From contig JANPLN010000015.1 of the NCBI GenBank assembly GCA_031426555.1, positions 61,092 through 125,091 on the forward strand: a stretch of 64,000 nucleotides of DNA. Reading direction: 5' to 3'. This document shows positions 1-64,000 of the stretch, piece after piece (position 1 is the first letter of the stretch; every line of letters begins with the position of its first letter). A program made the translations under genes and the position numbers. The notes under the pieces are model-generated. The model had not been told where the DNA came from and did no database searches. It saw nothing but the letters and a program-made list of their open reading frames with translations. The stretch comes from Bdellovibrionales bacterium. GTDB taxonomy: Bacteria; Bdellovibrionota; Bdellovibrionia; Bdellovibrionales; JAGQZY01.

Positions 1-282
1 ATTCGTCCTTTACATGATCGGATTCTCGTTCGCAGAATGAAGGAAGATGAAAAAACAGCTGGTGGACTTTATATTCCAGACACCGCTAAAGAAAAACCAC
101 AAAAAGGCGAAGTGATCGCCACAGGAAAAGGTCGCGTTAACGAAGACGGAAAAGTTTTCCCTCTCGAAGTTAAAGCCGGCGACAAAGTGCTTTTCAGCAA
201 ATATGCAGGCACAGATCTTAAGTTTGGAAGTGAAGACTATCTAATGATTACTGAGAACGATGTTCTTGGAATATTAAATTAG
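1..282 (+). CDS. groES: Co-chaperonin GroES, 5'-truncated by window edge
   Basis: Frame 1 is open from nt 1 ([44 protein letters not shown]...), a typical GroES sequence. It lies 31 nt upstream of groEL. Confidence 0.95.
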
Positions 283-295
283 TATCTTGAATTAA

Positions 296-1972
<1,677 letters not shown>

Positions 1973-2001
1973 TCATCGCTGAACATTCCTTTTCTTTAAA
2001 G

Positions 2002-2028
2002 AGCCCGAGAGACCCTCGGGCTTTTTTG
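2002..2028 (+). terminator. Rho-independent terminator of groESL
   Basis: 8-bp stem agcccgag/ctcgggct with a 5-nt loop, followed by a T6 run, 30 nt after the groEL stop. Confidence 0.8.
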
Positions 2029-2064
2029 TTGTTTGTTGGTCTTGAAGTCGGTATTTTGGATCCT

Positions 2065-2562
2065 ATGAAAACAATCATCTTCCTCACGTTCTTTTGTTTC
2101 AGTTCTTTGTCTTTAGCAGCCCTCACTCCCACCGAAAAAGACAAAATACTTTTTATGATTTTTGAAAATCAGAGCAAAAAAATCACGACCAAAGACAAAA
2201 CAAAATGCCCTAAAGGTGCGACCAATTGGGAATGCACGAATGTCACAGCCAAAAATTTTTTGATGAATTTGTTGCGTGTGAATTTGCCACAGGGATTTAC
2301 CCAAACTACGGAAGTCCTCTGTGATGCCATAACTCCCGAGACTCAAAAGCAGATCGAAGCTAGCGAAAGCGCTCAATTTTGGGCTGTGGATTTTCAGCGC
2401 GAAGTGAAACAAAGTCTTAAAGGCCAATGGGTTTGTCGGTTAGAAGTGCTGCAGGCGGATTCGCAGCAGTGGAAACTGGGTCTCGCTTTTATCATGAATC
2501 GCGATAAGAGCCGGATTGTCTCGCGACGCTTCTCTGCCTGGCGCCTTGTTCAAAACATGTAA
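2065..2562 (+). CDS. Hypothetical secreted protein
   Basis: An ATG at 2065 gives MKTIIFLTFFCFSSLSLAA, a signal-peptide-like N-terminus. I recognise no family. Confidence 0.45.
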   Translation: MKTIIFLTFFCFSSLSLAALTPTEKDKILFMIFENQSKKITTKDKTKCPKGATNWECTNVTAKNFLMNLLRVNLPQGFTQTTEVLCDAITPETQKQIEASESAQFWAVDFQREVKQSLKGQWVCRLEVLQADSQQWKLGLAFIMNRDKSRIVSRRFSAWRLVQNM

Positions 2563-4139
2563 CTCGCGCCGAAGCTGAGTGTTTGGAAGCGCTGGCTGCC
2601 TTTGACGGATGCGGAAGGACGATTTCCTCCGCCATTGAAGTCGCTCATGAATGTTGTAAAATCCAATGCCGAGTTTAACAAAATTCTCTCGCTCCATCGG
2701 TAATCCAATAAAAAGCGAAACGATACAATTTTGCTATCTTCAGCACCGGAACTCCAGGGGCTTTCCTTGTAATTCGAATTGATATACCAATTCAATGTTG
2801 CGCCTAAGTACCAACGGTTCGCCATATCAAGCGGAGTTTTTCCGCCAAGGACCAGGCGGAGGCCCGAATACTCCGTATCGTTCAAACCGTTGTTAGAGCT
2901 GATATCTACGTCCATATCGTAACTCATATAACCCAGAGCCGCGAATATTTTAGAATCAAAGAAATCATCGCGCAAAAGGATATTGTATCCCACATCGAGA
3001 GAATACATCCCTGTGGCCACCGAAAGTTGAGTAGGAGTTCCTCCTGCAACGGGGTTGTCGATCGTGCCAGTACCTTGCGAGATTCCAACGTTTACAAACC
3101 ACTCGGGGTTGATCCACATTTCGCCATACAGAGAAATTGTTGGATAGATGGAGTTTTTCGCGGTGAGTGTGGTGTTTGCTAGAGTAAGAACTTGCTGATA
3201 ATTGGAAAGGCCAAAGCTTGCACCAATTAACCCAAAGCTCGGTGGCATTTCGGGTTTCCACTCTTGAATTTTCCCGTTCACTTGGTTATTTTCGCTTAAC
3301 AAGAGTTCTGCAGGGATATAGTCATCCTTAATCCATTTTTCTGCCAGGTACTGAACGGGTCGCGCTCCGGTGATCTTTGCATCTTTTTGGATGGAACTCG
3401 CTTCGGTTTCAGAAACGATGTCACCAAAACTTAATTTTGGATCTACTTTTACAAGGCGAATCTTTCCAATCAAAACTTTCTCGTGCTGAATAATATGTCC
3501 CAATTTTGGGTGGCGTTGAATTTCAATAATTTTACTACACGCAAGTTCTTGCCCTGGAGTTAAACCATCCACGGCCCCCAAATTGATTGTCACTCGGTTT
3601 TTGGTTCGGCTCAAAACCATTCCATCGTAGGGAATTCGGAATTTAAGCTGCTGGTACAAAGCTTCCAATTGTTTGAGAGCTTTTTCGGTGGAATCTTGAG
3701 CGAGGTCTGTGGCGGCAACGTGGGAAATCAGTCTGCCGTCCAAGGCGCTAAATAAATAAAGGGCGAGAACAAAATCCTTTGGATTCTTTCTTACTTCGGC
3801 GATCAGCAGTGCATCCGTTTTAAGAGAGCGATTGATTTTAATGGCTTTTGTTGGCGATTTTATAAGCTCAGCAGGAGTTACCAATTCTCCCGAAAACTGG
3901 GCTGGAGTGTAAAGCCACTGATGGTCTGCTTGCATAAGCTCAGTGAGTTTTAAATCTACGGGTTGCGAAAAAATACCATCGACGTTGTCAACCGTCGGGA
4001 GAAGCGAAACTCGGTGAATAGTGATCGACGCATCCACTGAATTCGAAAGCGTGACGCCTTCTTTTTTGCCGGCGAACGAAAATGAAATCAGAAGAGACAA
4101 GAAAAGCTCTATAAAAGTCTGGAACGAACTCATGACCAT
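2550..4139 (-). CDS. Putative outer-membrane beta-barrel protein with N-terminal periplasmic domain
   Basis: The start is trimmed to MVMSSFQTFIELFLSLLISFSFAG (signal-like). The C-terminal half is rich in alternating Gly/aromatic strands and ends ...FGASYMF, an OMP-type terminal Phe. Confidence 0.5.
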   Translation of the reverse strand: MVMSSFQTFIELFLSLLISFSFAGKKEGVTLSNSVDASITIHRVSLLPTVDNVDGIFSQPVDLKLTELMQADHQWLYTPAQFSGELVTPAELIKSPTKAIKINRSLKTDALLIAEVRKNPKDFVLALYLFSALDGRLISHVAATDLAQDSTEKALKQLEALYQQLKFRIPYDGMVLSRTKNRVTINLGAVDGLTPGQELACSKIIEIQRHPKLGHIIQHEKVLIGKIRLVKVDPKLSFGDIVSETEASSIQKDAKITGARPVQYLAEKWIKDDYIPAELLLSENNQVNGKIQEWKPEMPPSFGLIGASFGLSNYQQVLTLANTTLTAKNSIYPTISLYGEMWINPEWFVNVGISQGTGTIDNPVAGGTPTQLSVATGMYSLDVGYNILLRDDFFDSKIFAALGYMSYDMDVDISSNNGLNDTEYSGLRLVLGGKTPLDMANRWYLGATLNWYINSNYKESPWSSGAEDSKIVSFRFLLDYRWSERILLNSALDFTTFMSDFNGGGNRPSASVKGSQRFQTLSFGASYMF

Positions 4140-4260
4140 ATTATGCCCCAACGGTTTGGAGAGGGGTATAGAGAAGTTAAAACCCATCAAATCGTCTAGA
4201 TTCTTGCGGGGCATGAGCCCTCACTTGGGTGCACCCACGGTGTTCCGCTATACTGAAAGA

Positions 4261-4641
4261 GTGAAAATTTATATCGTTGATGATGCCTCATTTATACGAA
4301 TGATCTGTCGCTATCACCTGACAAAAGCGGGGCATGATATTGTCGGTGAGTCCCATGATGGCGAGACGGCCCTCACGGAGATCTTGGCCATCCAGCCTGA
4401 ATGTGTGTTGGTGGATCTTTCGCTCCCGAGCAAGAGCGGTGTTGAGATCATGACGGAAGTTCAGATGAAATACCCGCACATTCAATTCATCGTCGTTACA
4501 GCGCTAGACAAAGATATTTTGGCACTCACAGCGCCCGATGTGGGATATGCGGCCTATATTCGAAAGCCCTTTGAGGGTGCAGACTTGGTAAAAGCGGTAG
4601 AAACATTGCAAGCGGCGCCTGGTCGGAGGAAATATGGATGA
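4261..4641 (+). CDS. Single-domain CheY-like response regulator
   Basis: GTG start after gaaaga. The receiver residues are present: IVDD, phospho-acceptor D in VLVDLSLP, VVTA and IRKPF. The upstream part of ORF 4021..4641 overlaps the OMP gene and was discarded. Confidence 0.8.
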   Translation: MKIYIVDDASFIRMICRYHLTKAGHDIVGESHDGETALTEILAIQPECVLVDLSLPSKSGVEIMTEVQMKYPHIQFIVVTALDKDILALTAPDVGYAAYIRKPFEGADLVKAVETLQAAPGRRKYG

Positions 4642-4948
4642 GGTTTTTTTTGTTATTAAGTCGTTCTTAATTACCTGCGTGGTTGTTTTTTGCCTACAGA
4701 TGAAAGTGGGAGAACAAACTCTGGATTACAAGCTCAATGAGTTTTTACAAAAGGGTCAACTCACAAGTATTTTGCGAGATGCCGGCCAGGGAGCCACTCG
4801 CTTGACAGCGTCTGCCTATAACACCGCAAAGGAGAGTGATCTGAAGCTCCCTTTTCAAGCTATGAAACAAGCGGAACAGGCTAAAGAAGATATGCTGAAG
4901 CGACAACAGGAAGTACAGGACGAACTCGAAGAGGTCATGGCCGACTGA
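4634..4948 (+). CDS. Small N-terminally anchored protein with a charged, probably disordered tail
   Basis: The ATG overlaps the regulator stop by 8 nt and is preceded by ggagg. It has a hydrophobic N-terminus (FFVIKSFLITCVVVFCL) followed by a K/E/Q-rich tail. Confidence 0.5.
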   Translation: MDEVFFVIKSFLITCVVVFCLQMKVGEQTLDYKLNEFLQKGQLTSILRDAGQGATRLTASAYNTAKESDLKLPFQAMKQAEQAKEDMLKRQQEVQDELEEVMAD

Positions 4949-4993
4949 AAAAAGGTCGCTTCTTTAGGAAGCTCCCTGAAAAAAGATCGCTTC

Positions 4994-6673
4994 TTAAAGG
5001 TTTAAGCTCAGTTCTGATGATACGGGTCCGACCATATCAATGAAATTATTAAACGTCGAAGAGATTTGCGACGTGGTGGATGTGCCACCGCGATTGCTGA
5101 TCTTTTTAATTTCCCCAGAGGCCGCATAGGACAATTGCAGTGAGCCCACTTCGGGCCGTGCAATAGATGTGGGCTTTTGAGTCTTAGGATCGTATTCGAT
5201 GACGACTTCTTTTTTTGTATGATCAGCAAGAGCGACAATCAGACCTTGGGAGTTGTACTTGATATCCACAAACTGGCCGTCAGAGTTGCGGGCCTGTGTG
5301 AGTCGACCGGCGCCATCATATTTAAAAAGAGTCTTCTTTTTACGGAGGAGCTTCCCCGTTTTATTAAAATACTCAGTCACTGCATTTTCAATGCGGCCCT
5401 CTTTATCGTAATCGAAAGCGAGACTGTATTTATGCGTTTCGTCGGACTGCGGAATAAACAAGCTCACCGTTTTCTGTCGGAGAGTGCCGTTTGGCAAATA
5501 TTGATAAGTTGTCACGTCGGCATTTTTTCGGATGGAAATAGGTTTGCTTAAATCCTGATGGTACATGATATCCAGCGTTTGGTTGTTCTTTTCGGAAAGC
5601 ACGCGGCTTAAATATTTTTCTTTATCGGGCCGCGTTTGATACCAAAATTCGTAACGATGTTTGTAAGCTGTTTTGCCTTTGCAGCTTTTGACTGCCGTGG
5701 ACCAATAATGATCTTTTGGGTTTTCTTGTGAAAGAGTGAAGTCGTAGGTCTCGACGCAGCCGTCACGATCTTTAAATTCTCGGACCCAATCCTTCGACTC
5801 CACATAGCTTAAAGATTTAAACGTGCCATCTGGAAACTGAATTTTGGTAATGTTATGATTATCGTCGTAGGCATAAGCGTAGGCGTTTTGCCACGCATTC
5901 GTCACCGCCGTTAAGTTTTCGCCCACAAATTTATAATTCGCGGTGAGGCCGTTCATCGAGATTTGCTTTAACTTGCGCTCAGGATAGTACGTAAAAGCCA
6001 GTTTGTTTCCTTGGTTATCGGTGAGCACCGAAGGCAATCCGGCAGCGTATGAAATTCGTAAAAACGTTTTTTGTTTTTCCATTAAATAGACAAGCTTACC
6101 GCCAGCATCAAATTTTTGTAAAAGTCCTTCCGGTGTGGTGCGGACGTAGTTTGCGCCATCAAAAACGATCTTATCCAGCTCTTTGCCATTTAATAAAAAA
6201 ACAGTATTTTTAGAAGGTGAAAAGCGAATTCCCACCTCTCCGGCGTAGCGAGTGCGCAGTTTATGATCTGTTTTTAGCTGCTCTCGCAAATCGTCAAAAT
6301 ATTTTTTACTTTTTCCAGCCTCATTCTTGCGAGCATAGGTTAAAATCTTCTCAATGGTCGTGGCTATTTGTTGAACGTTAGAATTGGCCGGATAAAAGTT
6401 AATGGCTCCAGTGGAGCATTCTGTAAGAGTGAGGTTGCCTTCGATTGTAATTTCGATTTTACTCTCGATGGGCGAGCACCAGCCAAAACCAAAAATTCCG
6501 GAGAACAGAGAGCGGCTGCTATAAGTTCTTGAAATCTTCAAAGGTGAGTTTGTATCGGCAGCTACGATGTCGACCCAGTTGTCGGAGAAATTCGCATTTT
6601 TCATATCAACAAGCGCGTGAGCCTGGGGCAAAGTGAGGTATAACCAGCTGCTGATCAAGAAGAATTTTTTCAT
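4994..6673 (-). CDS. Secreted YD-repeat (RHS-type repeat) protein, last gene of the Tad operon
   Basis: Start trimmed to MKKFFLISSWLYLTLPQAHA (signal peptide). It carries an FGFGW motif and several YD repeats (YAYDDNHNITKIQFPDGT, FDYDKEGRIENAV, KYDGAGRLTQARNSDGQ). It begins 1 nt after the stop of the upstream tadB/C-like gene. Confidence 0.75.
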   Translation of the reverse strand: MKKFFLISSWLYLTLPQAHALVDMKNANFSDNWVDIVAADTNSPLKISRTYSSRSLFSGIFGFGWCSPIESKIEITIEGNLTLTECSTGAINFYPANSNVQQIATTIEKILTYARKNEAGKSKKYFDDLREQLKTDHKLRTRYAGEVGIRFSPSKNTVFLLNGKELDKIVFDGANYVRTTPEGLLQKFDAGGKLVYLMEKQKTFLRISYAAGLPSVLTDNQGNKLAFTYYPERKLKQISMNGLTANYKFVGENLTAVTNAWQNAYAYAYDDNHNITKIQFPDGTFKSLSYVESKDWVREFKDRDGCVETYDFTLSQENPKDHYWSTAVKSCKGKTAYKHRYEFWYQTRPDKEKYLSRVLSEKNNQTLDIMYHQDLSKPISIRKNADVTTYQYLPNGTLRQKTVSLFIPQSDETHKYSLAFDYDKEGRIENAVTEYFNKTGKLLRKKKTLFKYDGAGRLTQARNSDGQFVDIKYNSQGLIVALADHTKKEVVIEYDPKTQKPTSIARPEVGSLQLSYAASGEIKKISNRGGTSTTSQISSTFNNFIDMVGPVSSELSLNL

Positions 6674-6674
6674 G

Positions 6675-7562
6675 CTACACCTTGATGGTAATAATTTTTT
6701 TGATAAAGAAAGCACCAACCGCAATAAGAGAGAAAATAAGAAATAAAAATACCCATCCTAAAGTTGTCGTAAACAGCGGCATGACATAATTGGGATCCGC
6801 AAAATAAAAAATCACCAGTAGTAAAACGGGAACAAGACTGATAATAATTCCTTGCATAACACCCTGGGCGGTGAGGGCCTCGATCTTTTTTTCGATTTTT
6901 TGTCGTTCACGAATCGTGTAATTAATTGTTTGAAACGTTTCGGCCATGTTTCCGCCGGTTTCTTTTAAAATATTCACCGCTGTAACAAACATTTGCATGT
7001 CGGGGCGAGGAACTCGTTCGGCAAGTTCACTCATACATTCCTCGATGGGACGACCAATCTGGTTTTGCGACAGCACGAGACGAAATTCCTGGCTAATGGG
7101 TGCCTTTAGATTTTTTGCAACGCGATCCATGGCTTGGTTCACACTGAGCCCAGCGCGAATTCCGTTTGCGAGAATTGTTGTGGCGTCCACCATCTGATTG
7201 ACGATTGTATTGCAGCGTTTTTCATACATGGAGCGAAAAATATACTTTGGCACCGTCCAACCCAACATTGTAAATATCGATCCAAACAGCAAGCCGACAG
7301 GAATGTTGGGCCAAAAGAGCATAAAGAACAATATCCCAAGGCCAAGACTAATCGACATTAAAGAGTAGGTAAGTTTTTTATCGTCAACTTCCACAAACAT
7401 CAGCTCCATGTACTTTGCAATTTCGTCTTTTTGCCCAATACTTTTTTTGTAGAGCCAGCTTAAAATTTTATGGGACCACAAGTAGGTTAAGAGAAAAACG
7501 ATTCCGCCGACGGCGGGAAATACAAAAAACGAATTAGAAAACAATGCATTTAAAAAGTTCAT
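6675..7562 (-). CDS. Tad pilus inner-membrane platform protein (TadB/TadC, T2SS-F family)
   Basis: 295 aa. Membrane helices flank a cytoplasmic T2SSF-like core (GLSVNQAMDRVAKNL...). It overlaps the ATPase gene by 4 nt. Confidence 0.8.
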   Translation of the reverse strand: MNFLNALFSNSFFVFPAVGGIVFLLTYLWSHKILSWLYKKSIGQKDEIAKYMELMFVEVDDKKLTYSLMSISLGLGILFFMLFWPNIPVGLLFGSIFTMLGWTVPKYIFRSMYEKRCNTIVNQMVDATTILANGIRAGLSVNQAMDRVAKNLKAPISQEFRLVLSQNQIGRPIEECMSELAERVPRPDMQMFVTAVNILKETGGNMAETFQTINYTIRERQKIEKKIEALTAQGVMQGIIISLVPVLLLVIFYFADPNYVMPLFTTTLGWVFLFLIFSLIAVGAFFIKKIITIKV

Positions 7563-9760
7563 GGTTTACCGCCTCCGCTGGCTTTTTTAACCGAGTATTG
7601 CGGGCCAGCAGGTTTCGAAGTATCCACGGGAGCGGGCGCATTGGCCGCTTCGTTGGAGAAGAGATCCTTTGGAATACCAATCCCGCGCTCCTTCAGCTCT
7701 TGAATAAACTTTGGAATAAGTCCTTTAGACAAAAATTGACCAATAATTTTTCTATTTTTATCAAATCCGACCTCTTTGAACTCAAAAACTTCCTGTAGAG
7801 TGACCGTATCGCCTTGAATACCCTGAACCTCGGCGATGCTCATGATCTTACGGCTTCCATCGGAAAGTCGCGAAATTTGCACGATTAAATCCACGGCGCC
7901 GGCAATTTGTTCGCGAATGGCGCGCACAGGGAGATCCATCCCGGCCATCAAGCAAAGGGTTTCGAGTCGGCCAATGGCCTCGCGTGGGTTGTTGGAGTGG
8001 ACCGTTGTCATCGAGCCATCATGACCCGTGCTCATGGCGGCAAGCATGTCGAGAGCGGCACCGTCACGGCACTCACCCACGATGATACGGTCGGGACGCA
8101 TACGCAGAGTATTTTTCACAAGGTCGCGAATGGTGATGGCTCCTTCGCCCTCCATATTTGCAGGGCGAGTTTCAAGCCTTACAACGTGAGTCTGGCGAAG
8201 TTGCAGTTCTGCAGCATCTTCAACTGTGATAATTCGTTCGGTTGAAGGAATAAAAGAAGACATACAATTCAGGAGAGTGGTTTTACCAGACCCTGTACCG
8301 CCTGAGATAATAATGTTACAGCCGTTTTCCACAGCGAGTTTTAAAAAATCCATCATCGGACGGCTGATAGAATTGTAATGAACGTACTGGTCAACGCCAA
8401 AAGCATCTTTTTTAAATTTACGAATTGTCAAAGAAGGGCCGTCAATCGAGAGCGGCTCAATGATGGCATTCACACGACTTCCATCAGCTAAGCGCGCATC
8501 TACATAAGGAGTTTTTTCATCGATACGTCGCCCGAGGGGAGTCACAATCCGCTCGATCACGTTGCGCAGCTGAATATTCGAGGTGAAGTGGGTTTTGCTG
8601 AGTTGAAGCCGGCCGCCTTTTTCGATAAATATTTTATCAAACCCGTTGACCATAATTTCACTGACATCGACTTGTGAGAGAAGATCTTCGAGCGGGCCGA
8701 GTCCTAAAGCTTCATCAAGAGTTTCTTTGATGATCTGTTTGCGGTCTGCCGGTGACACTCCTTGGGCCTCTTGATCGAGAATCTTCGAAATGGCAACCTT
8801 CACATCGCCTTCGAGCTTGCGTCGTTTTTCGGCGTCTTTGCTGGCCTTGGTGATGTCGTCGTTTTTAAGGTTCATTTCCTTAATCAAACGAGTATGAATT
8901 GTAATTTTAAGATGAGTTCGCGGATCAATAGAGTTTTTAGTGGTTGTATCTGAAGATTCTTGCTTTTCAAAAGTGAGAATATTATTTCGCGTGAGAGTTT
9001 TTAATTTTTGTAAAACGCCGCCGGTGAGTTTGCGGACGATTTCGGTGTAACTATTGGCGAGCGGCGATTGGGGAGAAAGTAGCAGAAAGGGAGTGGCACG
9101 CTTGAGGGCATTGGCCGTTGTCACGTCGTCTTGCGGGAGCACTCCAAGCATGGGTCGTTTAAAAGATTGTTCCAGTTGGCTTGGTGCCAGCCCCACGTTG
9201 CTGGCTTTGTTCAGTACAATTTGAATCATCTCATTTGGCAAGGTAGCGGCCCGAAGGTCGTTGATCACTCGGAGTGTTTGATTCACGGTGAGCACTTCTG
9301 GCGTGGTTACAACGATGGCCGTGGTGCAGGCCTCAAGCAAGCGCATTTGTAATTCATCCAGATCATTTCCAAAATCAAGAACGATAAATTTGTAAAAGTG
9401 CGACAGCTGAGCAATTTGTTTAAGGGCAATAGGCGGAGACACAGTGAATGTTTGTCCTGGGCCCTTGACGGCGCCGAGATAGTGAATGGGAGCTGTGGAG
9501 TGTGACGAAACAACAGTGAGTAAATTTTTTGTATTGATGCTGCCGGTAAAGTTACAAACTTCTTCTAAGGTTTTCGGGTCCAACAAGCCGGTGATAAAAT
9601 TCTGATCACCGCAGGATTTTTGATCAGCATCGATAAGCAAAGTTGAGGTCTTAAGTTCTTGCCCCAGTTTAATAGCAAGGTTGGCAGCAAAAACACTTTT
9701 GCCAACGCCGCCTTTTCCACCGACGACGCCTATAATAAAACAGTTTGTATTGAATGACAT
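7559..9760 (-). CDS. Fused TadZ/CpaE-like (MinD/ParA) domain plus CpaF/TadA secretion ATPase
   Basis: The N-terminus has the deviant Walker [12 protein letters not shown]. The C-terminal half has the T2SS-E motifs [27 protein letters not shown] and [12 protein letters not shown]. Total length is 733 aa. Confidence 0.85.
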
Positions 9761-9867
9761 TGAGCTAGATCCCTCCTCGTATATTATCGGTAAAACCGCC
9801 GATATATTTGAGGAAAGTTACTGCTTTTAGGGGATCCTAGACCCGACGATCGACCAGCCCTATGGGC

Positions 9868-11343
9868 CTACTCGTTCAAGCGGAACTTCTCTTTGACCTT
9901 ATCGACGCCCGTGCTGGCTGACGACTTGATAATAGGTGTTACAAACACTACAAACTGCGACTGGTTTTTTTGAAACGCTTTAGATGTGTAAAAAGAAAAC
10001 AGAGCGTTTTGCAAACCATCTGGGATTTTATTGTAATCCATGGTCTGCGAGTTCCCAATGAGACCAGCCACGGCGGCACTTTCCCCGCTGCGCACGGCCA
10101 CCTCGGTGGTCACGGAGTTGTTGGATATGATAGGACCAAGAGCGGTCAGGGAAACCAAACTGCCAATGTTAAAAGTCATTTTCATGTTGATCAGATCCGA
10201 ACGCGGACTATCAATGCTTGGCGTGATATCAGACACCAAGGAGACTTCCGCCGATCCCGGAATCGAAGCTCCCAATTGGTTTTGTGTCACATAGGGAATT
10301 GTGGTTTTTTGCGACACACGCCCCGAAACATCTTGTTTTGTAATGACACTGGTAGTTTTTAAAATACGTGCGTGACCATGGGCCTTGGCCCAATTCAATT
10401 TAGGTAAAAGGTTGGAAATGGTCCCGGTGATGCTTGAAATTACACCGCTGGGCTGTCGCGAATCCACCGTAAAAGACATACTCGTGTTGTCGCCAATAAT
10501 CGGTGTCCATTGAAAGCGCGAACTGTTGGAGTAGTCTTTACTGAGTTCCACATAGTGTAAAACCAACTGAATCAGTTTTTTCGGCTGCGGATCTGGTGGC
10601 GGGCGAGCGACAATTAAATTTACAACAGGATCTTCTTTACGTTTTTTAATGTCTCCTTGGTTTTCAGCTTCGCCGAAGACAGGTGGGGGCAAATACGTGC
10701 GTGCAATGAGCTCGGCGTTGTCTCTGTCGAACGCTGCGTTTACTTCGCCGGTAAGAATGTACTTGCCGTTACGAGCTCGCACTTGGACGTCGGGGTTGTT
10801 GATTTCTCGCTCGATAATTTCGGCAATTTTTTGCTGTGCAAAGGGACTGACTTCCACCAGCGAAGCGGCATCGGCTCCATACTGTTTAAGCACAGCCACA
10901 ATTCGATTGAGATCTTCGGGATGAACAACCTTTCCATCCACTACAACTTTTTCATTCACAATCTTAATCGAAATTCCCTCGATCTCGCTGAGGAGGGCGC
11001 GAATTTCTCGAACAATGCGCGTGAGCTTGGTGTCGCGAACTTCAATGCGATACTCAAAAACCTTTGTTCCCTTCTTATCGTGAATGGAGAGCGTGGCAAT
11101 CCCTGCCTTTACTGGAGTAAAGCGCAGCTTTTGATATTCGCGAGCGACGGCAAGTTTTGTAACGCCTTTCCAGTCGCCGCCAAAGTCTCCGCCCAGAGGG
11201 AGCTTGGCGAGAGTTTCTTCGTGTTCCACACCTTGATAAAGTATTAGGTATTTTTCACCCGGCTTTTCCTCGTTTTGCGCAAGCGCCAACGCTGGAAAGG
11301 CGAATAAAAATATTAAAAATACACTCTTCATATCAAACCTCAT
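9868..11343 (-). CDS. Tad pilus secretin (CpaC/RcpA family)
   Basis: It has a signal peptide and N-terminal repeated beta-alpha modules. The C-terminal secretin core ends in ...SQFVVFVTPIIKSS. The start could instead be the internal MKSVF (11331). Confidence 0.8.
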   Translation of the reverse strand: MRFDMKSVFLIFLFAFPALALAQNEEKPGEKYLILYQGVEHEETLAKLPLGGDFGGDWKGVTKLAVAREYQKLRFTPVKAGIATLSIHDKKGTKVFEYRIEVRDTKLTRIVREIRALLSEIEGISIKIVNEKVVVDGKVVHPEDLNRIVAVLKQYGADAASLVEVSPFAQQKIAEIIEREINNPDVQVRARNGKYILTGEVNAAFDRDNAELIARTYLPPPVFGEAENQGDIKKRKEDPVVNLIVARPPPDPQPKKLIQLVLHYVELSKDYSNSSRFQWTPIIGDNTSMSFTVDSRQPSGVISSITGTISNLLPKLNWAKAHGHARILKTTSVITKQDVSGRVSQKTTIPYVTQNQLGASIPGSAEVSLVSDITPSIDSPRSDLINMKMTFNIGSLVSLTALGPIISNNSVTTEVAVRSGESAAVAGLIGNSQTMDYNKIPDGLQNALFSFYTSKAFQKNQSQFVVFVTPIIKSSASTGVDKVKEKFRLNE

Positions 11344-12206
11344 AGTTCCTCGTAAGCGCTTGGTTTTTTGATGGGACCCGGTTTAACAGGCGCCGGGAGG
11401 GCTGGTTTTGGTTCTTCCGCAGGCTGTCTTGGGGCTCTCACTTTGCCCATGACATCGTCGGCATCAACAACTTTTAACGGATTAATATAGCGATCATTTG
11501 GATTTCTGAGAGTGGCGTACAACGAGCCGGGGCTGCTGTTGATGATGTGAATTAACAGCTGCACTTCTGCCGGCGAAATTTCTACCGTCACCGATGTAAA
11601 GTTATAAACTTTGCGCAGGTTATTGATAAGGAAAGAATCCTTACTGCCTTCTTCGAGTTGCGCTGGAATTGTGTCCACAATGTTTTGGCCCACAGCCAAA
11701 ATAGGAACGTCCTGCATGATGGTGCGAACTTCTTTCTTTTTATCAATACCTTGGCCAGAATCCACCGCAGTGATCAAATCAATGCGATCACCAGGTTTTA
11801 CTAGGCGCGCGATCATCTGAATATCGTTGGCAGGAATGGCAAAGGCCCGTTTTCCAGGACTGACTTGCATCGAGAGACCCGTGTCTTTTCCCGGAGGTAA
11901 AAGCTTCGTATTTAAAATCTGTTCACCTTTTTTAATTGGTGCTGCGGCCATTTGTCCAATCGCTTGTTCTGGGTTTTGCAGAGCTTTGGGTTGAACAAAA
12001 TCTTCTGGCGCTTCGGACACCTCAATCATGGATTCGTCGATGGGTTCCATTTCGGTGATATCTTTTGAGGCGATCACAACTTGTTTTTTTGCGCCGTACT
12101 TTTTGTGAACAGACGCCTTTTGTTCCTGAGACCAACTGTAAAGTAGGAAAACTGCAAAGACCGCGCTTCCAATAGATATCCAGAGGGTTTTCGTATCGTT
12201 ATTCAT
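11340..12206 (-). CDS. Flp pilus assembly protein CpaB/RcpC
   Basis: ATG at 12206 is preceded by ggag. It has an N-terminal TM helix, then a SAF-like segment (VVIASKDITEMEPIDESMIEV) and an RcpC-like C-terminus. It overlaps the secretin gene by 4 nt. Confidence 0.75.
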   Translation of the reverse strand: MNNDTKTLWISIGSAVFAVFLLYSWSQEQKASVHKKYGAKKQVVIASKDITEMEPIDESMIEVSEAPEDFVQPKALQNPEQAIGQMAAAPIKKGEQILNTKLLPPGKDTGLSMQVSPGKRAFAIPANDIQMIARLVKPGDRIDLITAVDSGQGIDKKKEVRTIMQDVPILAVGQNIVDTIPAQLEEGSKDSFLINNLRKVYNFTSVTVEISPAEVQLLIHIINSSPGSLYATLRNPNDRYINPLKVVDADDVMGKVRAPRQPAEEPKPALPAPVKPGPIKKPSAYEEL

Positions 12207-12207
12207 G

Positions 12208-12690
12208 CTAATCTCCACACTGTTCTGTTAAACAAATTCCGTACTGTGTTTTAATCCAAACTGGATCCAAGGAAATGCCTTCATTTCTTTGTCCGTCTCT
12301 GACTTCTGCACCCACTCGAGAATGTTCGTTGGCGGTTCGACCCTGAGGATCTTCTTCGATAAACATGGCGATCCTACGCTCGGTGGGGTATTGGTTTTTG
12401 TCGCCGCCGCGTTGGGCGATTTCGTTATTGGTTCCGTGCAAACGATTTTCGTAAGCGTGATAACTTAAGGTCAATGGCTTATTGCCTCGGAACCACCAAA
12501 GGTGCGAACGATGTCTAAAGATCTCAAAGGTGTAGGTGCGCGAAGCAATTGATTGCAGAATTGCCGTGTGGGTAACTCCAAAAAAACCAAGGGTGTAACG
12601 AGACAGAACTATAAAAATAAACAGAATAATCACTGATTCCAAAACAGCCAGGCCACGTTCGTTTTTGAGGTTGGGTGCGGTGTTCTTCAT
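12208..12690 (-). CDS. TadE-like pseudopilin
   Basis: Start trimmed to MKNTAPNLKNERGLAVLESVIILFIFIVL, which matches the TadE-type N-terminal motif (G..E followed by a hydrophobic helix). Confidence 0.6.
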   Translation of the reverse strand: MKNTAPNLKNERGLAVLESVIILFIFIVLSRYTLGFFGVTHTAILQSIASRTYTFEIFRHRSHLWWFRGNKPLTLSYHAYENRLHGTNNEIAQRGGDKNQYPTERRIAMFIEEDPQGRTANEHSRVGAEVRDGQRNEGISLDPVWIKTQYGICLTEQCGD

Positions 12691-12691
12691 G

Positions 12692-13309
12692 CTAACACCC
12701 GTCGTCCATAGTTGGTAAATACGCATCATCTCGCACAAAGCCCAAGGCAAAGCCCGCTTTCAGGGTTTGAATCTGTTTAAAGCGGTCTTTCGTAAAATCC
12801 TCGCATTCCTTTTCTGTAGGCTCACGCATCAGATACGAAGAAACCTGAGTGCCAAGATCATCGTCGGTGGTGCTACCTAACAAAGGGATGTTCATACTTA
12901 ACACTTTTGCAACTAGGCTGGTTCGCGCACCAACGAAGGTATCGGAGTCTTCTCCGGCGGTTTGCGAAAACTCGGCGCTAAAATCCTTAAGTTCAACATC
13001 GCTAATCTCAAACCAATCGTTGCGAAAGAAATTTCCTAGAACCGAATTTTGATCGCGTAAAAGCTTTTGAAATTTTTCTTTGCCAACGCGACGTTGCTCG
13101 TCTTCGTTTTTGTGAGCGGCAAAAAAAGATCTAGCGCTGGCGAAAGTGGCATATTGAGTGATTTCGACAACTACAAAAGTGATTGCAAACCGAAAGAGAA
13201 TAGCAGAAAACGTAAACATCATGATGGACGCAAAGATAAAATCAAGGGTCAGCATCCCTTTTTGATTTTTTAAAATGTTTCGTGCCGGTTGTTTAGTCAT
13301 CTTCATCAT
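12692..13309 (-). CDS. TadE/TadG-like pseudopilin
   Basis: Start trimmed to MMKMTKQPARNILKNQKGMLTLDFIFASIMMFTF, a basic leader followed by a hydrophobic helix. It sits within the pseudopilin run. Confidence 0.55.
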   Translation of the reverse strand: MMKMTKQPARNILKNQKGMLTLDFIFASIMMFTFSAILFRFAITFVVVEITQYATFASARSFFAAHKNEDEQRRVGKEKFQKLLRDQNSVLGNFFRNDWFEISDVELKDFSAEFSQTAGEDSDTFVGARTSLVAKVLSMNIPLLGSTTDDDLGTQVSSYLMREPTEKECEDFTKDRFKQIQTLKAGFALGFVRDDAYLPTMDDGC

Positions 13310-13313
13310 ATTC

Positions 13314-13562
13314 CTATATAGGTTCCGGACTCGCACGGCGTCCATACACATTGGGGTGAATATCGCTGCCGGTGTTTCCTTCGGACCACACACCATTTTG
13401 AATCATGCCCTGAAGGTAAGACCACGGACCACTGACCATCTTGCGTAAAAAATCCTGATCCTTGATGGCTCCCGTTCCCACTTTTGCAAATGCGAGAGCA
13501 ATCACGAGGAGCAAAACAGCTTCAATCGTCATTTGTCCTCGTTGGTTGCGAAAGCGTCTCAT
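13314..13562 (-). CDS. Small TadE-like pseudopilin (82 aa)
   Basis: Only the C-terminal 82 codons of the 306-aa ORF are kept (MRRFRNQRGQMTIEAVLLLVIALAF). Its ATG forms an ATGA overlap with the peptidase stop. Confidence 0.55.
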   Translation of the reverse strand: MRRFRNQRGQMTIEAVLLLVIALAFAKVGTGAIKDQDFLRKMVSGPWSYLQGMIQNGVWSEGNTGSDIHPNVYGRRASPEPI

Positions 13563-14047
13563 ACGACCCCTCCCACCGACAAAAAGCTGAGCCATCCTAA
13601 AAGAATAGCCACCGTGTAGGGAATTTTTTGTTGAGAGGCTTGTGGATTTCGTAAAATCAACGATTGAGCAAACGTCGTTAGCTGACCAGCAAACATCAGC
13701 TTTAAGAGTCCGATGAGCAGCCCCCAAAAGAGAGAGTAGGCGAGCACGGTTGTGCTGATGAGTGGCGATGTGAGCAAGCAAAACACCGCCAGCAATTTTA
13801 AATCGCCAGCCCCAAGTGCGCCAAAAAAGAAAAGCGGAGTGAGTGCAATAAAGAAAGCTACGCTTCCTAAAAGACTGCTCAACACGGGCAAGAGAGCGGT
13901 CTTTGTAGCACCTAAAAATAGAACACTCAAAAAAGCGCTGGAAACAAATAGCCAGTTTGGAAAACGTCCCGATTTGACGTCGAATCCGCAAGCTATGAGC
14001 AGCAGGAGTGTTGGTGCTAAAAGGGAGAGCTCGTGAAAAACCATCAA
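13559..14047 (-). CDS. Prepilin peptidase, A24 family (CpaA/TadV type)
   Basis: 162 aa and polytopic. Both catalytic Asp contexts are present: FDVKSGRFPNW and GALGAGDLKLL. Confidence 0.8.
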   Translation of the reverse strand: MMVFHELSLLAPTLLLLIACGFDVKSGRFPNWLFVSSAFLSVLFLGATKTALLPVLSSLLGSVAFFIALTPLFFFGALGAGDLKLLAVFCLLTSPLISTTVLAYSLFWGLLIGLLKLMFAGQLTTFAQSLILRNPQASQQKIPYTVAILLGWLSFLSVGGVV

Positions 14048-14256
14048 GGCACTCCTGTGGGTGGACCAGCGGGGGGAACTTGCCAGTTGTTGGGTGGATA
14101 GTTAAAAGCTTGCCCTGTGGAAAGTTGCTGTTCGACGCGCGCACCGAGGCGAGGAGCGGAGTTTCTAAAAACTTCCATCGGGCCTTTTTCGCCGGTAAAT
14201 GCGCCCATAAGTACGAATACAAAAAGTCCAACAAGTAAAACGTATTCGACGATCAC
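14044..14256 (-). CDS. Small Flp-like membrane protein lacking a recognisable leader
   Basis: A GTG at 14256 lies 5 nt after GGAGG and gives MIVEYVLLVGLFVFVLMGAF..., an EY-hydrophobic core like mature Flp. No G/xxxxEY cleavage site precedes it, and the C-terminus is Pro-rich. Confidence 0.4.
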   Translation of the reverse strand: MIVEYVLLVGLFVFVLMGAFTGEKGPMEVFRNSAPRLGARVEQQLSTGQAFNYPPNNWQVPPAGPPTGVP

Positions 14257-14346
14257 GAGAACCTCCAAGGTTTACCTAGTAAACATCGGAATTCTCAAAT
14301 AAAAACATAAGTACAGTTTGGTATATTAGACGGTAGAGGATAGAAA

Positions 14347-14392
14347 CCAAGAGACCTTCGTCCTGTAGAAGAGATCTACAAAAGGCCTCTTG
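14347..14392 (-). terminator. Compound hairpin downstream of flp (possible attenuator)
   Basis: The outer stem caagagacc/ggcctcttg has one mismatch and encloses the inner hairpin tgtaga-agaga-tctaca. It lies 25 nt after the flp stop and has only a weak U-tract. Confidence 0.35.
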
Positions 14393-14415
14393 TTTATGAG
14401 CGTTAGATGGGGCTG

Positions 14416-14595
14416 TTAGTTAGCACTAAAGCCTTGGATATCGTTTCCGAGGTCGTCAACTTTACCGCGAATGATCCCCATAATCTTATCTTTAAAAAGC
14501 ATGGCAATTCCTACCACGATCACAAGCATAAGAATGTACTCGGTTGCACCCTGCGCTGATTCATCTGTCCAAAGAGTTTTAATACTGTTTTTCAT
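14416..14595 (-). CDS. flp: Flp family type IVb pilin (59 aa), absent from the supplied ORF track
   Basis: My own translation of the minus strand gives MKNSIKTLWTDESAQGATEYILMLVIVVGIAMLFKDKIMGIIRGKVDDLGNDIQGFSAN. It has the Flp motif G/ATEY followed by a hydrophobic helix, and a GGAGG RBS 6 nt upstream. Confidence 0.85.
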   Translation of the reverse strand: MKNSIKTLWTDESAQGATEYILMLVIVVGIAMLFKDKIMGIIRGKVDDLGNDIQGFSAN

Positions 14596-14743
14596 TCGTG
14601 GCCTCCTTCAAACGGCTATGTGCTTATGTTATCGGACGGTCCGGCAAAACCATAAGGACTTTGTTTGAGACATCCGAAAATAGCGAGAATGTGTTTCAGA
14701 ATGAGACAGTCCGGGGGAGGTTAAAAACGCACTTCATTAAAAA

Positions 14744-15091
14744 TTATTCGTGATTCGAAGTGGACGGTGATTCTTTGGTTGTTTTCATTTTTTGATAAAG
14801 CTTCATGGCTTTTTGGGGGTTCGGGGGAGTTGGGTTAGCAGTCGAAAGCAAATCTCCTACCTTTATCCCTTCTCTGTCGTAAACCGATCCCTTTTCGACT
14901 CGAACCACTTCCATCAACGAGTTTCCGGCGGGCTTGAGAGTGATTTGCTTGAGCAGCAACGATAAGTCGTTTAATTCTTGAGGGGTGGCCTTTGCCATTA
15001 CAGTATTCAAATTCTTAGGCTCTGCAGATGAGGGTAGTGGGAGGATGCAAAATGCGATGAGAGCATATATTAATTGCGAGCTGAATTTCAT
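14744..15091 (-). CDS. Secreted hypothetical protein, first gene of the flp/tad operon
   Basis: It has a signal peptide (MKFSSQLIYALIAFCILPLPSSA) and an RBS ggagg. The segment VEKGSVYDREGIKVGDLL looks like a PDZ/GspC fragment, but only weakly. Confidence 0.5.
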   Translation of the reverse strand: MKFSSQLIYALIAFCILPLPSSAEPKNLNTVMAKATPQELNDLSLLLKQITLKPAGNSLMEVVRVEKGSVYDREGIKVGDLLSTANPTPPNPQKAMKLYQKMKTTKESPSTSNHE

Positions 15092-15132
15092 TGTTGCCTC
15101 CGACGAGATGTTATAGTGAAGAAATTTATTAA

Positions 15133-15162
15133 ATAGTATCTTTTAGTGAAGGAGGAAATCAA
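15133..15162 (-). promoter_or_regulatory. Candidate sigma70-type promoter of the flp/tad operon
   Basis: On the minus strand TTGATT, 18 nt, then TACTAT, about 40 nt upstream of the 15091 start. This is pattern matching only. Confidence 0.35.
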
Positions 15163-15170
15163 ATGTTTTA

Positions 15171-15232
15171 TAATAAGTAATAAGTAATAAGTAATAAGTA
15201 ATAAGTAATAAGTAATAAGTAATAAGTAATAG
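15171..15232. repeat. Perfect heptanucleotide tandem repeat (TAATAAG) x8 plus one partial unit
   Basis: Counted directly: 8 exact units of taataag plus taatag, 62 nt in total. It is intergenic. Confidence 0.97.
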
Positions 15233-15580
15233 AAAATCTACTTAGTGGGTTTAACGGGCAGCGTGCGTAGGTAACGACTTGCCAGAAGCAAATTCAGGAT
15301 TCACACAGTACGGATTTAAGAAAACTATGAAAGAACTCTGCGAGCCTTGCGTCAATCCGGGAAATTAAATTAAAAAATATTTGACCTGCTTTTTTGATTT
15401 CAAATTTCGTCGCTATCACTTTTTCTTTTTCCCACTCGTATCCCTGGACGGGTCTGGCAACGACTCACCTCACAACGAATCTTCGAGAGCTAGATGTAGG
15501 CTCAGGAGAAAAAACTTTTTAAATGTCCGGATGGGTAGATTCTCAAAAAAAGCAATTCTCAGAGTCGTGATAGATTGAAT

Positions 15581-15599
15581 CACTTCCGTAGCGGAAGTG
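15581..15599 (+). repeat. Perfect hairpin whose 16-nt core recurs at 16457..16472
   Basis: cacttccg-tag-cggaagtg has an 8-bp stem. The string cacttccgtagcggaa is repeated exactly inside the HNH gene. Confidence 0.6.
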
Positions 15600-15638
15600 A
15601 ACTGCTTTTGAAATTGCAATTTTAACGAAAGGAAAAAT

Positions 15639-16754
15639 ATGATTTTAAAAACTCTCAGCGACGATTTATTGGAGACCCGCTTAAAAAAACTCGTGGGAAC
15701 TGAACGAAAGATCACGCATCTGGTTTTGCAATATATTGGCGAGATAGATCGCCGAAAACTTTACGTGCGAAGAGCCTATTCAAGTCTTTTTGAGTTCTTG
15801 GTGAAGGAGCATGGATACAGTGCTGCCGCCGCCATGCGAAGAATTGAAGGGGCTCGTTTATTGATACAAATTCCGGAAGTTTCGGAAAAATTGGAAAGTG
15901 GGGCTTTGAATCTGAGCCACGTTGCGCTTGTTCAACGTGCTGAGCGTGAATATAAGAAAGAGACAAAATCAGACATACCAATAGAAACTAAGCGGGAACT
16001 GCTTTCAAGAATTGAAAATCAAACTCAATCCAAGTCAGAAACCCTCATTTCGCAAGAATTGGACATTAGTTTCGTGACGAAAAACAAACTCACATATCAT
16101 AAAGATGAGTCGGTCACACTGATGGTCACGTTCACGAAAGATCAATTGGCTGACTTAGAGCAAGCACAATCGATGCTATCGCACGCAGTCCCAGAAAAAA
16201 ACTGGGCGAGTTTAATTATTTATTTGGCGCAAAAAGAGATCTCTCGACGAATCGGTCGCAAAATTCCTCTACGAGAAATCCAAGCTCCTCAGAAAGGAAG
16301 CAAAAATCTTCAACCTGAAATTAAAGCTCCTCGGTCGAAAACCAAATCTACAGAACTGGAAATTAAGACTTCGACGCGCGAGACCAAAGGTTCAGGGCCG
16401 GAAATTAAAACTTCTAGGCGGGAAACCAAATCTTATTTGTGGGAAGCTACCTCCCACACTTCCGTAGCGGAAACGAGTCATGTTGAAAATGGAATTCTTC
16501 ATATTACAGCGCAAACCCTCTCACGAAAAAGAAAAGCAATTGGTCGTAAACTCAAGCAACAACTTTTATTAAAGGACGCATTCTGTCTATTTCGTGATCC
16601 GCAAACAGGCAGAACTTGTGGCAGTCGCCATTTTTTACAAATTGATCATATTAAAAGTATAAGCGCTGGTGGCGGCAATGAGCCGGCTAACCTGCAAGTC
16701 CTATGTGGGAGACACAATCGCTATAAGTATGAGCAGGAAGTAAAGAAAGAATAA
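15639..16754 (+). CDS. HNH endonuclease with a DUF222-like N-terminal region
   Basis: The C-terminal HNH motif is CGSRHFLQIDHIKSISAGGGNEPANLQVLCGRHNRYK. The N-terminus (ERKITHLVLQYIGEIDRRKLY...YSSLFEFL) resembles DUF222/13E12-type HNH proteins. Three 14-aa internal repeats are present. Confidence 0.75.
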   Translation: MILKTLSDDLLETRLKKLVGTERKITHLVLQYIGEIDRRKLYVRRAYSSLFEFLVKEHGYSAAAAMRRIEGARLLIQIPEVSEKLESGALNLSHVALVQRAEREYKKETKSDIPIETKRELLSRIENQTQSKSETLISQELDISFVTKNKLTYHKDESVTLMVTFTKDQLADLEQAQSMLSHAVPEKNWASLIIYLAQKEISRRIGRKIPLREIQAPQKGSKNLQPEIKAPRSKTKSTELEIKTSTRETKGSGPEIKTSRRETKSYLWEATSHTSVAETSHVENGILHITAQTLSRKRKAIGRKLKQQLLLKDAFCLFRDPQTGRTCGSRHFLQIDHIKSISAGGGNEPANLQVLCGRHNRYKYEQEVKKE

Positions 16755-16903
16755 ATATTAAATTTTTCCAAGTTTTAAGGAGCCAATAAGATTGCGAGTA
16801 ATAGTAAAAGAGCGAGTTTGAGATCTTGAGAGAGATCCATACAAAAGTAAATGAGAATAAATTTATCTAGCTCTAAGGGGTGCGTTCGATTCAGCTTAAA
16901 GCA

Positions 16904-19346
<2,443 letters not shown>

Positions 19347-19352
19347 GGCTGT

Positions 19353-20825
19353 ATGGATTTAGGTAAAGCCTCCCTCCGAGATATATCCACCGCCGTCAAA
19401 GGCAAAGCCATTAGCGCCAAAGAAGTGACAAATTTTTTTCAACAGCGAATCGAAAAGCTCAATAAAAAATTCAACGCGTTTGTTACGTTAAACGAGTCGG
19501 CACAAAAAGAAGCCGAAGCGGTCGATCTCAAAATCCAAAAGGGACAAGATCCTGGTTTCTTGGCGGGAGTTCCCGTGGGAGTTAAGGATCTTTTTTGCAC
19601 CAAAGGTCTTCGCACCACAGCGGCCTCTAAAATTTTAGCCAACTTCGTACCGCCTTACACCGCAACCTGTGTGCAGCGTTTGCAGGATCAAGGAGCCATT
19701 GTCCTTGGCAAAACCAACATGGATGAGTTTGCCATGGGTTCCTCCAACGAAACCTCAAATTTTGGAACCTGCCACAACCCTTGGAACACCGACTACGTTG
19801 CGGGAGGCTCCAGCGGCGGTTCGGCAGCCGCGGTGGCGGCAGGGCTTGTTCCGGCCACTTTGGGTTCTGACACTGGCGGATCCATTCGGCAGCCCGCAGC
19901 TTTTTGCGGCTTGGCCGGCGTTAAGCCCACTTACGGTCGTATTAGCCGCTATGGAATGATTGCCTTTGCCTCGTCCCTCGACCAAGCGGGTCCCATGGCG
20001 CGCACGGTGGATGATTGTGCATTTTTGCTCGATGCCATGTGCGGACACGATGCGAAGGATTCCACCACCAGCGCACGACCGTGGGAAAAACTCGCCGCGC
20101 AAAAAAATTTAAAAAGTTACAAATTTAAAGTGGGCTTGCCCAAGGAATATTTTGAACACAACATCGAAGAGTCGGTAAAAAAAGCGTTTTGGGACACCAT
20201 CGAAAATTTAAAAAAACAAGGCGTTGAATTTGTAGATATTCAGTTGCCGCACACGCCCTATGCTGTGCCAGTGTATTACATGGTGGCGACGAGTGAAGCC
20301 TCGAGCAACCTCTCGCGGTATGATGGCATTCGTTACGGCTTTCGCGCCGAGCCGCCCGCAAAAGATTGGGCCAGCCTCGACGAATTGTATTCTGTGACGC
20401 GGGCCCAGGGTTTTGGCGATGAAGTGAAACGCCGAATTATTCTTGGAACGTTTGCGCTCTCAACCGGTTACTACGATGCCTACTACTCAAAGGCGAGCAA
20501 AGTGCGCCGTCTCATACAAAATGATTTTATCGAAGCGTTTAAAAACTGCGATTTAATCATGGGTCCGGTCACCACGTCGCCGGCTTTCAAAACAAGCACG
20601 CGAATTAATGATCCGATTCAAATGTATCTCAACGATATTTTCACAACGTCCATCAACTTAGCGGGCTTGCCTGCCATGACGGTGCCGGTGGGTCTAAATT
20701 CACAAGGCTTGCCAGTGGGAGTGCAAATCATGGCTCCGCACTTTGCCGAAGCGGCGATGCTTTCTCTTGCGCAAGGAATCGAAGATGTGAGCGACATGAA
20801 AGGGAAGGTGCCCCATGGCGTATAG
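19353..20825 (+). CDS. gatA: Asp/Glu-tRNA amidotransferase subunit A
   Basis: It carries the amidase signature ([26 protein letters not shown]) and lies between gatC and gatB. Confidence 0.95.
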
Positions 20826-22245
20826 CGATTACGAAGCGGTGATCGGTTTAGAAATTCACGCACAGCTATTTACAAAATCAAAAATCTTTTCCACCGCCTC
20901 CACAGAGTTTGGCGAGGGCGACAACTCGCAGGTCACTCCGGTGTGTGCGGGTATGCCAGGAACTCTTCCAGTGTTGAACAAAGGCGCGGTGGAGTTGGCA
21001 ATTAAAACTGGCCTGGCACTTCATTGTGAGATCAATAAAAAATCGGTGTTTTCTCGCAAGCAGTATTTTTATCCCGATCTGCCAAAGGGCTATCAAATTT
21101 CGCAGTACGATCTGCCCATCTGTTCGGGTGGCTACGTGGAATTTTACCTGAATGGAAAACTGCGAAAAGTAAATCTCGAGCGCGCGCACATGGAAGAAGA
21201 TGCGGGCAAGTCCACGCACCACGGTGACTACACGCTGGTCAATTTAAATCGTGCGGGAGTTCCCCTCTTAGAAATCGTTTCGGGCCCCGAGATGCGCTCC
21301 CCCGAAGAAGCCGCCGAGTACTCGCGCGCCGTTCGCCAGATACTGCGCTATATCGGCGTGTGTGATGGCAATCTCGAAGAGGGAAGCATGCGCTGTGATT
21401 GCAATGTGAGCGTTCGCAAAAAAGGCGTGGAAAAATTAGGAACAAAAGTTGAATTAAAAAACATCAACTCATTTAAGTTTATCGAAAAGGCGATCGAATA
21501 CGAAATTCAACGTCAGATCGACACCATTGAGGGAGGAGAGATAATCGTGCAAGAAACCCGTCTCTATGACTCTACCAAAAATAAAACCTTTTCGATGCGC
21601 TCCAAAGAAGAAGCCCAGGATTATCGGTATTTTCCAGACCCTGATCTTTTACCAATCACACTGGACACCGCCTGGATTGAGTCCATTAAAAAAGGGCTTC
21701 CTGAGTTGCCTCTCGCCAAAAGCCAACGCTTTCAGACTGACTACGGTTTGGCAGAGCTCGATGCCAACGTGCTCACTCAAGAAAAAGAAATGTCCGACTA
21801 TTATGAAGAGGTGGCTAAGAAAAGCGGCAATCCAAAGATTGCTGCCAACTGGATGATGGCCGAGTTGATGCGAGAATTAAAAGACAACAAGGTGGACGTG
21901 GAAAATTCGCCAGTGACAGCATCGGCTTTGGCCGAGCTGGTGCAGCTGATCGACAAAGGTACGATCTCGGGAAAAATGGCCAAGCAGGTGTTTGCAGAAA
22001 TGTGGACAACTAAAGATAAGCCGTCCAACCTGATTCAAAAGCTAGGACTGGAACAGATCACGGATGAGAGCGCCATTGCAAAAATTGTGGATGACGTTAT
22101 TGCCCAAAACGCCGACCAAGTGGCGCAGTACAGGTCTGGCAAAGATAAAGTTTTTGGATTTTTTGTGGGTCAAGTGATGAAGATTTCTAAGGGCCAGGCC
22201 AATCCAGATTCGGTGAATAAACTTTTGAAGGAGAAACTTAAATAG
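20815..22245 (+). CDS. gatB: Asp/Glu-tRNA amidotransferase subunit B
   Basis: It begins YEAVIGLEIHAQL and contains RCDCNVS and a C-terminal GatB/YqeY domain. It overlaps gatA by 11 nt. Confidence 0.95.
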   Translation: MAYSDYEAVIGLEIHAQLFTKSKIFSTASTEFGEGDNSQVTPVCAGMPGTLPVLNKGAVELAIKTGLALHCEINKKSVFSRKQYFYPDLPKGYQISQYDLPICSGGYVEFYLNGKLRKVNLERAHMEEDAGKSTHHGDYTLVNLNRAGVPLLEIVSGPEMRSPEEAAEYSRAVRQILRYIGVCDGNLEEGSMRCDCNVSVRKKGVEKLGTKVELKNINSFKFIEKAIEYEIQRQIDTIEGGEIIVQETRLYDSTKNKTFSMRSKEEAQDYRYFPDPDLLPITLDTAWIESIKKGLPELPLAKSQRFQTDYGLAELDANVLTQEKEMSDYYEEVAKKSGNPKIAANWMMAELMRELKDNKVDVENSPVTASALAELVQLIDKGTISGKMAKQVFAEMWTTKDKPSNLIQKLGLEQITDESAIAKIVDDVIAQNADQVAQYRSGKDKVFGFFVGQVMKISKGQANPDSVNKLLKEKLK

Positions 22246-22673
22246 TGCTAGCGCTCCTATTCAGCTTTGCGCTTTGCACAGCGCAAGCCCAGACATTTCC
22301 TAAAAAAACCATCACCTTTGATAACGGAGTCACTCTGCGAGTAGAGATGGCAACGACGCCGCAGCAAAAGCAGCAAGGACTGATGGGGCGCACATCATTA
22401 AAGATGGACCAAGGAATGCTTTTTGTTTTTCAACCCGCACAACCACTTTCGTTTTGGATGAAAAATACGCTCATACATTTGAGTATTGGTTTTTTTCGCG
22501 AAAATAAAACGCTCTTTGAGATTAAAGACATGGAGCCCATCCATGGTCCAGTGCGAGAGGAATCACTCCCACGTTATGAGAGTTCAGAGCCAGCCATGTA
22601 CGCCCTCGAGGTGCCAAAGGACTGGTTTTCTAAGTACAAAATCAAGCCAGGCATGAAGTTCCGGCTCAAATGA
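22245..22673 (+). CDS. DUF192 family protein
   Basis: It shows the family pattern QQGLMGRTSL...GMLFVF...FWMKNT. The start codon is GTG. Confidence 0.7.
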   Translation: MLALLFSFALCTAQAQTFPKKTITFDNGVTLRVEMATTPQQKQQGLMGRTSLKMDQGMLFVFQPAQPLSFWMKNTLIHLSIGFFRENKTLFEIKDMEPIHGPVREESLPRYESSEPAMYALEVPKDWFSKYKIKPGMKFRLK

Positions 22674-22776
22674 AAGTCTGGGTTCTAGACCTTCTGTGCA
22701 GAACTTGTTTTCTTTTTCAGCAATAGTATTAATATAAGAAATGTCAGGAAGACGTATAACACCAGAGGACGGCACT

Positions 22777-24099
22777 ATGTTCAAAAATTTTCTTCTGATT
22801 TTAATTACAACGATCGCACTCGCATCCGTAACAGGATGTAGCTTATTCAGTTCAGACTCTGAAGAGCAAGACACCGCAGTGGCGGAAGAGGAAGTCGGCG
22901 AAGACGTCGGTGAAGATATCGGCGAGGATGTCGAGGGTACGACGGAGGAAACCGCTTCGACCGATGAAGAGGCTACGACAGAAACCGCTTCGACAGACGA
23001 AGAAGATGAAGAAGAAGTTGTCGACGAATATCCAGATGACGACTACGGCGACGAGGAAGAAACCGCAGTTGCGAAGGACGATGAATTCGAAAAGCCACAA
23101 AAAGAGGAAGAAACTCTTTACGTAGATCGTTCTGAAGAAACTCCAGCTGAAGAACCATCAACATACAGTGAATCCACAGAACCAATTCAAGATAGTTACG
23201 ATGGTGGTGGAAGCACGAGCGGAATGGTTTCCGTTAAGAAAATGAAGAAAACGCCCTATATGTCGAATGGTGTTCTTATCAATCGCCTTTACATTGCCCG
23301 TGACGGAGAGAGTCTTCGCACTGTAGCCGAAAAAGTTTACGGCGACGGATCACGCTCGAAAGATCTCGTCAGTTGGAATTCAAACTTCCGTGGAAAAGAT
23401 CTTAAGGTCGGCGACAAAGTTTATTATAGCTCTGCCCGCAATCCACAAGACAACTCAGCGATTCTTCTTTACTACGAAGAGGCGGGAGTTCAACCGTCGT
23501 ATCACACAGCAAAAAGCGGCGAGAGCATTCGCCGAGTGTCGCAAAAACTTTTAGGTCACGAAAGCAGCTGGAAAGAAGTGTGGGCCACAAACGATGTGGA
23601 ATCCAAATGGGAAATGCCTGAAGGAACACAATTAAGATACTGGCCAGCGGGATCCGTGGGCGCCCCTGTGCAAGCACAGGCGTCGGCAAAAGATTCGGCT
23701 CCAGAGCCAACACAACCCGAAGAAGAAGCAATGCCGGTGGAAGAAGCCACAACAACAGAGGTTGCTGCTAACGACGCTCCTCCAGTGGACGAATCACAGC
23801 CCATGGAAGAGCCGCCGCCAATGGATGACGGCGCCGCAGCTGGAATGGCGCAAAACGAAAACGCACCTCCGCCGCCACCGAGCGAAGCCACGCCTCCACC
23901 TCCGCCTCCACCAGAAGCTATTCCTACTCCCGAGGCCAACAACATGGCGCAAGAGGGAACAGAGGGTGGTGGATTATCCGATATGATGGGCGGCGAGAAC
24001 GACTCGATGATGATGGCCATCCTCGGAGGACTTCTCCTGTTGGCCGCAATGATACTCGTTGTGTTTATTCGCCGCGGTCGCAAAAAAGCCTACGGCTAA
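22777..24099 (+). CDS. Lipoprotein with acidic repeats, two LysM domains, a Pro-rich region and a C-terminal TM/basic tail
   Basis: Start trimmed to MFKNFLLILITTIALASVTGCS (lipobox). Two LysM-like segments are present (YIARDGESLRTVAEKVYG..., YHTAKSGESIRRVSQKLLG...). It contains PPPPPSEATPPPPPPP and ends ILGGLLLLAAMILVVFIRRGRKKAYG. Confidence 0.7.
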   Translation: MFKNFLLILITTIALASVTGCSLFSSDSEEQDTAVAEEEVGEDVGEDIGEDVEGTTEETASTDEEATTETASTDEEDEEEVVDEYPDDDYGDEEETAVAKDDEFEKPQKEEETLYVDRSEETPAEEPSTYSESTEPIQDSYDGGGSTSGMVSVKKMKKTPYMSNGVLINRLYIARDGESLRTVAEKVYGDGSRSKDLVSWNSNFRGKDLKVGDKVYYSSARNPQDNSAILLYYEEAGVQPSYHTAKSGESIRRVSQKLLGHESSWKEVWATNDVESKWEMPEGTQLRYWPAGSVGAPVQAQASAKDSAPEPTQPEEEAMPVEEATTTEVAANDAPPVDESQPMEEPPPMDDGAAAGMAQNENAPPPPPSEATPPPPPPPEAIPTPEANNMAQEGTEGGGLSDMMGGENDSMMMAILGGLLLLAAMILVVFIRRGRKKAYG

Positions 24100-24122
24100 T
24101 TAAGCCGCGCTTACTAATTGAA

Positions 24123-24141
24123 CTCGCAGTTAGGCTGCGAG
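24123..24141 (+). terminator. Hairpin after the LysM gene
   Basis: ctcgcag-ttagg-ctgcgag. A second hairpin with the same ttagg loop lies at 24154..24176 and overlaps the end of the convergent PilZ gene. Confidence 0.4.
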
Positions 24142-24162
24142 ATCTTTGATTGAAATTGGCGG

Positions 24163-24534
24163 TTAGGCCGCCAATTTTCCAAAAATGGAATTTAAAACTT
24201 CGCGTCGGGATTCACGGCGCGTTCTTACAAAGTAAATCAAATCGTCAATAATCTGCACGTCTTGATTGTTTTCAGGATTAAATTGGATTCCTGCACCTTT
24301 GGTATTTTTCCAAACGATGGCTGCTTGAAGCACGCGCTCCCGGCCGCTGACTTTAAAATGCAAATGAATTTGGTCGTTAATATCAAGGCCTTCGGGAATG
24401 TGCTCCAAAAAAGCTCCCGTTAAACTGATATTAAGTAGGCCGCCCTTACTGGATGATCTGGAATATGTTTTGCGAAATTCTATAGGTAATACAAGTGGAA
24501 CGCGTGGTGCCGGAGCGGTAACAACTTCAGACAT
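24163..24534 (-). CDS. PilZ domain protein
   Basis: 123 aa. It has an N-terminal R-rich segment followed by LLNISLTGAFLE, which fits the PilZ pattern (D/N)xSxxG. Confidence 0.65.
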   Translation of the reverse strand: MSEVVTAPAPRVPLVLPIEFRKTYSRSSSKGGLLNISLTGAFLEHIPEGLDINDQIHLHFKVSGRERVLQAAIVWKNTKGAGIQFNPENNQDVQIIDDLIYFVRTRRESRREVLNSIFGKLAA

Positions 24535-24809
24535 GTAATGACCTCCTGGTATATTCTCTCATCGGGATAAGGTTAGTAAAAAATTAAACAATCTGAGTCA
24601 CATTCAGGGTTTCTGGACGTAAAAGAGACAATAAGCGTATCAATTCGAGAAGTTAAGAGCAGCCGACTAAGAGTTTGACAATAAACCGTGGTTTAAGTTA
24701 CAAAAAAGAACAACCGATAGGCACGGGTCAAAAAAAGACAGAGCCCAGCAAAAAATAACTGCCCCCCAAAATCCATTAAATCAAAAGTAAAAATTCCGGA
24801 GAATAAAAT

Positions 24810-26564
24810 ATGTCAGATGAAAAGCCCCAGAACCCATCCGAGGCCCCAACAAAAGAACCTGTTAAAGCAAAAAAAGCGCCTGTGAATGAGATGGAGGACG
24901 TCGACTCCTTAGGTGACCTCGAAGATCATTCAATGACTGAGGAGCAAGAGAAAGCCGCCGGAAGCTCTGGAGGCGGCGCGGGAGCCGCGGGCGGTCAGCA
25001 CCGACGACGAGAAAATAGTGGCAGAGAACCAATGAACCGCGAACCGAGCAATCGCGACAATAAAAGCTTCAGCAATAATAATCGCAACAACAACAATAAT
25101 AACAACAACCGAAATCGCTTCAAAGACCGCAATAACAACAACAACAATAATAAAAACTGGAAACACAAAGATCGCGGCCCGGGCGGCGGACCAGGATTTC
25201 AAAAACCCTACGACGACGACGACTTTGGCCCAGCAGCCACAAGCCCCTCAACAGCCATCTCCGACGAAAAAGTGGATCTCTCAGATATCAATCTGACGGA
25301 GGATGAAAAAGCGGCGTTGAGCTCAAAAGGCCTAAAAACAAAACACATCGAAGAGATTCTAAAATTTGCCGCCAAGCTGAAGCTGGAAAATGCTGCAGGG
25401 ATGCGACGTCAAGATCTAGTCTTTGAAATTCTTAAGCGTGCCGCGCAGTTAGTGGATGTTTATGGAGACGGAGTTTTAGAAATCCTGCCTGATGGGTACG
25501 GCTTTTTACGCTCGCCCGATTATAATTATCTCCCAGGCCCAGATGATATTTATGTGAGTCCTTCGCAAATCCGTCGCTTTGGTTTGCGCACAGGGGACAC
25601 TGTCAGTGGAACCGTTCGCCCGCCTAAAGACGGGGAAAAATACTTTGCCCTACTCAAGGTCGAAGAGCTCAATCACGAACCGCCAGAGCGCTCTAAAGAC
25701 AAAATTCTCTTTGATAACCTCACCCCTCTTTACCCCGACAAACGCCTCAAGCTCGAGCACGACCCCGCCGACTTCACAACGCGGATCGTGGATTTGATGG
25801 CGCCATTAGGGATGGGTCAACGAGCCCTGATCGTGGCACCCCCACGAACTGGAAAAACAGTTCTTTTGCAAAACATTGCCAATGCAATTTCTAAAAATAA
25901 TCCCAATTGTAAACTTATCGTTCTGTTGATCGATGAACGTCCCGAAGAAGTGACGGACATGTCGAGAAACGTGCGCGGCGAAGTTGTGAGCTCGACGTTT
26001 GACGAACCACCAACTCGTCACGTGCAGGTTGCCGAAATGGTTTTAGAAAAAGCAAAACGACTGGTGGAGCACAAACACGATGTGGTCATTCTTTTAGATT
26101 CCATTACGCGTCTCGCACGGGCTTACAATACGGTGGTCCCGCCGTCTGGAAAGATTCTTTCCGGTGGTGTGGATTCCAACGCTCTCCATAAACCGAAGCG
26201 CTTTTTTGGAGCCGCTCGAAATATCGAAGAGGGTGGAAGCTTAACCATCATTGCCACAGCCCTGATCGATACGGGTTCGCGCATGGACGAAGTTATTTTC
26301 GAAGAATTTAAAGGAACAGGAAACTCCGAAATCCATCTGGATCGTAAGCTCATGGAAAAACGCATTTTCCCGTGTATGGACATCAATAAATCGGGCACTC
26401 GAAAAGAAGATCTTTTGATCGAAAAGGCCGACTTAAATCGCCTATGGATTTTGCGCAAGGTTTTAGCACCGATGAACGTTGTGGATAGCATGGAGTTTTT
26501 GACCGATAAAATGAAGGATTCCAAGACCAATTCCCAATTCTTATCCGGAATGGGCGGGGGATAG
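24810..26564 (+). CDS. rho: Transcription termination factor Rho with an approximately 174-aa low-complexity N-terminal extension
   Basis: The canonical Rho sequence starts near aa 175 ([31 protein letters not shown]). It has GYGFLR, the Walker A APPRTGKT and [10 protein letters not shown]. The extension contains 22 Asn in 36 residues. Confidence 0.95.
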
Positions 26565-26587
26565 CTAAACCCGTTAAAAAAGCTGCT

Positions 26588-26631
26588 TAGTGTTTGCGCA
26601 CCACTTATGGCTTAAAATTGCGCAAACACTA
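26588..26631 (+). terminator. 13-bp perfect inverted repeat downstream of rho
   Basis: tagtgtttgcgca ... tgcgcaaacacta with an 18-nt loop, 24 nt after the rho stop. The T-run after it is weak, so it could be an operator rather than a terminator. Confidence 0.4.
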
Positions 26632-26678
26632 CCCATAGTGTTTTAAAACCCGATAAAGGTCCAGATTTAGAGAATTGA

Positions 26679-26699
26679 TGTGGATAACTTTGTGGAATA
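26679..26699 (-). promoter_or_regulatory. Two adjacent DnaA-box-like 9-mers
   Basis: tgtggataa is the reverse complement of TTATCCACA and matches perfectly. tgtggaata follows 3 nt later and has 2 mismatches. Confidence 0.3.
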
Positions 26700-26823
26700 G
26701 TTTGATTTCTGTGCATATCCCCAGAAATTCCAAGAAATGCCAAAAAATGGCAGAAAAATAGGCTCGACCTTGATAAATACATGTGTTAATTAGCTAAGTT
26801 CTCGAGAAATGGAGTATTGCGTT

Positions 26824-27042
26824 ATGAAAGCAGAAATTCACCCAACTTATTATACTGAAGCAAAAGTCAGCTGTGTTTGTGGCAACACGTTCCTAACCGG
26901 TTCGGTTATGAAAGAGATCAACGTTGATATTTGCAGTGCATGTCACCCGTACTTTTCGGGCAAGCAAAAACTTGTTGATACAGAAGGCCGCGTAGAAAAA
27001 TTTAAAAAGAAATACGCAAGCTTCTACGACAAAAAGAAATAA
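26824..27042 (+). CDS. rpmE: 50S ribosomal protein L31 (Zn-binding type)
   Basis: Begins [10 protein letters not shown]. It has the Cys pairs CVCGN and [10 protein letters not shown]. Confidence 0.9.
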
Positions 27043-27057
27043 CTTTAGTTTCTTTGC

Positions 27058-28140
27058 ATGCTTTTTAACAAACTCGACGAGTTGGTGCAAAAGCACGAGT
27101 CGATAAACCACCAACTTCAGAATCCCAGCATAGCAGCTCAGCAAGATAAATTTCGTCAGTTGATGAAAGAGCACGCTGAGCTCGATAAGATCGTTAAGGT
27201 TTATCAAGAGTATAAAACTCTCACACGAAATCTTGAAGAAAACAAAATCCTGCTCACGACGGAGTCCGATGAGGATCTTCGCCAAATGGCCAAAGAAGAC
27301 ATCTCTGCCATCGAGCCGCGCATTGAGCCCCTTGCAGAGCAGCTAAAACTTCTTCTGTTACCTAAAGATCCCAACGACGATAAAAATATTCTTCTCGAAA
27401 TCCGCGCCGGAGCGGGGGGAGATGAGGCCAGTCTTTTTGCCGAAGAACTCTTTCGCTCCTACGGCTACTTTGCGCAACAGCACGGGTGGTCTGTCGAAGT
27501 TCTTTCCATTTCGCAAGGAAACGTGGGTGGCTACAAAGAAGTGATTGCCATGATCACCGGTGAAAAAGTTTATTCCACGATGAAATACGAAAGCGGCGTG
27601 CACCGCGTGCAGCGGGTGCCTAAAACCGAGTCCCAGGGCCGCGTTCACACGTCTACCATTACTGTGGCAGTGATTCCCGAAGCGGAAGATGTGGAAGTGA
27701 AAGTGAATCCAAACGACGTTCGCATCGAAACCATGCGCGCCAGTGGCGCGGGCGGACAGCACGTTAACAAAACCGACTCCGCCGTTCGCCTCACACATAT
27801 TCCGTCGGGCATTGTGGTATACTGTCAGGAAGGCCGCTCTCAGCACGCCAACCGCGACACCGCTTTTAAGATTCTTTACTCGCGTTTAAAAGCCCAAGAG
27901 GACGAGCGCGTGATCAAAGAGGCTTCGGATGCGAGGCTTGCGCAGATCGGAACGGGTGATCGCTCCGAGCGCATTCGCACGTATAATTTTCCCCAATCTC
28001 GCGTTACCGATCATCGTATCGGTTTAACAACTCACAACATCAACGGCATCATGAATGGCGAGTTAAATCCCATCATTCAGCCGCTGATGACCCACTACCA
28101 AACGGAAGCTCTCAAGGCGCAAGAAAATGCGTCTCGCTGA
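27058..28140 (+). CDS. prfA: Peptide chain release factor 1
   Basis: It has the GGQ motif (SGAGGQHVNKTDSAV) and an RF1-type PxT tripeptide (PKT). Confidence 0.97.
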   Translation: MLFNKLDELVQKHESINHQLQNPSIAAQQDKFRQLMKEHAELDKIVKVYQEYKTLTRNLEENKILLTTESDEDLRQMAKEDISAIEPRIEPLAEQLKLLLLPKDPNDDKNILLEIRAGAGGDEASLFAEELFRSYGYFAQQHGWSVEVLSISQGNVGGYKEVIAMITGEKVYSTMKYESGVHRVQRVPKTESQGRVHTSTITVAVIPEAEDVEVKVNPNDVRIETMRASGAGGQHVNKTDSAVRLTHIPSGIVVYCQEGRSQHANRDTAFKILYSRLKAQEDERVIKEASDARLAQIGTGDRSERIRTYNFPQSRVTDHRIGLTTHNINGIMNGELNPIIQPLMTHYQTEALKAQENASR

Positions 28141-28981
28141 GACGACCGAAAAAATCACTGAACTTTTTAAGCAACACTCTTTGGCCAACGCTGCGAAAGA
28201 GGCTGAATTTTTTATGCGTGAGGTTCTCAACATCTCTTTGACGGATTTTGTTTTGCAAAAAAACAAAGTTCTTTCGTCGGAAGACACGGCCGAGCTTTTC
28301 GCCAAAGCAAAACGCCGCGCCAGCGGTGAACCGCTCGCGTACATTGTGGGCTACAAAGATTTTCTCAAAGATCGATTTATGGTGAATCCCTCTGTGCTTA
28401 TTCCCAGGGCGGACACCGAAACACTTGTGGAGGAGGCCTTGCTCCTTTCGCCAACACCCCTGCGATTTGCCGACTTGGGCACTGGCAGTGGCTGTATTGG
28501 TTTGTCGCTGCTCGGTCAGTGGCCAGCGAGTCACCTCACAGCCATTGATATTTCGGAAAATGCGATTTTGGTGGCACAACAAAACGCTCAACGGCTCGGA
28601 CTTACGGAGCGGGTGGAATTTATGTGCGGTGATGTGCTCGAGCCAAAGATTTCGGGTCTAATTTCTGGCCCTTTCGATTTGGTAGTGAGCAATCCTCCCT
28701 ATGTGACTCTTGACGACAATCGACTTGAAAACGCCGTGAAACTTTACGAACCCCACGTCGCGCTTTATGCCGATGAAGAGGGGTTGTTTTTTTATAAACG
28801 GTGGACAGCTTGGGCCAAGCAGCGTCTTCGCGAGGGTGGTTGGCTGATCTACGAGTGTGGCGATGGTCAGACTGAAGATATTCAAAGCATTTGTTTGCAA
28901 AATGGCTTTAAAAACATAAAAATTATCAAAGACCTCGCGTGCAAAGACAGAGTGGTCGCAGCGCAAAAGCCCGATAGATAA
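28127..28981 (+). CDS. prmC: Release-factor glutamine N5-methyltransferase
   Basis: It has the SAM-binding motif DLGTGSG and the NPPY motif (VSNPPYV). It overlaps prfA by 14 nt. Confidence 0.9.
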   Translation: MRLAETTEKITELFKQHSLANAAKEAEFFMREVLNISLTDFVLQKNKVLSSEDTAELFAKAKRRASGEPLAYIVGYKDFLKDRFMVNPSVLIPRADTETLVEEALLLSPTPLRFADLGTGSGCIGLSLLGQWPASHLTAIDISENAILVAQQNAQRLGLTERVEFMCGDVLEPKISGLISGPFDLVVSNPPYVTLDDNRLENAVKLYEPHVALYADEEGLFFYKRWTAWAKQRLREGGWLIYECGDGQTEDIQSICLQNGFKNIKIIKDLACKDRVVAAQKPDR

Positions 28982-29007
28982 TTCCGACGGCTCAACAAGG
29001 AGTGCTC

Positions 29008-30264
29008 ATGGATAAAATGAACGTTGTTAGTGGAGTGGCCCTCAAGGGTGAAGTGACAGTGAGTGGAGCAAAAAACTCTGTTCTTGCTCTGGTGTTCGCA
29101 AGCCTACTAGCACCGGGGAGACATCGTCTTTCAAATGTGCCGGCCCTTAAAGATATCGAGTCGGCAAATGCCCTCTTAAAATCCTTGGGCTGCGATGTGG
29201 AATTTGCCAATAACGAGTTGATAATTCAGGTGCCCGAAATTTTAAAATATCATGCGGATTACGAAATCGTACGAAAAATGCGTGCGAGCATTTTGTGCTT
29301 AGGACCGCTTTTAGCAAGAACCCAAAAAGCCGAAGTCAGTTTGCCCGGTGGTTGTGCTATTGGTGCGCGACCGATCAATCTTCACCTTGAGGCCATGAAA
29401 GCTTTGGGGGCCGAGCTCAAATTAGAGAGCGGGTATGTGATTGGCCACGCCAAAAAATTAAAAGGTGCACATATTACGTTTGATTTTGCCACCGTCGGTG
29501 GAACCGAAAACGCCATGATGGCAGCCTCCCTCAGCGAAGGCGAGACGGTGATCGAGAACGCCGCCAAAGAGCCCGAGATCGTCGATCTTGCCATGTATAT
29601 GCAAAAAATGGGTGCGAAGATTTCTGGAGCTGGAACCGGCACCATTACGATTCAAGGGGTTGAGCGTTTAAAGGCCGTGGAGCATGAAATCATCGCCGAT
29701 CGGGTAGAAGCGGGCACGCTGATTATTGCAGCGGCGATCACCGGCGGTGAAGTGAAGATTAAAAAATGCGATCCCCACCATCTTGAAACGTTTTTAAAAA
29801 AACTAAAAGAAGCTGGCATTCGCATGACCATCGAAAAAGATTCGGTGACGGTTTTGCCAACCAGTTCTTTTAAGTGCGTGGACATCACCACGGGCCCCCA
29901 CCCCGGGTTTCCCACGGATCTGCAAGCGCAATACATGGTTTTGATGACTCAAGGGCAAGGTGCCAGCGTCATTAAGGAAACTATTTTCGAAAATCGCTTT
30001 ATGCACGTGCAAGAGCTCACGCGAATGGGCGCCCACGTGACAATTTCCACCAACACAGCAACGGTCCACGGAGAGCCGGGCAGTTTGATGGGCGCTCCCG
30101 TCATGGCCACTGACCTTAGGGCCAGTGCGTGCCTGGTACTTGCAGGTTTAGTCGCCAAAGGCGAAACCACCGTGAGTCGTATTTATCACCTGGACCGTGG
30201 CTACGAGAAACTTGAAGATAAACTCGCAAAATTAGGTGCCAGAATTCGTCGAATTAAAGAATAA
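29008..30264 (+). CDS. murA: UDP-N-acetylglucosamine 1-carboxyvinyltransferase
   Basis: It contains VSGAKNSVL and the active-site Cys context LPGGCAIGARPI. Full length is about 418 aa. Confidence 0.95.
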   Translation: MDKMNVVSGVALKGEVTVSGAKNSVLALVFASLLAPGRHRLSNVPALKDIESANALLKSLGCDVEFANNELIIQVPEILKYHADYEIVRKMRASILCLGPLLARTQKAEVSLPGGCAIGARPINLHLEAMKALGAELKLESGYVIGHAKKLKGAHITFDFATVGGTENAMMAASLSEGETVIENAAKEPEIVDLAMYMQKMGAKISGAGTGTITIQGVERLKAVEHEIIADRVEAGTLIIAAAITGGEVKIKKCDPHHLETFLKKLKEAGIRMTIEKDSVTVLPTSSFKCVDITTGPHPGFPTDLQAQYMVLMTQGQGASVIKETIFENRFMHVQELTRMGAHVTISTNTATVHGEPGSLMGAPVMATDLRASACLVLAGLVAKGETTVSRIYHLDRGYEKLEDKLAKLGARIRRIKE

Positions 30265-30272
30265 TAAAGCCT

Positions 30273-33047
30273 ATGCAACGCTGGTATGTGAAAACGCCCC
30301 AAAATCAAACTTTGGGACCTATGACCGAAGAGGAAGTCGTCGAAAAACTGACCTCTGGATATTTTGTTGGTCAGGAATTAGTTTGTCGAGCCAGCGAAGC
30401 TCGTTGGATCCCAATCACCCAGCATCCTGCGTTTTTCGAGGCCGTGGTCGACGAGATGGACGAAGAGCTTAAAAGAGAAATGGCTCCACCCGTAAAAGAA
30501 GAAACCACCGATGTGGGAGACGGCGATAAAGAGAAGCGTGAAGTTCCTTTGTGGAAGCGTTTGCAAATCAAAGTTCCAGATGTGGAAGAAAAAAAAATCG
30601 AGCAAGCGGCAGCTCAATCTGTTGGCCAACCTAAGCCGTGGGAACCCGAGAAACCGAAAGTTCCGCTGGCCCAGGCTCCGCAACGTGAGCAAACCAAAAA
30701 AAGTCTTTTATTTTTTGTTGCGGTAGTAGCAGCCATGCTGCTCTTTTTATTTTTTTACGAAACTCCCAAAGATCCCCGAAAAGATCGCATTCGCTTAAGC
30801 CCCGTGCGCTTTAATTCGAAAACTGAAATTCGCGAGGGCAACGACGAAATGTTAAAAAGCGCCATCTCCAGCTTTCGCAAACACACCATAACCGATTATG
30901 TGCTAACGCAAAATACACTGACGGCGTTGTTAGAAAAAAACGTAAAGTACCTCGATGCCATGGGTTTTTTATGTATGACCTACAAAGAGCTTTGGCCCTA
31001 CGCCTTTCAAGATTCAAAAGATATCGACACCATTTACCGCGTCTATCGGCAAGCCTCGGTGCTCAAAGCGAGCAGCGCTTCGGCCGGAGTTTGTTACGTT
31101 GTCTATTTACTCACCGTGGCCGAATATGAAAAAGCCAAAAACTACATGGAAGATGCGCTTCGCAGAGAGCCCGATTTATTATTTTTTAACCAGCTGATGG
31201 GTGATCTTTTAGAGCAGCAACGCAAGCACTCCACGGCGGCTTATTACTTTCAGAAGGTGGCCGACCAGTGGCCACCACCCGTTTGGGCAAAACCACTTTT
31301 GCAACTGGCGCGAACTCTTCGCAAACTCAAACGCTACGGCGAGTCCCTAGAAAATTATCGAAAGGCGCTCAAATTTTTTCCCGAACATCCGTGGGTGCAA
31401 CTCGAACTTGGCGTCTTGGAATTTGAAGCCTTTCGGCAAAACGAAAAAGCACAGGCCCTGATTACCAAAGCTCTTTCAGTAAAAACACAATTCCCAGCAG
31501 AAATGCGCGGCGAAGGTTATTTTGTGATCGCGCAAATTGCACTGCAAACCGGTTACAAGAAAAAAGCCCTCGAGTACGCCAACCAAGCTTTTTCCGTCGA
31601 CTCCGGCAACCAGGCCATAAAAGATTTTATTTTGAATCTCGGGGGACGAGGCGCGCTAGAAAACGTGCAGATCGATAGCGGAAACATGCTCTACCTGGGA
31701 ACACAGTACATGAAACTGGGAAATTATTTTGCGGCGCAAGCGGAGTTTCGTTTGGCTTTCGAAGCAGACCCCCGAAATGCTCTAGCCGCTTATCATGCTG
31801 GGCAGTCGTTGTGGGAGTTAAATCAATCCACCGAAGCTATCAAATGGGTGGAGAAAGCCATTCAAGCGGATCCCGGGTTAATTTCGGCCTACGCCACTCT
31901 GGCCGACTACTATGCCTTCCGTCATAACTACGAAGGGGCGGCGCAAATTTTAAAAAATATTTCCCGGCGTTTTCCAAATAACAACGAAATTTACAGAGGC
32001 TTTGCCAATATCGAATACAAACGCGGCAATTTAAAAATGGCCATCGATTATGCACGCAAAGCGCTGGACGCCTATCCGATGGATGTGGGTGCATTGCAAA
32101 TTATTTCGAAAGCCTATGTGGACTTGGCAGATTTTAAGAGCGCCTACAGCTATGTGTGGCGCTCTCTCGAAGTGGATCCCCACACGCCCGAAAACCACGC
32201 GATCTATTCGAAAGTGCTCGTGGGCACCAATGGCTTAAATGCAGCCGTCGATTATCTCAATCAAAAAATCGAAGAAGCTCCAGACGTCATCGTTTACAAA
32301 AAAGCACTGGCCGAAATTTTTATCGAATCTAAAAACTGGAACGGCGCGCGCACGCTGCTTGAAAATATTTTGGTAGTGAAAAAAGAAGACAAAGCAACGA
32401 GTATGAGTTTGGCCTACGTGTACCAACAGGAAGGCTATATCAATCGCGCTCTCGAAACTTATTTAATGGCGGCAAGTTTTGACCCGCTCGACCCGACGCC
32501 CTTATTTCAGGCGGGAGAATTGTACATGGAAGCGGGAAGCTACAAATCCGCCATTGCCCAGTTTGAGCGCGTGTTAAAAATTAATAAAAATTTTCCGCGT
32601 GTGTATTCGCAGCTCGGGCGCGCAGCTCTCGAAAATAAAGATTACGCAAAGGCCATTGAAATGGCAAAGATGGAAATCGAACTCAATCCCAGTCTTGCCG
32701 AGCCCTATATTTTGACGGCCGAGGCCTACTATCGCCAGGATCAGTACCAGGAATGTGCTGGAGAATATCAAAAGGCCATCATGCGGAGGTCCCAGGGAAC
32801 AGAGATTTATATTCAGATGGCCCGTTGCTATCGATTGTCGGGCGCTTTGGATCCGGCCATTCAAATGTTGGATAAGGCCGCGCAAATTGAATCGGGGAAT
32901 GCCAATATTTATAAAGAGCTGGGCGCGATTTATCATATGCAGGGGCAGCGTCAGCAGGCTTATAGTGCCTACGAACGTTATTTGCATTTAGCTCCCAATG
33001 CGGCGGATCGCGGAGCCATTGAAAAGGTTATGAAAGAACTTCATTAG
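30273..33047 (+). CDS. Large membrane-anchored TPR-repeat protein with an N-terminal GYF_2-like domain
   Basis: The N-terminus WYVKTPQNQTLGPMTEEEVVEKLTSGYF is GYF_2/DUF4339-like. One TM helix is present (LLFFVAVVAAMLLFLFF), followed by about 700 aa of TPR-type repeats. Confidence 0.75.
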   Translation: MQRWYVKTPQNQTLGPMTEEEVVEKLTSGYFVGQELVCRASEARWIPITQHPAFFEAVVDEMDEELKREMAPPVKEETTDVGDGDKEKREVPLWKRLQIKVPDVEEKKIEQAAAQSVGQPKPWEPEKPKVPLAQAPQREQTKKSLLFFVAVVAAMLLFLFFYETPKDPRKDRIRLSPVRFNSKTEIREGNDEMLKSAISSFRKHTITDYVLTQNTLTALLEKNVKYLDAMGFLCMTYKELWPYAFQDSKDIDTIYRVYRQASVLKASSASAGVCYVVYLLTVAEYEKAKNYMEDALRREPDLLFFNQLMGDLLEQQRKHSTAAYYFQKVADQWPPPVWAKPLLQLARTLRKLKRYGESLENYRKALKFFPEHPWVQLELGVLEFEAFRQNEKAQALITKALSVKTQFPAEMRGEGYFVIAQIALQTGYKKKALEYANQAFSVDSGNQAIKDFILNLGGRGALENVQIDSGNMLYLGTQYMKLGNYFAAQAEFRLAFEADPRNALAAYHAGQSLWELNQSTEAIKWVEKAIQADPGLISAYATLADYYAFRHNYEGAAQILKNISRRFPNNNEIYRGFANIEYKRGNLKMAIDYARKALDAYPMDVGALQIISKAYVDLADFKSAYSYVWRSLEVDPHTPENHAIYSKVLVGTNGLNAAVDYLNQKIEEAPDVIVYKKALAEIFIESKNWNGARTLLENILVVKKEDKATSMSLAYVYQQEGYINRALETYLMAASFDPLDPTPLFQAGELYMEAGSYKSAIAQFERVLKINKNFPRVYSQLGRAALENKDYAKAIEMAKMEIELNPSLAEPYILTAEAYYRQDQYQECAGEYQKAIMRRSQGTEIYIQMARCYRLSGALDPAIQMLDKAAQIESGNANIYKELGAIYHMQGQRQQAYSAYERYLHLAPNAADRGAIEKVMKELH

Positions 33048-33058
33048 AGAGGTGATAT

Positions 33059-34649
<1,591 letters not shown>

Positions 34650-34770
34650 CCGCTGGCCGCTGGTTGGCGCCCCGATGCGCGGCGTTCCACGCCTCTAAAA
34701 CATCAAGAGTGCTTGTCTCGTTCGGGGTTTTTGCATACATTGGCAAGTTCTTAAACCAAAGCTCGATTGC

Positions 34771-34860
34771 GGAGAGGTGGCCGAGTGGTTTAAGGCACCG
34801 GTCTTGAAAACCGGCGACCCCTCGCGGGGTCCGTGAGTTCGAATCTCACCCTCTCCGCCA
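34771..34860 (+). tRNA. tRNA-Ser (anticodon UGA), CCA encoded
   Basis: I folded the cloverleaf by hand. The acceptor stem is GGAGAGG/CCTCTCC and the anticodon loop is CTTGAAA. It has a long variable arm (CGACCCCTCGCGGGGTCC) and the T-arm GTGAG-TTCGAAT-CTCAC. Confidence 0.97.
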
Positions 34861-35116
34861 AATATTGTCATTGCCACTCAACAAACGTGGACGTGCAGTC
34901 GACATCTTTCAAATCACTGGCAGAATCCGATCTGATGGCTTAGGTATTGCAATAATACCCTCTGAAGTTACTAAATAATCCGAGTCCATATAGGTAAATT
35001 GGCGCCGGACATTTTTAACCCCAAAATTAGACTTTACGAGGAAATAAAGGAGGGATTCCAAACGAGAATTGCGAAGAATTTAACCGCAGCAGAGCGCTGC
35101 AACAAGAGGAGCTTTT

Positions 35117-35572
35117 ATGGAAACAAAAACGGAAAATCGCGATGTACAACAATTCACGTCATCTGCAAGCACAGTTCTTAAAGATTCGAAAGCATTGAGC
35201 AGTTTTTCAGTCGATGACATTGATCAGGCGAAATTTTTTTATGGCACAATACTTGGCCTCCCTGTTTCTGATGTCGATGAGATGGGCACTTTAAAGCTAC
35301 AATTGTCAGGCGGCAGTGAAGTCATGATTTATCCAAAAGAGAATCACTCTCCTGCAAGCTTCACGATACTCAATTTCCCAGTCTACGATATCGAACACAC
35401 TGTGGAGGAGCTTAAAAAAAGCGGTGTTCGTTTTGAGCAGTATAACGGCGAGCTCCAAACTGACAAAAATGGAATTTCTCGCGGAGACGGACCGGTGATC
35501 GCATGGTTTAAAGACCCTGCTGGAAATATTATCTCGGTTTTAGAGATAAAACAGAACTCCAAAATGCACTGA
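35117..35572 (+). CDS. VOC (glyoxalase/bleomycin-resistance) family protein
   Basis: 151 aa. [10 protein letters not shown] ... [11 protein letters not shown] fits the pattern of paired beta-alpha-beta-beta-beta modules. Confidence 0.6.
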
Positions 35573-35656
35573 ATTGATTTTAGCCACAGTAAGTAGTATT
35601 CGGTACAAAATGCAGATTCTGTAGTATGCTTCCGTTTGGGTCTAAGCGGGGGACAA

Positions 35657-36721
35657 ATGGACAAAAGAGCATGGAACGAAACTCTAAAACCATTTATGGT
35701 AAAGTCCAACCTCATCGCCACTCGGCAACTGCTGGTGACACTAAGTCTTTTTGTGGGCGTTTGGTACTTCTACATCAAAACAATCCAAGTCTCTGCACTC
35801 CTGGCAATTCCCTTTGCACTGATCATGGCGTGTTTTGTTTTACGATTTTTTGTGTTGATGCATGATTGTGGACATGGGGCTTTATTTTCTTCGCCGCGTG
35901 CCAATCAGTTTTTTGGGTATGTGCTCGGCGTGATCACGGGGATGCCACAATTTGTTTGGTCAAAAAGCCATTCGTACCATCATTCCACCAATGGAGATTG
36001 GGAAAAGTTTCGTGGAGCTTTAAATATTTTAACCACAAAAGAGTACGCGCAATTGAATCCAGCGCAACAGCGGATGTACCGCTTTATTCGCCATCCACTC
36101 ACTTTGCTTATTTTAGGTGGGTTCTTTTACGTATTTTTTAACCCACGATTCAATTGGCTGGTGGGAATAATCAAGTTAACTAAAGATTTTTTTTCCACAG
36201 CTATTTTTAGTTCCCTGAAGGACGCTAAAAAATTGTTAGTAGACTGCCCCTCCAAAAAATGGAAGTCTGCCAAAGAATTCCGCCATATGACCTACAACAA
36301 TCTAACCCTGTTAATCATTTGGATTGTCATGTGTCGATCCATCGGCACCTACAACTTTTTTATTGTGTACGCCTCAGCTTTATCTTTAGCGGGGGGATTG
36401 GGAATCATATTTTTTACAGCCCAGCATAATTTCGAAAACTCCTATGCGGAAAACACCTTGCACGCCGATTATACCCGCGCGGCCATCGAAGGTACGAGCT
36501 ATCTGAAGCTTCCTGGAATTCTCAACTGGTTTACAGCCGATATCGGCTACCACCACATACACCATCTTTCCACAGCGGTTCCCAACTACCGTCTTGCCGC
36601 CTGTCACTACGCACTGGAAGGGCACTTCGTGGATGTTAAACGGATCCACTGGCGAGAAATTCATTTCTCCATCAAACACTTATTGTGGGACACAGATACA
36701 AAAAAAATCGTTCTTATTTGA
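35657..36721 (+). CDS. Membrane fatty-acid desaturase family protein
   Basis: The three His boxes are present (HDCGH, HSYHH, HHIHH) together with TM segments. The ATG at 35657 is preferred over the TTG at 35636. Confidence 0.85.
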   Translation: MDKRAWNETLKPFMVKSNLIATRQLLVTLSLFVGVWYFYIKTIQVSALLAIPFALIMACFVLRFFVLMHDCGHGALFSSPRANQFFGYVLGVITGMPQFVWSKSHSYHHSTNGDWEKFRGALNILTTKEYAQLNPAQQRMYRFIRHPLTLLILGGFFYVFFNPRFNWLVGIIKLTKDFFSTAIFSSLKDAKKLLVDCPSKKWKSAKEFRHMTYNNLTLLIIWIVMCRSIGTYNFFIVYASALSLAGGLGIIFFTAQHNFENSYAENTLHADYTRAAIEGTSYLKLPGILNWFTADIGYHHIHHLSTAVPNYRLAACHYALEGHFVDVKRIHWREIHFSIKHLLWDTDTKKIVLI

Positions 36722-36752
36722 GATTCGGTATTCGCTAGTTTAAGCGTTTAAG

Positions 36753-37625
36753 TTATTTTTCCAAAAGCTTCTTTAGCAACGCATTAGGAAATCGGCGTCG
36801 CTGCACGATCGCATAAAAACTCTCTTTGATCTCAGGAATTCGATAATGTTCGACAAGAATTCCGGAATCAAGTTCGTCTTTGACTGCTATGGGGGGAACA
36901 AGTGCTAAAAATTGGCTTTCTTTAGCGAGAACTCGCAACATGGCAATGTCGTCTACTTCGGCTGCCAGCAGCGGAGTGATGCCAGCAAGCTCCATGGCGC
37001 GATCAAACGAATTGCGAATATCGCTTTCGAGGCTCGGCACGAGGATATGCTGTGTTGCAAGATCTTTTGGGTACTGAAAGCGTTTCGCTTTTTTGTTTTT
37101 GCGACCCACAATGCTGACGGATTGTTGCTTCAATAGATAGCTATGAGTTGATGTGTGCAGGTCTGCTTTAGGCATGGTATTCGCCAGCACCACATCCAGC
37201 TGCAGCGACTCAAGTTGTAGAAGGAGTTCGCGCATGCTGCCCGAGCGAATGACAAGTTCCACGTCCGTACGGCCAATTAACGGTTTTAAAAACTCAATTT
37301 GGAAATTCCGCGACAGGGTGGTGATAGAGCCGACTCTCAGCACCTGCTTGCTAGTTTTTGGTTTGCCCTCCAGAGTATTTATCAGCTCGTTGCCAGCTTT
37401 AAAAATTGTGTTCGCATAGTCGAGAGCTATTTTTCCGGCCTCGGTAATAATTAATTTTTTCCCTGCTCTTTCAAACAGTGGGTGCCCTAAGTGATCTTCA
37501 AGTTTTTTAAGTTGCGAGGACACTGCCGACTGGGAAATATGCAAGCGTTCGGCGGCGCGATTGAGGGCGCCTTCGTTGGCGATGGCCCAGAACAAATGTA
37601 AATGGTGATAGTTTAAAGTCGACAT
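36753..37625 (-). CDS. LysR-type transcriptional regulator
   Basis: The N-terminal wHTH reads LHLFWAIANEGALNRAAERLHISQSAVSSQLKKLEDHLG. It is transcribed divergently from dabB. Confidence 0.9.
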   Translation of the reverse strand: MSTLNYHHLHLFWAIANEGALNRAAERLHISQSAVSSQLKKLEDHLGHPLFERAGKKLIITEAGKIALDYANTIFKAGNELINTLEGKPKTSKQVLRVGSITTLSRNFQIEFLKPLIGRTDVELVIRSGSMRELLLQLESLQLDVVLANTMPKADLHTSTHSYLLKQQSVSIVGRKNKKAKRFQYPKDLATQHILVPSLESDIRNSFDRAMELAGITPLLAAEVDDIAMLRVLAKESQFLALVPPIAVKDELDSGILVEHYRIPEIKESFYAIVQRRRFPNALLKKLLEK

Positions 37626-37632
37626 CTAGTTA

Positions 37633-37647
37633 TTCTATTAAATAGAA
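37633..37647. promoter_or_regulatory. Dyad ttctatt-a-aatagaa in the LysR/dabB divergent region (candidate LTTR box)
   Basis: Perfect 7-bp arms, located 8 nt from the LysR start codon. It has the A/T-rich dyad style of LTTR boxes. Confidence 0.4.
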
Positions 37648-37722
37648 CGAAATATTACAATATATCTATTTTTATAATACCCTGCTGTCCCCTATACTGC
37701 GAGTCAATAAAGGAGAAAACCT

Positions 37723-39360
37723 ATGACTTCCAACTTGCTGTGGCTTGTGGCGCTGGGGCCCGTTGCACTGCTTAGCGCATGTTTAATCCCAACTACGGTA
37801 GCTGACCTATATCCTCGGCCGTTAAATAGATTTGCACAAATATTGTCTTTCTTGTCTTTCGTGGGCGCTCTTGCGACTGTTTGCTTAGTAACACTTCACT
37901 CGTCGCTTTACACACCGCTTGCGGGAAGTCGGGGAATCGGTTTTTCGCTTTATCTCGATGCAATTAGCGCCACGATGTTCGTGTTGGTTTCATTCATTGG
38001 AATGGTCGTCGTCGCTTTTAGTCAGAATTACTTGGCTGGTGATCCAGGCCACGGACGATTTATGAAAATGATTTCAATTGCCTTAGGATCAGTTTTACTG
38101 CTCATCGTCGCAGGCAATTTTTTTCAGTTTCTTGCAGCTTGGGTTTCTTCAAGTCTTGCTCTTCATCAACTCCTCACATTTTACTCCGAGCGCCCATCGG
38201 CAATACTCGCGGCAAGAAAGAAATGGGTGGTCAGTCGCTTAGGAGATTTATGCATTCTGAGTGCGATTGCGTTGCTTTATTCCCAGCTGGGAAGTCTTGA
38301 CTACGCTATCATCTTTAAAGCAGCCCACGAAATGCAAACCCCAAGTCTCATCTCCTCGCCATTTTTTTTAGCAGCCCCACTCCTTGCGCTAGCAGCCCTG
38401 TTAAAGTCAGCGCAGTTTCCAATTCACGGATGGTTGCTTGAGGTGATGGAAACACCAACTCCGGTTTCTGCTTTGCTGCATGCGGGAATTATTAATGCCG
38501 GAGGGTTTTTGATTCTTCGCTTCTCGTCCTTGATAAGTCTCTCGCCATTCGCCATGAACATGCTACTCATTGTTGGAGCGGTGACCGCCATCTTTGGCTC
38601 GCTAGTAATGCTTACCCAAACTTCTGTTAAAGTTTCTTTAGCCTACTCCACGGTCGCGCAAATGGGATTTATGATGCTTGAGTTCGGCCTTGGAATGTTT
38701 TCGGCGGCGATGCTGCACATTATCGCTCACTCACTTTACAAGGCTTATGCTTTTTTATCGTCGGGTGAAACTGTAGCGCGAGCACCGTCAGCAAAAAATC
38801 ATCCAAAGTCAGTCTCTTTAAAGGGGGCACTTCTTACGTCCTCACTTGCAGTGTTTACGGCTTTATTCACGGTCACCATGGTCGGCGTCGCCTTCGATTC
38901 AACGTTATTCAGCAAACCAGGAAGTGCGACTCTCAGCTATATTTTCGTTTTGGGTTTGGTCACGCTGACTTCAACTCTGTTTGATGGACGTCTAGGCTCG
39001 ATGCTCCTCGTGCGTTTTGTAGCTCGCCTCGTAGGCATCACAATTCTATTTTTTAGTGTACAGTATTTTTCTGAGGCTCTATTTGGCGGCCATCTTGCTC
39101 GCGAGTCCAATCAGTTCAACCTAATTGATATTTTCGTGCGCGTTTGCATTATATTCGGTTTTAGTGCGATCACTATTCTTCAGAGCGTTCTCTCGCGCAC
39201 ACACGGAAGAGAGCTTTGGATCAAACTTTACGTTCACCTTGCAAACGGATTCTACATAAACACCATTGGGAATAGTTTTGCGATTCGGTTTTGGCCAAGT
39301 GCCGCACCGAGATCCACCGTGCCGGAGTATATACCCTATAAAAGACGAGGAGATTCATGA
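37723..39360 (+). CDS. dabB: DabB-like NuoL/MnhA-family proton-conducting membrane subunit
   Basis: 545 aa and polytopic, with a complex I subunit-5-like core (WLLEVMETPTPVSALLHAGIINAGGFL). It forms an ATGA overlap with the DUF2309 gene. Confidence 0.8.
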   Translation: MTSNLLWLVALGPVALLSACLIPTTVADLYPRPLNRFAQILSFLSFVGALATVCLVTLHSSLYTPLAGSRGIGFSLYLDAISATMFVLVSFIGMVVVAFSQNYLAGDPGHGRFMKMISIALGSVLLLIVAGNFFQFLAAWVSSSLALHQLLTFYSERPSAILAARKKWVVSRLGDLCILSAIALLYSQLGSLDYAIIFKAAHEMQTPSLISSPFFLAAPLLALAALLKSAQFPIHGWLLEVMETPTPVSALLHAGIINAGGFLILRFSSLISLSPFAMNMLLIVGAVTAIFGSLVMLTQTSVKVSLAYSTVAQMGFMMLEFGLGMFSAAMLHIIAHSLYKAYAFLSSGETVARAPSAKNHPKSVSLKGALLTSSLAVFTALFTVTMVGVAFDSTLFSKPGSATLSYIFVLGLVTLTSTLFDGRLGSMLLVRFVARLVGITILFFSVQYFSEALFGGHLARESNQFNLIDIFVRVCIIFGFSAITILQSVLSRTHGRELWIKLYVHLANGFYINTIGNSFAIRFWPSAAPRSTVPEYIPYKRRGDS

Positions 39361-41762
39361 TTGCCGAGGTCAAAATATCACAAGCCATTCAGCGTGCGTG
39401 CAATAAAATAGCACCCCTTTGGTCGTTAAAAAATTTTGTTGCTGTGAATCCATTCGTTGGTTTTAGCGATATCTCGTTTTATCAAACTTGCGCCCAGTTT
39501 AGGCGTGTGAACCGCGCCGATGTGCTAATGCCACGAGGGTTTTATAAGGATGCCTTGAGCTCCGGTTTCATCCAAGATCAGGATTTGGAATCGGCCCTCT
39601 CATTGGTCTCAAACTTAGCAGGGGCTTCCAGATCTATAGAGTCCTTAAAAGAAAGTCTTAGTAAAAGTGCAGTTCCACAGAAACCGAAAGCCGTGGTTGC
39701 CACCATCTCCGAAGTCTTAGATAAGTTGTCACATGGGAATCGTCAGTTATCGAGGACCGCTTTTATGGTCGACGAAATCGCAAAATTTTGTGCGGGCTAC
39801 TACGACGAGGGGCAAGCGCTTTTATCCTTTCCCTTAAAAGAACAATCCCTTTACTCGGCGTGGCTCACTTTGCAAAAATTTGACAGAAATCCCGAGTTCA
39901 TGGGAATCAGCCACTATCGCGAGTCGATTGCCAGGGCTCCAACGACGCCGACCGAAGCCATCGAGTTTGTGGTCGAAGCCCTTGGCATTCCTCCGCGTGC
40001 TGTAGAGGATTACCTCTATCGTGCCCTTTTCGATATCAACGGATGGGCCTCCTATGTTCGACACCTAGTTTGGAAGAGTGAACTCAATGGCGAAAAAAAC
40101 GATTCTCTCGTACAACTTTTAGCGATTCGTGTAGTTTGGGGATATGCGCTTTTTCTCGAGCGCACCGACGAAACTTTTAAGCGAGAGTGGAAGCTCGCTA
40201 TGCAGGAGGCGACTCAGCTTCCACTGGATCACGATCTCAGTGGTGATAAAGATTTGGCCATCGATATCGTTCTTCAAGAAGCTTACGAATTGGCTTATCA
40301 GCGGCGCCTTTTTAAATCGATAAACGAGGTCGCTGGCCCACAGATTCCATCAGCAGCACAGCGCCCAGCCCTGCAAGCGGCATTTTGCATCGACGTGCGA
40401 TCCGAGGTATTTCGCCGAGCGCTGGAGAAGGTGTGCGCAGGTGCAGAAACCATTGGCTTTGCAGGATTCTTCGGAATTCCTCTGGAGTTTACCCCCAACG
40501 GTGCCGAACAGGTGAGGGACCAGTGTCCTGTTCTTCTAAAACCTGCATACAAAGCCACCGAATCAGGAAACTTTCGAAAACGAGTTTCCGACTCGTGGAG
40601 GCGATTCAAACTATCCGCTGTTTCTTGCTTTGCCTATGTTGAGACGTTTGGTGTGTTTGCAGTTTTTGATCTTATCAGTAAAACGTTTTGTCTTTCCAAG
40701 ACCGCGCCACCCTCGGTTGGAAAAATTCATATTCAAAGAGTCAGCGAGTATGACAATCATTTTTCTGACACCCAAAAGATTCAACTTGCGAAGACGATTC
40801 TTCACGCCATGTCGCTAACAAAAGATTTTGCGCCTGTTGTATTGTTGGTGGGGCACGGAAGTTCCACTACAAATAACCCCCACGCCTCGGGATTAAACTG
40901 TGGAGCCTGTGGTGGTCACTCAGGCGAAGTGAATGCTGTTGTCCTGGCAAATATTCTCAACGAACCATCGGTGAGGGAAGGGCTTCGCCTGGAAGGCCAA
41001 ATTATTCCCAACGACACTTGGTTTTTAGGTGGCCTGCATAACACCACCACCGACGAAGTCGCCGTTTTAGGAATTGAGCAGGCTCCGAGTGCTTCTAAGG
41101 ATAAAATCAAAGAGTTGCAAGGCTGGCTCGCCCAAGCGGCGGGATTGAGTCGCAACGAGCGTCTACCTGCATTGGTTCCTCATAAGAAAAACGGCGCCAA
41201 GGCTGAAGTGTTTGCGCGCAGTCTGGACTGGTCACAGGTACGACCGGAATGGGGATTGGCAGGTAACACAGCTTTTATCGTGGGACCTCGCTCGCTCACT
41301 AAAAAAATCGATCTTGGCGGTCGCGCCTTTCTACATAGTTACGACTGGAAATCAGATGAAGATTTTTCTGTGCTAGAGCTCATAATGACCGCACCCATGG
41401 TTGTCGCCAGCTGGATTAATCTTCAATACTTTGCGTCGACCACAAATAATCAGGTATTTGGTGCAGGCAATAAAGTTCTGCATAATGTGACTGGTACGAT
41501 TGGGGTCATCGAAGGAAATAGTGGTGACTTGCGTGTAGGATTGCCGTGGCAATCTGTGCATAATGGATGTCAATTTGTGCATCAGCCCCTACGCCTTAAC
41601 GTGATCATTACAGCGCCAACGGAGGCCATTAGTCGCGTTATCGAAAAACATCCCAGCGTGCAAAATTTAGTGGATAACAAATGGATTCATCTTTACGCCA
41701 CGACTGATGGGGGAAAGATATCAGAACGTTATCTGGGAAATCTTAAGTGGAGTGCACTTTGA
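39357..41762 (+). CDS. dabA: DabA-like DUF2309 protein (putative carbonic-anhydrase-like subunit of a DAB inorganic-carbon pump)
   Basis: 801 aa. It carries the conserved metal-ligand contexts FCIDVRSE and LVGHGSSTTNNPHASGLNCGACGG. Confidence 0.85.
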   Translation: MIAEVKISQAIQRACNKIAPLWSLKNFVAVNPFVGFSDISFYQTCAQFRRVNRADVLMPRGFYKDALSSGFIQDQDLESALSLVSNLAGASRSIESLKESLSKSAVPQKPKAVVATISEVLDKLSHGNRQLSRTAFMVDEIAKFCAGYYDEGQALLSFPLKEQSLYSAWLTLQKFDRNPEFMGISHYRESIARAPTTPTEAIEFVVEALGIPPRAVEDYLYRALFDINGWASYVRHLVWKSELNGEKNDSLVQLLAIRVVWGYALFLERTDETFKREWKLAMQEATQLPLDHDLSGDKDLAIDIVLQEAYELAYQRRLFKSINEVAGPQIPSAAQRPALQAAFCIDVRSEVFRRALEKVCAGAETIGFAGFFGIPLEFTPNGAEQVRDQCPVLLKPAYKATESGNFRKRVSDSWRRFKLSAVSCFAYVETFGVFAVFDLISKTFCLSKTAPPSVGKIHIQRVSEYDNHFSDTQKIQLAKTILHAMSLTKDFAPVVLLVGHGSSTTNNPHASGLNCGACGGHSGEVNAVVLANILNEPSVREGLRLEGQIIPNDTWFLGGLHNTTTDEVAVLGIEQAPSASKDKIKELQGWLAQAAGLSRNERLPALVPHKKNGAKAEVFARSLDWSQVRPEWGLAGNTAFIVGPRSLTKKIDLGGRAFLHSYDWKSDEDFSVLELIMTAPMVVASWINLQYFASTTNNQVFGAGNKVLHNVTGTIGVIEGNSGDLRVGLPWQSVHNGCQFVHQPLRLNVIITAPTEAISRVIEKHPSVQNLVDNKWIHLYATTDGGKISERYLGNLKWSAL

Positions 41763-41845
41763 GACGCGTGAGGAGGGGCAACTGGTCTGTGAATTTCTGG
41801 TAAAGCTAGCCAATCAGAAAATTTGCCTGCATGATCAGCTGACAT

Positions 41846-42970
41846 ATGCACGACGTTAGGCAGCTCAAGGTCCTTACAGGTTTTCGTTTTTTTGCGGCTC
41901 TCCACGTCGTTTGCTTCCATAATTTTTATTTATTCGGCAATTTGCAGAGTCTACCACCGTTTTTCCTCAAATTTATTCAAACCGGGGAAGCGGCAGTTTC
42001 CTTCTTTTTTATTCTTTCGGGCTTTATTCTAACTCACGTCTATCAACACAAACTAGTCACTGCCGATCAAAAAACAAACTATTTCATTTCTCGATTGGCC
42101 AAACTGTACCCTTTGTATTTTCTGGGAATGCTATTGGATTTTCCGAGGGTGATCAATTATTTTTTTGCGACCAACGAACCAGGCATTGCTGTTTTAAAAG
42201 CTAGCGTCAGTGGAACCGCCTATTTTTTGATGCTTCAATCGTGGTTTCCGCCGGTCACCACCGCCTGGAACCCACCTGCCTGGTCGCTATCCTGCGAAAT
42301 GTTTTTTTACATCGCGTTTCTATTTTTGCTAAAACCAATTCTTAAATTTAAAAATAACCTACAAGCAATCCTGGTCAGCTATCTAATTCCATTGATCCTA
42401 TTTGCAATCTTATCCCAGGTATTCGACACTGAGAGTCCTACTTTCACCTTAGGCTGGATTGCCTTTCCTTTGATTCGAATTTTTGAATTCTTTATTGGTA
42501 TATTTTTATACGGCTTCGTTGGAAACCAGAATCCCATGTCGCAGTGGATTCAAAAACATTCCTCCTTGGTGTTTTGGTCGGCACTCGCTGTGTCACTGAG
42601 TTTAACTCAGTTTTTCGAAAATCCCATCGACGGAAAAATTTTTTCGCATCTTTTACTGGTGCCATTATTTTCTTTGATTATTCTCAGCGCCAGCTACGAT
42701 GACGTCGCTTGCAAAAGAGTTTTTACCCATCCGGTAGTAAATTATTTAGGCATGGCCAGTTATGCCATTTACATTCTTCATCAGCCGTTAAAGAACTATT
42801 GCTTACCGTTCATGGAACCATCGCTTTTTCTCGGTAGTATTTACTTTGGAACACTTCTTGTTCTGTGCTGTTTGGCTCATCAATTTGTGGAAATTCCCTT
42901 GCAACAAAAGATCGGCAAACGCCTGCGCGTCTTACTGCGGAGCTCCGCCAGTTTGCCAAATTCGCACTAG
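41846..42970 (+). CDS. Acyltransferase family 3 membrane protein
   Basis: It begins LTGFRFFAALHVVCFHN and has about 10 TM helices, typical of acyltransferase_3 proteins. Confidence 0.8.
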   Translation: MHDVRQLKVLTGFRFFAALHVVCFHNFYLFGNLQSLPPFFLKFIQTGEAAVSFFFILSGFILTHVYQHKLVTADQKTNYFISRLAKLYPLYFLGMLLDFPRVINYFFATNEPGIAVLKASVSGTAYFLMLQSWFPPVTTAWNPPAWSLSCEMFFYIAFLFLLKPILKFKNNLQAILVSYLIPLILFAILSQVFDTESPTFTLGWIAFPLIRIFEFFIGIFLYGFVGNQNPMSQWIQKHSSLVFWSALAVSLSLTQFFENPIDGKIFSHLLLVPLFSLIILSASYDDVACKRVFTHPVVNYLGMASYAIYILHQPLKNYCLPFMEPSLFLGSIYFGTLLVLCCLAHQFVEIPLQQKIGKRLRVLLRSSASLPNSH

Positions 42971-44125
42971 GTCGCGATCGCGCTCCGAAAGCATGCCGGT
43001 AGGAGGCATGGGATTGAGGGAGTCGTTCATGCGATCTACCATTAAGGCCGCAGCATTTCGGGCACTTGTGTAGTTTGAAAGATTCAATCCAGCTCGCGGA
43101 TTTGCTCCGCTATGGCACGACACGCAGGCGCGGTTTAAGACGTTCAAATTCACGTTGGTAGAGATCAACTGAGTGTGGGTGACAGTTGTGGGAAGTGGTG
43201 GTTCGGTTCCGCCCGTTGTTGCACCCCCAGTTGTGCCGCCGCCACCAACGCTGCCCGATTCTGTTTGCAGGCGGCCAAAAGCAATGGCGAAGGAGTCTCT
43301 AGCAGCGACGGGTGAGTGTACGGCGAGTGCATTGGCGGCGTTTGGCGCCAGGTTAAAGTCAGTCATCGAAACAATCAACGCGCTCAGCTGGCTAAAAGTG
43401 GTCACGTCGTAAAGGTTACTTTCGTTGATACTAAAAAGTATTTTATTAATTCTGTAAGGAGTGGTCGCATTGTCCTTCAGGCGAACTGTTGGATTACGAA
43501 ATTCATAACCGCGATTTACAGGTCCCGAAACAGCAACTCGTACTTCGATTGAAAAAATCATTAAATACTTGCCACGATCTCCACTCGATTTCATTTCATT
43601 GGCCAAATCCCATTCGAGCTTCACCCAAGGATTCCCGGTGCGAGCGTTTTGCATAATTCTGGCATCGCTTTTATGCAGGGTGAGCATTTCTAACCCTGGG
43701 ATTACATCTTCGCCAGAGTCCTTTGCGCATTTCGCAAATGACTCATCAGCCTTGGTCCAAGCGGCCCGGTAGCGATCAACGAGAGGTTGATTCATAGCTC
43801 CGGTGACGGTGGCTTGGTGGGCCGGGTTTAAAAAGTTTCTTTCCACACGGGTCCGTCCCAAACTGTTAAAGGCATTGTAAGCCGTTTGGAAATCGCTGTT
43901 GGCAAACGAGCCCAAGCCCGGACCATTTTGGTGGCAAGTGGCGCATTTGGCTTTAAAGGTTTGGTAGTAGGTGGAGCCAAAGGTGTTCATCAAAGGAGCT
44001 TCGCAACTTCCTGAAAATTGTGTAAAGCTCGCCGTAACTCCGTCGTGGATGGGAGCTCCGCAGTTTTGAAATAACAAAACTGAAATTAAAGCGGCGATCA
44101 ATAAAACAAAAGCATTCTTATGCAA
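42932..44125 (-). CDS. Secreted protein with two CxxCH motifs; the C-terminus resembles the planctomycete cytochrome-c (PSCyt1) domain
   Basis: It has a signal or lipoprotein N-terminus (LLFQNCG), CATCH near the N-terminus, and a C-terminal CVSCHSGANPRAGLNLS...NPMPPTGMLSERDRDLVRIWQTGGA. A Gly/Thr linker is present. Confidence 0.6.
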   Translation of the reverse strand: MHKNAFVLLIAALISVLLFQNCGAPIHDGVTASFTQFSGSCEAPLMNTFGSTYYQTFKAKCATCHQNGPGLGSFANSDFQTAYNAFNSLGRTRVERNFLNPAHQATVTGAMNQPLVDRYRAAWTKADESFAKCAKDSGEDVIPGLEMLTLHKSDARIMQNARTGNPWVKLEWDLANEMKSSGDRGKYLMIFSIEVRVAVSGPVNRGYEFRNPTVRLKDNATTPYRINKILFSINESNLYDVTTFSQLSALIVSMTDFNLAPNAANALAVHSPVAARDSFAIAFGRLQTESGSVGGGGTTGGATTGGTEPPLPTTVTHTQLISTNVNLNVLNRACVSCHSGANPRAGLNLSNYTSARNAAALMVDRMNDSLNPMPPTGMLSERDRDLVRIWQTGGAPQ

Positions 44126-45551
44126 CTTTAATCACCTGACTGAGAACCGACGCATCGAGCGCGTTTCGCCCCACTACTCTGCTAAAATCACCGATTCTTT
44201 TGTTAAATTGTAAATAGTTGGCAAAGACAGCTTGCGCGGCACGAGAAGGGTCATTCCCTATTGGAAACTTATCATCCGCAACCTGCGCATCGGTAAAATG
44301 ACCAATTTGGTTTGCACTGACGGCCGGACGCCGTGTGGGTGTGTACATGAAAATATACGACGCTCCCGCACTTCCACGATCACTGGTCCATGGAGCGGTT
44401 CGCGAGTCAGACTCTGGTGAATTCACAGCCCCATCGCTCGTGACGTAAAGAAAAACCGGTTTCTGTAGGGCTTTAGCGGTTTGTAAAATGCGACCAATTG
44501 TAACTCCCGCATTGCGATCACGAGTGTTGCCCGTGTTGCGTGAGTTGTCGTGGTAGTCGTAGCCACCCATTTCGAGGCCCGTTGCTCCGGCAAAGCCTTG
44601 TAAAGCATTATAAACCATGGAACCAAAGACGTAATCGTTGGACCCCTGATTAGAATTATTATTGATCTGCCAAATGGTGCCTACGGCGGCGTTGAGCACT
44701 GGGTTTACCGCGCCGGTTCCCTCTTCGACCAGAGCTTTATTTTTGATGCCAGCACACTCTACAAGTTTTTGCAGTTGATCGCCAGCGCCAAGAGACGCAA
44801 GCTTTCGCGACTGTTGCTGGCTGAGACCAGAAACAAGATTGGCGAGTTTAATTTTTTGTGCTTCGTTCAGTTGTGTTCCAATCGCCGCAGAATATCCTAA
44901 AGAGTTGGTAATATCACGAAAGCTTCTCACAACAAGAGGAGTGGGCGGCAATAACACCGAGGGCATATCACTCACACCTGTACTCGAAGAGCGTGTTCCA
45001 AGATTTGGAAGGTGTGTTCCATTCAAGCCGGCTTTCACAACCAAACCAGAAATATTGGAAGCGTTTTCGCTGGAGTCATCGCGGGAGCGAACGCAAACAC
45101 CGATAAAAGATGTGCGCGAAATTGTATCCGCATCGGCGGCACTGCGGATTCCCTCGAGCATTTTACTGAGTAGTGCACCGTTTTCAGTGCCAGCAAAAGT
45201 TCCGCCACCAAACTCACGTTCGATGGGCAACTGGTTGTTTCCAAGTCCCATTTTATTGTACGAAGCCAGAGGAGCGCCCGAAGCATTCATGGGTACGAAA
45301 TTGCTGGACATGGCAGCCCCACCCGAAAGATTTAAATGGATGAAAGGAGCAAATGACGAAATGCTGGTCGCACACTTTGCCGCAGATTGTGCTGACGCTG
45401 TGGAAGAAAGTAGCAGTTGCATCATTTGCGGTGCAAACAAAGTTCCTGCAAAAGGAATGATCCCGTGAGCGAGCAGCTCTCTGCGAGTCACAGGTTTACT
45501 GTGACCGGTTTTTGCCCAACTTGGTATTTCTTGTGGTTTATTTCTTTTCAT
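44118..45551 (-). CDS. DUF1501-like (sulfatase-fold) protein with a Tat-like signal
   Basis: TRRELLAHG resembles a twin-arginine motif. EMGGYDYHDN matches the DUF1501 GG.D.H signature. Confidence 0.6.
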   Translation of the reverse strand: MKRNKPQEIPSWAKTGHSKPVTRRELLAHGIIPFAGTLFAPQMMQLLLSSTASAQSAAKCATSISSFAPFIHLNLSGGAAMSSNFVPMNASGAPLASYNKMGLGNNQLPIEREFGGGTFAGTENGALLSKMLEGIRSAADADTISRTSFIGVCVRSRDDSSENASNISGLVVKAGLNGTHLPNLGTRSSSTGVSDMPSVLLPPTPLVVRSFRDITNSLGYSAAIGTQLNEAQKIKLANLVSGLSQQQSRKLASLGAGDQLQKLVECAGIKNKALVEEGTGAVNPVLNAAVGTIWQINNNSNQGSNDYVFGSMVYNALQGFAGATGLEMGGYDYHDNSRNTGNTRDRNAGVTIGRILQTAKALQKPVFLYVTSDGAVNSPESDSRTAPWTSDRGSAGASYIFMYTPTRRPAVSANQIGHFTDAQVADDKFPIGNDPSRAAQAVFANYLQFNKRIGDFSRVVGRNALDASVLSQVIKVA

Positions 45552-45562
45552 AATTACGTCCT

Positions 45563-46213
45563 TTAAAAAATGAGCGCATCAAAACTCGATAAAAAAGCAG
45601 AACAGACTGACATATAGAATGCGGAGGTTTTTGCAGTTTGCCCCTGCTCCGCCGGCGTTAACGTGGCCAAATACTCAGTGCGGTAGTCCACAAATAGTTT
45701 CGTCTCGTTTTCGCTTAAGTCACGCGCCCAAACCTTTTGCGAAAACTTATCGAGCACAGTTTCATAGGATCCAACTGTGATTGTTGATGGACCGGTGTTA
45801 AAGTTGACGCCCGTAAAGAAGTTGCGGGCGGCTCCGGCCGTTCTTTCAGTGGTGACAAGACTGTTGCAGACTTCGCCAGCCAACGAGGTGGCCGATAAAA
45901 GCATAGGCGCATTCATCGACGACAGATAACTGTTAACTGCGAAGGCCGAGTTACGAATATTAAATTCGTTTCGTACGGCGGTGCTTGAAACGGTCTGACC
46001 GGTCACATTCAACATCGACGAAAGAGCTTGATCAGCGTTTAAAAGAGCATACGGCAAGTCTTCTGATTTAGACACGGAGCTTGATTCGTTGGAAGAACTC
46101 CCCAAAGAATACATTTTGCTTGGAGAACAGTTAAATCCCAAAACGGAGAGCAGGCTACCTATGATGATGAGAATTGAAAATTGCATCATGAGTCGTTTAT
46201 TTTTCGTAATCAC
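45563..46213 (-). CDS. Hypothetical exported protein
   Basis: The GTG start lies 4 nt after AAGGAGG. It has a hydrophobic N-terminus (FSILIIIGSLLSVLGFNC) and is Ser/Thr/Asn-rich. I recognise no family. Confidence 0.5.
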   Translation of the reverse strand: MITKNKRLMMQFSILIIIGSLLSVLGFNCSPSKMYSLGSSSNESSSVSKSEDLPYALLNADQALSSMLNVTGQTVSSTAVRNEFNIRNSAFAVNSYLSSMNAPMLLSATSLAGEVCNSLVTTERTAGAARNFFTGVNFNTGPSTITVGSYETVLDKFSQKVWARDLSENETKLFVDYRTEYLATLTPAEQGQTAKTSAFYMSVCSAFLSSFDALIF

Positions 46214-47460
46214 AAAGCCTCCTTATAGCGGCATTGTGGATTTGTCGCGACAAGTTCGAATAATTTTTTAAAACGATAATTCTGGGATTCCCACTGGGTT
46301 CCAAGTTGGGTAAACAGTAGTTTTTGATTTTCTTCCGCCAGGTCTCTACGGCAGATGGCATTGAAAACACGTTTTGCCATGCACTGACTAAAGCGCTGCG
46401 TGCCAGCGATGGCTGCGCCAAATCCAGCTACCCCAGTACCCGCTGTAGACGCAGGTGAGCGCCAGCCGATCGACAAGGCGTTGGCTCCGCGATTGGCGTG
46501 ATTGACCCAGCTGTCGTCGCGAGTGACGTAACCGCCAACGTACACATTTCCGTTTTTGTTGAGCTTGTTCATCACACCGCTTGCGTCGTTGTCGGCATCG
46601 CGGCCTTCGATACCGTTCACCGAAGAGTGGATAGCAGCACCGTTATTAAAATCCCACTTCGCAAACGCGCCCCGGAAGCCATCCATGACTGTATGACAGC
46701 CCTTACAGGTGGTTTGAAATTTTGTGTGGTCGCCACCTGGAAAGCGGTCGATATCTCGACCGATGCGAATGTCTGGCGCCGACGTATCAGCCACTTGGTC
46801 GATGGTGGCACACATAAATTCGCGAAAGGCGAATTCAACCAAGCGACGGTTGGTGCCCGCAGTGGCATGGGCCTCGATATAAGCGCGTGAGGTGAGAACT
46901 CCCGCAGGATCGGGGTTGGGCGCGGTGGTGTTGGCGTTGTTGATCGTTAAAAGCTGGCCATCGCGTTTTTCCAACACATCACCCAGATTGAGACTATTGC
47001 TCTCGAGGGCGGCATAGTGTCGGTTAGAGGCAATGATATCGGCTCCGATCGCGACGGGAATGGTTGTACCAGCGGGAATTCGAGCATCTGCAGCTGCATA
47101 ATAATAATTTCCAGTTAAAAGCTCGCGTCCGTCCAGATCATCCCGGGTGATTCCAATAAATGCTGCGGCAAAATCATTAAACGGAGTGCGAATTGTCTCT
47201 TCGCGGGTGGACATTTGCAAAGCCAATTGTTTAACAGTGATGTTGTAAAATTGCGGCTGCATCATCGCCAGTTGCACAGCGCCCGCGGAGTTCTTCGAAG
47301 AAATCAAGGTGCTCATTTGTTGAAGAACAGCGGCGTCGCTTGGCCAGCGGACACCAGTGATTCTTTCAAGAATCCACTTTGCCTCTCTGTCGGCATCGGA
47401 CTGGGCGTAGACGTTCGCTCCAGTAATTAGTATAAGAAACCCTAGTAATAATCTTTTCAC
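46210..47460 (-). CDS. Secreted DUF1588-like protein with a CxxCH motif
   Basis: It has a signal peptide (MKRLLLGFLILITGANVYA). CKGCHTVMDGFRGAFAKWDF matches the CxxCHxxxDPxG pattern of the DUF1585/1588 group. The GTG start follows ggggga. Confidence 0.55.
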   Translation of the reverse strand: MKRLLLGFLILITGANVYAQSDADREAKWILERITGVRWPSDAAVLQQMSTLISSKNSAGAVQLAMMQPQFYNITVKQLALQMSTREETIRTPFNDFAAAFIGITRDDLDGRELLTGNYYYAAADARIPAGTTIPVAIGADIIASNRHYAALESNSLNLGDVLEKRDGQLLTINNANTTAPNPDPAGVLTSRAYIEAHATAGTNRRLVEFAFREFMCATIDQVADTSAPDIRIGRDIDRFPGGDHTKFQTTCKGCHTVMDGFRGAFAKWDFNNGAAIHSSVNGIEGRDADNDASGVMNKLNKNGNVYVGGYVTRDDSWVNHANRGANALSIGWRSPASTAGTGVAGFGAAIAGTQRFSQCMAKRVFNAICRRDLAEENQKLLFTQLGTQWESQNYRFKKLFELVATNPQCRYKEAL

Positions 47461-47653
47461 TTTTCCCCCCGGACGTGCCCAGATTATGTTAAAACCGCTC
47501 GTGTAAGCTCTGTCAGGATAGTGGACATTTGTCTAGAGAGCGAACAAATTGTGAATGTGTTTTAGATTGAGACGAGATCTGATTGCTTTTGAGACACAAT
47601 CTAGACGAAGCGATAATTGACTACAAAATTGGATACCTTAACATGGAGACACT

Positions 47654-48196
47654 ATGAAAAAAATAATCTCAAATTCAAAAATCGGTTGCCTGAGTCTTTT
47701 TATAATTTTTGGAATCCCAATTTCCTGTTCCAGTGCAAAATCCCAGCGCTCAGTTTCGCAAGTGAAAGAGGTCAGCGCTGTCGCTCCCACTCCCGCGAAT
47801 AATGACGTCGCTCCATTTAAAAAAGCCATGGGGCTTATCGACGGTGAATATGAGGCCACAAATGATCCGCAGGGAGTTTGTCCCGTGGGTCCATTGGTCG
47901 TTCGCGCCGTAGATGATGAGTTCGTGATTATGATTGGTGCAGAACTCATAATTTCGAAAGCAAAAATAGGTCGCAATCAAGCGAGCTATTCAGAAAGCGG
48001 CTGCCAGATTGTGATGAATGTAAATCAAGATGCCGGAAAGATTACCAGCAAAAAAACCCAAGTTTGCCGAAAGCAGGTTTATATATTTTCAACAACTTTC
48101 GAGGTAAAGAATGAAGATATATTTTATTCTGTTGAAAATTCGCAAAACGGAAAAGAAAATTTAAAAGTTGCCTGTCGTCTTGAAAGGCAAAAATGA
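47654..48196 (+). CDS. Hypothetical lipoprotein
   Basis: It has the lipobox-like sequence FGIPISCSS. It overlaps the next gene by 4 nt. Confidence 0.5.
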   Translation: MKKIISNSKIGCLSLFIIFGIPISCSSAKSQRSVSQVKEVSAVAPTPANNDVAPFKKAMGLIDGEYEATNDPQGVCPVGPLVVRAVDDEFVIMIGAELIISKAKIGRNQASYSESGCQIVMNVNQDAGKITSKKTQVCRKQVYIFSTTFEVKNEDIFYSVENSQNGKENLKVACRLERQK

Positions 48197-48828
48197 AAAC
48201 GATTCTGATAAGTTTTCTATTTCTAGTTACGACCATGAGCCGCGCTGAGCTAACAAGACCCAATTCTCTATCTGCCACTGGGGGCATTACCGCAGCGCCC
48301 ATGTCTCGATTTGCTGGAGCATGCACTAAGTTTATGTCTGCAGACGGAACTTTTGGGCCATGGGGTGTCGCTTTGATGTCTGCTTTTGAAAGGGTGGGAA
48401 CAGACTGTATTTATCAATCGGATTGGTCTGCGATCTGCCCTGGATTTGTTAATTTTTCGAACCCTCAGAAAAGGCAATTGATGGTATTCGCATTTGCCGC
48501 TGTGGCAGATGCAGAGTCGACATGCAGACCGAAGGCTCAGGCCCAGGGGACCAACGATTTGGCTGTGGGATTATTTCAATTAGAAAACTCGCGGCGCCAG
48601 CGAAGCGCAGCCGACCGCCACGACCTCTGCAGTCCAGACGCCGCTGTCAGCAAACCAAAAGACATTACTTTTCAAATGCAATGCGCAGCGGGAACATTCT
48701 ACGATTACCACTGCAATCGCTCCGACGATCGATACGTTCGAGTCGGTCGCGGCGGGTATTGGCAAAAGTGGAAACGATCCAATCGTGCCATCAGCGTAGA
48801 TATCAGTAATTTTCCAGGCTGCAAGTAA
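48193..48828 (+). CDS. Secreted lytic-transglycosylase-like (SLT) protein
   Basis: It has a signal peptide. ADAESTCRPKAQAQGTNDLAVGLFQLEN fits the SLT pattern ES...P.A...G(L/M)xQ(L/I). Confidence 0.5.
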   Translation: MKTILISFLFLVTTMSRAELTRPNSLSATGGITAAPMSRFAGACTKFMSADGTFGPWGVALMSAFERVGTDCIYQSDWSAICPGFVNFSNPQKRQLMVFAFAAVADAESTCRPKAQAQGTNDLAVGLFQLENSRRQRSAADRHDLCSPDAAVSKPKDITFQMQCAAGTFYDYHCNRSDDRYVRVGRGGYWQKWKRSNRAISVDISNFPGCK

Positions 48829-49269
48829 TCGTTTAAGGAACAGACACAACAAAAAATCTTAGACAAATTTCCAAGCTATAAAGAATTTACGGGTTCAAGC
48901 CCGGCTAAGAAATTGCATTTCAATATTCCTATGACAACATACTTCCTTTTACTAGGTATAAGCTTTGGTTTTTCCTCCCCCGAAATTATCGTTGTTTGAC
49001 GGATGCCGATGGAGAGTATTCACGCGAGATGGAACATCTGCTCTCAGCTCTTCAGAAATCCAACATCGAGCCCGAAGCCTTCGAAAAACAACGCCAAGAA
49101 CTCTATGTGAATCTCGAGCAAGGGCAAGAACAATGTGCCCGTTTGCTCACGGTTGATTCCCTTGAAGAAAACCGACGGATTCCGGCAAGTATTCCGGCGA
49201 GTATTCCAGAGACCCAGGTTGCCGAATAGCTCGTCCTAGGATATGACGTGGGTCTATTCAGGAGAGACC

Positions 49270-50433
49270 ATGCTCATCAAAAAAATAATGCTTTTAGGCT
49301 CTGGAGAACTCGGAAAAGAGTTTGTGATCTCTGCGAAACGTTTAGGCTTGCAAGTGGTGGCCGTGGATCGCTATGCCGGCGCCCCCGCGATGGCTCTGGC
49401 CGATGCCTTCGAGGTGATCGATATGCTGGATGCCGATCAGCTTGGAGCCGTGGTGAATAAACATAAGCCTGATATCATTGTTCCCGAAATCGAAGCCATA
49501 CGTACGGAAAAACTTCAGGAGTTTGAGGACCGCGGGATTCAAGTGGTGCCCACCGCGCGGGCCACACATTTAACAATGAACCGCGATGCCATTCGCGATC
49601 GCGCGCGCCAGCACCTCAAATTAAAAACTGCCAATTATGCTTACGCGGAGTCGCTGCAAGAATTGAAAGAAAAATGTCAGAACATAGGGTTTCCAAACGT
49701 TGTAAAGCCCGTGATGTCGTCTTCCGGAAAAGGGCAGTCGGTTTTAAAAACAGCAGAGGATGTGGAAACTGCGTGGGCCTATGCCGTTGAGGGCATGCGC
49801 GGGGACAAACGAAAAGTGATTGTTGAGGAGTTTATAAAATTTGATTTTGAAATTACCCTTCTGACAGTAAAACAAAAAAAAGGAAAAACTGTTTTTGTAA
49901 AACCCATCGGCCATCGCCAAGAGCGGGGCGATTACCAAGAATCTTGGCTGCCGGCTAAAATGAGCCCACAGCAGCTTCTTAAAGCGCAGAAGATGGCTAA
50001 AAAAGTCACTGATGATTTGGGTGGGAGTGGCTTGTTTGGTGTGGAATTCTTCGTCACAAAAAAAGATGTTTATTTTTCCGAACTCTCACCGCGACCCCAC
50101 GACACTGGAATGGTGACCTTAATTTCACAGGATTTGTCGGAATTTGATCTGCATCTGCGAGCTATTTTAGGTTTTCCCATTGGGGAGATCAATTATTACG
50201 GACCTAGCGCATCGGCAGTGGTTCTCGCCGAGCGGGATTCAGAAAAGTTTGTTGTTGAGGGTGTAGATAAAGCCTTATCGGCTCAGGATGTGGATGTTCG
50301 CATCTTTGGAAAACCCTCAACACGCAAATACCGCCGCATGGGCGTGAGCTTGGCGCGGGCAAAAACGACAGAGCTTGCCCGTAAAAAAGCGAAGAAAGCC
50401 GCAAGCCACATAAAAATCGTTTCCGAGGATTGA
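49270..50433 (+). CDS. purT: Formate-dependent phosphoribosylglycinamide formyltransferase
   Basis: It has LLGSGELGKEF and an ATP-grasp core and is full length. The ATG at 49270 (AGGAG 5 nt upstream) is preferred over 49243. Confidence 0.93.
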   Translation: MLIKKIMLLGSGELGKEFVISAKRLGLQVVAVDRYAGAPAMALADAFEVIDMLDADQLGAVVNKHKPDIIVPEIEAIRTEKLQEFEDRGIQVVPTARATHLTMNRDAIRDRARQHLKLKTANYAYAESLQELKEKCQNIGFPNVVKPVMSSSGKGQSVLKTAEDVETAWAYAVEGMRGDKRKVIVEEFIKFDFEITLLTVKQKKGKTVFVKPIGHRQERGDYQESWLPAKMSPQQLLKAQKMAKKVTDDLGGSGLFGVEFFVTKKDVYFSELSPRPHDTGMVTLISQDLSEFDLHLRAILGFPIGEINYYGPSASAVVLAERDSEKFVVEGVDKALSAQDVDVRIFGKPSTRKYRRMGVSLARAKTTELARKKAKKAASHIKIVSED

Positions 50434-51308
50434 GATTGCAAGAGCAGACATTTAAGAAAGTTTATATTGAAATCAGCAACATTTGTAATTTGCAGTGTAC
50501 ATTCTGTCCTGTGGTGGATCGCGATAAAAAAGTGATGTCGGTGGATTTTTTGCGGCAAACATTGCGACAAGTAAAACCCTTTGCGGAGCGTGTTTGCTAT
50601 CACGTCATGGGAGAGCCCCTGAATCACCCGCATTTTTCAGAGGCGGTGCAAATCGCCGAGCAGGAAGGCGTGACTCTCGAAATCACCACCAATGGAACAC
50701 TACTCACCGAGCAGTTACAGAAAGTTTTACTTTCACCTGCAATCGCCCAGGTTAATTTTTCGTTGCAAAGCTTTGTAGATAATTTTCCAAAGTCAGATCC
50801 AAAAACCTATTTTGCGAAAATCTTGCAATTTTGCGCACTGGCCGAAGAACAGCGACCAGATCTTTACATCAACTTTCGTTTTTGGAATTTACAACCCAAC
50901 GAATCCCACAACGATATCAACGAGTTTTTTTTAACAACCCTTGAAAAAATCTATGCCGTGCAAATCAACCGCAAAGTGGACCCAGCTTTTAATAAGTCAA
51001 AAAAAGTGAAGGGGCGCCTGTATTTGCATTTTGATTCAAGATTCGAATGGCCTAGCAAAACGGGTGACGTTTTGCAAACCCAGGGCACCTGCTGGGGCGC
51101 CCGCTCCCAGCTTGCGATCCATGCCGACGGGCAAGTGGTGCCCTGCTGTTTAGACAAAGAAGCTGATATTCCTTTGGGAGATCTGAACGCAGAGACTTTT
51201 CATCAGGTCTTGCAAGGCAACGCGTACCTATCGGTGAAAGAGGGATTTGAAAACAACGAGCTTCGCGCCGATCTCTGTCGTCGGTGCAGCTTTCGCCAAC
51301 GCTTTTAG
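50430..51308 (+). CDS. Radical SAM enzyme with a C-terminal SPASM-like Cys cluster
   Basis: It has CNLQCTFCP (CxxxCxxC) and the C-terminal pattern CWGARSQLAIHADGQVVPCC...CRRCS. The TTG start overlaps the purT stop, and the exact start is uncertain. Confidence 0.8.
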   Translation: MRLQEQTFKKVYIEISNICNLQCTFCPVVDRDKKVMSVDFLRQTLRQVKPFAERVCYHVMGEPLNHPHFSEAVQIAEQEGVTLEITTNGTLLTEQLQKVLLSPAIAQVNFSLQSFVDNFPKSDPKTYFAKILQFCALAEEQRPDLYINFRFWNLQPNESHNDINEFFLTTLEKIYAVQINRKVDPAFNKSKKVKGRLYLHFDSRFEWPSKTGDVLQTQGTCWGARSQLAIHADGQVVPCCLDKEADIPLGDLNAETFHQVLQGNAYLSVKEGFENNELRADLCRRCSFRQRF

Positions 51309-51333
51309 GTCGCGTTAGCCGTTCATTGATGCG

Positions 51334-51975
51334 TCAGTTTTGAGTGTCCACCACATATGGGTGCAGCTTGTGAAGTTTGTTGGAATTTTGATGCCCGTGG
51401 GACACCAAAATCACATGAATTCCAAGAGCCTTTCCCACTTCTAGATCATGATCCGTATCGCCGATGAGAACAGTATTTTTTTTATCCACTTTGACCACAG
51501 CTAAAAGTTCTTGGCCCCGATACAATTTGCTCGCTGCAAACTTGTCGGCAATTCCGTAAACGTGATCCACATGCTCAAACAGCGAAAAGTGTTTGATCAT
51601 ACGATCTAAACTTTCTTGATCAGAGGCAGAGAGAATCGATTGTATTTTGCCACTCGCTTTAACGGATTTTAACAAGTCGTAGGCGCCCGGCACAAGGGGA
51701 CAGTCGAGGACTCCTTGCATAAAATGGCCCACGAATTCTTCACACAGTTCTTCGAAGGACTCTTGCTTTAAATCAAAGCCTAGGCGTTCGTAATAGGAGC
51801 GAATAGGAAAGTGAAAGTTTTCTTTATAGGAGTCCACTGTAAGAAGAGGTAAACGTCGTTTCAGTAGAAGTCGATTGACCGTTTTGACGGCGTGCTCGAT
51901 GTCGTTGAGCAGAGTGCCATTCCAGTCCCAGATAACATGCTCGTAATTGGCGAGTTGGGTGAACAGTTGTTGCAT
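51334..51975 (-). CDS. HAD-superfamily hydrolase
   Basis: Motif I reads VIWDWNGTLL, with Asn in place of the second Asp. Motif IV reads IGDTDHD. Confidence 0.7.
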   Translation of the reverse strand: MQQLFTQLANYEHVIWDWNGTLLNDIEHAVKTVNRLLLKRRLPLLTVDSYKENFHFPIRSYYERLGFDLKQESFEELCEEFVGHFMQGVLDCPLVPGAYDLLKSVKASGKIQSILSASDQESLDRMIKHFSLFEHVDHVYGIADKFAASKLYRGQELLAVVKVDKKNTVLIGDTDHDLEVGKALGIHVILVSHGHQNSNKLHKLHPYVVDTQN

Positions 51976-52030
51976 ATGCTTTTACTATCGAAAGACTTGC
52001 ATTTAATCAACGAGAAGATAAAACAAGCGA

Positions 52031-52798
52031 GTGGGGTTTAGAATCATTATCAGCATCTTATTTTTATCGCTCAATGCCATTGCTAGTCCCCATGGTGTCT
52101 CTGCACAACGCCCCGCGGGAGTCTCTTGGGAAACCTTGGCCAGGGAGCGACAGCCTGATTCCTTTAAAAATTTCCGCACGTCGGCCATTGGCTCCTCCGT
52201 TCCTCTCCCAGAGGTGGATCTTAACCAAGTTCCACAACTCTACGATTATTTGGAACTCGAAAGAGCGTTTCTGTACCTACGAGATGTTCGCTTTTTAGAG
52301 GATCCAGAATTTACGGGACTCCAGCGAAGATCGAGTTGGATATTTCCCGATGACGGGTGTTATGCGCGCGCCTCGCTCGCTATTGAGAATTTGCAAAACC
52401 ACAGCTCGCTCCGTCCGTTGAAAATTTTTGCCTATGGCAATCTCGTGGCAAAAACCACTAACACTTTCGAGGGCACCGTGACGTGGTGGTACCATGTGGC
52501 TCCCATCCTTGGGGCACAGGGAAATTACTACGTAGTTGATCCTGCTTTGGAACCAAAACGCCCCTTGCTTCTGAATGAGTGGGCTTCGCGACTCGGTCAA
52601 AGCCAGTATATCTCGTACAATATTTGTCAGCCACAGACCTACATGCCCTATAGTTCTTGCGACAACCCTGCCAGCAACGAAGACGAAAACGCCGCTTCAG
52701 ACCAGTTGGGTTTTTTGCCACTGGAACGTGAAAGAATTTTAGAGCTCCACAGAAATCCCGTTGAAGAACTTGGCGAACATCCGCCATGGGTGCTATAG
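52031..52798 (+). CDS. Secreted protein-glutamine glutaminase-like protein
   Basis: It has a signal peptide. A Cys/His/Asp triad context (PDDGCYARA, WWYHVAPIL, VVDPAL) resembles the protein-glutaminase fold. The assignment is from memory of that family. Confidence 0.45.
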   Translation: MGFRIIISILFLSLNAIASPHGVSAQRPAGVSWETLARERQPDSFKNFRTSAIGSSVPLPEVDLNQVPQLYDYLELERAFLYLRDVRFLEDPEFTGLQRRSSWIFPDDGCYARASLAIENLQNHSSLRPLKIFAYGNLVAKTTNTFEGTVTWWYHVAPILGAQGNYYVVDPALEPKRPLLLNEWASRLGQSQYISYNICQPQTYMPYSSCDNPASNEDENAASDQLGFLPLERERILELHRNPVEELGEHPPWVL

Positions 52799-52805
52799 CT
52801 CGTTT

Positions 52806-53708
52806 GTGAAAATTCAAGACGAAAATCAAAAAGCAAAAGACCTCAAGGTCGGAGTTATTTATGCGCTACTGGCCTATCTGGGCTGGGGCTTTTTTCCTAT
52901 TTACTGGAAATTTTTAAAGCATGTTCCTTCTGTGGAAATTCTTTGCCATCGTGTTTTGTGGGCTTTCGTTTTTTACACCATTCTCCTGTACATCAAAAAT
53001 AAATCAATCGTTCCCTATTGGCCTAAAGAGTGGAAAAAATTTGTCAGTCTGTTGGCAGGCGCCGCAATCCTCATGGGCAACTGGTTTGTTTACATTTATG
53101 CGGTGAATTCGAATCAGATTGTAGAGAGCAGTCTTGGGTATTTTATCAATCCCTTGGTGAATATTGCCATCGGGGTTTTCTTTTTAAAGGAAACTCTCAG
53201 CCTCCCGCAGCGAATCGCCACGGGTCTGGCGACGGTGGGAGTGCTGATTATTTCCTTCGATCAAGGGCATTTGCCATGGATTGCTTTGTTTTTAGCAATT
53301 TCGTTTTCCATCTACGGATTAATAAAAAAACTCAATCCTGTGTCGGGGCTCGAATCCAACCAGTTCGAATCGCTAGCTCTTGTTCCCTTTGCTCTAGCAC
53401 TGCTTTCGGTCCAGGGTCGTTGGTTCGGGGTTGAACCTTTTCCACTCAACGACTCCACCACCACCGCAACTGCGTTGTTACTGGTTGGTGCGGGGGTGAT
53501 CACCGGATTGCCGCTGATCTTTTTTGCCGAAGCTGCTCAAAGAATGCCCTTTTATTTGCTAGGATTTTTTCAGTTTATAGCTCCCAGTCTACAGTTTATG
53601 AGCGGCGTCTTTCTTTTTTCAGAAGTTATGACACCATTGAAGCTCGTTGGCTTTCTCTTTATCTGGGCGGCTGGCGGATTGATCATCGCAAAACCGAGGA
53701 GAACTTAA
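52806..53708 (+). CDS. rarD: EamA/RarD family transporter
   Basis: It has 10 TM helices and the N-terminus GVIYALLAYLGWGFFPIYWKFL, similar to RarD. The GTG at 52806 is chosen to avoid overlap with the previous gene. Confidence 0.75.
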   Translation: MKIQDENQKAKDLKVGVIYALLAYLGWGFFPIYWKFLKHVPSVEILCHRVLWAFVFYTILLYIKNKSIVPYWPKEWKKFVSLLAGAAILMGNWFVYIYAVNSNQIVESSLGYFINPLVNIAIGVFFLKETLSLPQRIATGLATVGVLIISFDQGHLPWIALFLAISFSIYGLIKKLNPVSGLESNQFESLALVPFALALLSVQGRWFGVEPFPLNDSTTTATALLLVGAGVITGLPLIFFAEAAQRMPFYLLGFFQFIAPSLQFMSGVFLFSEVMTPLKLVGFLFIWAAGGLIIAKPRRT

Positions 53709-54032
53709 ATGACACTCACGACTCTTGAATACTTACCGGGCCATAAAGTCACTGAACACTACGGAATCGTAAGTGGAAGCACCGTCCGAGCAAAGCACAT
53801 CGGAAAAGATTTTTTTGCCGGGTTAAAAAATATCGTGGGCGGAGAGCTGCATGGTTACACGGAGCTCATGGAAGAAACTCGCGAGCAATCCCTTCAGCGT
53901 CTGAAGGCCCAGGCCACAAAAGTCGGAGCCAATGCGGTGTTGGGAATTCGCTTTGCCACGAGTGATGTGGCCCAGGGCGCCGCTGAGGTTTTTGCCTACG
54001 GAACAGCGGTGCGCGTGAGCAAAGATGTTTGA
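53709..54032 (+). CDS. ybjQ: YbjQ (UPF0145) family protein
   Basis: 107 aa. The family pattern is YGIVSGSTVRAKHIGKDFFAGLKNIVGGE...ANAVLGIRF. Confidence 0.85.
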   Translation: MTLTTLEYLPGHKVTEHYGIVSGSTVRAKHIGKDFFAGLKNIVGGELHGYTELMEETREQSLQRLKAQATKVGANAVLGIRFATSDVAQGAAEVFAYGTAVRVSKDV

Positions 54033-54456
54033 GTTAATACTGGGTGCGGTGTTGTTAGCGGTTGGCTATTTTGTTGGTTCGGCCCGCGAGCAGAAGCATT
54101 TTGAATCCATAAAACTACGAGAAAAAGAGTTTCTTTACATGCCTGTTCGACCCGATAAGATTTTAGACGCACAAACGGTCGAGAAGGTGGAGCTTGTTAC
54201 GGCGTCGGTGGTGATTGCCGGCGATTATTTTAAAACTGTGGCCTCTTCGCTCAAGTCGATGATCGGAGGAGCCTTGAATAGCCAAGAAACCCTCATCGAT
54301 CGTGCGCGCCGCGAGGCGATCCTGCGGCTTAAAGAAAAGACTAAAAAACTGGGAGCCGATGAGATTATCGGTTTGCGTATCGAAACAATGGCCCTTGATA
54401 AAATGGGTGTTGAGGTCATGGTCTATGGCAACGCCGTTTATTCCAAAAGAAGTTGA
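54025..54456 (+). CDS. YbjQ-like protein with an N-terminal TM helix
   Basis: The TM helix is LILGAVLLAVGYFVG. It is followed by a YbjQ-like core (VVIAGDYFKTVASSLKSMIGG...ADEIIGLRIE). It overlaps ybjQ by 8 nt. Confidence 0.65.
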   Translation: MFELILGAVLLAVGYFVGSAREQKHFESIKLREKEFLYMPVRPDKILDAQTVEKVELVTASVVIAGDYFKTVASSLKSMIGGALNSQETLIDRARREAILRLKEKTKKLGADEIIGLRIETMALDKMGVEVMVYGNAVYSKRS

Positions 54457-55243
54457 TAGCGAAGTTAATGTTCAGGCCACAGAGCGAATCACAGATATGG
54501 TGGCGTTATTTGCTGCCGCGTTGATCTTTCTTTTTTTTCTTTTGGCGGGCAGTGTTTTTATCATCCAGCTAGCGGCAACACGAGTAAGTCCTAAAACCGA
54601 AAGCACATATTTTTCGTGGATTGCAAAAAGTATGAAGGGCCACGACATTCACGACCAGGACATGGAGCGCTTCGTAAAAAAGATAACGTCCCAACAACAA
54701 ATCTACAACATTCAGGTGACAATTGTTTGCGACAGCACACCCAATGCCTTCGCACTCCCCGGCGGAGGGATTGTCGTTAATGAAGGCCTGTTAAAAGAAA
54801 TTAAAACCGAAGAAGGAATGGCCTTTGTTCTTGCGCACGAGATGGGCCATTTAGTTCAGCGCCACCATATGCGTAGTTTGGGTATGGGCTTTCTGCAAAT
54901 GGTACTTTCGTGGGTGTTCCCCATGGACACCGTGGCCGTTTGGGGACTTTTCGAAAGACTGTTTACTTCGGCCTATAGTCGCGATCAAGAAGCCTCGGCC
55001 GACCTCTACGCGCTAAAAATTATAAAGAAGATTTACGGAAGTGTTCAGGGCTCCGAAGAGTTTTTTGAAAACATTAAAAATCATCCACAGGAAAAATTTC
55101 ATCGCGCACTTTGGCTGACAAGCAGTCATCCTGGGACCGAAGCCAGAATTCAGAACATTAAAAAGCAAAGGCAAAACGAAGTGACGAAAGAACTTTTGCA
55201 AACATCACTTTTTGCAAACCTAGCGCTAAAGACGTGTCATTAA
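54425..55243 (+). CDS. M48-family zinc metallopeptidase
   Basis: It has the HExxH motif in LAHEMGHLVQRHH and an N-terminal TM helix. The start is uncertain (54425 or 54497). Confidence 0.8.
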   Translation: MATPFIPKEVDSEVNVQATERITDMVALFAAALIFLFFLLAGSVFIIQLAATRVSPKTESTYFSWIAKSMKGHDIHDQDMERFVKKITSQQQIYNIQVTIVCDSTPNAFALPGGGIVVNEGLLKEIKTEEGMAFVLAHEMGHLVQRHHMRSLGMGFLQMVLSWVFPMDTVAVWGLFERLFTSAYSRDQEASADLYALKIIKKIYGSVQGSEEFFENIKNHPQEKFHRALWLTSSHPGTEARIQNIKKQRQNEVTKELLQTSLFANLALKTCH

Positions 55244-55740
55244 TTTGCGAGGCCAAAAAGGCTTTGCAGTGCAAGCAATCCTTCTTTAAGGTCCTTGGAT
55301 TCGAAGGTATGTTCGTTCATCTGAAATACTTGCATGTCTTTTTGATAAATTAAAACTTGTTTATTATCTTTAAAAATTAGTTTTAAAAAAGGCGACATCG
55401 GTGTGCTTAGAATTTTTTCTCGAGGATAGGGTTGAATTTCGAGCATGCAATATTTGGCGAGCCACTTTTCAACGTCCAGATAGTCGACGACGAGTTCTTT
55501 GCCGTTTTCGTCGCTTAAAACCCATTGGCGATCTTTTTCCTGCAAAGACCATTTTTTGTTCAAACCCTCTGCCTTTAATAGGCGATCCGAACACCAGTGA
55601 AGTGTTTCGCCAGAACTCGAAAAACCAAGACTGTTTAAAAAGTCTTTAGTATGACCAGTGTTTAAAAGATACATGGAAACGACGGTGGCGCTTAAGGCAA
55701 TCAACAATGTGGTTATTTTGAATAAAAGTTTCCAATTCAT
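55240..55740 (-). CDS. Hypothetical membrane-anchored protein
   Basis: It has an N-terminal TM helix (LLFKITTLLIALSATVVSMYLL). I recognise no family. Confidence 0.45.
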   Translation of the reverse strand: MNWKLLFKITTLLIALSATVVSMYLLNTGHTKDFLNSLGFSSSGETLHWCSDRLLKAEGLNKKWSLQEKDRQWVLSDENGKELVVDYLDVEKWLAKYCMLEIQPYPREKILSTPMSPFLKLIFKDNKQVLIYQKDMQVFQMNEHTFESKDLKEGLLALQSLFGLAN

Positions 55741-55788
55741 CGGTTCTATTTATTGACTCTTTTTTAATCTTTTTGCAATCTCCTTTTC

Positions 55789-56436
55789 ATGAACCAAATC
55801 GAAATCTCTCTATTTCCCATTCCTGGAAGCGTTTCATTGCCTTTTAGTAAAACGTCGTTGCATGTCTTTGAACCGCGCTACCGCAAAATGATCAAAGACT
55901 CCATCGAAGCCCATCGCCGCATCGGTGTGGCCCACACCCAGCGCGTGATTGCAGAGGCTAAGACACCGCCGGGTGCGCCGCTCGAAGACGTCCTCAGTAG
56001 CAATCAGAAAACCTATTCGGCCCATCCCATTTTTTCTGCGGGCTTTGCGGAAATAAAAGAAACTTTACCGGATGGCCGATTGATGATCGAAATCACCATG
56101 GATTCTCGGTACCAGATCCTTGAAGAGGTTCAGCAAATACCCTACAAAGTTGTTTTATGCGAACCCTTTAACGATGAAAATGAAATTAGTGACGCTTCCT
56201 TGCGGAGTGAGCTTGATCAGGCGTTACTGAACATTGTCGACGAGTCTGCTCAGGAGCTAAAAACCCTTCTAAACAGTAAAGAGTGGGAAGCTCAATCATT
56301 TCTTGAATACAGCTTTAAAATTTATACCTTCGTAGGCTGCGATCCAGATATTTTACAAAAAGTTCTGGAGATGAAATCATCCATTGCGAGAGTTCAGTTT
56401 TTAAAAGATGTCTTAACGAGGGATCGCGTTCATTAG
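55789..56436 (+). CDS. LON substrate-binding (LON-N/PUA-like) domain protein
   Basis: ISLFPIPGSVSLPFSKTSLHVFEPRYRKMI matches the LON N-terminal domain signature. Confidence 0.75.
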   Translation: MNQIEISLFPIPGSVSLPFSKTSLHVFEPRYRKMIKDSIEAHRRIGVAHTQRVIAEAKTPPGAPLEDVLSSNQKTYSAHPIFSAGFAEIKETLPDGRLMIEITMDSRYQILEEVQQIPYKVVLCEPFNDENEISDASLRSELDQALLNIVDESAQELKTLLNSKEWEAQSFLEYSFKIYTFVGCDPDILQKVLEMKSSIARVQFLKDVLTRDRVH

Positions 56437-57621
56437 ATCGATGAGATCCTGACGAGGCGGTTGCCACGGCACATGCAAGACAGGGCAAACCGGCTTTGGC
56501 CACTTGTTGAGATCATGGGTTGTCATGTTACTTCCGTTTCGAGTAGAAAAGCGCAAATCATTCAAAACCGAATTCTCCCAAAAGGGCACTCGAGCAAACT
56601 GCAGCCACGCTTGCACATCACAACGTTCAAGGAGCGGCTGCAAGTCGGTAAGTGTTGCCTGCCAACGCTGACGAATCCACAGCTCCCCAAGTGAACTCTG
56701 TTGAGCGCTTGATGGTTGTTCCTCCTCCTTGCGAGGCCACGACTTGCACTCCCGCGAATTGCCAAACAGGGAGATCGAGCCATGCGTGACACTGTACTGA
56801 GTTTCCAATACCTGTGGCGCCAAAAAAAACCAGCACGTGGGGTTTGAGGGCAAGGAGAAGAGCACCAAATCCAATGTTTTTTGCGATGTATTTTTGCCGA
56901 GTTCATGCGTAATCCGTAGACGGGCCCAATGTTGACTCCCCCAGAAGATTAAAACAACAGCAAAAAATAAAAACAGGCCCATGGCTCCGCGATGCACTTT
57001 TAGTAAATACCGTTGGAGATTGAAGGCAAAACTTGCAAACATAACGGCCGCGAGCAACACGGCCGCAGGTACAAACTCATTCCACCAGCCAAAGGAATAG
57101 GCTGCTAGCGGTGGGATTAAAAGAGCCCATCGCCACTTCCCTGGTGGCAACCAAATACTAATGAGAGCAAACCATAAAAGAGGCTCGATTATAAAAATGG
57201 AGTCCAGGTAATACCAGGTATTATTAAGTGGCGCCCAGGGATGCACACCGTAGCTGTTAAAAAAATCTAAGAGCATGTGCGCCTGTAGGCCAAAAAATAA
57301 AAGCCAAACGATGTCTTTAAAATAAATCATAAGGTCTTGCCGCACAAACCTCAGCCACATCCATGCAACACCCATGAGCAGGATTATTTGCGGAATTGTA
57401 CCGGCCACCGTGTGAGTCCATCCCCGGTGATTCAACATGTAGCCGAGTGACGAGTTATCGATGAGACCGAAAAACAGATCTAAATCTGGGCAGTTGTTTG
57501 CGAAAATAGAGAAAAAATAAAAAATATTTTTAGGCGGACGAGCAGGTGAGTGTTTAAACTTTTTTTCTACATAGACTTCCGCGATTGCGGCGCCGAACAA
57601 CGAGTGTGTGAGATTGTCCAT
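56413..57621 (-). CDS. Membrane-bound metal-dependent hydrolase (YdjM/DUF457-like) with a C-terminal extension
   Basis: The N-terminus is MDNLTHSLFGAAIAE and the protein has multiple TM helices with conserved His residues. Confidence 0.6.
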   Translation of the reverse strand: MDNLTHSLFGAAIAEVYVEKKFKHSPARPPKNIFYFFSIFANNCPDLDLFFGLIDNSSLGYMLNHRGWTHTVAGTIPQIILLMGVAWMWLRFVRQDLMIYFKDIVWLLFFGLQAHMLLDFFNSYGVHPWAPLNNTWYYLDSIFIIEPLLWFALISIWLPPGKWRWALLIPPLAAYSFGWWNEFVPAAVLLAAVMFASFAFNLQRYLLKVHRGAMGLFLFFAVVLIFWGSQHWARLRITHELGKNTSQKTLDLVLFSLPSNPTCWFFLAPQVLETQYSVTHGSISLFGNSRECKSWPRKEEEQPSSAQQSSLGELWIRQRWQATLTDLQPLLERCDVQAWLQFARVPFWENSVLNDLRFSTRNGSNMTTHDLNKWPKPVCPVLHVPWQPPRQDLIDLMNAIPR

Positions 57622-57927
57622 AAGCTATAGACTAATCTCAAAAAATGGTTTTTTACAGTGAAAATTAGGCGGCAATACGATCTTTTACCTTTGCGTAGGC
57701 ATGCTCGCGAAGAATTTGATCTCATTCTTTGTCGGAATGTTCTCATCAATCAGTCGGTCAAAAATAAAATCAAAGTTCTCAAAACTTTGATTGAAAGTCT
57801 AAGCAACGAGCGATTACTAGCTGCTTAGAATGTGTGTTTTATACAGCACAATCTTTAGTCCATGTCTTCAAGATTGAAATTTGGCCAAATGGTAATACTC
57901 AAGCAACCATTTAGACGGAGCATACAA

Positions 57928-58272
57928 ATGAATCAAAAAAATGTGGAAGATAAAGCCGCGAGTACGCTTGCTGGTGAAAAGAACGAACCTACTGTTTGGG
58001 TGAACGGAGAAACTAACTCGATGGTTTTTCCTTTTTCTATCATTGGATCGTCCGTCGGTGTGCTTGCGGGCATAGTCGCATCTGCCTATTTGAGTATGAA
58101 CTACGAATTAAATAGTCAGTTTTGGTTTATACTTTTTTTAATTCCTTTGTTTTTCGTATTTTTCGGAGCTCTTGCCGGAGCTATTGTTGGCATCGGTACT
58201 CCTAGACGAAATACTGATCCGATGCAGGGTTGGTTGGTGAGTTGGCGGCGGTTTGCATACCGAAATGGTTGA
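57928..58272 (+). CDS. Hypothetical membrane protein
   Basis: The ATG at 57928 follows ggag. Two or three TM helices are predicted. Confidence 0.45.
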   Translation: MNQKNVEDKAASTLAGEKNEPTVWVNGETNSMVFPFSIIGSSVGVLAGIVASAYLSMNYELNSQFWFILFLIPLFFVFFGALAGAIVGIGTPRRNTDPMQGWLVSWRRFAYRNG

Positions 58273-58418
58273 TTTAACTTTGAGAGAAAGGCGGATTGTC
58301 TCGGGCTCCTGCCCTCGACCCTACGGGCTTCCTTTGGTCGCTAAAAAATAGCGTCCTGCTATTTTTTTCGAACCGCGGCGTTGTGGTTTGAATCGGCCAT
58401 CAATCCAACAAATAAAAA

Positions 58419-58445
58419 AACCACCTTTCGGTGGTTGTTTTATTT
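58419..58445. terminator. Bidirectional rho-independent terminator
   Basis: aaccacc-tttc-ggtggtt is flanked by an A-run on the left and a T-rich tract on the right. Confidence 0.6.
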
Positions 58446-58453
58446 GGCGGAGA
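58441..58453 (-). other. 13-nt copy of the tRNA-Ser 3' end (candidate att core or displaced tRNA 3' fragment)
   Basis: The reverse complement tctccgccaaata is identical to 34852..34864, which is the acceptor 3' strand, CCA and 4 nt downstream. It is followed on the minus strand by the terminator above and lies 178 nt from the integrase start. Confidence 0.35.
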
Positions 58454-58590
58454 AAGGCTCCTCCCATATACTGTTCATAGTCGTTCACCATTGAACATTT
58501 CTTCTTTGTATCACCGCGAAATCACTCGAACTATTTTACAGCGATGTTTTTCTGTGCACATTATGGTTCGCCTAAATACGGCTATCAAGT

Positions 58591-58611
58591 GTAGGTAGGG
58601 TTGTAGGTAGG
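58591..58611 (+). promoter_or_regulatory. Direct repeat GTAGGTAGG x2 (12-nt period) just upstream of int
   Basis: gtaggtagg-gtt-gtaggtagg, ending 20 nt before the int ATG. Confidence 0.35.
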
Positions 58612-58630
58612 ATGTTGGAGGAGAGATTAT

Positions 58631-59884
58631 ATGTTGAGGCAAACACGCAAGCTTAGCGCCCTGGAAGTTGCTAGAATAAAAGAGGTTGGGAAACACCCAC
58701 TGGGCGAGGGTTTGTATTTGCAGGTCTCAAAGTCGGGCTCTAAATCGTGGCTCTTTCGCTATTCGATTGCGAAGAAAAGTACATGGATGGGTCTTGGCTC
58801 GTGCAGCGTCGTGTCCCTCGCCGAAGTTCGAGCTAAAACCCTCTCCCTGCGCAAAACCCTATCAGATGGTGTAAATCCTCTTGTTCAGAAGAACCAAATT
58901 GAACAAGCACAACGGTTTGACGAGGCCAAGCTTATCACATTCGATGAGTGTGCGAGTCAGTACATCGCTGCACACAAGAGCGGTTGGAAAAATATAAAGC
59001 ACATATCTCAGTGGGAAAATACGCTTACGACTTTTGTTTCCCCAGTGTTTGGTAACGTTTCGATACAAGACGTGGACACATCTCTCGTCATGAGGGTGTT
59101 AGATCCGATTTGGACTTCAAAAAATGAAACTGCCGACCGTGTAAGAGGGAGAATTGAAAGAATCATTGGTTGGGCAACGGTTAAAAAATATAGAACAGGT
59201 GATAATCCTGCACGGTGGAGAGGGCATTTAGACAACCTTTTAGCTCAAAGAAAAAAAATAAGGAAGGTTAAGCACCACAGCGCACTCCCATTTGAAGACC
59301 TCTCGGATTTTATGTTATCGCTTCGGAAAATTGATAGCGTGTCGAGTTTGGCTCTAGAATTCACGATCTTAACAGCAACGCGAACGAGCGAGGCTTTAAA
59401 CGCAAAATGGGAAGAATTCAACTTAGTGGATCGGTACTGGCTGATTCCTGCGGAGCGCATGAAAGCTGGAGAAGCCCACAAGGTGCCATTGTCAGACAGA
59501 GCTGTTGAAATTTTACGGTATTTGGAGGCACGGGCGTTTAATGAATTCGTTTTCCCTGGCAAAAAGAAGTTCAAGCCACTATCGAACATGGCGATGCTGC
59601 AAATTATACGGCGTTTGGGCCACAGTGTTACCACTCATGGTTTTAGGTCCACTTTTAGGGACTGGGCTGCGGAAAGAACATATTTCGCGAATGAGGTGGT
59701 GGAAAAGGCCCTTGCTCATACCATTTCGAACAAGGTGGAGGCAGCATACAGACGGGGAGATTTGTTTGATAAGCGTAGAAAACTGATGAATGCATGGTCC
59801 GCGTACTGCGCAATGCATACGACAAAATCGACTGTTTTACCAATGTACTCAGACTCAAGTTTTAACGTCCACGCTGGGTCCTAA
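58631..59884 (+). CDS. int: Tyrosine recombinase/integrase (P4-type with DUF4102-like N-terminal arm-binding domain)
   Basis: The N-terminus is KLSALEVARIKEVGKHPLGEGLYLQVSKSGSKSWLFRY. The catalytic residues are present: ATRTSEAL (R), HGFRSTFRDWA (HxxR) and AAYRRGD (Y). Confidence 0.92.
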   Translation: MLRQTRKLSALEVARIKEVGKHPLGEGLYLQVSKSGSKSWLFRYSIAKKSTWMGLGSCSVVSLAEVRAKTLSLRKTLSDGVNPLVQKNQIEQAQRFDEAKLITFDECASQYIAAHKSGWKNIKHISQWENTLTTFVSPVFGNVSIQDVDTSLVMRVLDPIWTSKNETADRVRGRIERIIGWATVKKYRTGDNPARWRGHLDNLLAQRKKIRKVKHHSALPFEDLSDFMLSLRKIDSVSSLALEFTILTATRTSEALNAKWEEFNLVDRYWLIPAERMKAGEAHKVPLSDRAVEILRYLEARAFNEFVFPGKKKFKPLSNMAMLQIIRRLGHSVTTHGFRSTFRDWAAERTYFANEVVEKALAHTISNKVEAAYRRGDLFDKRRKLMNAWSAYCAMHTTKSTVLPMYSDSSFNVHAGS

Positions 59885-60003
59885 ACAACTATAGGATTTC
59901 TATAGTCAGTTATATATTTCATATAAATTTCATATAATCCGCAGATGAGTATTATCAACCTCGTGAACGATGGTGCGTCTAAAAGGATTACCTGAAGTAA
60001 ACC

Positions 60004-60015
60004 TAGGTATACCTA
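60004..60015. promoter_or_regulatory. Perfect 12-bp palindrome taggtataccta upstream of the alpA-like gene
   Basis: It lies 56 nt before the 60071 start. It shares the TAGGTA half-site with the repeats upstream of int. Confidence 0.35.
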
Positions 60016-60070
60016 AGGTAATACGTAAGATCGTTCTAGTGAACAGTAATGCATCCACTAGGAGGATAAA

Positions 60071-60265
60071 ATGGAAAATCAGAATACAAACGAAAAACGT
60101 AACCTACGGGTTGATGAATTCTCGAAAATTTACGGGATTTGTCGTACCAAAACTTATCAAGAAATGAAGTCAGGAAGACTCAAATTCTTCAAATGTGGGA
60201 AAACTACGCTCATTGCAAAAGAAGCCGCAGAAGACTGGCAAGCCCTACTGTCCAAGGGGGCTTAG
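60071..60265 (+). CDS. AlpA/excisionase-type small HTH protein
   Basis: 64 aa. The sequence LRVDEFSKIYGICRTKTYQEMKSGRLKFFKCGKTTLI has the MerR/AlpA-like HTH pattern. An RBS aggagg lies upstream. Confidence 0.7.
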   Translation: MENQNTNEKRNLRVDEFSKIYGICRTKTYQEMKSGRLKFFKCGKTTLIAKEAAEDWQALLSKGA

Positions 60266-60511
60266 ATGTTTTTCAAAAACTATGTGATTTCCCGTCTGCT
60301 AAGCGGGATCACAGTCTTATTAAAACTCCTTACATTCGACGAAGAACAAAGCCAACTCAGGTTCATGATTGCAAAAATCAACGGAGACATCACTGAGGTA
60401 AATGGCACCATTTCGATGATTATAGAGGAAGAAAAAGTAAAAAGGGCCTCGGCAAAGGCCCTCTCATCAGTTCAAAAGGATATTGTTTATGGTTCAGACT
60501 ACCCAAGTTAA
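60266..60511 (+). CDS. Hypothetical protein
   Basis: The ATG directly follows the alpA-like stop. I recognise no family. Confidence 0.35.
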   Translation: MFFKNYVISRLLSGITVLLKLLTFDEEQSQLRFMIAKINGDITEVNGTISMIIEEEKVKRASAKALSSVQKDIVYGSDYPS

Positions 60512-61310
60512 TTCAAAAAGTAAATATTCTAGATTGGGCCAAGCCGCAAGTTTGTACGCCAACAGATTTAGATTCTCAGTTCATCCGTTAGCTATGCACG
60601 GGAAAATTCCTATCACGAGTAACGGTTGTCGAGATGCAACTAGGGATCCGATCAAAATAATCGATTGGTGGCAAAAAACACCTTACGCAAACATTGGAAT
60701 CGCAACAGGCGGTGGATCTGGAATTGGCGTTCTAGACATTGATGCTAAGCCCGATGCAAACCAAATCCTATTCGAGCTTGAAACTGAGTTTGGAAAGTTA
60801 CCGGAGACTCCACATGTTCTAACTGGTGGGAGGGGACTTCATTTTTATTTTAAAGTGGATGAACCGCTTCCGAACAAAGCCGGGATCAGGGCGGGGGTGG
60901 ATTTCAGGGGTGAAGGCGGCTACGTCGTGGCTCCTCCATCTACGCACTCGAATGGGAATCTTTATGAATGGGAAATATGTCATCACATTAATGACATTCC
61001 TTTGGCACCGATTCCTGTTTGGTTGAAAAACCTTGTTACCGGTGGCGCGTCGGGCCAGCCGAAGACGAGGCCAAAAAGTTTTTGGTCAGCGATGCTTGAG
61101 AGCGGCGTTACTGAAGGAAAACGCAATCAATCTGTTGCAGAGATCACGGGTCATCTCTTGAGGCGATATATAGATCCAGAGTTAGCAATCCATATAATCA
61201 AAGCAATTAACAATGAATATGTAAAACCTCCTCTCCCGCCCAACGAGATAGAGAGAATTGTCGAATCTATAGCGGGCAAAGAGCTAAAGCGCAGGAAGGC
61301 TTCCAAATGA
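60483..61310 (+). CDS. Bifunctional DNA primase/polymerase (Prim-Pol) with a PriCT-like C-terminus
   Basis: It contains IGIATGGGSGIGVLDIDAK, TGGRGLHFYF and GVDFRGEGGYVVAPPSTHSNGNLYEW. The C-terminal sequence is GKRNQSVAEITGHLLRR. Confidence 0.85.
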   Translation: MFMVQTTQVNSKSKYSRLGQAASLYANRFRFSVHPLAMHGKIPITSNGCRDATRDPIKIIDWWQKTPYANIGIATGGGSGIGVLDIDAKPDANQILFELETEFGKLPETPHVLTGGRGLHFYFKVDEPLPNKAGIRAGVDFRGEGGYVVAPPSTHSNGNLYEWEICHHINDIPLAPIPVWLKNLVTGGASGQPKTRPKSFWSAMLESGVTEGKRNQSVAEITGHLLRRYIDPELAIHIIKAINNEYVKPPLPPNEIERIVESIAGKELKRRKASK

Positions 61311-62710
61311 GTAACCTTGATGAACTAAAAGAATTTAATCCCTCAAATAACAAGGACGAGCAGCGGATTGTTTTCAACAAAGCCAAGGCGTTTCCATCTC
61401 CTATTGCCGATGAATCGCTCATAGGCCTCACTGGTAAGTTTGTGAGCGCGTTTGAGCCATATACCGAGGCCGATCAGCACGCCCTCCTCATTCAGTTCTT
61501 AGTAGCTTTTGCTAACATTGTCGGAAGGTCGCCATATATCGCAATAGGGGCCTCTAAGCAGCATTTAAACCTCTTTACGTGCGTTGTGGGCAACTCTTCC
61601 ACCGCAAGGAAGGGTACGAGCTGGGACTGCGTTGGGATGGTTTTTAAAGCCGTGGATCCTAAATGGTGGGACGAGAAGAGAGTTTTTGGTTTGGGTTCGG
61701 GAGAGGGCCTCATCGCATCCGTTAAAGATCACGAGATCACGGACATTATGAGTATAGACTATGAGACCATAAACGATAAGCGGGCGTTAGTTATAGAGTC
61801 CGAACTAGCTTCCATGATAAATTCCATGCGACGGGAAGGGAGCACGCTTTCGGCCAATTTTAGAAACGCTTGGGACTCGGGTGACCTCAGAATCACAACC
61901 AAGAAAGACTCGATCCGTTCGACAAATGCTCACATCTCAATGATTGGACACTGCACAGGCACTGAGCTTCAGCGTTTAATCACGGACATTGATATCAATA
62001 ATGGCCTGGCGAATAGATTTATCTGGGTTTGTGCGAAAAGATCAAAGTTATTGGCGCTCCCTAAAGAGCCAAATCCTGTAGAGATTGCAACATTAGTCGA
62101 ATCGTTAAAACAGGCCAAAGAGTTTGGTGCAAAACAAACTAAGCTGACGATGAATGAGGAAAGCGAACAGCTGTACACAGAATTGTATCCAGCGCTAGTG
62201 CGAGAACGCCCAGGGATTCAAGGCGTTTTGTCTGCCCGAGCCGCTCCGATAATCCTTCGGCTATCCGGCATTTACGCAATCTTAGATAAAAGCGTAGAAA
62301 TAAAACCTCAACATTTGAAGGCCGCAGTCGGTGTTTGGGAATACTCCGAGAAAAGTATTCAGTACATATTTGGCGAAAAGACGGGGAATAAACTGTCTGA
62401 TCGACTGTTCGTGGCGCTTCAGAATAAACCCGGCGGGTTTACTCAAACCGAAATAAGCCGAGAGGTCTTTCGCGCAAACGCTTCCTCCGAGAAAATCGCT
62501 GAGGCTATTGAGTATCTTTCAAATCAAAATATTATCCGAAGCGTTGAGGAAACATCTGACGCGGGTCGAAAGGTGATTCGTTGGAGATTAGCCTCTACGA
62601 ACTACGAAATGAACGAATTTAACGAACTCACAGAATTCGTAAATTCGTCGAATTCGTACAATTCGTACTTCGTACCGGTGAAAAACGAGGGAGAAGAGTA
62701 TGTATCTTAA
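61307..62710 (+). CDS. DUF3987-like protein (Prim-Pol-associated putative helicase or loader)
   Basis: 467 aa, overlapping prim-pol by 4 nt. It has the degenerate P-loop-like sequence GNSSTARKGTS. The family call is from memory and from gene context. Confidence 0.5.
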   Translation: MSNLDELKEFNPSNNKDEQRIVFNKAKAFPSPIADESLIGLTGKFVSAFEPYTEADQHALLIQFLVAFANIVGRSPYIAIGASKQHLNLFTCVVGNSSTARKGTSWDCVGMVFKAVDPKWWDEKRVFGLGSGEGLIASVKDHEITDIMSIDYETINDKRALVIESELASMINSMRREGSTLSANFRNAWDSGDLRITTKKDSIRSTNAHISMIGHCTGTELQRLITDIDINNGLANRFIWVCAKRSKLLALPKEPNPVEIATLVESLKQAKEFGAKQTKLTMNEESEQLYTELYPALVRERPGIQGVLSARAAPIILRLSGIYAILDKSVEIKPQHLKAAVGVWEYSEKSIQYIFGEKTGNKLSDRLFVALQNKPGGFTQTEISREVFRANASSEKIAEAIEYLSNQNIIRSVEETSDAGRKVIRWRLASTNYEMNEFNELTEFVNSSNSYNSYFVPVKNEGEEYVS

Positions 62711-62942
62711 GAAAATGTCCGAGAGCACTGACGCAAGTTTGCAGGAGGCACTCTACCAAAGAATGAGTTTGGCCATTTCTAGAGTTGCCGAGCTTGTAGA
62801 CGAAAACACCGTGAACAGTCGTGGATTTAAAGCCTTACAAACACATACCAACAAAATAGAAACCTCATGCATAGCTGGTATTTCCAAATGGGAAGCGGCT
62901 TGGATTGAAGGTTTAACTAAACTACAAAGGAACGCACAATGA
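62700..62942 (+). CDS. Hypothetical protein
   Basis: It overlaps both neighbouring genes within the same operon. I recognise no family. Confidence 0.35.
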   Translation: MYLKKMSESTDASLQEALYQRMSLAISRVAELVDENTVNSRGFKALQTHTNKIETSCIAGISKWEAAWIEGLTKLQRNAQ

Positions 62943-63538
62943 AAACAAAGAAAATTATTAAAGCTAAAAGCAAGGCTCCACTGATAACAGTTGATAGCCC
63001 CAATATCTCCGACGAACTGCTAAATAAAATAAAGGAAATTAAGTTCGTGCCAAAATTCGAGACGAGTGATGGCGCTCTAAATCCGAAGGGAGATCAAGCC
63101 GCTTTTGATCGCTACGTTGGTTTATGTAAATCCACTGGTGCCGTAAGCACAGACTTACAGAATCATTTTATTCGACAGTTGTATGCACTTAAAGGTGGCT
63201 CGAGTGACAGCCACCTAAACGCAGCCTTAGCTTTTCTACACAGCATGAAGCCCACTGACGAGATGGAAACAATGCTTGCTGCTCAAATGTTTGTAGCCCA
63301 CGACATGACCATGAATACTGCAGCTAACGTGAATCGATGCGAAGACATGGAGATGAATGATCGATATGTAAACAGGTTCGCCAAGCTTACGAACGTATTT
63401 CGAGACAATTTAGAGGCGTTGAATAAGCATAGAGGAAAAGGTCAGCAAAAAGTGACCGTCGAACATGTTCACGTGCACAGTGGCGGGCAAGCAATAGTTG
63501 GCACAGTTGAGGGGGGAGGGGTCCATGGGAAAAAGTGA
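62939..63538 (+). CDS. Hypothetical mobile-element protein
   Basis: 199 aa. The C-terminal pattern is EALNKHRGKGQQKVTVEHVHVHSGGQAIVG. I believe similar proteins occur on other proteobacterial islands, but I have not verified this. Confidence 0.45.
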   Translation: MKTKKIIKAKSKAPLITVDSPNISDELLNKIKEIKFVPKFETSDGALNPKGDQAAFDRYVGLCKSTGAVSTDLQNHFIRQLYALKGGSSDSHLNAALAFLHSMKPTDEMETMLAAQMFVAHDMTMNTAANVNRCEDMEMNDRYVNRFAKLTNVFRDNLEALNKHRGKGQQKVTVEHVHVHSGGQAIVGTVEGGGVHGKK

Positions 63539-63815
63539 TGAAACACCCCATGCAAGCCGAGGATGGCTTCGCAATGGTAATCCCCCGGGTGATTTGTCCA
63601 ATCTCCCTAAGTGTGGTGCTAAAACGCGTTTAAAGGGCTTATGTAAGGCTCCAGCAATGAGAAATGGGCGCTGCCGTATGCATGGAGGTAAAAGCACCGG
63701 CCCTCGTACGGAAGAGGGAAAAGATCGAATCAGCAACGCCAACTTTAAGCATGGTGAATATTCTCAAAAGACCTTGCTGATTAAAAAAACGCTTAAGAAA
63801 TTTTCCAATGTGTAG
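63525..63815 (+). CDS. Small Cys-rich protein with an HGGxSTGPRTxEG motif
   Basis: The ATG at 63525 follows ggagggg. The sequence is CGAKTRLKGLCKAPAMRNGRCRMHGGKSTGPRTEEGK. Confidence 0.5.
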   Translation: MGKSDETPHASRGWLRNGNPPGDLSNLPKCGAKTRLKGLCKAPAMRNGRCRMHGGKSTGPRTEEGKDRISNANFKHGEYSQKTLLIKKTLKKFSNV

Positions 63816-63871
63816 TTTAAAACTTTTAATTTTTGAGACAAACAAATGTATAATAATAAAGGGGGTATTCA

Positions 63872-64000
63872 ATGGGGTTTTTAAAAAAAGTTTTAGGTAG
63901 CGGAATCAAAGTGGCATCTGGTGGATTAATTCGAGACAAGCATATCAATGGCGCAACAGATTCCATAACGGACGCAATCGGAATAACAAATCGCGCTGGC
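63872..64000 (+). CDS. Hypothetical protein, 3'-truncated by window edge
   Basis: The ATG is preceded by aaaggggg, and the frame stays open to the end of the window (MGFLKKVLGSGIKVASGGLIRDKHINGATDS...). Confidence 0.3.
   Translation, partial: MGFLKKVLGSGIKVASGGLIRDKHINGATDSITDAIGITNRAG

Follow-up and report, generated by a model that had tools for sequence, protein, structure and literature searches.

[quoted passage not shown] Bd0102 and Bd0121, called chemotaxis factors, flank the hit/Tad block in strain HD100, where the small hypothetical genes Bd0103 and BD_RS00505 are located downstream of bd0108 (PMC5941755). Between Bd0108 and Bd0102, which carries the annotation response regulator/CheY, strain 109J has exactly two locus tags (PMC6561027). 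The bd0108 gene lies downstream of bd0109 and is co-transcribed with it, which places both genes on the same strand (PMC3818213). That a regulator adjoins the hit/Tad locus can already be read from published annotation.

Published transposon sequencing has attached a phenotype to this regulator: with insertions in Bd0102, fitness in predation falls 10- to 400-fold and attachment to prey is reduced (PMC6561027). The full screen gave Bd0102 transposon mutants predation fitness values (W) of 0.08 and 0.14, the attachment score from Tn-FACSeq was 0.11, and the mutants still kill prey (1.8% survival; PMC6561027). Unlike the Bd0102 mutants, those in tadB and tadA had attachment scores of 0.90 and 1.34, respectively (PMC6561027). 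It is possible that the transposon in Bd0102 is polar on Bd0103.

The window (the whole 64-kb stretch of DNA that was analysed) carries a locus of the same kind, the features of which are collected in the table below. A CheY-like regulator gene is followed by a small gene, and the two face the last gene of a Tad pilus operon, which encodes a secreted YD-repeat protein.

Table. Positions of the genes and sequence elements of the regulator/small-protein locus within the window.
Feature	Position	Strand	Details or basis
Promoter-like element	4225..4254	+	TTGGGT, 18-nt spacer, TATACT; ends 6 nt before GTG
CheY-like single-domain response regulator	4261..4641	+	GTG start, 126 aa; Pfam PF00072
GGAGG Shine-Dalgarno for the small ORF	4625..4629	+	in last regulator codons, 4 nt before ATG
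Start/stop overlap ATGGATGA, 8 nt	4634..4641	+	regulator TGA at 4639-4641 inside; candidate translational coupling site
Small membrane protein (predicted), unnamed family, 104 aa	4634..4948	+	dN/dS, homologues, profile
N-terminal hydrophobic helix, residues 3-23	4640..4702	+	family alignments, hydropathy, AlphaFold model
Two overlapping terminator-like hairpins in the 45-nt gap	4942..4972	both	plus strand 4942-4958; minus strand 4972-4958, then T-run
Bd0109-like secreted YD/RHS-repeat protein, 559 aa	4994..6673	-	RHS_repeat, DUF6531, TIGR01643; last gene of Tad operon
Tad (Flp) pilus operon	6675..14595	-	TadB, CpaF with ParA/MinD fusion, secretin, CpaB, TadE-like, prepilin peptidase, Flp pilin

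The regulator matches the Response_reg family over the full profile (positions 1-111 of 111; E = 1e-19, 71.2 bits, cut-off 30.2) and features the acidic pair D7/D8, the phospho-acceptor D52, T80, and K102. Across 30 orthologues, D7, D8, D52, G60, and K102 are invariant, position 80 is occupied by threonine or serine, and position 99 by tyrosine or phenylalanine in all but one (29/30). On its sequence, the receiver has the full set of residues for phosphotransfer as well as the CheY-type aromatic switch. In a PDB profile search the closest solved structures are chemotaxis CheY proteins (E = 3e-19), and in an NCBIfam profile search the regulator falls under all of the CheY equivalog cut-offs. 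The 64-kb window contains no gene for a histidine kinase, CheA, CheW, or MCP, nor any other che gene.

Alignment of relatives identifies the GTG at 4261 as the conserved start of the regulator. A longer version beginning at an ATG at 4213 was ruled out, as relatives carry indels in this segment and one of them has no ATG there. In a five-locus alignment of the window clade both boxes of the promoter-like element are kept, and the sequence flanking them varies and carries indels. The element was missed by a consensus scan because its -35 box matches the consensus at only 3/6 positions. Given its distance from the GTG, the mRNA could be leaderless or nearly so.

The sequence-only reading had proposed that the regulator and the 104-aa ORF are co-translated through an 8-nt overlap preceded by ggagg. 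Both ORFs, the overlap, and the GGAGG were confirmed. Of 30 orthologous loci, 22 retain the overlap in the form ATGnnTGA, and the remainder have overlaps of 4 nt or 1 nt or gaps of 3-21 nt. Purine-rich equivalents of GGAGG precede the small-ORF start in related loci. A start at or overlapping the stop of the CheY gene that adjoins the hit locus is a trait of the small family, and the window ORF shares it. Such conservation supports the regulator gene and the small ORF as a real, probably translationally coupled unit that is conserved across the order. The acidic residue at position 3 of the small protein was considered as a CheY-binding motif and rejected: the overlapping TGA makes the third codon GAN, which accounts for its conservation, and the residue is less conserved in loci that lack the overlap.

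The small ORF gives dN/dS values of 0.04-0.05 against two close relatives (dS 0.5-1.3), as expected of a real gene under strong purifying selection. Its conservation, which the sequence-only reading had put forward as a check, is borne out by 18 direct homologues and by 677 cluster representatives recovered with a profile. The best 150 of the 677 representatives are 73-192 aa long, matched from residue 1, and free of fusions. The protein has no Pfam or NCBIfam match, and the best result of a PDB profile search, a potassium channel with an E-value of 0.39, is noise. Two alignments define a family signature, which the window protein carries, of F6, K/R9, T14, and Q22 followed by K-[VI]-G-x-x-T-x-[ED].

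The hydrophobic N-terminus and K/E/Q-rich tail described from the letters alone both stand, with 11 K+R and 15 D+E in the tail. The tail had also been suggested to be disordered. The AlphaFold model, a weak one (mean pLDDT 62.8), places four helices in the protein, with a pLDDT of about 80 for the helix at residues 2-22 and low confidence in the tail. Among family members of 85-161 aa, the tail varies widely in both length and sequence.

The YD gene lies next to this pair, as first described, and is a conserved neighbour in related loci. In addition to its repeats, the encoded protein has a signal peptide (MKKFF...AHA), and the gene directly follows tadB at the operon end, in agreement with a Bd0109-like identity. 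Bd0109 is 550 aa long, compared with 559 aa in the window. Given this neighbour, the small ORF was at first tentatively taken for the counterpart of Bd0108 (hit locus ORF4), the intrinsically disordered partner of Bd0109. The two proteins do share a size of about 100 aa, a position adjoining a YD-repeat gene, a hydrophobic N-terminus, and an occurrence in Bdellovibrio-like organisms only, and the low-confidence tail of the structure model would also suit a lineage-specific Bd0108. However, bd0108 and the Bd0108-like genes lie on the same strand as the YD gene, whereas the window ORF converges on it; Bd0108 has a CXXC motif and a signal peptide cut before D24, and the window protein has neither, its only cysteines (C15 and C20) lying within the membrane helix.

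Alignment and synteny, both suggested at the outset as checks, also speak against this identity. The small family and the Bd0108-like family align with an hhalign probability of 1.1%, and the best blastp E-value of the 104-aa protein is 0.56 against 23 positional Bd0108-like proteins, a set that does not include HD100 Bd0108 itself. About 25 related loci encode a secreted protein of 82-118 aa on the same strand as the YD gene, starting 10-25 nt past its stop and bearing a cysteine pair, C-x(1-4)-C, in the mature part. These same loci carry the CheY/small-ORF pair further on, so the Bd0108-like gene and the small ORF are separate genes. The conserved partner of the small ORF is the upstream CheY gene and not the YD gene. 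Comparison at this level establishes the 104-aa protein as unrelated to Bd0108, and the probability that it is nonetheless this lineage's own Bd0108 is very slight.

The window differs from the Bd0102/Bd0103 locus in having no equivalents of Bd0108 and BD_RS00505 between the pair and the YD gene. A search for a Bd0108-like gene elsewhere, made within the 64-kb window, returned tblastn matches at chance level only. One cluster of matches at 17650-17850 was ruled out, being the CPVCG zinc finger of DNA ligase. As read from gene content, the window clade has lost the Bd0108-like gene and the second small secreted gene at this locus. Epibiotic relatives of Bdellovibrio, and some others, are already reported to have lost Bd0108 (PMC11870529).

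The arrangement around the pair is widely conserved. CpaF, TadB, and the YD gene occur in this order in 38/38 related loci. In 30 loci sampled through the YD gene the full order is CpaF, TadB, YD, the Bd0108-like gene where present, the second small secreted ORF where present, and then, on the opposite strand, the small protein and CheY; this order recurs in three contigs that were sampled independently, by way of the small protein. Bd0102 and Bd0103 (EP01_RS12325 and the next gene in 109J) are likewise a CheY-annotated regulator and, after it, a small hypothetical gene; they lie at the 3′ end of the bd0108-bd0109-tad block, with a seven-gene order as in related Bdellovibrionales loci. Homologue searches with the window proteins returned metagenomic relatives only. 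Synteny, together with published gene maps, makes the pair the positional orthologues of Bd0102 (CheY) and Bd0103. Regulator identity spans 22-97% across 30 orthologous loci, and the regulators of Bdellovibrio-like loci are just 25-30% identical to that of the window. A primer for a published 261-nt 'sRNA', at 96455-96716 in HD100, matched one metagenome contig; this match proved to be due to chance, lying inside an M16-peptidase-like gene.

The small ORF and the YD gene are convergent, stop-to-stop, and 45 nt apart, and the pair probably forms a transcription unit of its own, which runs towards the Tad-pilus/YD operon and ends against it. On one view, only synteny links the pair to its neighbours, as part of a gene order that is generally conserved in this region of the chromosome, and its output is to motility or chemotaxis, for example to flagellar or gliding motors, with no functional tie to hit/Tad. 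The pair is not co-transcribed with the Tad operon, groEL and a gene for a 554-aa outer-membrane protein are also conserved beside it, and three loci (L024, L027, and L033) have extra genes that separate the pair from the YD gene. The nearest structures are those of chemotaxis proteins, and the Bd0102 mutant, with less attachment and killing retained, behaves as would be expected of a defect in prey encounter. On the other hand, the adjacency has outlasted divergence of the YD protein to 34-40% identity as well as local insertions and losses, and none of the loci examined has che or motor genes alongside the pair. Taken together, we regard a link by synteny alone as unlikely, though a serious contender. 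The tie of the pair to the hit/Tad locus is positional only, and the phospho-relay input into this switch locus raised by the sequence-only reading is a conjecture.

The topology of the small protein bears on what the pair might do. A signal peptide was judged by inspection: the hydrophobic stretch begins at residue 3 without a basic n-region and is followed by L-Q-x-K-[VI]-G, where the lysine at -3 makes the segment unsuitable for signal peptidase I. Over 29 family sequences, K+R number 5 before the helix and 54 within the 15 residues after it. Against this, the conserved K/R at position 9 falls within the hydrophobic stretch and one paper places Bd0103 among secreted proteins, so that the tail could be periplasmic (PMC10469934).

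A periplasmic tail would make the small protein a type II signal-anchor that senses the state of the Tad pilus or of the YD protein (Bd0109) and relays it across the membrane to CheY. In 33 loci the pair keeps its site beside the YD/Tad genes, and the N-terminal membrane helix is, with the juxtamembrane segment, the most conserved part of the family, its polar K9, T14, and Q22 suggesting contacts between helices within the membrane. Bd0103 is treated in the literature as secretory (PMC10469934), and the 2013 model of the hit locus postulates, downstream of Bd0109, a membrane protein that it does not name (PMC3818213); if such a relay exists, the small protein would be the 'unknown membrane protein' of that model. 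However, this orientation leaves only 2-4 residues in the cytoplasm for contact with the regulator, and the positive-inside count favours a cytoplasmic tail. A sensory role also sits poorly with a tail so variable, with a pair that is unchanged in the clade without Bd0108, and with a Bd0102 mutant phenotype unlike that of tad mutants. A relay of this kind appears improbable. We give slightly less credence to its fuller form, in which the pair is the missing inward signalling arm of hit/Tad, the small protein reading the state of the YD protein or pilus in the periplasm and passing it through CheY to control of the attack-to-growth switch or of attachment. Were this true, the arm would be a module conserved across the Bdellovibrionales and kept even where Bd0108 has been lost.

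The reading that we favour, with modest confidence, is that the pair forms a stoichiometric, membrane-associated output module for phospho-signalling. Coupling would deliver the two proteins in fixed proportion, to act as a complex. The small protein would be a single-pass inner-membrane protein with its short acidic N-terminus outside and the helical, charged remainder in the cytoplasm, where it could hold or present the regulator at the membrane. A kinase encoded elsewhere might then, by phosphorylating D52, change the association between the regulator and the small protein, and this change may in turn tune envelope machinery used by the predator in attaching to prey.

What is gained here is in part the correction of a tempting misassignment, that of the small ORF beside the YD gene as Bd0108. 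In its place, two ignored flanking genes become a testable candidate: a coupled pair in an order-wide arrangement, one member of which belongs to a family without a name. The positional orthologue of the regulator in B. bacteriovorus shows a strong defect in predation fitness and attachment in published transposon sequencing, and the pair may bear on how signals pass from the hit locus into the cell.

Other known systems share parts of this design. PilG and PilH of the Pil-Chp system are, like the window regulator, single-domain receivers tied genetically to a pilus system, and are thought to work through protein-protein contact rather than transcription. Unlike the window regulator, they are part of a complete chemosensory operon, and we know of no co-translated membrane partner for them. 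MgrB, SafA, and MzrA resemble the window small protein in being short, single-pass inner-membrane proteins linked to phospho-signalling; they act on sensor kinases, and to our knowledge none is translationally coupled to a response regulator or related in sequence to the window protein.

Among solved proteins, the regulator itself is closest to chemotaxis CheY, for example the Thermotoga (1tmy) and E. coli (2chy) proteins. All are receiver-only proteins of about 120 aa, and all share the acidic pocket, the phospho-acceptor aspartate, the threonine or serine, the lysine, and an aromatic switch three positions before that lysine. Unlike chemotaxis CheY, the window regulator is encoded outside any che operon, with no CheA, CheW, or MCP gene within 64 kb, and its stop codon falls within the start of the gene for a predicted membrane protein.

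The three genes described for this region by the sequence-only reading, a CheY-like regulator, a small ORF and a Bd0109-like YD-repeat gene, are present as read, and the coupling it proposed between the first two is borne out. The regulator stop codon is embedded in ATGGATGA, which also holds the ATG of the small ORF, and GGAGG is located 4 nt 5′ of this ATG. The ATGnnTGA overlap is retained in 22 of 30 orthologous loci, across which regulator identity ranges from 22 to 97%; in the other loci, either the overlap is ATGA or TAATG, or a gap of 3-21 nt separates the two genes. The dN/dS of the small ORF is 0.04-0.05 against two close relatives (dS 0.5-1.3). Comparison of these loci shows that the predicted translational coupling is conserved. 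The pair forms its own transcription unit, convergent with the YD gene, and the 45 nt between their ends (4949-4993) carry terminator-like hairpins on both strands.

Features of the region and of related Bdellovibrionales loci (L numbers, retrieved with the YD protein); positions are in the window unless a locus is named
Feature	Position	Strand	Remarks
554-aa protein gene, divergent from regulator	2550-4214	-	weak outer-membrane beta-barrel match, below Pfam cut-off
Promoter-like element TTGGGT-N18-TATACT	4225-4254		upstream of regulator; conserved; ends 6 nt before GTG
CheY-like regulator	4261-4641	+	GTG start; 126 aa; complete receiver domain, Pfam Response_reg E = 1e-19
Small ORF	4634-4948	+	104 aa; opens within regulator's stop overlap
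YD/RHS protein gene	4994-6673	-	559 aa, secreted; RHS_repeat, DUF6531, TIGR01643 matches
CpaF/TadA ATPase	7559-9760	-	
Flp pilin gene	14419-14595	-	start of Tad operon
371-aa ORF	15639-16754	+	C-terminal HNH nuclease motif
DabA/DabB-type pair	39357-41762 with 37723-39360	+ (39357-41762)	DabA E = 1e-258; Proton_antipo_M subunit
Tyrosine integrase, Prim-Pol/PriCT primase, DUF3987 protein	58631-62710	+	in a row
Second small secreted ORF	L008 12175-12405; L009 10611-10835; L011 12063-12281; L014 7438-7617; L017 12121-12351	YD strand	
IS200-type Y1 transposase gene	L040 6152-6706		

The regulator is an ordinary receiver whose nearest relatives among solved structures are chemotaxis CheY proteins (E = 3e-19), and it reaches no NCBIfam equivalog cut-off. 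Across the 30 orthologous loci the DD pair, D52, G60 and K102 never vary; position 80 holds only T or S, and all but one of the regulators have Y or F at position 99. Retention of these residues identifies the regulator, on its sequence, as a functional phospho-acceptor that has a switch residue of the CheY type. The position of the promoter-like element, together with the lack of a conserved Shine-Dalgarno sequence ahead of the GTG, suggests a leaderless or near-leaderless transcript. Only about 10 nt separate the element from the start (4214) of the divergent 554-aa gene.

Searches of Pfam, NCBIfam and PDB found no relatives of the small protein. Direct search returned 18 homologues of 82-112 aa (41-96% identity), and a profile search against a 50%-identity library returned 677 representatives at E <= 1e-3, of which 372 reach E <= 1e-10; the top 150 are all 73-192 aa, aligned from residue 1 and without fused domains. 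Residues 3-23 are hydrophobic; K, E and Q abound in the remainder. The family signature lies within the first ~31 residues (F6, K/R9, T14, Q22, followed by K-[VI]-G-x-x-T-x-[ED]); near residue 53 there is a weaker G-[AG] motif, and length and sequence vary further on. The AlphaFold model features helices at 2-22, 30-40, 43-67 and 74-103, at a mean pLDDT of only 62.8. Comparative analysis shows a predicted membrane-helix protein under strong constraint. Its conserved acidic residue 3 was rejected as a functional feature, because the overlapping TGA forces codon 3 to GAN; in loci without the overlap, position 3 is often S or N. Among 29 family sequences, 5 basic residues precede the helix vs 54 after it, which favours an N-out, C-in orientation of the putative membrane helix. 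The opposite orientation is a less likely alternative, kept in view by a basic residue conserved at position 9 and by the description in print of Bd0103, the counterpart assigned below, as secretory (PMC10469934).

A minus-strand Tad operon, comprising genes for Flp pilin, prepilin peptidase, TadE-like proteins, CpaB, secretin, CpaF and TadB, ends with the YD gene. In its CpaF/TadA ATPase, a ParA/MinD-type domain (CbiA/ParA, residues 9-245) occupies the N-terminus and is fused to a T2SSE domain; this arrangement is conserved in related loci and resembles a TadZ-CpaF fusion. The 371-aa HNH ORF, situated past the Flp pilin end of the operon, is not part of the published HD100 locus description, where the MCP gene Bd0121 bounds the block (PMC5941755). 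The far side of the regulator holds groES/groEL and the outer-membrane-like 554-aa gene, which has no family name and keeps its place, at 29-94% identity, in most related loci. Elsewhere in the window, the integrase-primase row is probably an integrated mobile element, and the DabA/DabB-type inorganic carbon transporter pair, adjoined by a LysR regulator gene, is unexpected in a predatory bacterium.

The 104-aa protein had also been proposed as a Bd0108 counterpart under phospho-relay control, which is unsupported. The window proteins were mapped onto 38 loci collected with the YD protein. Outside the window's clade (the window, L001-L006 and the P0018 contig, retrieved via the small protein), the order is CpaF, TadB, YD, two secreted ORFs, then a convergent 104-aa-family member preceded by a CheY gene, and three contigs retrieved independently via the small protein agree with this picture. 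The first secreted ORF, Bd0108-like and on the YD strand, encodes 82-118 aa with paired cysteines and starts 10-25 nt past the YD stop. A single locus can thus hold members of both small-protein families. Profile-profile comparison between them gives a probability of 1.1%, pairwise E-values are 0.56 or worse, and the window's protein has neither a CXXC motif nor a plausible signal-peptidase site.

In about 20 loci, the second secreted ORF lies between the Bd0108-like and Bd0103-like genes and matches re-annotated BD_RS00505; its 46-90 aa include a signal peptide and a single conserved Cys, and the C-terminus is basic. Capeness et al. located at this position a 261-nt 'sRNA' up-regulated in bd0108 mutants, which may therefore be a small-protein mRNA. 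In L040, a transposase gene has inserted amid the small secreted genes, between YD and an intact CheY/small pair. The window's clade lacks both secreted genes at the locus, with 1-62 nt between the YD and small-ORF stops, and neither a Bd0108-like ORF nor a second YD gene occurs anywhere in the 64-kb window. Bd0108 loss has been reported in epibiotic predators and several Bdellovibrio species (PMC11870529, PMC5941755), and B. exovorus has a second YD and Bd0108 pair elsewhere in its genome.

[quoted passage not shown] In 109J, EP01_RS12325 (Bd0102) carries the annotation response regulator/CheY; between it and Bd0108 there are exactly two locus tags, and beyond Bd0108 come wapA/Bd0109, TadB and TadA (PMC6561027). 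This seven-gene order recurs in the retrieved Bdellovibrionales loci, and published maps and gene order therefore allow the regulator and small ORF to be assigned as putative positional orthologues of Bd0102 and Bd0103.

Transposon insertions in Bd0102 reduced predation fitness: the full screen gave W = 0.08 and 0.14, and the mini screen, with V. cholerae and E. coli as prey in planktonic and biofilm form, gave 0.002-0.01. The attachment score fell to 0.11; the rounding score was not reduced, and mutants in monoculture still killed prey (1.8% survival) (PMC6561027). A model in which the pair simply regulates Tad is weakened by the normal attachment of tadB and tadA mutants in the same data set (0.90 and 1.34; PMC6561027); moreover, the Bd0102 insertions may be polar on Bd0103, and neighbourhood conservation could be plain synteny. 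Under the mechanism considered most likely, regulator and small protein would be produced in fixed proportion and act jointly at the inner membrane, where the small protein may anchor or present the regulator. Phosphorylation by an unlinked kinase would modulate their association and, in turn, envelope functions for prey attachment. That the pair serves the hit system as its inward signalling arm is rather improbable; if true, this would be of considerably greater interest.

The counterparts in B. bacteriovorus are already annotated, as uncharacterised genes. Of interest are an orphan CheY translationally coupled order-wide to a nameless small membrane-protein family, the fixed place of the pair beside the hit/Tad locus, and an existing fitness phenotype. 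The gene bd0108 shares a transcript with bd0109 and the tad genes, and the stretch from bd0103 to bd0108 is described as 'downstream of bd0108' (PMC3818213), which places bd0108 after bd0109 on the same strand. The window's protein, encoded convergently with its YD gene, thus differs in orientation and in both protein features from Bd0108, which has 101 aa, a signal peptide cleaved before D24 and a CXXC motif (PMC3818213, PMC4267844).

What the first reader, a model, noticed from the sequence alone, without database searches (positions are those of the whole stretch)
4994..15091. Complete Flp/Tad pilus operon organised like the Bdellovibrio host-interaction (hit) locus
One minus-strand run of tightly spaced or overlapping genes encodes the following, in order:
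- an exported protein
- Flp pilin
- a Flp-like protein
- an A24 prepilin peptidase
- three TadE-like pseudopilins
- CpaB
- a secretin
- a TadZ-CpaF ATPase
- a single TadB/C protein
- a YD-repeat protein

In B. bacteriovorus HD100 the hit locus (bd0108/bd0109) lies in a type IVb pilus cluster close to groEL, and Bd0109 is described as a YD-repeat periplasmic protein. Mutations there switch the predator to prey-independent growth. The role of this cluster is still poorly understood, so a divergent copy is useful comparative material. Only one platform gene is present, where both TadB and TadC are usual.
Basis: partly seen in the sequence, partly recalled or inferred. Interest (0 to 1): 0.6.

Follow-up and report, generated by a model that had tools for sequence, protein, structure and literature searches.

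The report
Bdellovibrio-type Tad pilus operon lacking bd0108
This is the counterpart, in an uncultured relative of the predatory bacterium Bdellovibrio, of the already studied Tad pilus gene cluster that Bdellovibrio needs to invade prey; it is ordinary except that it keeps its own pilin-cutting enzyme and lacks the small "hit" gene bd0108.

Summary
Eleven tightly coupled minus-strand genes (14595 to 4994) encode:
- Flp1
- a leaderless "trimmed" Flp2
- an A24 prepilin peptidase
- three prepilin-like minor pilins
- RcpC/CpaB
- a secretin
- a TadZ-TadA fusion ATPase
- one TadB-type platform protein
- a secreted 559-aa YD/RHS protein

groES/groEL lie 3 kb away.

Gene-by-gene synteny with 80 Bdellovibrionales loci, including B. 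bacteriovorus, shows this is the ortholog of "tad locus 1", bd0109 to bd0119. The interpretation needs four corrections:
1. The hit gene bd0108 is absent. Only 45 bp separate the YD stop from a convergent gene, and no homolog occurs anywhere in the 64 kb.
2. The "exported protein" is lineage-specific. It lies upstream of the conserved sigma-28-type flp1 promoter, so it is not part of the operon.
3. No HMM supports "TadE". Only the G-x4-E/D prepilin motif does.
4. The single platform gene and the TadZ-CpaF fusion are already published features of B. bacteriovorus.

The difference from Bdellovibrio proper is that the TadV peptidase is retained. On a TadZA tree, loss of tadV and loss of bd0108 each map to a single, separate clade. 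I rate this a new variant of a known system, of modest interest.

The parts
14744..15091 (-). exp115, a small exported protein with a weak PDZ/GspC-like C-terminus. It is a neighbour, not a conserved operon member.
   Evidence: It has a signal-peptide-like N-terminus. There is no Pfam hit and only a weak GspC_delta match, 22.9 bits against a cut-off of 150. By tblastn it is found only in L002. It lies upstream of the conserved flp1 promoter.
14694..14706 (-). Palindrome TCTCATTCTGAAA, one mismatch from TCTCA-N3-TGAGA. Conserved element upstream of the flp1 promoter.
   Evidence: It is the only match with up to one mismatch in the 64 kb. The exact motif lies upstream of flp1 in 20 of the 45 loci with 260 nt of upstream sequence, in 16 of them 91-113 nt before the ATG. 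Nearly all of its other occurrences in the loci lie just after the bd0108-like gene.
14629..14655 (-). Sigma-28 (FliA)-type promoter candidate: TTATGGTT, 11 nt, TCCGATAA.
   Evidence: A -10 element (G/T)CCGATA(A/T/C) is conserved 26-40 nt before the flp1 ATG in most loci, including B. bacteriovorus, which reads TAAAG-N15-GCCGATA. FliA dependence of the flp1 promoter was shown experimentally in HD100 and B. exovorus (PMC5430801).
14416..14595 (-). flp1, the major Flp pilin. The prepilin carries a QG|ATEY class III signal.
   Evidence: Pfam Flp1_like, 35 bits, E 9.5e-9. It is 45-97% identical to flp1 of the other loci.
14348..14392 (-). Strong RNA hairpin after flp1. Possible attenuating terminator (inferred).
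   Evidence: The 164-nt flp1-flp2 spacer folds at -39.3 kcal/mol, z = -2.5 against shuffles.
14044..14256 (-). flp2, a trimmed, leaderless Flp-like protein (MIVEY...).
   Evidence: The GTG start follows GGAGG. In 30 orthologs M1, E4, L8 and the RLGARVE core are conserved. It matches the 'MXXEY' trimmed Flp2 of PMC5430801.
13559..14047 (-). tadV/cpaA, an A24 prepilin peptidase consisting of the peptidase domain only.
   Evidence: Pfam Peptidase_A24, 43.4 bits. Asp23 and Asp82, the latter in GAGD, are read directly from the sequence. A peptidase gene occupies this same slot in 24-25 of 46 loci and is absent in 21, including all named Bdellovibrio strains.
13314..13562 (-). Minor pilin 1, 82 aa, with prepilin motif G|QMTIE.
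   Evidence: The motif and a hydrophobic helix are read from the sequence. G9, Q10 and E14 are invariant in 31 orthologs. No Pfam hit.
12692..13309 (-). Minor pilin 2, ~205 aa, with prepilin motif G|MLTLD and two conserved C-terminal Cys.
   Evidence: Alignment of 32 orthologs. No Pfam or PDB match.
12208..12690 (-). Minor pilin 3, 160 aa, with prepilin motif G|LAVLE followed by the hydrophobic stretch SVIILF.
   Evidence: G13 and E18 are invariant. Eight of 32 orthologs give weak Flp1_like hits and none hits TadE. The AlphaFold2 model is confident only for the N-terminal helix 11-67.
11340..12218 (-). rcpC/cpaB, the periplasmic alignment protein.
   Evidence: Pfam RcpC 63 bits and SAF 36 bits.
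9868..11343 (-). rcpA/cpaC, the outer-membrane secretin, with a BON domain.
   Evidence: Pfam Secretin 57 bits and BON 34 bits.
7559..9760 (-). tadZA, a ParA/MinD-like TadZ domain fused to the TadA/CpaF motor ATPase. There is no N-terminal receiver-like domain.
   Evidence: CbiA covers residues 11-212 and T2SSE residues 352-638. The NCBIfam TadA-family model scores 321 bits, below its 373-bit cut-off. The protein aligns over its full length at 54-98% identity in every locus examined. The same architecture is described for HD100 (10.64898/2026.07.08.737194).
6675..7562 (-). tadB-type inner-membrane platform protein with one T2SSF domain.
   Evidence: Pfam T2SSF, 66 bits.
4994..6673 (-). bd0109 ortholog, a Sec-exported YD/RHS-repeat shell protein without a protease or toxin end.
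   Evidence: RHS_repeat, DUF6531 and YD_repeat_2x matches. It is 38-40% identical over its full length to the syntenic B. bacteriovorus gene. The AlphaFold2 model has pLDDT 86.9. Its best PDB folds are Rhs cores, teneurin and Tc toxin shells.
4942..4972 (.). Back-to-back terminator-like hairpins between the YD stop and the stop of the convergent orf104.
   Evidence: Consensus scan. Only 45 bp of intergenic DNA lie here, which leaves no room for bd0108.

Best explanation
The run from flp1 (14595) to the YD gene (4994) is one operon. It encodes the Tad (type IVc) pilus machine of an uncultured Bdellovibrionales bacterium and is orthologous to B. bacteriovorus 'tad locus 1' (bd0109-bd0119).

Proposed working, with what is shown and what is inferred:
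1. A FliA/sigma-28-type promoter in front of flp1 drives transcription. The motif is shown; its function is inferred from HD100 experiments.
2. A hairpin after flp1 probably lets the pilin transcript outnumber the machinery transcript (inferred).
3. The resident A24 peptidase TadV, with both catalytic Asp present, cleaves the leaders of Flp1 (QG|ATEY) and of three minor pilins (G|x4-E/D). Flp2 is made without a leader and needs no cleavage (inferred).
4. The TadZ-TadA fusion ATPase powers assembly on the TadB platform. A TadC partner is probably encoded elsewhere, as in HD100.
5. The fibre passes through the RcpC ring and the RcpA secretin.
6. The last gene encodes a Sec-exported YD-repeat shell protein, the Bd0109 ortholog.

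In HD100 this machine is required for prolonged prey attachment and invasion, and the same role is inferred here by orthology. Two things differ from Bdellovibrio proper. The lineage keeps tadV. It has also lost bd0108, the small disordered CxxC partner of Bd0109 whose mutation gives prey-independent growth.
For: - HMM support for eight of the eleven products.
- Overlapping or 1-4-nt gene junctions.
- Colinearity with B. bacteriovorus and other Bdellovibrionales loci, including the flanking response regulator, outer-membrane protein and groEL/ES.
- A conserved sigma-28-like -10 element before flp1.
- Flp2 orthologs all begin M-x-x-E.
- Catalytic Asp23 and the GxGD Asp82 in TadV.
- Every locus outside the window's clade, where the contig allows the check, has a signal-peptide ORF of about 80-210 aa (most 90-120 aa), nearly always with a Cys motif, right after the YD gene. 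The seven members of the window's clade have only 318-370 bp there, filled by a convergent gene in the closest four.
- An HMM and tblastn search with Bd0108-like proteins finds nothing in the window.
- On a TadZA tree the tadV-less loci form one clade and the bd0108-less loci form another.
- Published function: PMC5430801, PMC3818213, 10.64898/2026.07.08.737194.
Against: - No expression or functional data exist for this organism. It is known only from metagenomes, so predation itself is inferred.
- The three minor pilins match no TadE/TadF model, and the one structure model attempted is poor.
- TadC, a pilotin (TadD) and TadG are not in the window, so completeness of the machine cannot be shown.
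- The -35 part of the promoter matches the sigma-28 consensus in only 5 of 8 positions.
- bd0108 could still sit elsewhere in the genome. In B. exovorus the Bd0108-like gene lies next to a second YD paralog away from the tad locus (PMC4267844).
Confidence: 0.85

Rival explanations
1. It is a generic Tad adhesion or biofilm pilus with no role in predation, in an organism that may not be a predator.
For: Tad pili mediate adhesion in most bacteria. No experiment exists for this lineage. bd0108, the gene tied to the predatory versus axenic switch, is missing.
Against: The locus is orthologous in order and content to the one essential for prey invasion in B. bacteriovorus (10.64898/2026.07.08.737194). 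It includes the Bdellovibrio-specific trimmed Flp2, the TadZA fusion and the YD protein. In HD100, flp mutants keep adhesion and biofilm formation but lose predation (PMC5430801).
Confidence: 0.08
2. The YD protein is an RHS toxin or effector carrier, with polymorphic-toxin logic, that merely sits next to the pilus genes.
For: The best structural and sequence matches are T6SS Rhs cores and Tc toxin shells.
Against: - At 559 aa it is about half of a typical Rhs core.
- The model ends in a single helix (531-555), with no aspartyl-protease or toxin domain.
- It has a Sec signal peptide.
- No immunity-like gene follows it.
- Its start lies 1 nt after the tadB stop, and the gene is conserved at this position in all loci examined.
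- In HD100 it binds Bd0108 and affects pilus behaviour (PMC3818213, PMC4267844).
Confidence: 0.03
3. The cluster is an incomplete, decaying remnant, since it lacks TadC, TadD, TadG and Bd0108.
For: Only one T2SSF gene was found in 64 kb, and no pilotin or tadG was detected in the ORFs scanned.
Against: All eleven ORFs are intact. They are conserved at 72-100% amino-acid identity in the two closest MAGs, with catalytic and Walker motifs preserved. HD100 has the same 'missing' genes at other loci and its machine works (10.64898/2026.07.08.737194).
Confidence: 0.04

Closest known systems
B. bacteriovorus HD100 'tad locus 1' with the hit locus (bd0108-bd0119)
   Same: - Same gene order from flp1 to the YD gene.
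- Trimmed Flp2 and three prepilin-like minor pilins.
- TadZ-TadA fusion without a receiver-like domain.
- A single tadB-type platform gene in the cluster.
- Bd0109-type YD protein as the gene after tadB.
- Sigma-28-type element before flp1.
- Same neighbours: response regulator, small membrane protein, outer-membrane protein, groEL/ES.

   Different: - bd0108 is absent. So are the second small secreted ORF, the downstream palindrome and the sigma-54-like promoter that follow it in Bdellovibrio.
- A dedicated A24 peptidase sits between flp2 and the first minor pilin. In Bdellovibrio these two genes abut, and PilD is reported to process Flp1 (the 2026 preprint).
- Protein identities are only 34-58%.
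Tad loci of Bacteriovorax/Halobacteriovorax (PMC5430801)
   Same: TadV is encoded within the locus, and the overall tad synteny is shared.
   Different: Those loci are reported to carry three canonical flp genes and no trimmed flp2. The window has one canonical flp1 plus the trimmed flp2. I did not examine these genomes myself; the comparison rests on the paper.
Canonical Tad/Cpa systems (Aggregatibacter tad, Caulobacter cpa)
   Same: The core set is present: Flp pilin, A24 peptidase without a methyltransferase domain, RcpC/CpaB, RcpA/CpaC, TadZ/CpaE, TadA/CpaF and a TadB-type platform.
   Different: - TadZ is fused to TadA and lacks the receiver-like domain.
- There is only one platform gene in the cluster.
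- The Flp cleavage motif is shortened (G|ATEY rather than G|xxxxEY).
- There is an extra leaderless Flp2.
- A YD-repeat protein is part of the operon.
- No TadD or RcpB was detected.
RHS/YD shell proteins (T6SS Rhs effectors, Tc toxin TcB/TcC, teneurins)
   Same: YD-repeat beta-spiral fold with a DUF6531-type N-terminal domain.
   Different: It is about half the size, is exported by Sec, and has no autoproteolytic or toxin C-terminus. TM-scores to solved shells are only 0.2-0.38.

Membership tests
Tad / Flp (type IVc) pilus system | Small Flp-type major pilin with a class III leader ending in Gly, followed by E-Y and a hydrophobic helix | tested here: met
   Pfam Flp1_like, 35 bits against a cut-off of 33.5. 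The sequence reads ...AQG|ATEYILMLVIVV.
Tad / Flp (type IVc) pilus system | Dedicated A24 prepilin peptidase (TadV/CpaA) with two catalytic Asp and no methyltransferase domain | tested here: met
   Peptidase_A24, 43.4 bits. The protein is 162 aa, with Asp23 and a GAGD Asp82. Activity was not tested.
Tad / Flp (type IVc) pilus system | TadA/CpaF-type secretion ATPase | tested here: met
   T2SSE, 202 bits. The best NCBIfam model is a TadA-family ATPase at 321 bits, below that model's own cut-off of 373.
Tad / Flp (type IVc) pilus system | Two single-domain platform proteins, TadB and TadC | tested here: inconclusive
   One T2SSF gene is in the cluster and none was found in the other ORFs scanned in the 64 kb. 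In HD100 tadC is at a separate locus (preprint). The rest of this genome is not available.
Tad / Flp (type IVc) pilus system | RcpA/CpaC secretin and RcpC/CpaB | tested here: met
   Secretin 57 bits; RcpC 63 bits plus SAF 36 bits.
Tad / Flp (type IVc) pilus system | TadZ/CpaE ParA-like positioning ATPase | tested here: met
   The CbiA/ParA domain, residues 11-212, carries a KGGVGKS deviant Walker A and is fused to TadA.
TadE/TadF pseudopilin family (Pfam TadE PF07811, TadF PF16964) | Match to the family HMM | tested here: not met
   The three window proteins have no hit. Across 32 + 32 orthologs of two of them there is no TadE hit, and one TadF hit in each set at E ~0.3.
TadE/TadF pseudopilin family (Pfam TadE PF07811, TadF PF16964) | Prepilin-like N-terminus: Gly, then Glu/Asp at +5, then a hydrophobic helix | tested here: met
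   The motifs are G|QMTIE, G|MLTLD and G|LAVLE. Gly and Glu are invariant in orthologs of minor pilins 1 and 3. In minor pilin 2 the +5 position varies between Asp and Glu and is not listed as invariant. A long N-terminal helix is modelled with confidence.
Bdellovibrio tad locus 1 / hit locus | Colinear gene order and the same flanking genes (groEL side) | tested here: met
   tblastn of all window products against L039, L042 (B. bacteriovorus) and 12 other loci.
Bdellovibrio tad locus 1 / hit locus | Bd0109-type YD protein directly after tadB | tested here: met
   38-40% identity over residues 1-557 to the syntenic B. bacteriovorus gene.
Bdellovibrio tad locus 1 / hit locus | bd0108: a small Sec-exported CxxC protein directly after bd0109 (the hit gene) | tested here: not met
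   The intergenic gap is 45 bp. No ORF is there, and there is no HMM or tblastn match in the window.
Bdellovibrio tad locus 1 / hit locus | Trimmed Flp2 (MXXEY) next to flp1 | tested here: met
   MIVEY from GTG 14256. Definition taken from PMC5430801.
Bdellovibrio tad locus 1 / hit locus | Absence of TadV from the locus | tested here: not met
   An A24 gene is present at 13559-14047. It is absent in 21 loci, including all named Bdellovibrio strains.
Bdellovibrio tad locus 1 / hit locus | FliA-dependent promoter before flp1 | tested here: inconclusive
   The -10 TCCGATAA is conserved, but the -35 matches only 5 of 8 positions. Activity cannot be tested here.
RHS / YD-repeat polymorphic toxins | C-terminal aspartyl autoprotease and a variable toxin domain enclosed by the shell | tested here: not met
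   No such domain is found in Pfam or NCBIfam. The model ends with one helix after the last YD strand.

The most novel reading that the evidence does not exclude
This window represents a natural, monophyletic 'delta-bd0108' lineage of Bdellovibrio relatives. It keeps the full Tad machine, its own TadV and the Bd0109 shell protein. It has lost bd0108 together with the conserved downstream palindrome, the sigma-54-type promoter and the second small secreted gene.

In HD100, loss of bd0108 is the commonest route to prey-independent growth. These organisms may therefore control the predatory-to-axenic switch without Bd0108, or may be constitutively facultative. The TCTCA-N3-TGAGA palindromes that bracket the tad operon in other lineages may be the binding sites of an undescribed regulator of this locus.
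Probability: 0.15. Interest if true: 0.55.

Novelty: new variant of a known kind. Interest (0 to 1): 0.3.

Why it matters
The Bdellovibrio Tad locus is now known to be essential for prey attachment and invasion. The adjacent bd0108/bd0109 pair is the classic locus for the switch to prey-independent growth, and its mechanism is still unresolved.

This window and the loci gathered around it show that the ancestral Bdellovibrionales locus carried both tadV and a Bd0108-like partner. Cultured Bdellovibrio lost tadV once. A separate uncultured clade lost bd0108 once while keeping bd0109.

That gives two natural experiments:
- A Bd0109 that works without Bd0108.
- A trimmed Flp2 that coexists with a dedicated peptidase, so the trimming of Flp2 is not a consequence of losing TadV.

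It also corrects the published generalisation that trimmed flp2 and TadV are mutually exclusive among Bdellovibrio-like organisms. The gain is comparative and incremental, not a new mechanism.

Tried and rejected
- **TadE/TadF membership.** Pfam and NCBIfam scans of the three proteins and of 64 orthologs gave no TadE hit. Profile searches of the PDB found nothing meaningful. A protein search found only unannotated 'hypothetical' relatives without Pfam domains. The AlphaFold2 model of minor pilin 3 was poor (pLDDT 60), so I ran no fold search on it.
- **Solved structure of a Bd0109 relative.** None was found by sequence, only distant Rhs cores. Foldseek gave Rhs, teneurin and Tc shells at low TM-scores.
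- **orf104 (4634-4948, + strand) as a disguised Bd0108.** Rejected. It is on the opposite strand and is homologous to the small membrane protein that follows the response regulator in B. bacteriovorus.
- **Bd0108 elsewhere in the window.** None was found. My first attempt used coordinates off by one and was discarded.
- **The conserved palindrome as an intrinsic terminator.** Rejected as a general explanation. Of 67 copies, 51 have 0-1 extra stem pair, and only 11 are followed by a T-rich tail of at least 5 T in 8 nt.
- **Known RNA families.** Rfam found nothing in the region.
- **Source record.** Exact-protein look-up gave only a 10.8-kb metagenome contig.

Full report
**What is in the window**

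ORF listing shows an unbroken run of minus-strand genes between 15091 and 4994.
- Flp1 (14416-14595): Flp1_like, 35 bits.
- An A24 peptidase (13559-14047): 43 bits.
- RcpC/CpaB (11340-12218): RcpC plus SAF.
- A secretin with a BON domain (9868-11343).
- A 733-aa protein (7559-9760) joining a ParA/MinD-type domain (CbiA, residues 11-212) to a T2SSE ATPase domain (352-638).
- One T2SSF platform protein (6675-7562).
- A YD/RHS-repeat protein with DUF6531 (4994-6673).

groES and groEL lie at 37-1972.

No Pfam or NCBIfam family matches the first gene (exp115), the 'Flp-like' protein or the three 'TadE-like' proteins.

Junctions from flp2 to the YD gene overlap or are separated by at most 4 nt, except for 107 nt before the ATPase gene. 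Larger gaps separate exp115 from flp1 (148 nt) and flp1 from flp2 (159 nt).

**Whose locus it is**

The exact ATPase sequence is on record only on a 10.8-kb metagenome contig. A search with the YD protein returned 198 relatives. The nearest (84-94% identical) are unnamed, and the named ones are all from Bdellovibrio or Bdellovibrionaceae.

A scan of one genome per species returned 80 loci. All carry Bdellovibrionales/Bdellovibrionota titles except two short MAG contigs, L035 and L061, binned as Bacillota and Acidobacteriota. The nearest are stream or glacier MAGs at 86-95% identity. The B. bacteriovorus strains are at 38-40%.

tblastn of every window product against these loci shows strict colinearity in the 14 loci tabulated. 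The order is flp1, flp2, three small prepilin-like genes, rcpC, rcpA, tadZA, tadB, YD, then a response regulator and an outer-membrane protein, with groEL and groES beyond in all but one of those loci. So the cluster is the ortholog of the B. bacteriovorus locus that contains bd0109-bd0119.

**What is already known about that locus**

Avidan et al. 2017 (PMC5430801):
- They described the TAD operon of Bdellovibrio-like organisms.
- They named flp1 (bd0119) and a 'trimmed' flp2 (bd0118) that starts MXXEY without leader or Gly.
- They showed flp1, flp2 and flp4 are needed for predation but not adhesion.
- They showed FliA drives the flp1 promoter.

Capeness et al. 2013 (PMC3818213) showed that bd0108-bd0109-bd0110-bd0111 are co-transcribed and that Bd0108 binds Bd0109.

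Prehna et al. 2014 (PMC4267844) showed that Bd0108 is a disordered CxxC protein. They proposed that the toxin-less RHS protein Bd0109 encloses it.

A July 2026 preprint (10.64898/2026.07.08.737194) reports, for HD100:
- 'tad locus 1' carries an atypical TadZA fusion lacking the receiver-like domain.
- tadC is encoded at another locus.
- PilD processes Flp1 in the absence of TadV.
- The machine sits at the invasive pole and is required for prolonged attachment and invasion.

**Corrections to the gene list**

1. *Flp2.* The codon at 14256 is GTG, 5 nt after GGAGG. The product begins MIVEY. Thirty orthologs all begin M-x-x-E, with a conserved RLGARVE core. This is the trimmed Flp2.
2. *The three 'TadE-like' proteins.* Each has Gly followed by Glu or Asp at +5 and a hydrophobic helix (G|QMTIE, G|MLTLD, G|LAVLE). 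Gly and Glu are invariant in the orthologs of minor pilins 1 and 3; in minor pilin 2 the +5 position varies between Asp and Glu. None of them, and none of the 64 orthologs scanned, matches Pfam TadE. Relatives in the protein database are unannotated. The structure model is confident only for the N-terminal helix. 'Prepilin-like minor pilins' is justified; 'TadE family' is not shown.
3. *exp115.* It is found only here and in the nearest MAG. In L008 and L006, ligA directly precedes flp1.
4. *The promoter.* A sigma-28-type -10 element, (G/T)CCGATA, is conserved 26-40 nt before the flp1 ATG in most loci. In the window it reads TTATGGTT-N11-TCCGATAA at 14629-14655. That places the promoter between exp115 and flp1, so the operon starts at flp1.
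5. *Flanking hairpins.* A strong hairpin follows flp1. Terminator-like hairpins follow the YD gene.

**The two real differences from Bdellovibrio**

*bd0108 is absent.*
- In B. bacteriovorus (L039) a 96-aa ORF with a signal peptide and a CPEC motif starts 15 nt after the YD stop.
- An equivalent signal-peptide ORF follows the YD gene in every locus outside the window's clade where the contig is long enough. Its size is about 80-210 aa, most being 90-120 aa, and it nearly always carries a Cys motif.
- The window and six relatives (L002, L008, L004-L007) have only 318-370 bp before the response-regulator gene. In the window and its four closest relatives, a convergent gene occupies that space.
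- In the window, 45 bp separate the YD stop from the stop of that gene, orf104. orf104 is homologous to the small membrane protein after the response regulator in B. bacteriovorus.
- An HMM of 28 Bd0108-like proteins and tblastn find nothing credible in the 64 kb.

*A dedicated A24 peptidase is present.*
- It lies between flp2 and the first minor pilin and has both catalytic Asp.
- Of 46 loci that contain both neighbours, 24-25 have a ~0.5-kb peptidase gene there. In 21, including all named Bdellovibrio strains, the neighbours abut.

*Phylogenetic pattern.* On a neighbour-joining tree of TadZA (midpoint-rooted, no bootstrap):
- The tadV-less loci form one clade.
- The bd0108-less loci form another, nested among lineages that have both genes.

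The simplest reading is an ancestral locus with both genes and two independent single losses. Many uncultured lineages combine trimmed flp2 with tadV, so the published statement that the two do not co-occur is too narrow.

**The YD protein**

AlphaFold2 with 102 sequences gives a confident model (pLDDT 86.9):
- a signal peptide;
- a beta-rich N-terminal domain (21-95);
- three helices (100-147);
- a continuous YD beta-spiral (158-527);
- one C-terminal helix (531-555).

The best PDB folds are T6SS Rhs cores, teneurins and Tc toxin shells, but at TM-scores of 0.2-0.38, because the protein is about half their size. No protease or toxin part is present. This matches what was inferred for Bd0109. 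What it binds in a lineage without Bd0108 is open.

**Verdict**

The locus is a divergent ortholog of a known and currently well-studied system. Its distinguishing combination is trimmed Flp2 plus TadV and no bd0108. That is a new variant with comparative value, not a new mechanism. Interest 0.3.

**Seen in passing**

*A conserved palindrome.*
- TCTCA-N3-TGAGA occurs 67 times in the 1.23 Mb of loci.
- Almost all copies are at two places: upstream of flp1, 91-113 nt before the ATG in 16 of the 20 loci where it lies within 260 nt, and just after the Bd0108-like gene.
- In the B. bacteriovorus-like loci the downstream copy is followed, after about 10 nt in most, by a sigma-54-type promoter (GGCAC-N6-TGCA) facing a second small secreted ORF.
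- Most copies have no extended stem or T-tail, so it is not simply a terminator.
- The window has only the upstream copy, with one mismatch. That copy is the sole near-match in 64 kb.

*Other items.*
- A perfect heptamer microsatellite lies upstream of exp115. Its unit and copy number differ from those in the nearest MAG.
- An HNH endonuclease gene sits beside it.
- The rest of the window is housekeeping, apart from an integrase/primase-polymerase element near the 3' end.

Noticed in passing
window 14694-14706; related loci, e.g. L039 2354 and 12060, L042 12060, L030 2406 and 12067: The palindrome TCTCA-N3-TGAGA (often GTCTCA...TGAGAC) is conserved across Bdellovibrionales at two places bracketing the tad operon. 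One is upstream of flp1, mostly ~90-110 nt before the ATG. The other is just after the Bd0108-like gene. There are 67 exact copies in 1.23 Mb of loci, almost none elsewhere. Most copies lack an extended stem or T-tail, so it looks like a protein-binding site rather than a terminator. The window's clade has only the upstream copy.
   Followed up: partly
L039 12060-12366 (B. bacteriovorus Bd16); also L030, L035, L037, L042, L047, L053, L068: Downstream of bd0108, the palindrome is followed, after ~10 nt in most of these loci, by a sigma-54-type promoter (ctGGCACaaccgcTGCAat). Next comes a second small signal-peptide ORF, in the region where Capeness et al. [quoted passage not shown] This whole segment is missing from the window.
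   Followed up: partly
window 15171-15231; L002 1330-1438: A perfect heptanucleotide microsatellite lies in the intergenic region upstream of exp115. The window has TAATAAG x 8.7. The closest MAG has a different unit and copy number at the same place (ATTACCA x 15.6). This hypervariable simple repeat could make expression of exp115 phase-variable.
   Followed up: partly
window 15639-16754 (+): A 371-aa HNH endonuclease (HNH 25.8 bits, with a weak DUF222-like N-terminus) contains an internal 42-nt tandem repeat (16339-16433). Together with exp115 it is inserted between ligA and flp1, relative to L008 and L006. It occurs only here and, at 72% identity, in L002.
   Followed up: no
window 4225-4641 and 4634-4948 (+); 2550-4214 (-): Three genes are conserved between the tad operon and groEL: a single-domain CheY-like response regulator, a small membrane protein (orf104, weakly homologous to L039 12443-12703) and a 554-aa putative outer-membrane beta-barrel protein. 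The regulator has no output domain, and its link to the tad operon is unknown.
   Followed up: partly
window 58631-62710 (+): A tyrosine integrase, a Prim-Pol/PriCT primase and a DUF3987 protein lie in a row. This is probably an integrated mobile element at the 3' end of the window. No tRNA gene is adjacent; the only tRNA is Ser-TGA at 34771-34860.
   Followed up: no
window 37723-41762 (+): A DabB-like (Proton_antipo_M) and DabA (861 bits) gene pair, a predicted inorganic-carbon uptake system, sits next to a divergent LysR regulator. This is unexpected for an obligate predator, if the organism is one.
   Followed up: no
window 14348-14392 (-): A strong RNA hairpin lies directly after the flp1 stop (spacer MFE -39.3 kcal/mol, z -2.5). 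It may be an attenuator that sets the ratio of pilin to machinery transcripts. Conservation in other loci was not examined.
   Followed up: partly

Follow-up and report, generated by a model that had tools for sequence, protein, structure and literature searches.

The protein encoded by the rho gene in the window (the whole 64-kb stretch of DNA that was analysed) is a bona fide Rho. On balance, its first ~150-170 residues probably constitute a translated, disordered "initial region", which is specific to its clade and acts as an RNA-binding, condensate-tuning polyampholyte. This description combines the open reading frame of the extension, its translation signals, constraint, clade distribution, composition, motif conservation and predicted disorder with what has been learned from other Rho proteins. 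RNA binding, condensation and auto-inhibition by the extension are functions that we infer by analogy with the Rho proteins of Bacteroides thetaiotaomicron, Mycobacterium tuberculosis and M. smegmatis.

The rho gene and the start of its product

The identity of the protein, proposed previously in a sequence-only reading of this DNA, is confirmed by profile searches. Residues 173-581 match the rho equivalog TIGR00767 with 700.3 bits (cut-off 509.45), and the equivalog NF006886 is matched with 699.3 bits (cut-off 315). Three Pfam domains follow each other in the canonical order: Rho_N (PF07498, residues 175-213), Rho_RNA_bind (PF07497, residues 220-293) and the ATPase (PF00006, residues 325-528). 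The top PDB match is the Rho chain 8q3p, which covers residues 175-580 (E = 3.5e-185). Residues 6-414 of the E. coli Rho chain (1pv4) align with residues 175-579 of the query (E = 2e-184), residue 175 being paired with residue 6 of the E. coli protein. Taken together, the Pfam and TIGR00767 matches and the E. coli alignment place about 170 residues ahead of the canonical Rho N-terminus.

The gap between Rho_N and the RNA-binding domain is only six residues long (213 to 220) and thus holds no internal insertion, so that the earlier claim of a true N-terminal extension, rather than an insertion within the N-terminal domain, is upheld. The protein has 174 residues before the Rho_N match, no insertion of more than 25 residues between Rho_N and the RNA-binding domain, and no C-terminal extension of more than 25 residues, as the TIGR model stops at residue 581 of 584. 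This is the layout of Rho Type 2a, in which an "initial region" stands ahead of the N-terminal domain and to which 18.7% of Rho sequences belong (Moreira et al. 2024, NAR; PMC11347177). The distinction between an extension and an insertion is therefore already published and is not new. The features of the locus are listed in Table 1.

Table 1. Features of the rho locus and segments of the Rho extension (positions in nucleotides of the window).
Feature	Position	Strand	Remarks
Promoter-like element of rho (TTGACA, 17 nt, TTACAA), in 275-nt leader	24675..24703	+	Tentative; taken directly from the sequence
Shine-Dalgarno GGAG, 8-nt spacer and ATG of the long Rho	24796..24812	+	Conserved in L081
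rho gene, 584 aa	24810..26564	+	Rho Type 2a: initial region and three canonical domains
Residues 1-26, variable K/E/P/A-rich head	24810..24887	+	Only MS[DE]E and a few K/E positions conserved; length varies in relatives
Residues 27-48, conserved acidic short motif, NCPR about -0.5	24888..24953	+	Charge profile, homologue alignment
Residues 49-63, Gly/Ala/Ser spacer	24954..24998	+	Length variable, frequently deleted in relatives
Residues 64-83, Arg/Glu/Asn segment	24999..25058	+	Homologue alignment
Residues 81-116, Asn tract, net basic, 22 N in 36	25050..25157	+	
Residues 102-107, conserved motif NRFKDR, breaking the Asn tract	25113..25130	+	
Residues 115-122, conserved basic/aromatic motif KNWKHKDR	25152..25175	+	WK[HP][KR] followed by DR kept in closest homologues
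Residues 123-139, Gly/Pro linker and second acidic patch PYDDDDF	25176..25226	+	
Residues 152-174, conserved pre-domain segment adjoining Rho_N	25263..25331	+	
Residues 175-584, canonical Rho (N-terminal helix bundle, OB-fold RNA-binding domain, RecA-type ATPase) and stop codon	25332..26564	+	

The leader contains a block, AGTTTGACAATAAAC..GGTTTAAGTTA, that is common to the window and to the related locus L081. The promoter-like element is tentative because a simple promoter scan did not report it. An Rfam scan of positions 24100-27100 gave nothing notable (CrcZ, 13.9 bits, E = 0.86). The string AAATTCCGGAG.AT.AAAATATGTCAGATGAAAAGCCCCAGAAC at the start site is kept in L081, and an MS[DE]E N-terminus is found in all 23 close homologues. 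Among the 120 nearest homologues, which have a core identity of at least 85%, 119 are annotated with 91-250 extra residues ahead of the core. The remaining one (P0085) is annotated as a protein of 413 residues. This is a start miscall, as its locus holds an open reading frame of 555 residues with the extension in frame. The in-frame extension is retained in 120 of the 120 homologues, with no loss. Comparison of the window with L081 gives a dN/dS of 0.13 for residues 1-151, as opposed to 0.014 for the core. These observations indicate that the extension is translated and under constraint.

An annotation artefact would offer another account, in which the real start is near residue 170 (TTG at 25317, with GGAGGA ahead of it) and the upstream frame is leader. 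The annotated 413-residue product of P0085 begins exactly there, and GGAGGA is located 13-14 nt 5' of the TTG in the window. This spacing, however, is too long for a functional Shine-Dalgarno element, and neither GGAGGA nor the TTG is conserved: L081 has ctgaagatg...TTG, and L082 and L084 have CTT and CTG. The P0085 locus itself has CTG at that codon, and its frame is open for a further 142 residues upstream. With open codons (91-250) in all homologues, a dN/dS of 0.13, and a conserved Shine-Dalgarno element, ATG and N-terminal peptide, such an artefact is extremely improbable. The start is thus sound, and the downstream start codon that the sequence-only reading had named as the finding that would undo its claim is not borne out. 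An internal start yielding a second isoform (TTG170 with GGAGGA) was considered and dropped, as neither element is conserved. The case of P0085 illustrates that annotation pipelines occasionally clip the Rho extension.

The closest named relatives are Bdellovibrionaceae, Pseudobdellovibrionaceae and Bdellovibrionales MAGs. In L001, a "Bdellovibrionaceae" MAG with 76% core identity, an in-frame stop is present at most 11 codons upstream of the domain. Outgroup Rho loci were taken from among the matches listed in a whole-protein scan of the genome collection; they belong mostly to other phyla and include no closest relatives. Most of the other-phylum loci leave about 5-30 codons open upstream, and 5 of 23 leave 50-121. 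A phmmer search with residues 1-174 against 1.84 billion representatives returned a single 87-residue fragment and no donor or other family, a result which in part reflects the representation of Rho clusters at 50% identity by other sequences. The distribution suggests that the extension is specific to the Bdellovibrio/Pseudobdellovibrio-type clade.

Segments, composition and predicted disorder of the extension

The extension can be described as a blocky polyampholyte, consisting of an acidic motif, a Gly spacer, a net-basic Asn tract, a DDDDF patch and a pre-domain segment, as judged from its residues. The net charges along its segments are -8, 0, +2, +8 and -7, the acidic head as a whole (residues 1-48) having a net charge of -8. 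All four segments that had been described earlier (acidic head, Gly/Ala, Arg/Glu and Asn tract) are found. The second acidic patch PYDDDDF (residues 133-139) and the strongly conserved pre-domain segment (residues 152-174) are additions to that description.

The acidic motif DSLxDLEDHSxxEExE is almost invariant across the 23 closest homologues. It is found in 24 of the 120 homologues, which represent one sub-clade, and a second sub-clade carries a basic KKRGRTK head in its place. Residues 64-83 hold a five-residue insertion (ENSGR or equivalent), which is private to this allele. A basic-aromatic-basic motif, [RK]x0-2[FYW]x0-2[RK], is present clade-wide in 107 of 120 extensions. In all 115 alignable homologues the pre-domain segment follows the pattern VDLxDIxLTxEEKxxLSSKxLKxK, with a per-column conservation of 0.9-1.0.

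The reported 22 Asn residues within 36 are matched exactly by the richest 36-residue window, residues 81-116 (nt 25050-25157), and the Asn-richness is indeed extreme: for residues 89-116 the binomial, fLPS-like probability of the bias is P = 2.5e-21 with a background Asn frequency of 4.5%. The Asn content of the Rho core is 4.4%. Among the ORF stretches of at least 150 residues in the window, Asn runs of at least four residues occur only in the Rho extension, so the tract does not reflect a habit of the genome as a whole. The Asn codons of the extension are mixed (14 AAT and 13 AAC). The tract is 28% charged with an NCPR of +0.17, and its longest run free of D, E, K, R and P is 8 residues; in the whole extension the longest such run is 16 residues, in the Gly/Ala spacer. 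Asn-run lengths vary despite cores that are 98.8-99.5% identical, being 8, 7 and 6 in one run and 7, 6 and 9 in the other. In relatives, Asn runs of variable length are replaced by Gly runs, and the intervening charged and aromatic motifs are kept. When the 40 residues richest in N/Q were taken from each of 114 homologues, they proved net basic in 109, with medians of 9 K/R, 3 D/E and 2 aromatic residues. Conservation, which the sequence-only reading had proposed to test by alignment, is seen for the extension as such, which all 120 homologues keep, and not for its Asn runs, which vary and are exchanged for Gly.

The extension is predicted to be intrinsically disordered. Its FoldIndex is -0.32 vs +0.14 for the core, and hydrophobic residues make up 11% of it vs 34% of the core. 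In an AF2 model based on an alignment of 51 sequences, residues 1-157 are coil with pLDDT below 50, and short helices are placed with low confidence at residues 164-169 and 172-175. This model is weak evidence for disorder because it is poor overall (mean pLDDT 52.9, core 50-85).

Alternative explanations of the extension

The Asn tract might be thought to nucleate a heritable amyloid that sequesters Rho and thus causes genome-wide read-through, like the Rho of Clostridium botulinum (Cb-Rho), for which a prion switch was described (Yuan and Hochschild 2017, as cited in PMC11347177). The strong N/Q bias in a disordered region that is characteristic of prion domains of the yeast and C. botulinum type is present here (P = 2.5e-21; FoldIndex -0.32), and the same bias would place the extension among N-rich, disordered ("NQID"-type) regions in the sense of PMC6400439. 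By the loose criterion of PMC11347177, 34 of 190 25-residue windows are positive in a PLAAC-like score. Some relatives have stronger N/Q tracts, with PLAAC-like scores of at least 20 in 36 of 114 homologues and at least 30 Q/N per 80 residues in 27 of 114. Prion-like domains of Rho are, moreover, sporadic across phyla (PMC6400439).

The dedicated prion scores do not support such a role. PAPA, re-implemented with propensities after Toombs et al., gives -0.20 for the extension and -0.16 for the whole protein, as opposed to a threshold of 0.05 and values of 0.10 for the Sup35 and Ure2 controls. All 114 homologues that could be scored fail PAPA. At most 26 Q/N occur in any 80-residue window, under the 30 of Michelitsch and Weissman. 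The prion-composition scoring that had been proposed as a check, carried out here by re-implementation, likewise stays below threshold: the PLAAC-like LLR60 is 13.1 vs a cut-off of 20 (Harrison), with 61 for Sup35 and 22 for Ure2, values that are indicative only, as the parameters are approximate. The checks on the scorers comprised Sup35 and Ure2, which gave the positive scores expected of them, and the Cb-Rho core peptide, for which a composition-only score was taken. The longest uncharged, proline-free run of the tract has 8 residues vs 21 in the Cb-Rho core NNNNSNFNNNSNNNSSFNNSN (PMC4703818). The tract is also 28% charged and net basic, relatives can have G runs in place of its N runs, and B. 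fragilis Rho, which has a QN motif, did not aggregate (PMC11347177). On these grounds the prion interpretation of the Asn tract is weak, sequestration of Rho by a heritable amyloid is very unlikely, and the likeness to the C. botulinum prion-forming domain that the sequence-only reading had suggested is not supported. "Asn-rich" alone does not mean "prion-like": the charge content and the conservation pattern point elsewhere, and the extension resembles a charged region that binds RNA or tunes condensates more than it does a prion domain.

It is also conceivable that the extension is a tolerated and largely functionless expansion, i.e. that replication slippage in AAY repeats has inflated a harmless tail which is merely kept in frame. 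The drift of N-run lengths among proteins with 98.8-99.5% identical cores, the private five-residue insertion in this allele, the spread of extension lengths from 91 to 250 residues with a composition swinging between N, Q, G, S and A, and an evolution about ten times faster than that of the core all fit this account. It is opposed by the retention of the extension in 120 of 120 homologues, by a dN/dS of 0.13, which amounts to purifying selection, by the conserved charged and aromatic motifs with a net-basic character in 109 of 114 homologues, and by the AAT/AAC mix, which is not that of a pure microsatellite. Rho is an abundant, essential hexamer, and a neutral tail of 170 residues present in six copies would therefore be costly. 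A functionless tail is thus unlikely.

Alternatively, the acidic motif, DDDDF and the pre-domain segment might form a docking platform for a lineage-specific protein or small ligand, with the low-complexity parts serving as linkers; a Rho regulator, RNAP or NusG, and a nucleotide alarmone are candidates for the bound partner. The motif-like conservation inside an otherwise fast-evolving region speaks for docking, as does, circumstantially, a PilZ-domain gene next to and divergent from rho, an arrangement conserved between the window and the loci of three relatives that were inspected. Against docking, the head motif differs between sub-clades (acidic or basic KKRGRTK), and the feature common to the whole clade is a basic aromatic N/Q/G tract, which resembles a nucleic-acid binder. 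A docking platform is fairly unlikely. It is compatible with, and does not exclude, an RNA-binding initial region.

Other additional regions of Rho and a possible mode of action

Type 2a initial regions are found, for example, in the Rho proteins of Xanthomonas oryzae and X. campestris, and for the QN-rich stretch in that of X. oryzae a prion-like character is predicted. The predictions for initial regions in general are of disorder and a tendency to promote droplets (PMC11347177). The present extension resembles them in its length (more than 25 residues ahead of Rho_N), in that Rho_N is followed by the RNA-binding domain without an insertion, in its compositional bias (QN-type and RxR-type elements) and in its predicted disorder. 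It differs in that the phmmer search with residues 1-174 detected no homology to the initial regions of other lineages, and in the conserved features of the Bdellovibrio-type region, namely motifs of its own and a pre-domain segment. The additional regions of Rho arose separately according to Moreira et al. (PMC11347177), in the main text of which Bdellovibrio and Bdellovibrionota do not appear. Literature searches on Rho or prion-like proteins of Bdellovibrio or Bdellovibrionota found no specific paper.

A parallel can also be drawn with the Rho of B. thetaiotaomicron (BtRho), for which condensation, its dependence on RNA and ppGpp binding have been demonstrated (Krypotou et al. 2023, Science; EMBO J 2026, PMC13269538). 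The composition of the BtRho IDR is conserved and its length is not; its conserved elements include an acidic block and five short motifs of high charge density, and within its N/Q-rich PLD a conserved positive motif tunes RNA-driven condensation (PMC13269538). In the Bdellovibrio-type extension, too, composition is maintained while length and sequence change, and short charge-dense motifs of both signs, a conserved acidic block and an N/Q-rich sub-region with a conserved positively charged motif are present. Both regions are adjacent to the primary RNA-binding site, the present one being predicted to be disordered (FoldIndex, poor AF2 model). In contrast, the BtRho IDR is an insertion of ~270 residues between the helix bundle and the OB fold (Type 2b) and has a K/E-rich driver subdomain, whereas the Bdellovibrio-type region is N-terminal, has about 150 residues and contains no K/E-rich subdomain. 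The differences in position and composition argue for an origin independent of the BtRho IDR.

The prion-forming domain of Cb-Rho has an uncharged core of 21 residues, 90% of which are N and S, and passes PAPA and pWALTZ (Pallares 2016, PMC4703818). In both proteins, a disordered part of Rho that precedes the RNA-binding domain contains a stretch very rich in Asn. The Cb-Rho core is situated within an insertion, whereas the present tract is within an N-terminal extension, and a charge-poor core of ~21 residues is absent from the present tract, which is 28% charged, has uncharged runs of at most 8 residues and fails the re-implemented PAPA.

The disordered NID of actinobacterial Rho (M. luteus, M. 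tuberculosis) is hydrophilic and rich in Arg, Asn, Asp and Gly (PMC13650167), in which the present extension resembles it. The NID increases RNA affinity and determines rut choice, and in M. tuberculosis it controls rut selection and RNA binding (PMC13650167). In mycobacteria, the additional regions of Rho drive LLPS (bioRxiv 10.1101/2025.08.28.672908), and an initial region is also present there (Type 2c). The actinobacterial domain differs in being mainly an insertion, longer and in a GC-rich genome context, and its EDDV motif is absent here.

By combining these parallels with the motif pattern of the extension, it is possible to sketch how the RNA-binding, condensate-tuning initial region might work. 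The conserved Arg/Lys and aromatic residues of the Asn-rich tract would serve as "stickers". The initial region would thereby increase the affinity of Rho for RNA and widen its choice of rut sites, and might promote multivalent, RNA-dependent self-association into condensates. The acidic motifs may fold back onto the basic tract, leading to tuning or auto-inhibition. Auto-inhibition by the acidic head cannot be general, because the motif is present in 24 of 120 homologues and the head of the other sub-clade is the basic KKRGRTK. The Asn runs, which are Gly or Gln in relatives, would be mainly polar flexible spacers, the lengths of which drift by in-frame slippage. The conserved pre-domain segment probably prolongs the N-terminal helix bundle. 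Some observations count against this sketch: the drivers of BtRho condensation are K/E-rich motifs, which have no obvious homologue in the Bdellovibrio-type extension, and the Asn tract may have a separate function to which composition statistics are blind.

Disordered additions to Rho are emerging as global regulators of termination, examples being phase separation in Bacteroides and mycobacteria, rut selection in M. tuberculosis and the prion switch in C. botulinum. The present rho locus adds a well-delimited, clade-conserved example from a phylum in which none has been studied. It is possible, though doubtful, that in the Bdellovibrio/Pseudobdellovibrio clade the extension makes Rho switchable, the basic Asn tract driving RNA-dependent condensation or an altered rut choice and the acidic motif gating it in response to a physiological cue. 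If this were so, the shift between attack and growth phases, or an alarmone, could be the cue by which termination is re-programmed genome-wide between the two stages of a predatory life cycle, which for this bacterium is suggested by the names of its relatives. That the Asn tract should go further and form a heritable prion state is far less likely and in our estimate highly improbable. The compact architecture of ~150 residues, with an acidic gate, basic/aromatic stickers and Asn/Gly spacers as its putative parts, should make the extension easy to dissect by deletion.

Domain layout, translation and distribution of the Rho extension

The NCBIfam Rho equivalogs cover residues 172/173-581 of the 584-residue rho product with scores well over their cut-offs, and residue 6 of E. 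coli Rho (1pv4) lies opposite residue 175 in an alignment with E = 2e-184. As the Pfam, NCBIfam and 1pv4 boundaries all fall near residues 172-175, about 170 residues precede the canonical N-terminus, and the gap from Rho_N to the OB fold is only six residues long. As the sequence-only reading had proposed, the added residues truly extend the N-terminus and are not an insertion, the better-known arrangement; the reading's count of 22 Asn in a 36-residue window (nt 25050-25157) is exact for residues 81-116. The Asn enrichment of residues 89-116 has P = 2.5e-21 in a binomial scan, and the Asn share of the core, the canonical part behind the extension, is 4.4%. The tract is specific to rho: Asn runs of 4 or more are absent from all other ORF stretches of 150 aa or longer in the 64-kb window. 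The Asn-rich extension is real and beyond chance.

Features of the rho gene, its product and its surroundings
Feature	Residues	Nucleotides	Remarks
rho ORF	1-584	24810..26564 (+)	
K/E/P/A head	1-26		variable
Acidic motif	27-48		near-invariant in 23 closest homologues; present in 24/120
Gly/Ala spacer	49-63		variable
Arg/Glu/Asn segment	64-83		private 5-residue insertion in window allele
Insertion ENSGR (or equivalent)	~67-71	25008-25022	
Net-basic Asn tract	81-122		interrupted by conserved NRFKDR and KNWKHKDR
Gly/Pro linker and PYDDDDF	123-139		
Pre-domain segment	152-174		VDLxDIxLTxEEKxxLSSKxLKxK; 0.9-1.0 per column in 115/115 alignable homologues
Rho_N	175-213		Pfam
Rho_RNA_bind	220-293		Pfam
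ATPase domain	325-528		Pfam
PilZ-domain protein, 123 aa		24163-24534 (-)	divergent from rho
452-aa protein		22741-24099 (+)	no Pfam match

The extension is translated, constrained and conserved across the clade. A GGAG is positioned 8 nt upstream of the ATG. At the DNA level, L081, a relative's rho locus with 86% protein identity, preserves this SD together with the ATG and about 15 initial codons. The 23 closest homologues all share the N-terminal peptide MS[DE]E. The homologue set consists of the 120 best, all with a core identity of 85% or more and, except for P0085 (413 residues), 502-659 residues long; 91-250 residues are annotated ahead of the core in 119 of them. In the one remaining protein, P0085, the start is miscalled: its public annotation begins at an internal CTG codon of its locus (L084 2075-3742; GCA_019750295.1, JAIEOS010000007.1), where a 555-aa ORF carries a 142-residue extension in frame, HFKDR included. 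With this start corrected, the alignment with relatives, which the earlier reading had suggested, finds the extension in 120/120. Nei-Gojobori dN/dS between the window and L081 comes to 0.13 in residues 1-151, compared with 0.014 in the core; purifying selection acts on the extension and is about ten times more relaxed there than in the core. The SD and ATG, the MS[DE]E start, the in-frame extensions and dN/dS all support the long form over a true start further downstream, a possibility raised at the outset. An internal start, TTG170 behind GGAGGA, was ruled out, as it is not conserved. Low-complexity extensions of the P0085 kind can get clipped by annotation pipelines.

The few named homologues come from Bdellovibrionaceae, Pseudobdellovibrionaceae and Bdellovibrionales MAGs. 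A more distant MAG, "Bdellovibrionaceae bacterium HK-STAS-BDEL_A-1" (L001 3001-4224, JACKAF010000001.1), encodes a canonical short Rho that starts MTEVSNMRLQELKQK…, with 76% core identity and at most 11 open codons upstream of the domain. Rho loci from other phyla, among the matches listed, mostly have ~5-30 open codons, with 50-121 in 5 of 23. The extension therefore marks one clade, narrower than the Bdellovibrionaceae label. When residues 1-174 were searched with phmmer against a set of 1.84 billion representative proteins, one 87-aa fragment was returned and nothing more. Judged by sequence comparison, the extension appears not to be borrowed from another family, and the lack of detectable homology is consistent with an independent origin.

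Organization and predicted disorder

The extension is predicted to be disordered. FoldIndex values are -0.32 (residues 1-151) and +0.14 (core), and the hydrophobic content is 11% versus 34%. An AF2 model (51-sequence alignment) has coil with pLDDT <50 for residues 1-157 and helices from 164 on, which is only supporting evidence because the model is poor (mean pLDDT 52.9). As 31% of its residues are charged, the total is near-neutral and successive blocks carry net charges of -8, 0, +2, +8 and -7, the extension is a blocky polyampholyte.

Another sub-clade (21/120) has a basic head, KKRGRTK. In its members P0027, P0043, P0044, P0049, P0056, P0089 and P0101, a conserved motif, …VEVVKKRGRTK… or KKRTRK, replaces the acidic head, and the stickers of the N/Q tract are RRDFRN or YFDKRNN. 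The pre-domain VDLxDINLTxEEK segment is retained with both head types. Canonical Rho proteins commonly start with MNLxELK, and INLTE...LK (residues 160-176) may represent this former N-terminus, interrupted by a 10-residue insert, the upstream part having been added later.

The Asn runs vary in length where the cores are 98.8-99.5% identical (one run has 8, 7 or 6 residues, the other 7, 6 or 9), and P0012-P0023 have Gly or Gly/Gln runs at these positions while the motifs that combine F/W with K/R remain. The N/Q-richest 40-residue window is net basic in 109/114 homologues (median 9 K/R, 3 D/E and 2 aromatic residues), and a basic-aromatic-basic motif is found in 107/120 extensions. The ENSGR insertion, private to the window among relatives 97-98% identical overall (core 98.8-99.5%), looks as if the R-E-x-x-x-R-E-P repeat had been duplicated locally, and it illustrates ongoing in-frame indel turnover.

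Prion-likeness and proposed role of the Asn tract

By loose criteria (N-richness together with disorder, or any 25-residue window with a positive PLAAC-like score), the tract does have the prion-like composition that the sequence-only reading ascribed to it, but it fails the criteria that set genuine prion domains apart. The prion-composition scorers, PAPA and a PLAAC-like log-odds score over 60 residues, were our own re-implementations with parameters following the literature; the yeast controls Sup35 1-123 and Ure2 1-89 scored as expected. The re-implemented PAPA gives -0.20 (threshold 0.05, controls 0.10), and the approximate PLAAC-like LLR60 is 13 versus 61 for Sup35 and 22 for Ure2, the cut-off used in PMC6400439 being 20. 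The best 80-residue window contains 26 Q/N (classic threshold 30). The tract is 28% charged and its longest charge- and Pro-free stretch is 8 residues, whereas the core peptide of Clostridium botulinum Rho, NNNNSNFNNNSNNNSSFNNSN, has no charge and is free of charge and Pro over 21 residues (PMC4703818); that peptide is too short for windowed algorithms and received a composition score only. None of 114 homologues passes the re-implemented PAPA. A PLAAC-like score of 20 or more is found in 36/114 and 30 Q/N per 80 residues in 27/114, so stronger N/Q character is sporadic, as has been described for Rho overall (PMC6400439). With all three measures below threshold and the tract charged, a prion switch driven by it is very improbable. 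Another reading, a purely neutral slippage product, is unlikely because of dN/dS, the conserved motifs and universal retention; nor is the tract a pure microsatellite, as AAT and AAC are evenly mixed.

The best-supported mechanism, inferred by analogy with the Rho proteins described below, is an RNA-contacting tract of basic stickers prone to self-association. The Asn/Gly runs would serve as spacers between the stickers and the acidic motifs as a counterweight, and the tract would thereby tune Rho's RNA recruitment and, possibly, condensation. Rho proteins with an initial region of >25 aa before Rho_N are classified as Type 2a by Moreira et al. 2024; such regions occur in 18.7% of Rho sequences, reach 352 aa, are compositionally biased (APA, QN, RxR motifs) and are predicted to be disordered and droplet-promoting, with 16.7% of windows PLAAC-positive (PMC11347177). 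Mechanistically, B. thetaiotaomicron Rho comes closest. Its IDR, conserved in composition and not in length, has five short charge-dense conserved motifs and an acidic conserved block, binds ppGpp, and includes an N/Q-rich "PLD" in which a conserved positive motif tunes RNA-driven condensation (PMC13269538). In M. tuberculosis Rho, the disordered NID governs RNA binding and rut choice (PMC13650167), and additional regions of mycobacterial Rho drive LLPS (bioRxiv 10.1101/2025.08.28.672908). The present extension shares the grammar of these regions but differs in position, in size and in having no K/E-rich driver. Our literature search found no paper on Bdellovibrionota Rho.

Gene neighbourhood and mRNA composition

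The gene order gatB, DUF192, low-complexity protein, PilZ (opposite strand), rho, rpmE, prfA, prmC, aroA is conserved. L081, L082 and L084, the three loci of relatives that were examined, all keep the PilZ-rho pairing, with a shared intergenic region of 275-320 nt; a c-di-GMP link to rho expression via PilZ would be pure speculation. At its N-terminus the 452-aa protein carries a signal resembling those of lipoproteins (…ALASVTGC). It also has low-complexity regions that are very acidic (E/D/T-rich) and Pro-rich, a PPPPPSEATPPPPPPPE stretch, and a hydrophobic helix near the C-terminus with RRGRKKAYG behind it. Relatives have a 435-587-aa protein in the same position, likewise without a Pfam match.

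The mRNA encoding the Asn tract (25029-25145) is A-rich with a strong C>G skew (21 C versus 6 G in nt 25068-25145; 21 versus 10 in 25029-25106). With this rut-like composition, the stretch could also serve autoregulation, as a site for Rho loading within the gene. The skew is probably a by-product of the AAC/AAT codons, and the rut-like composition would be lost in relatives with Gly runs. The C/G ratio is 1.6-1.8 in the 3' part of the 5' leader (24717-24833).
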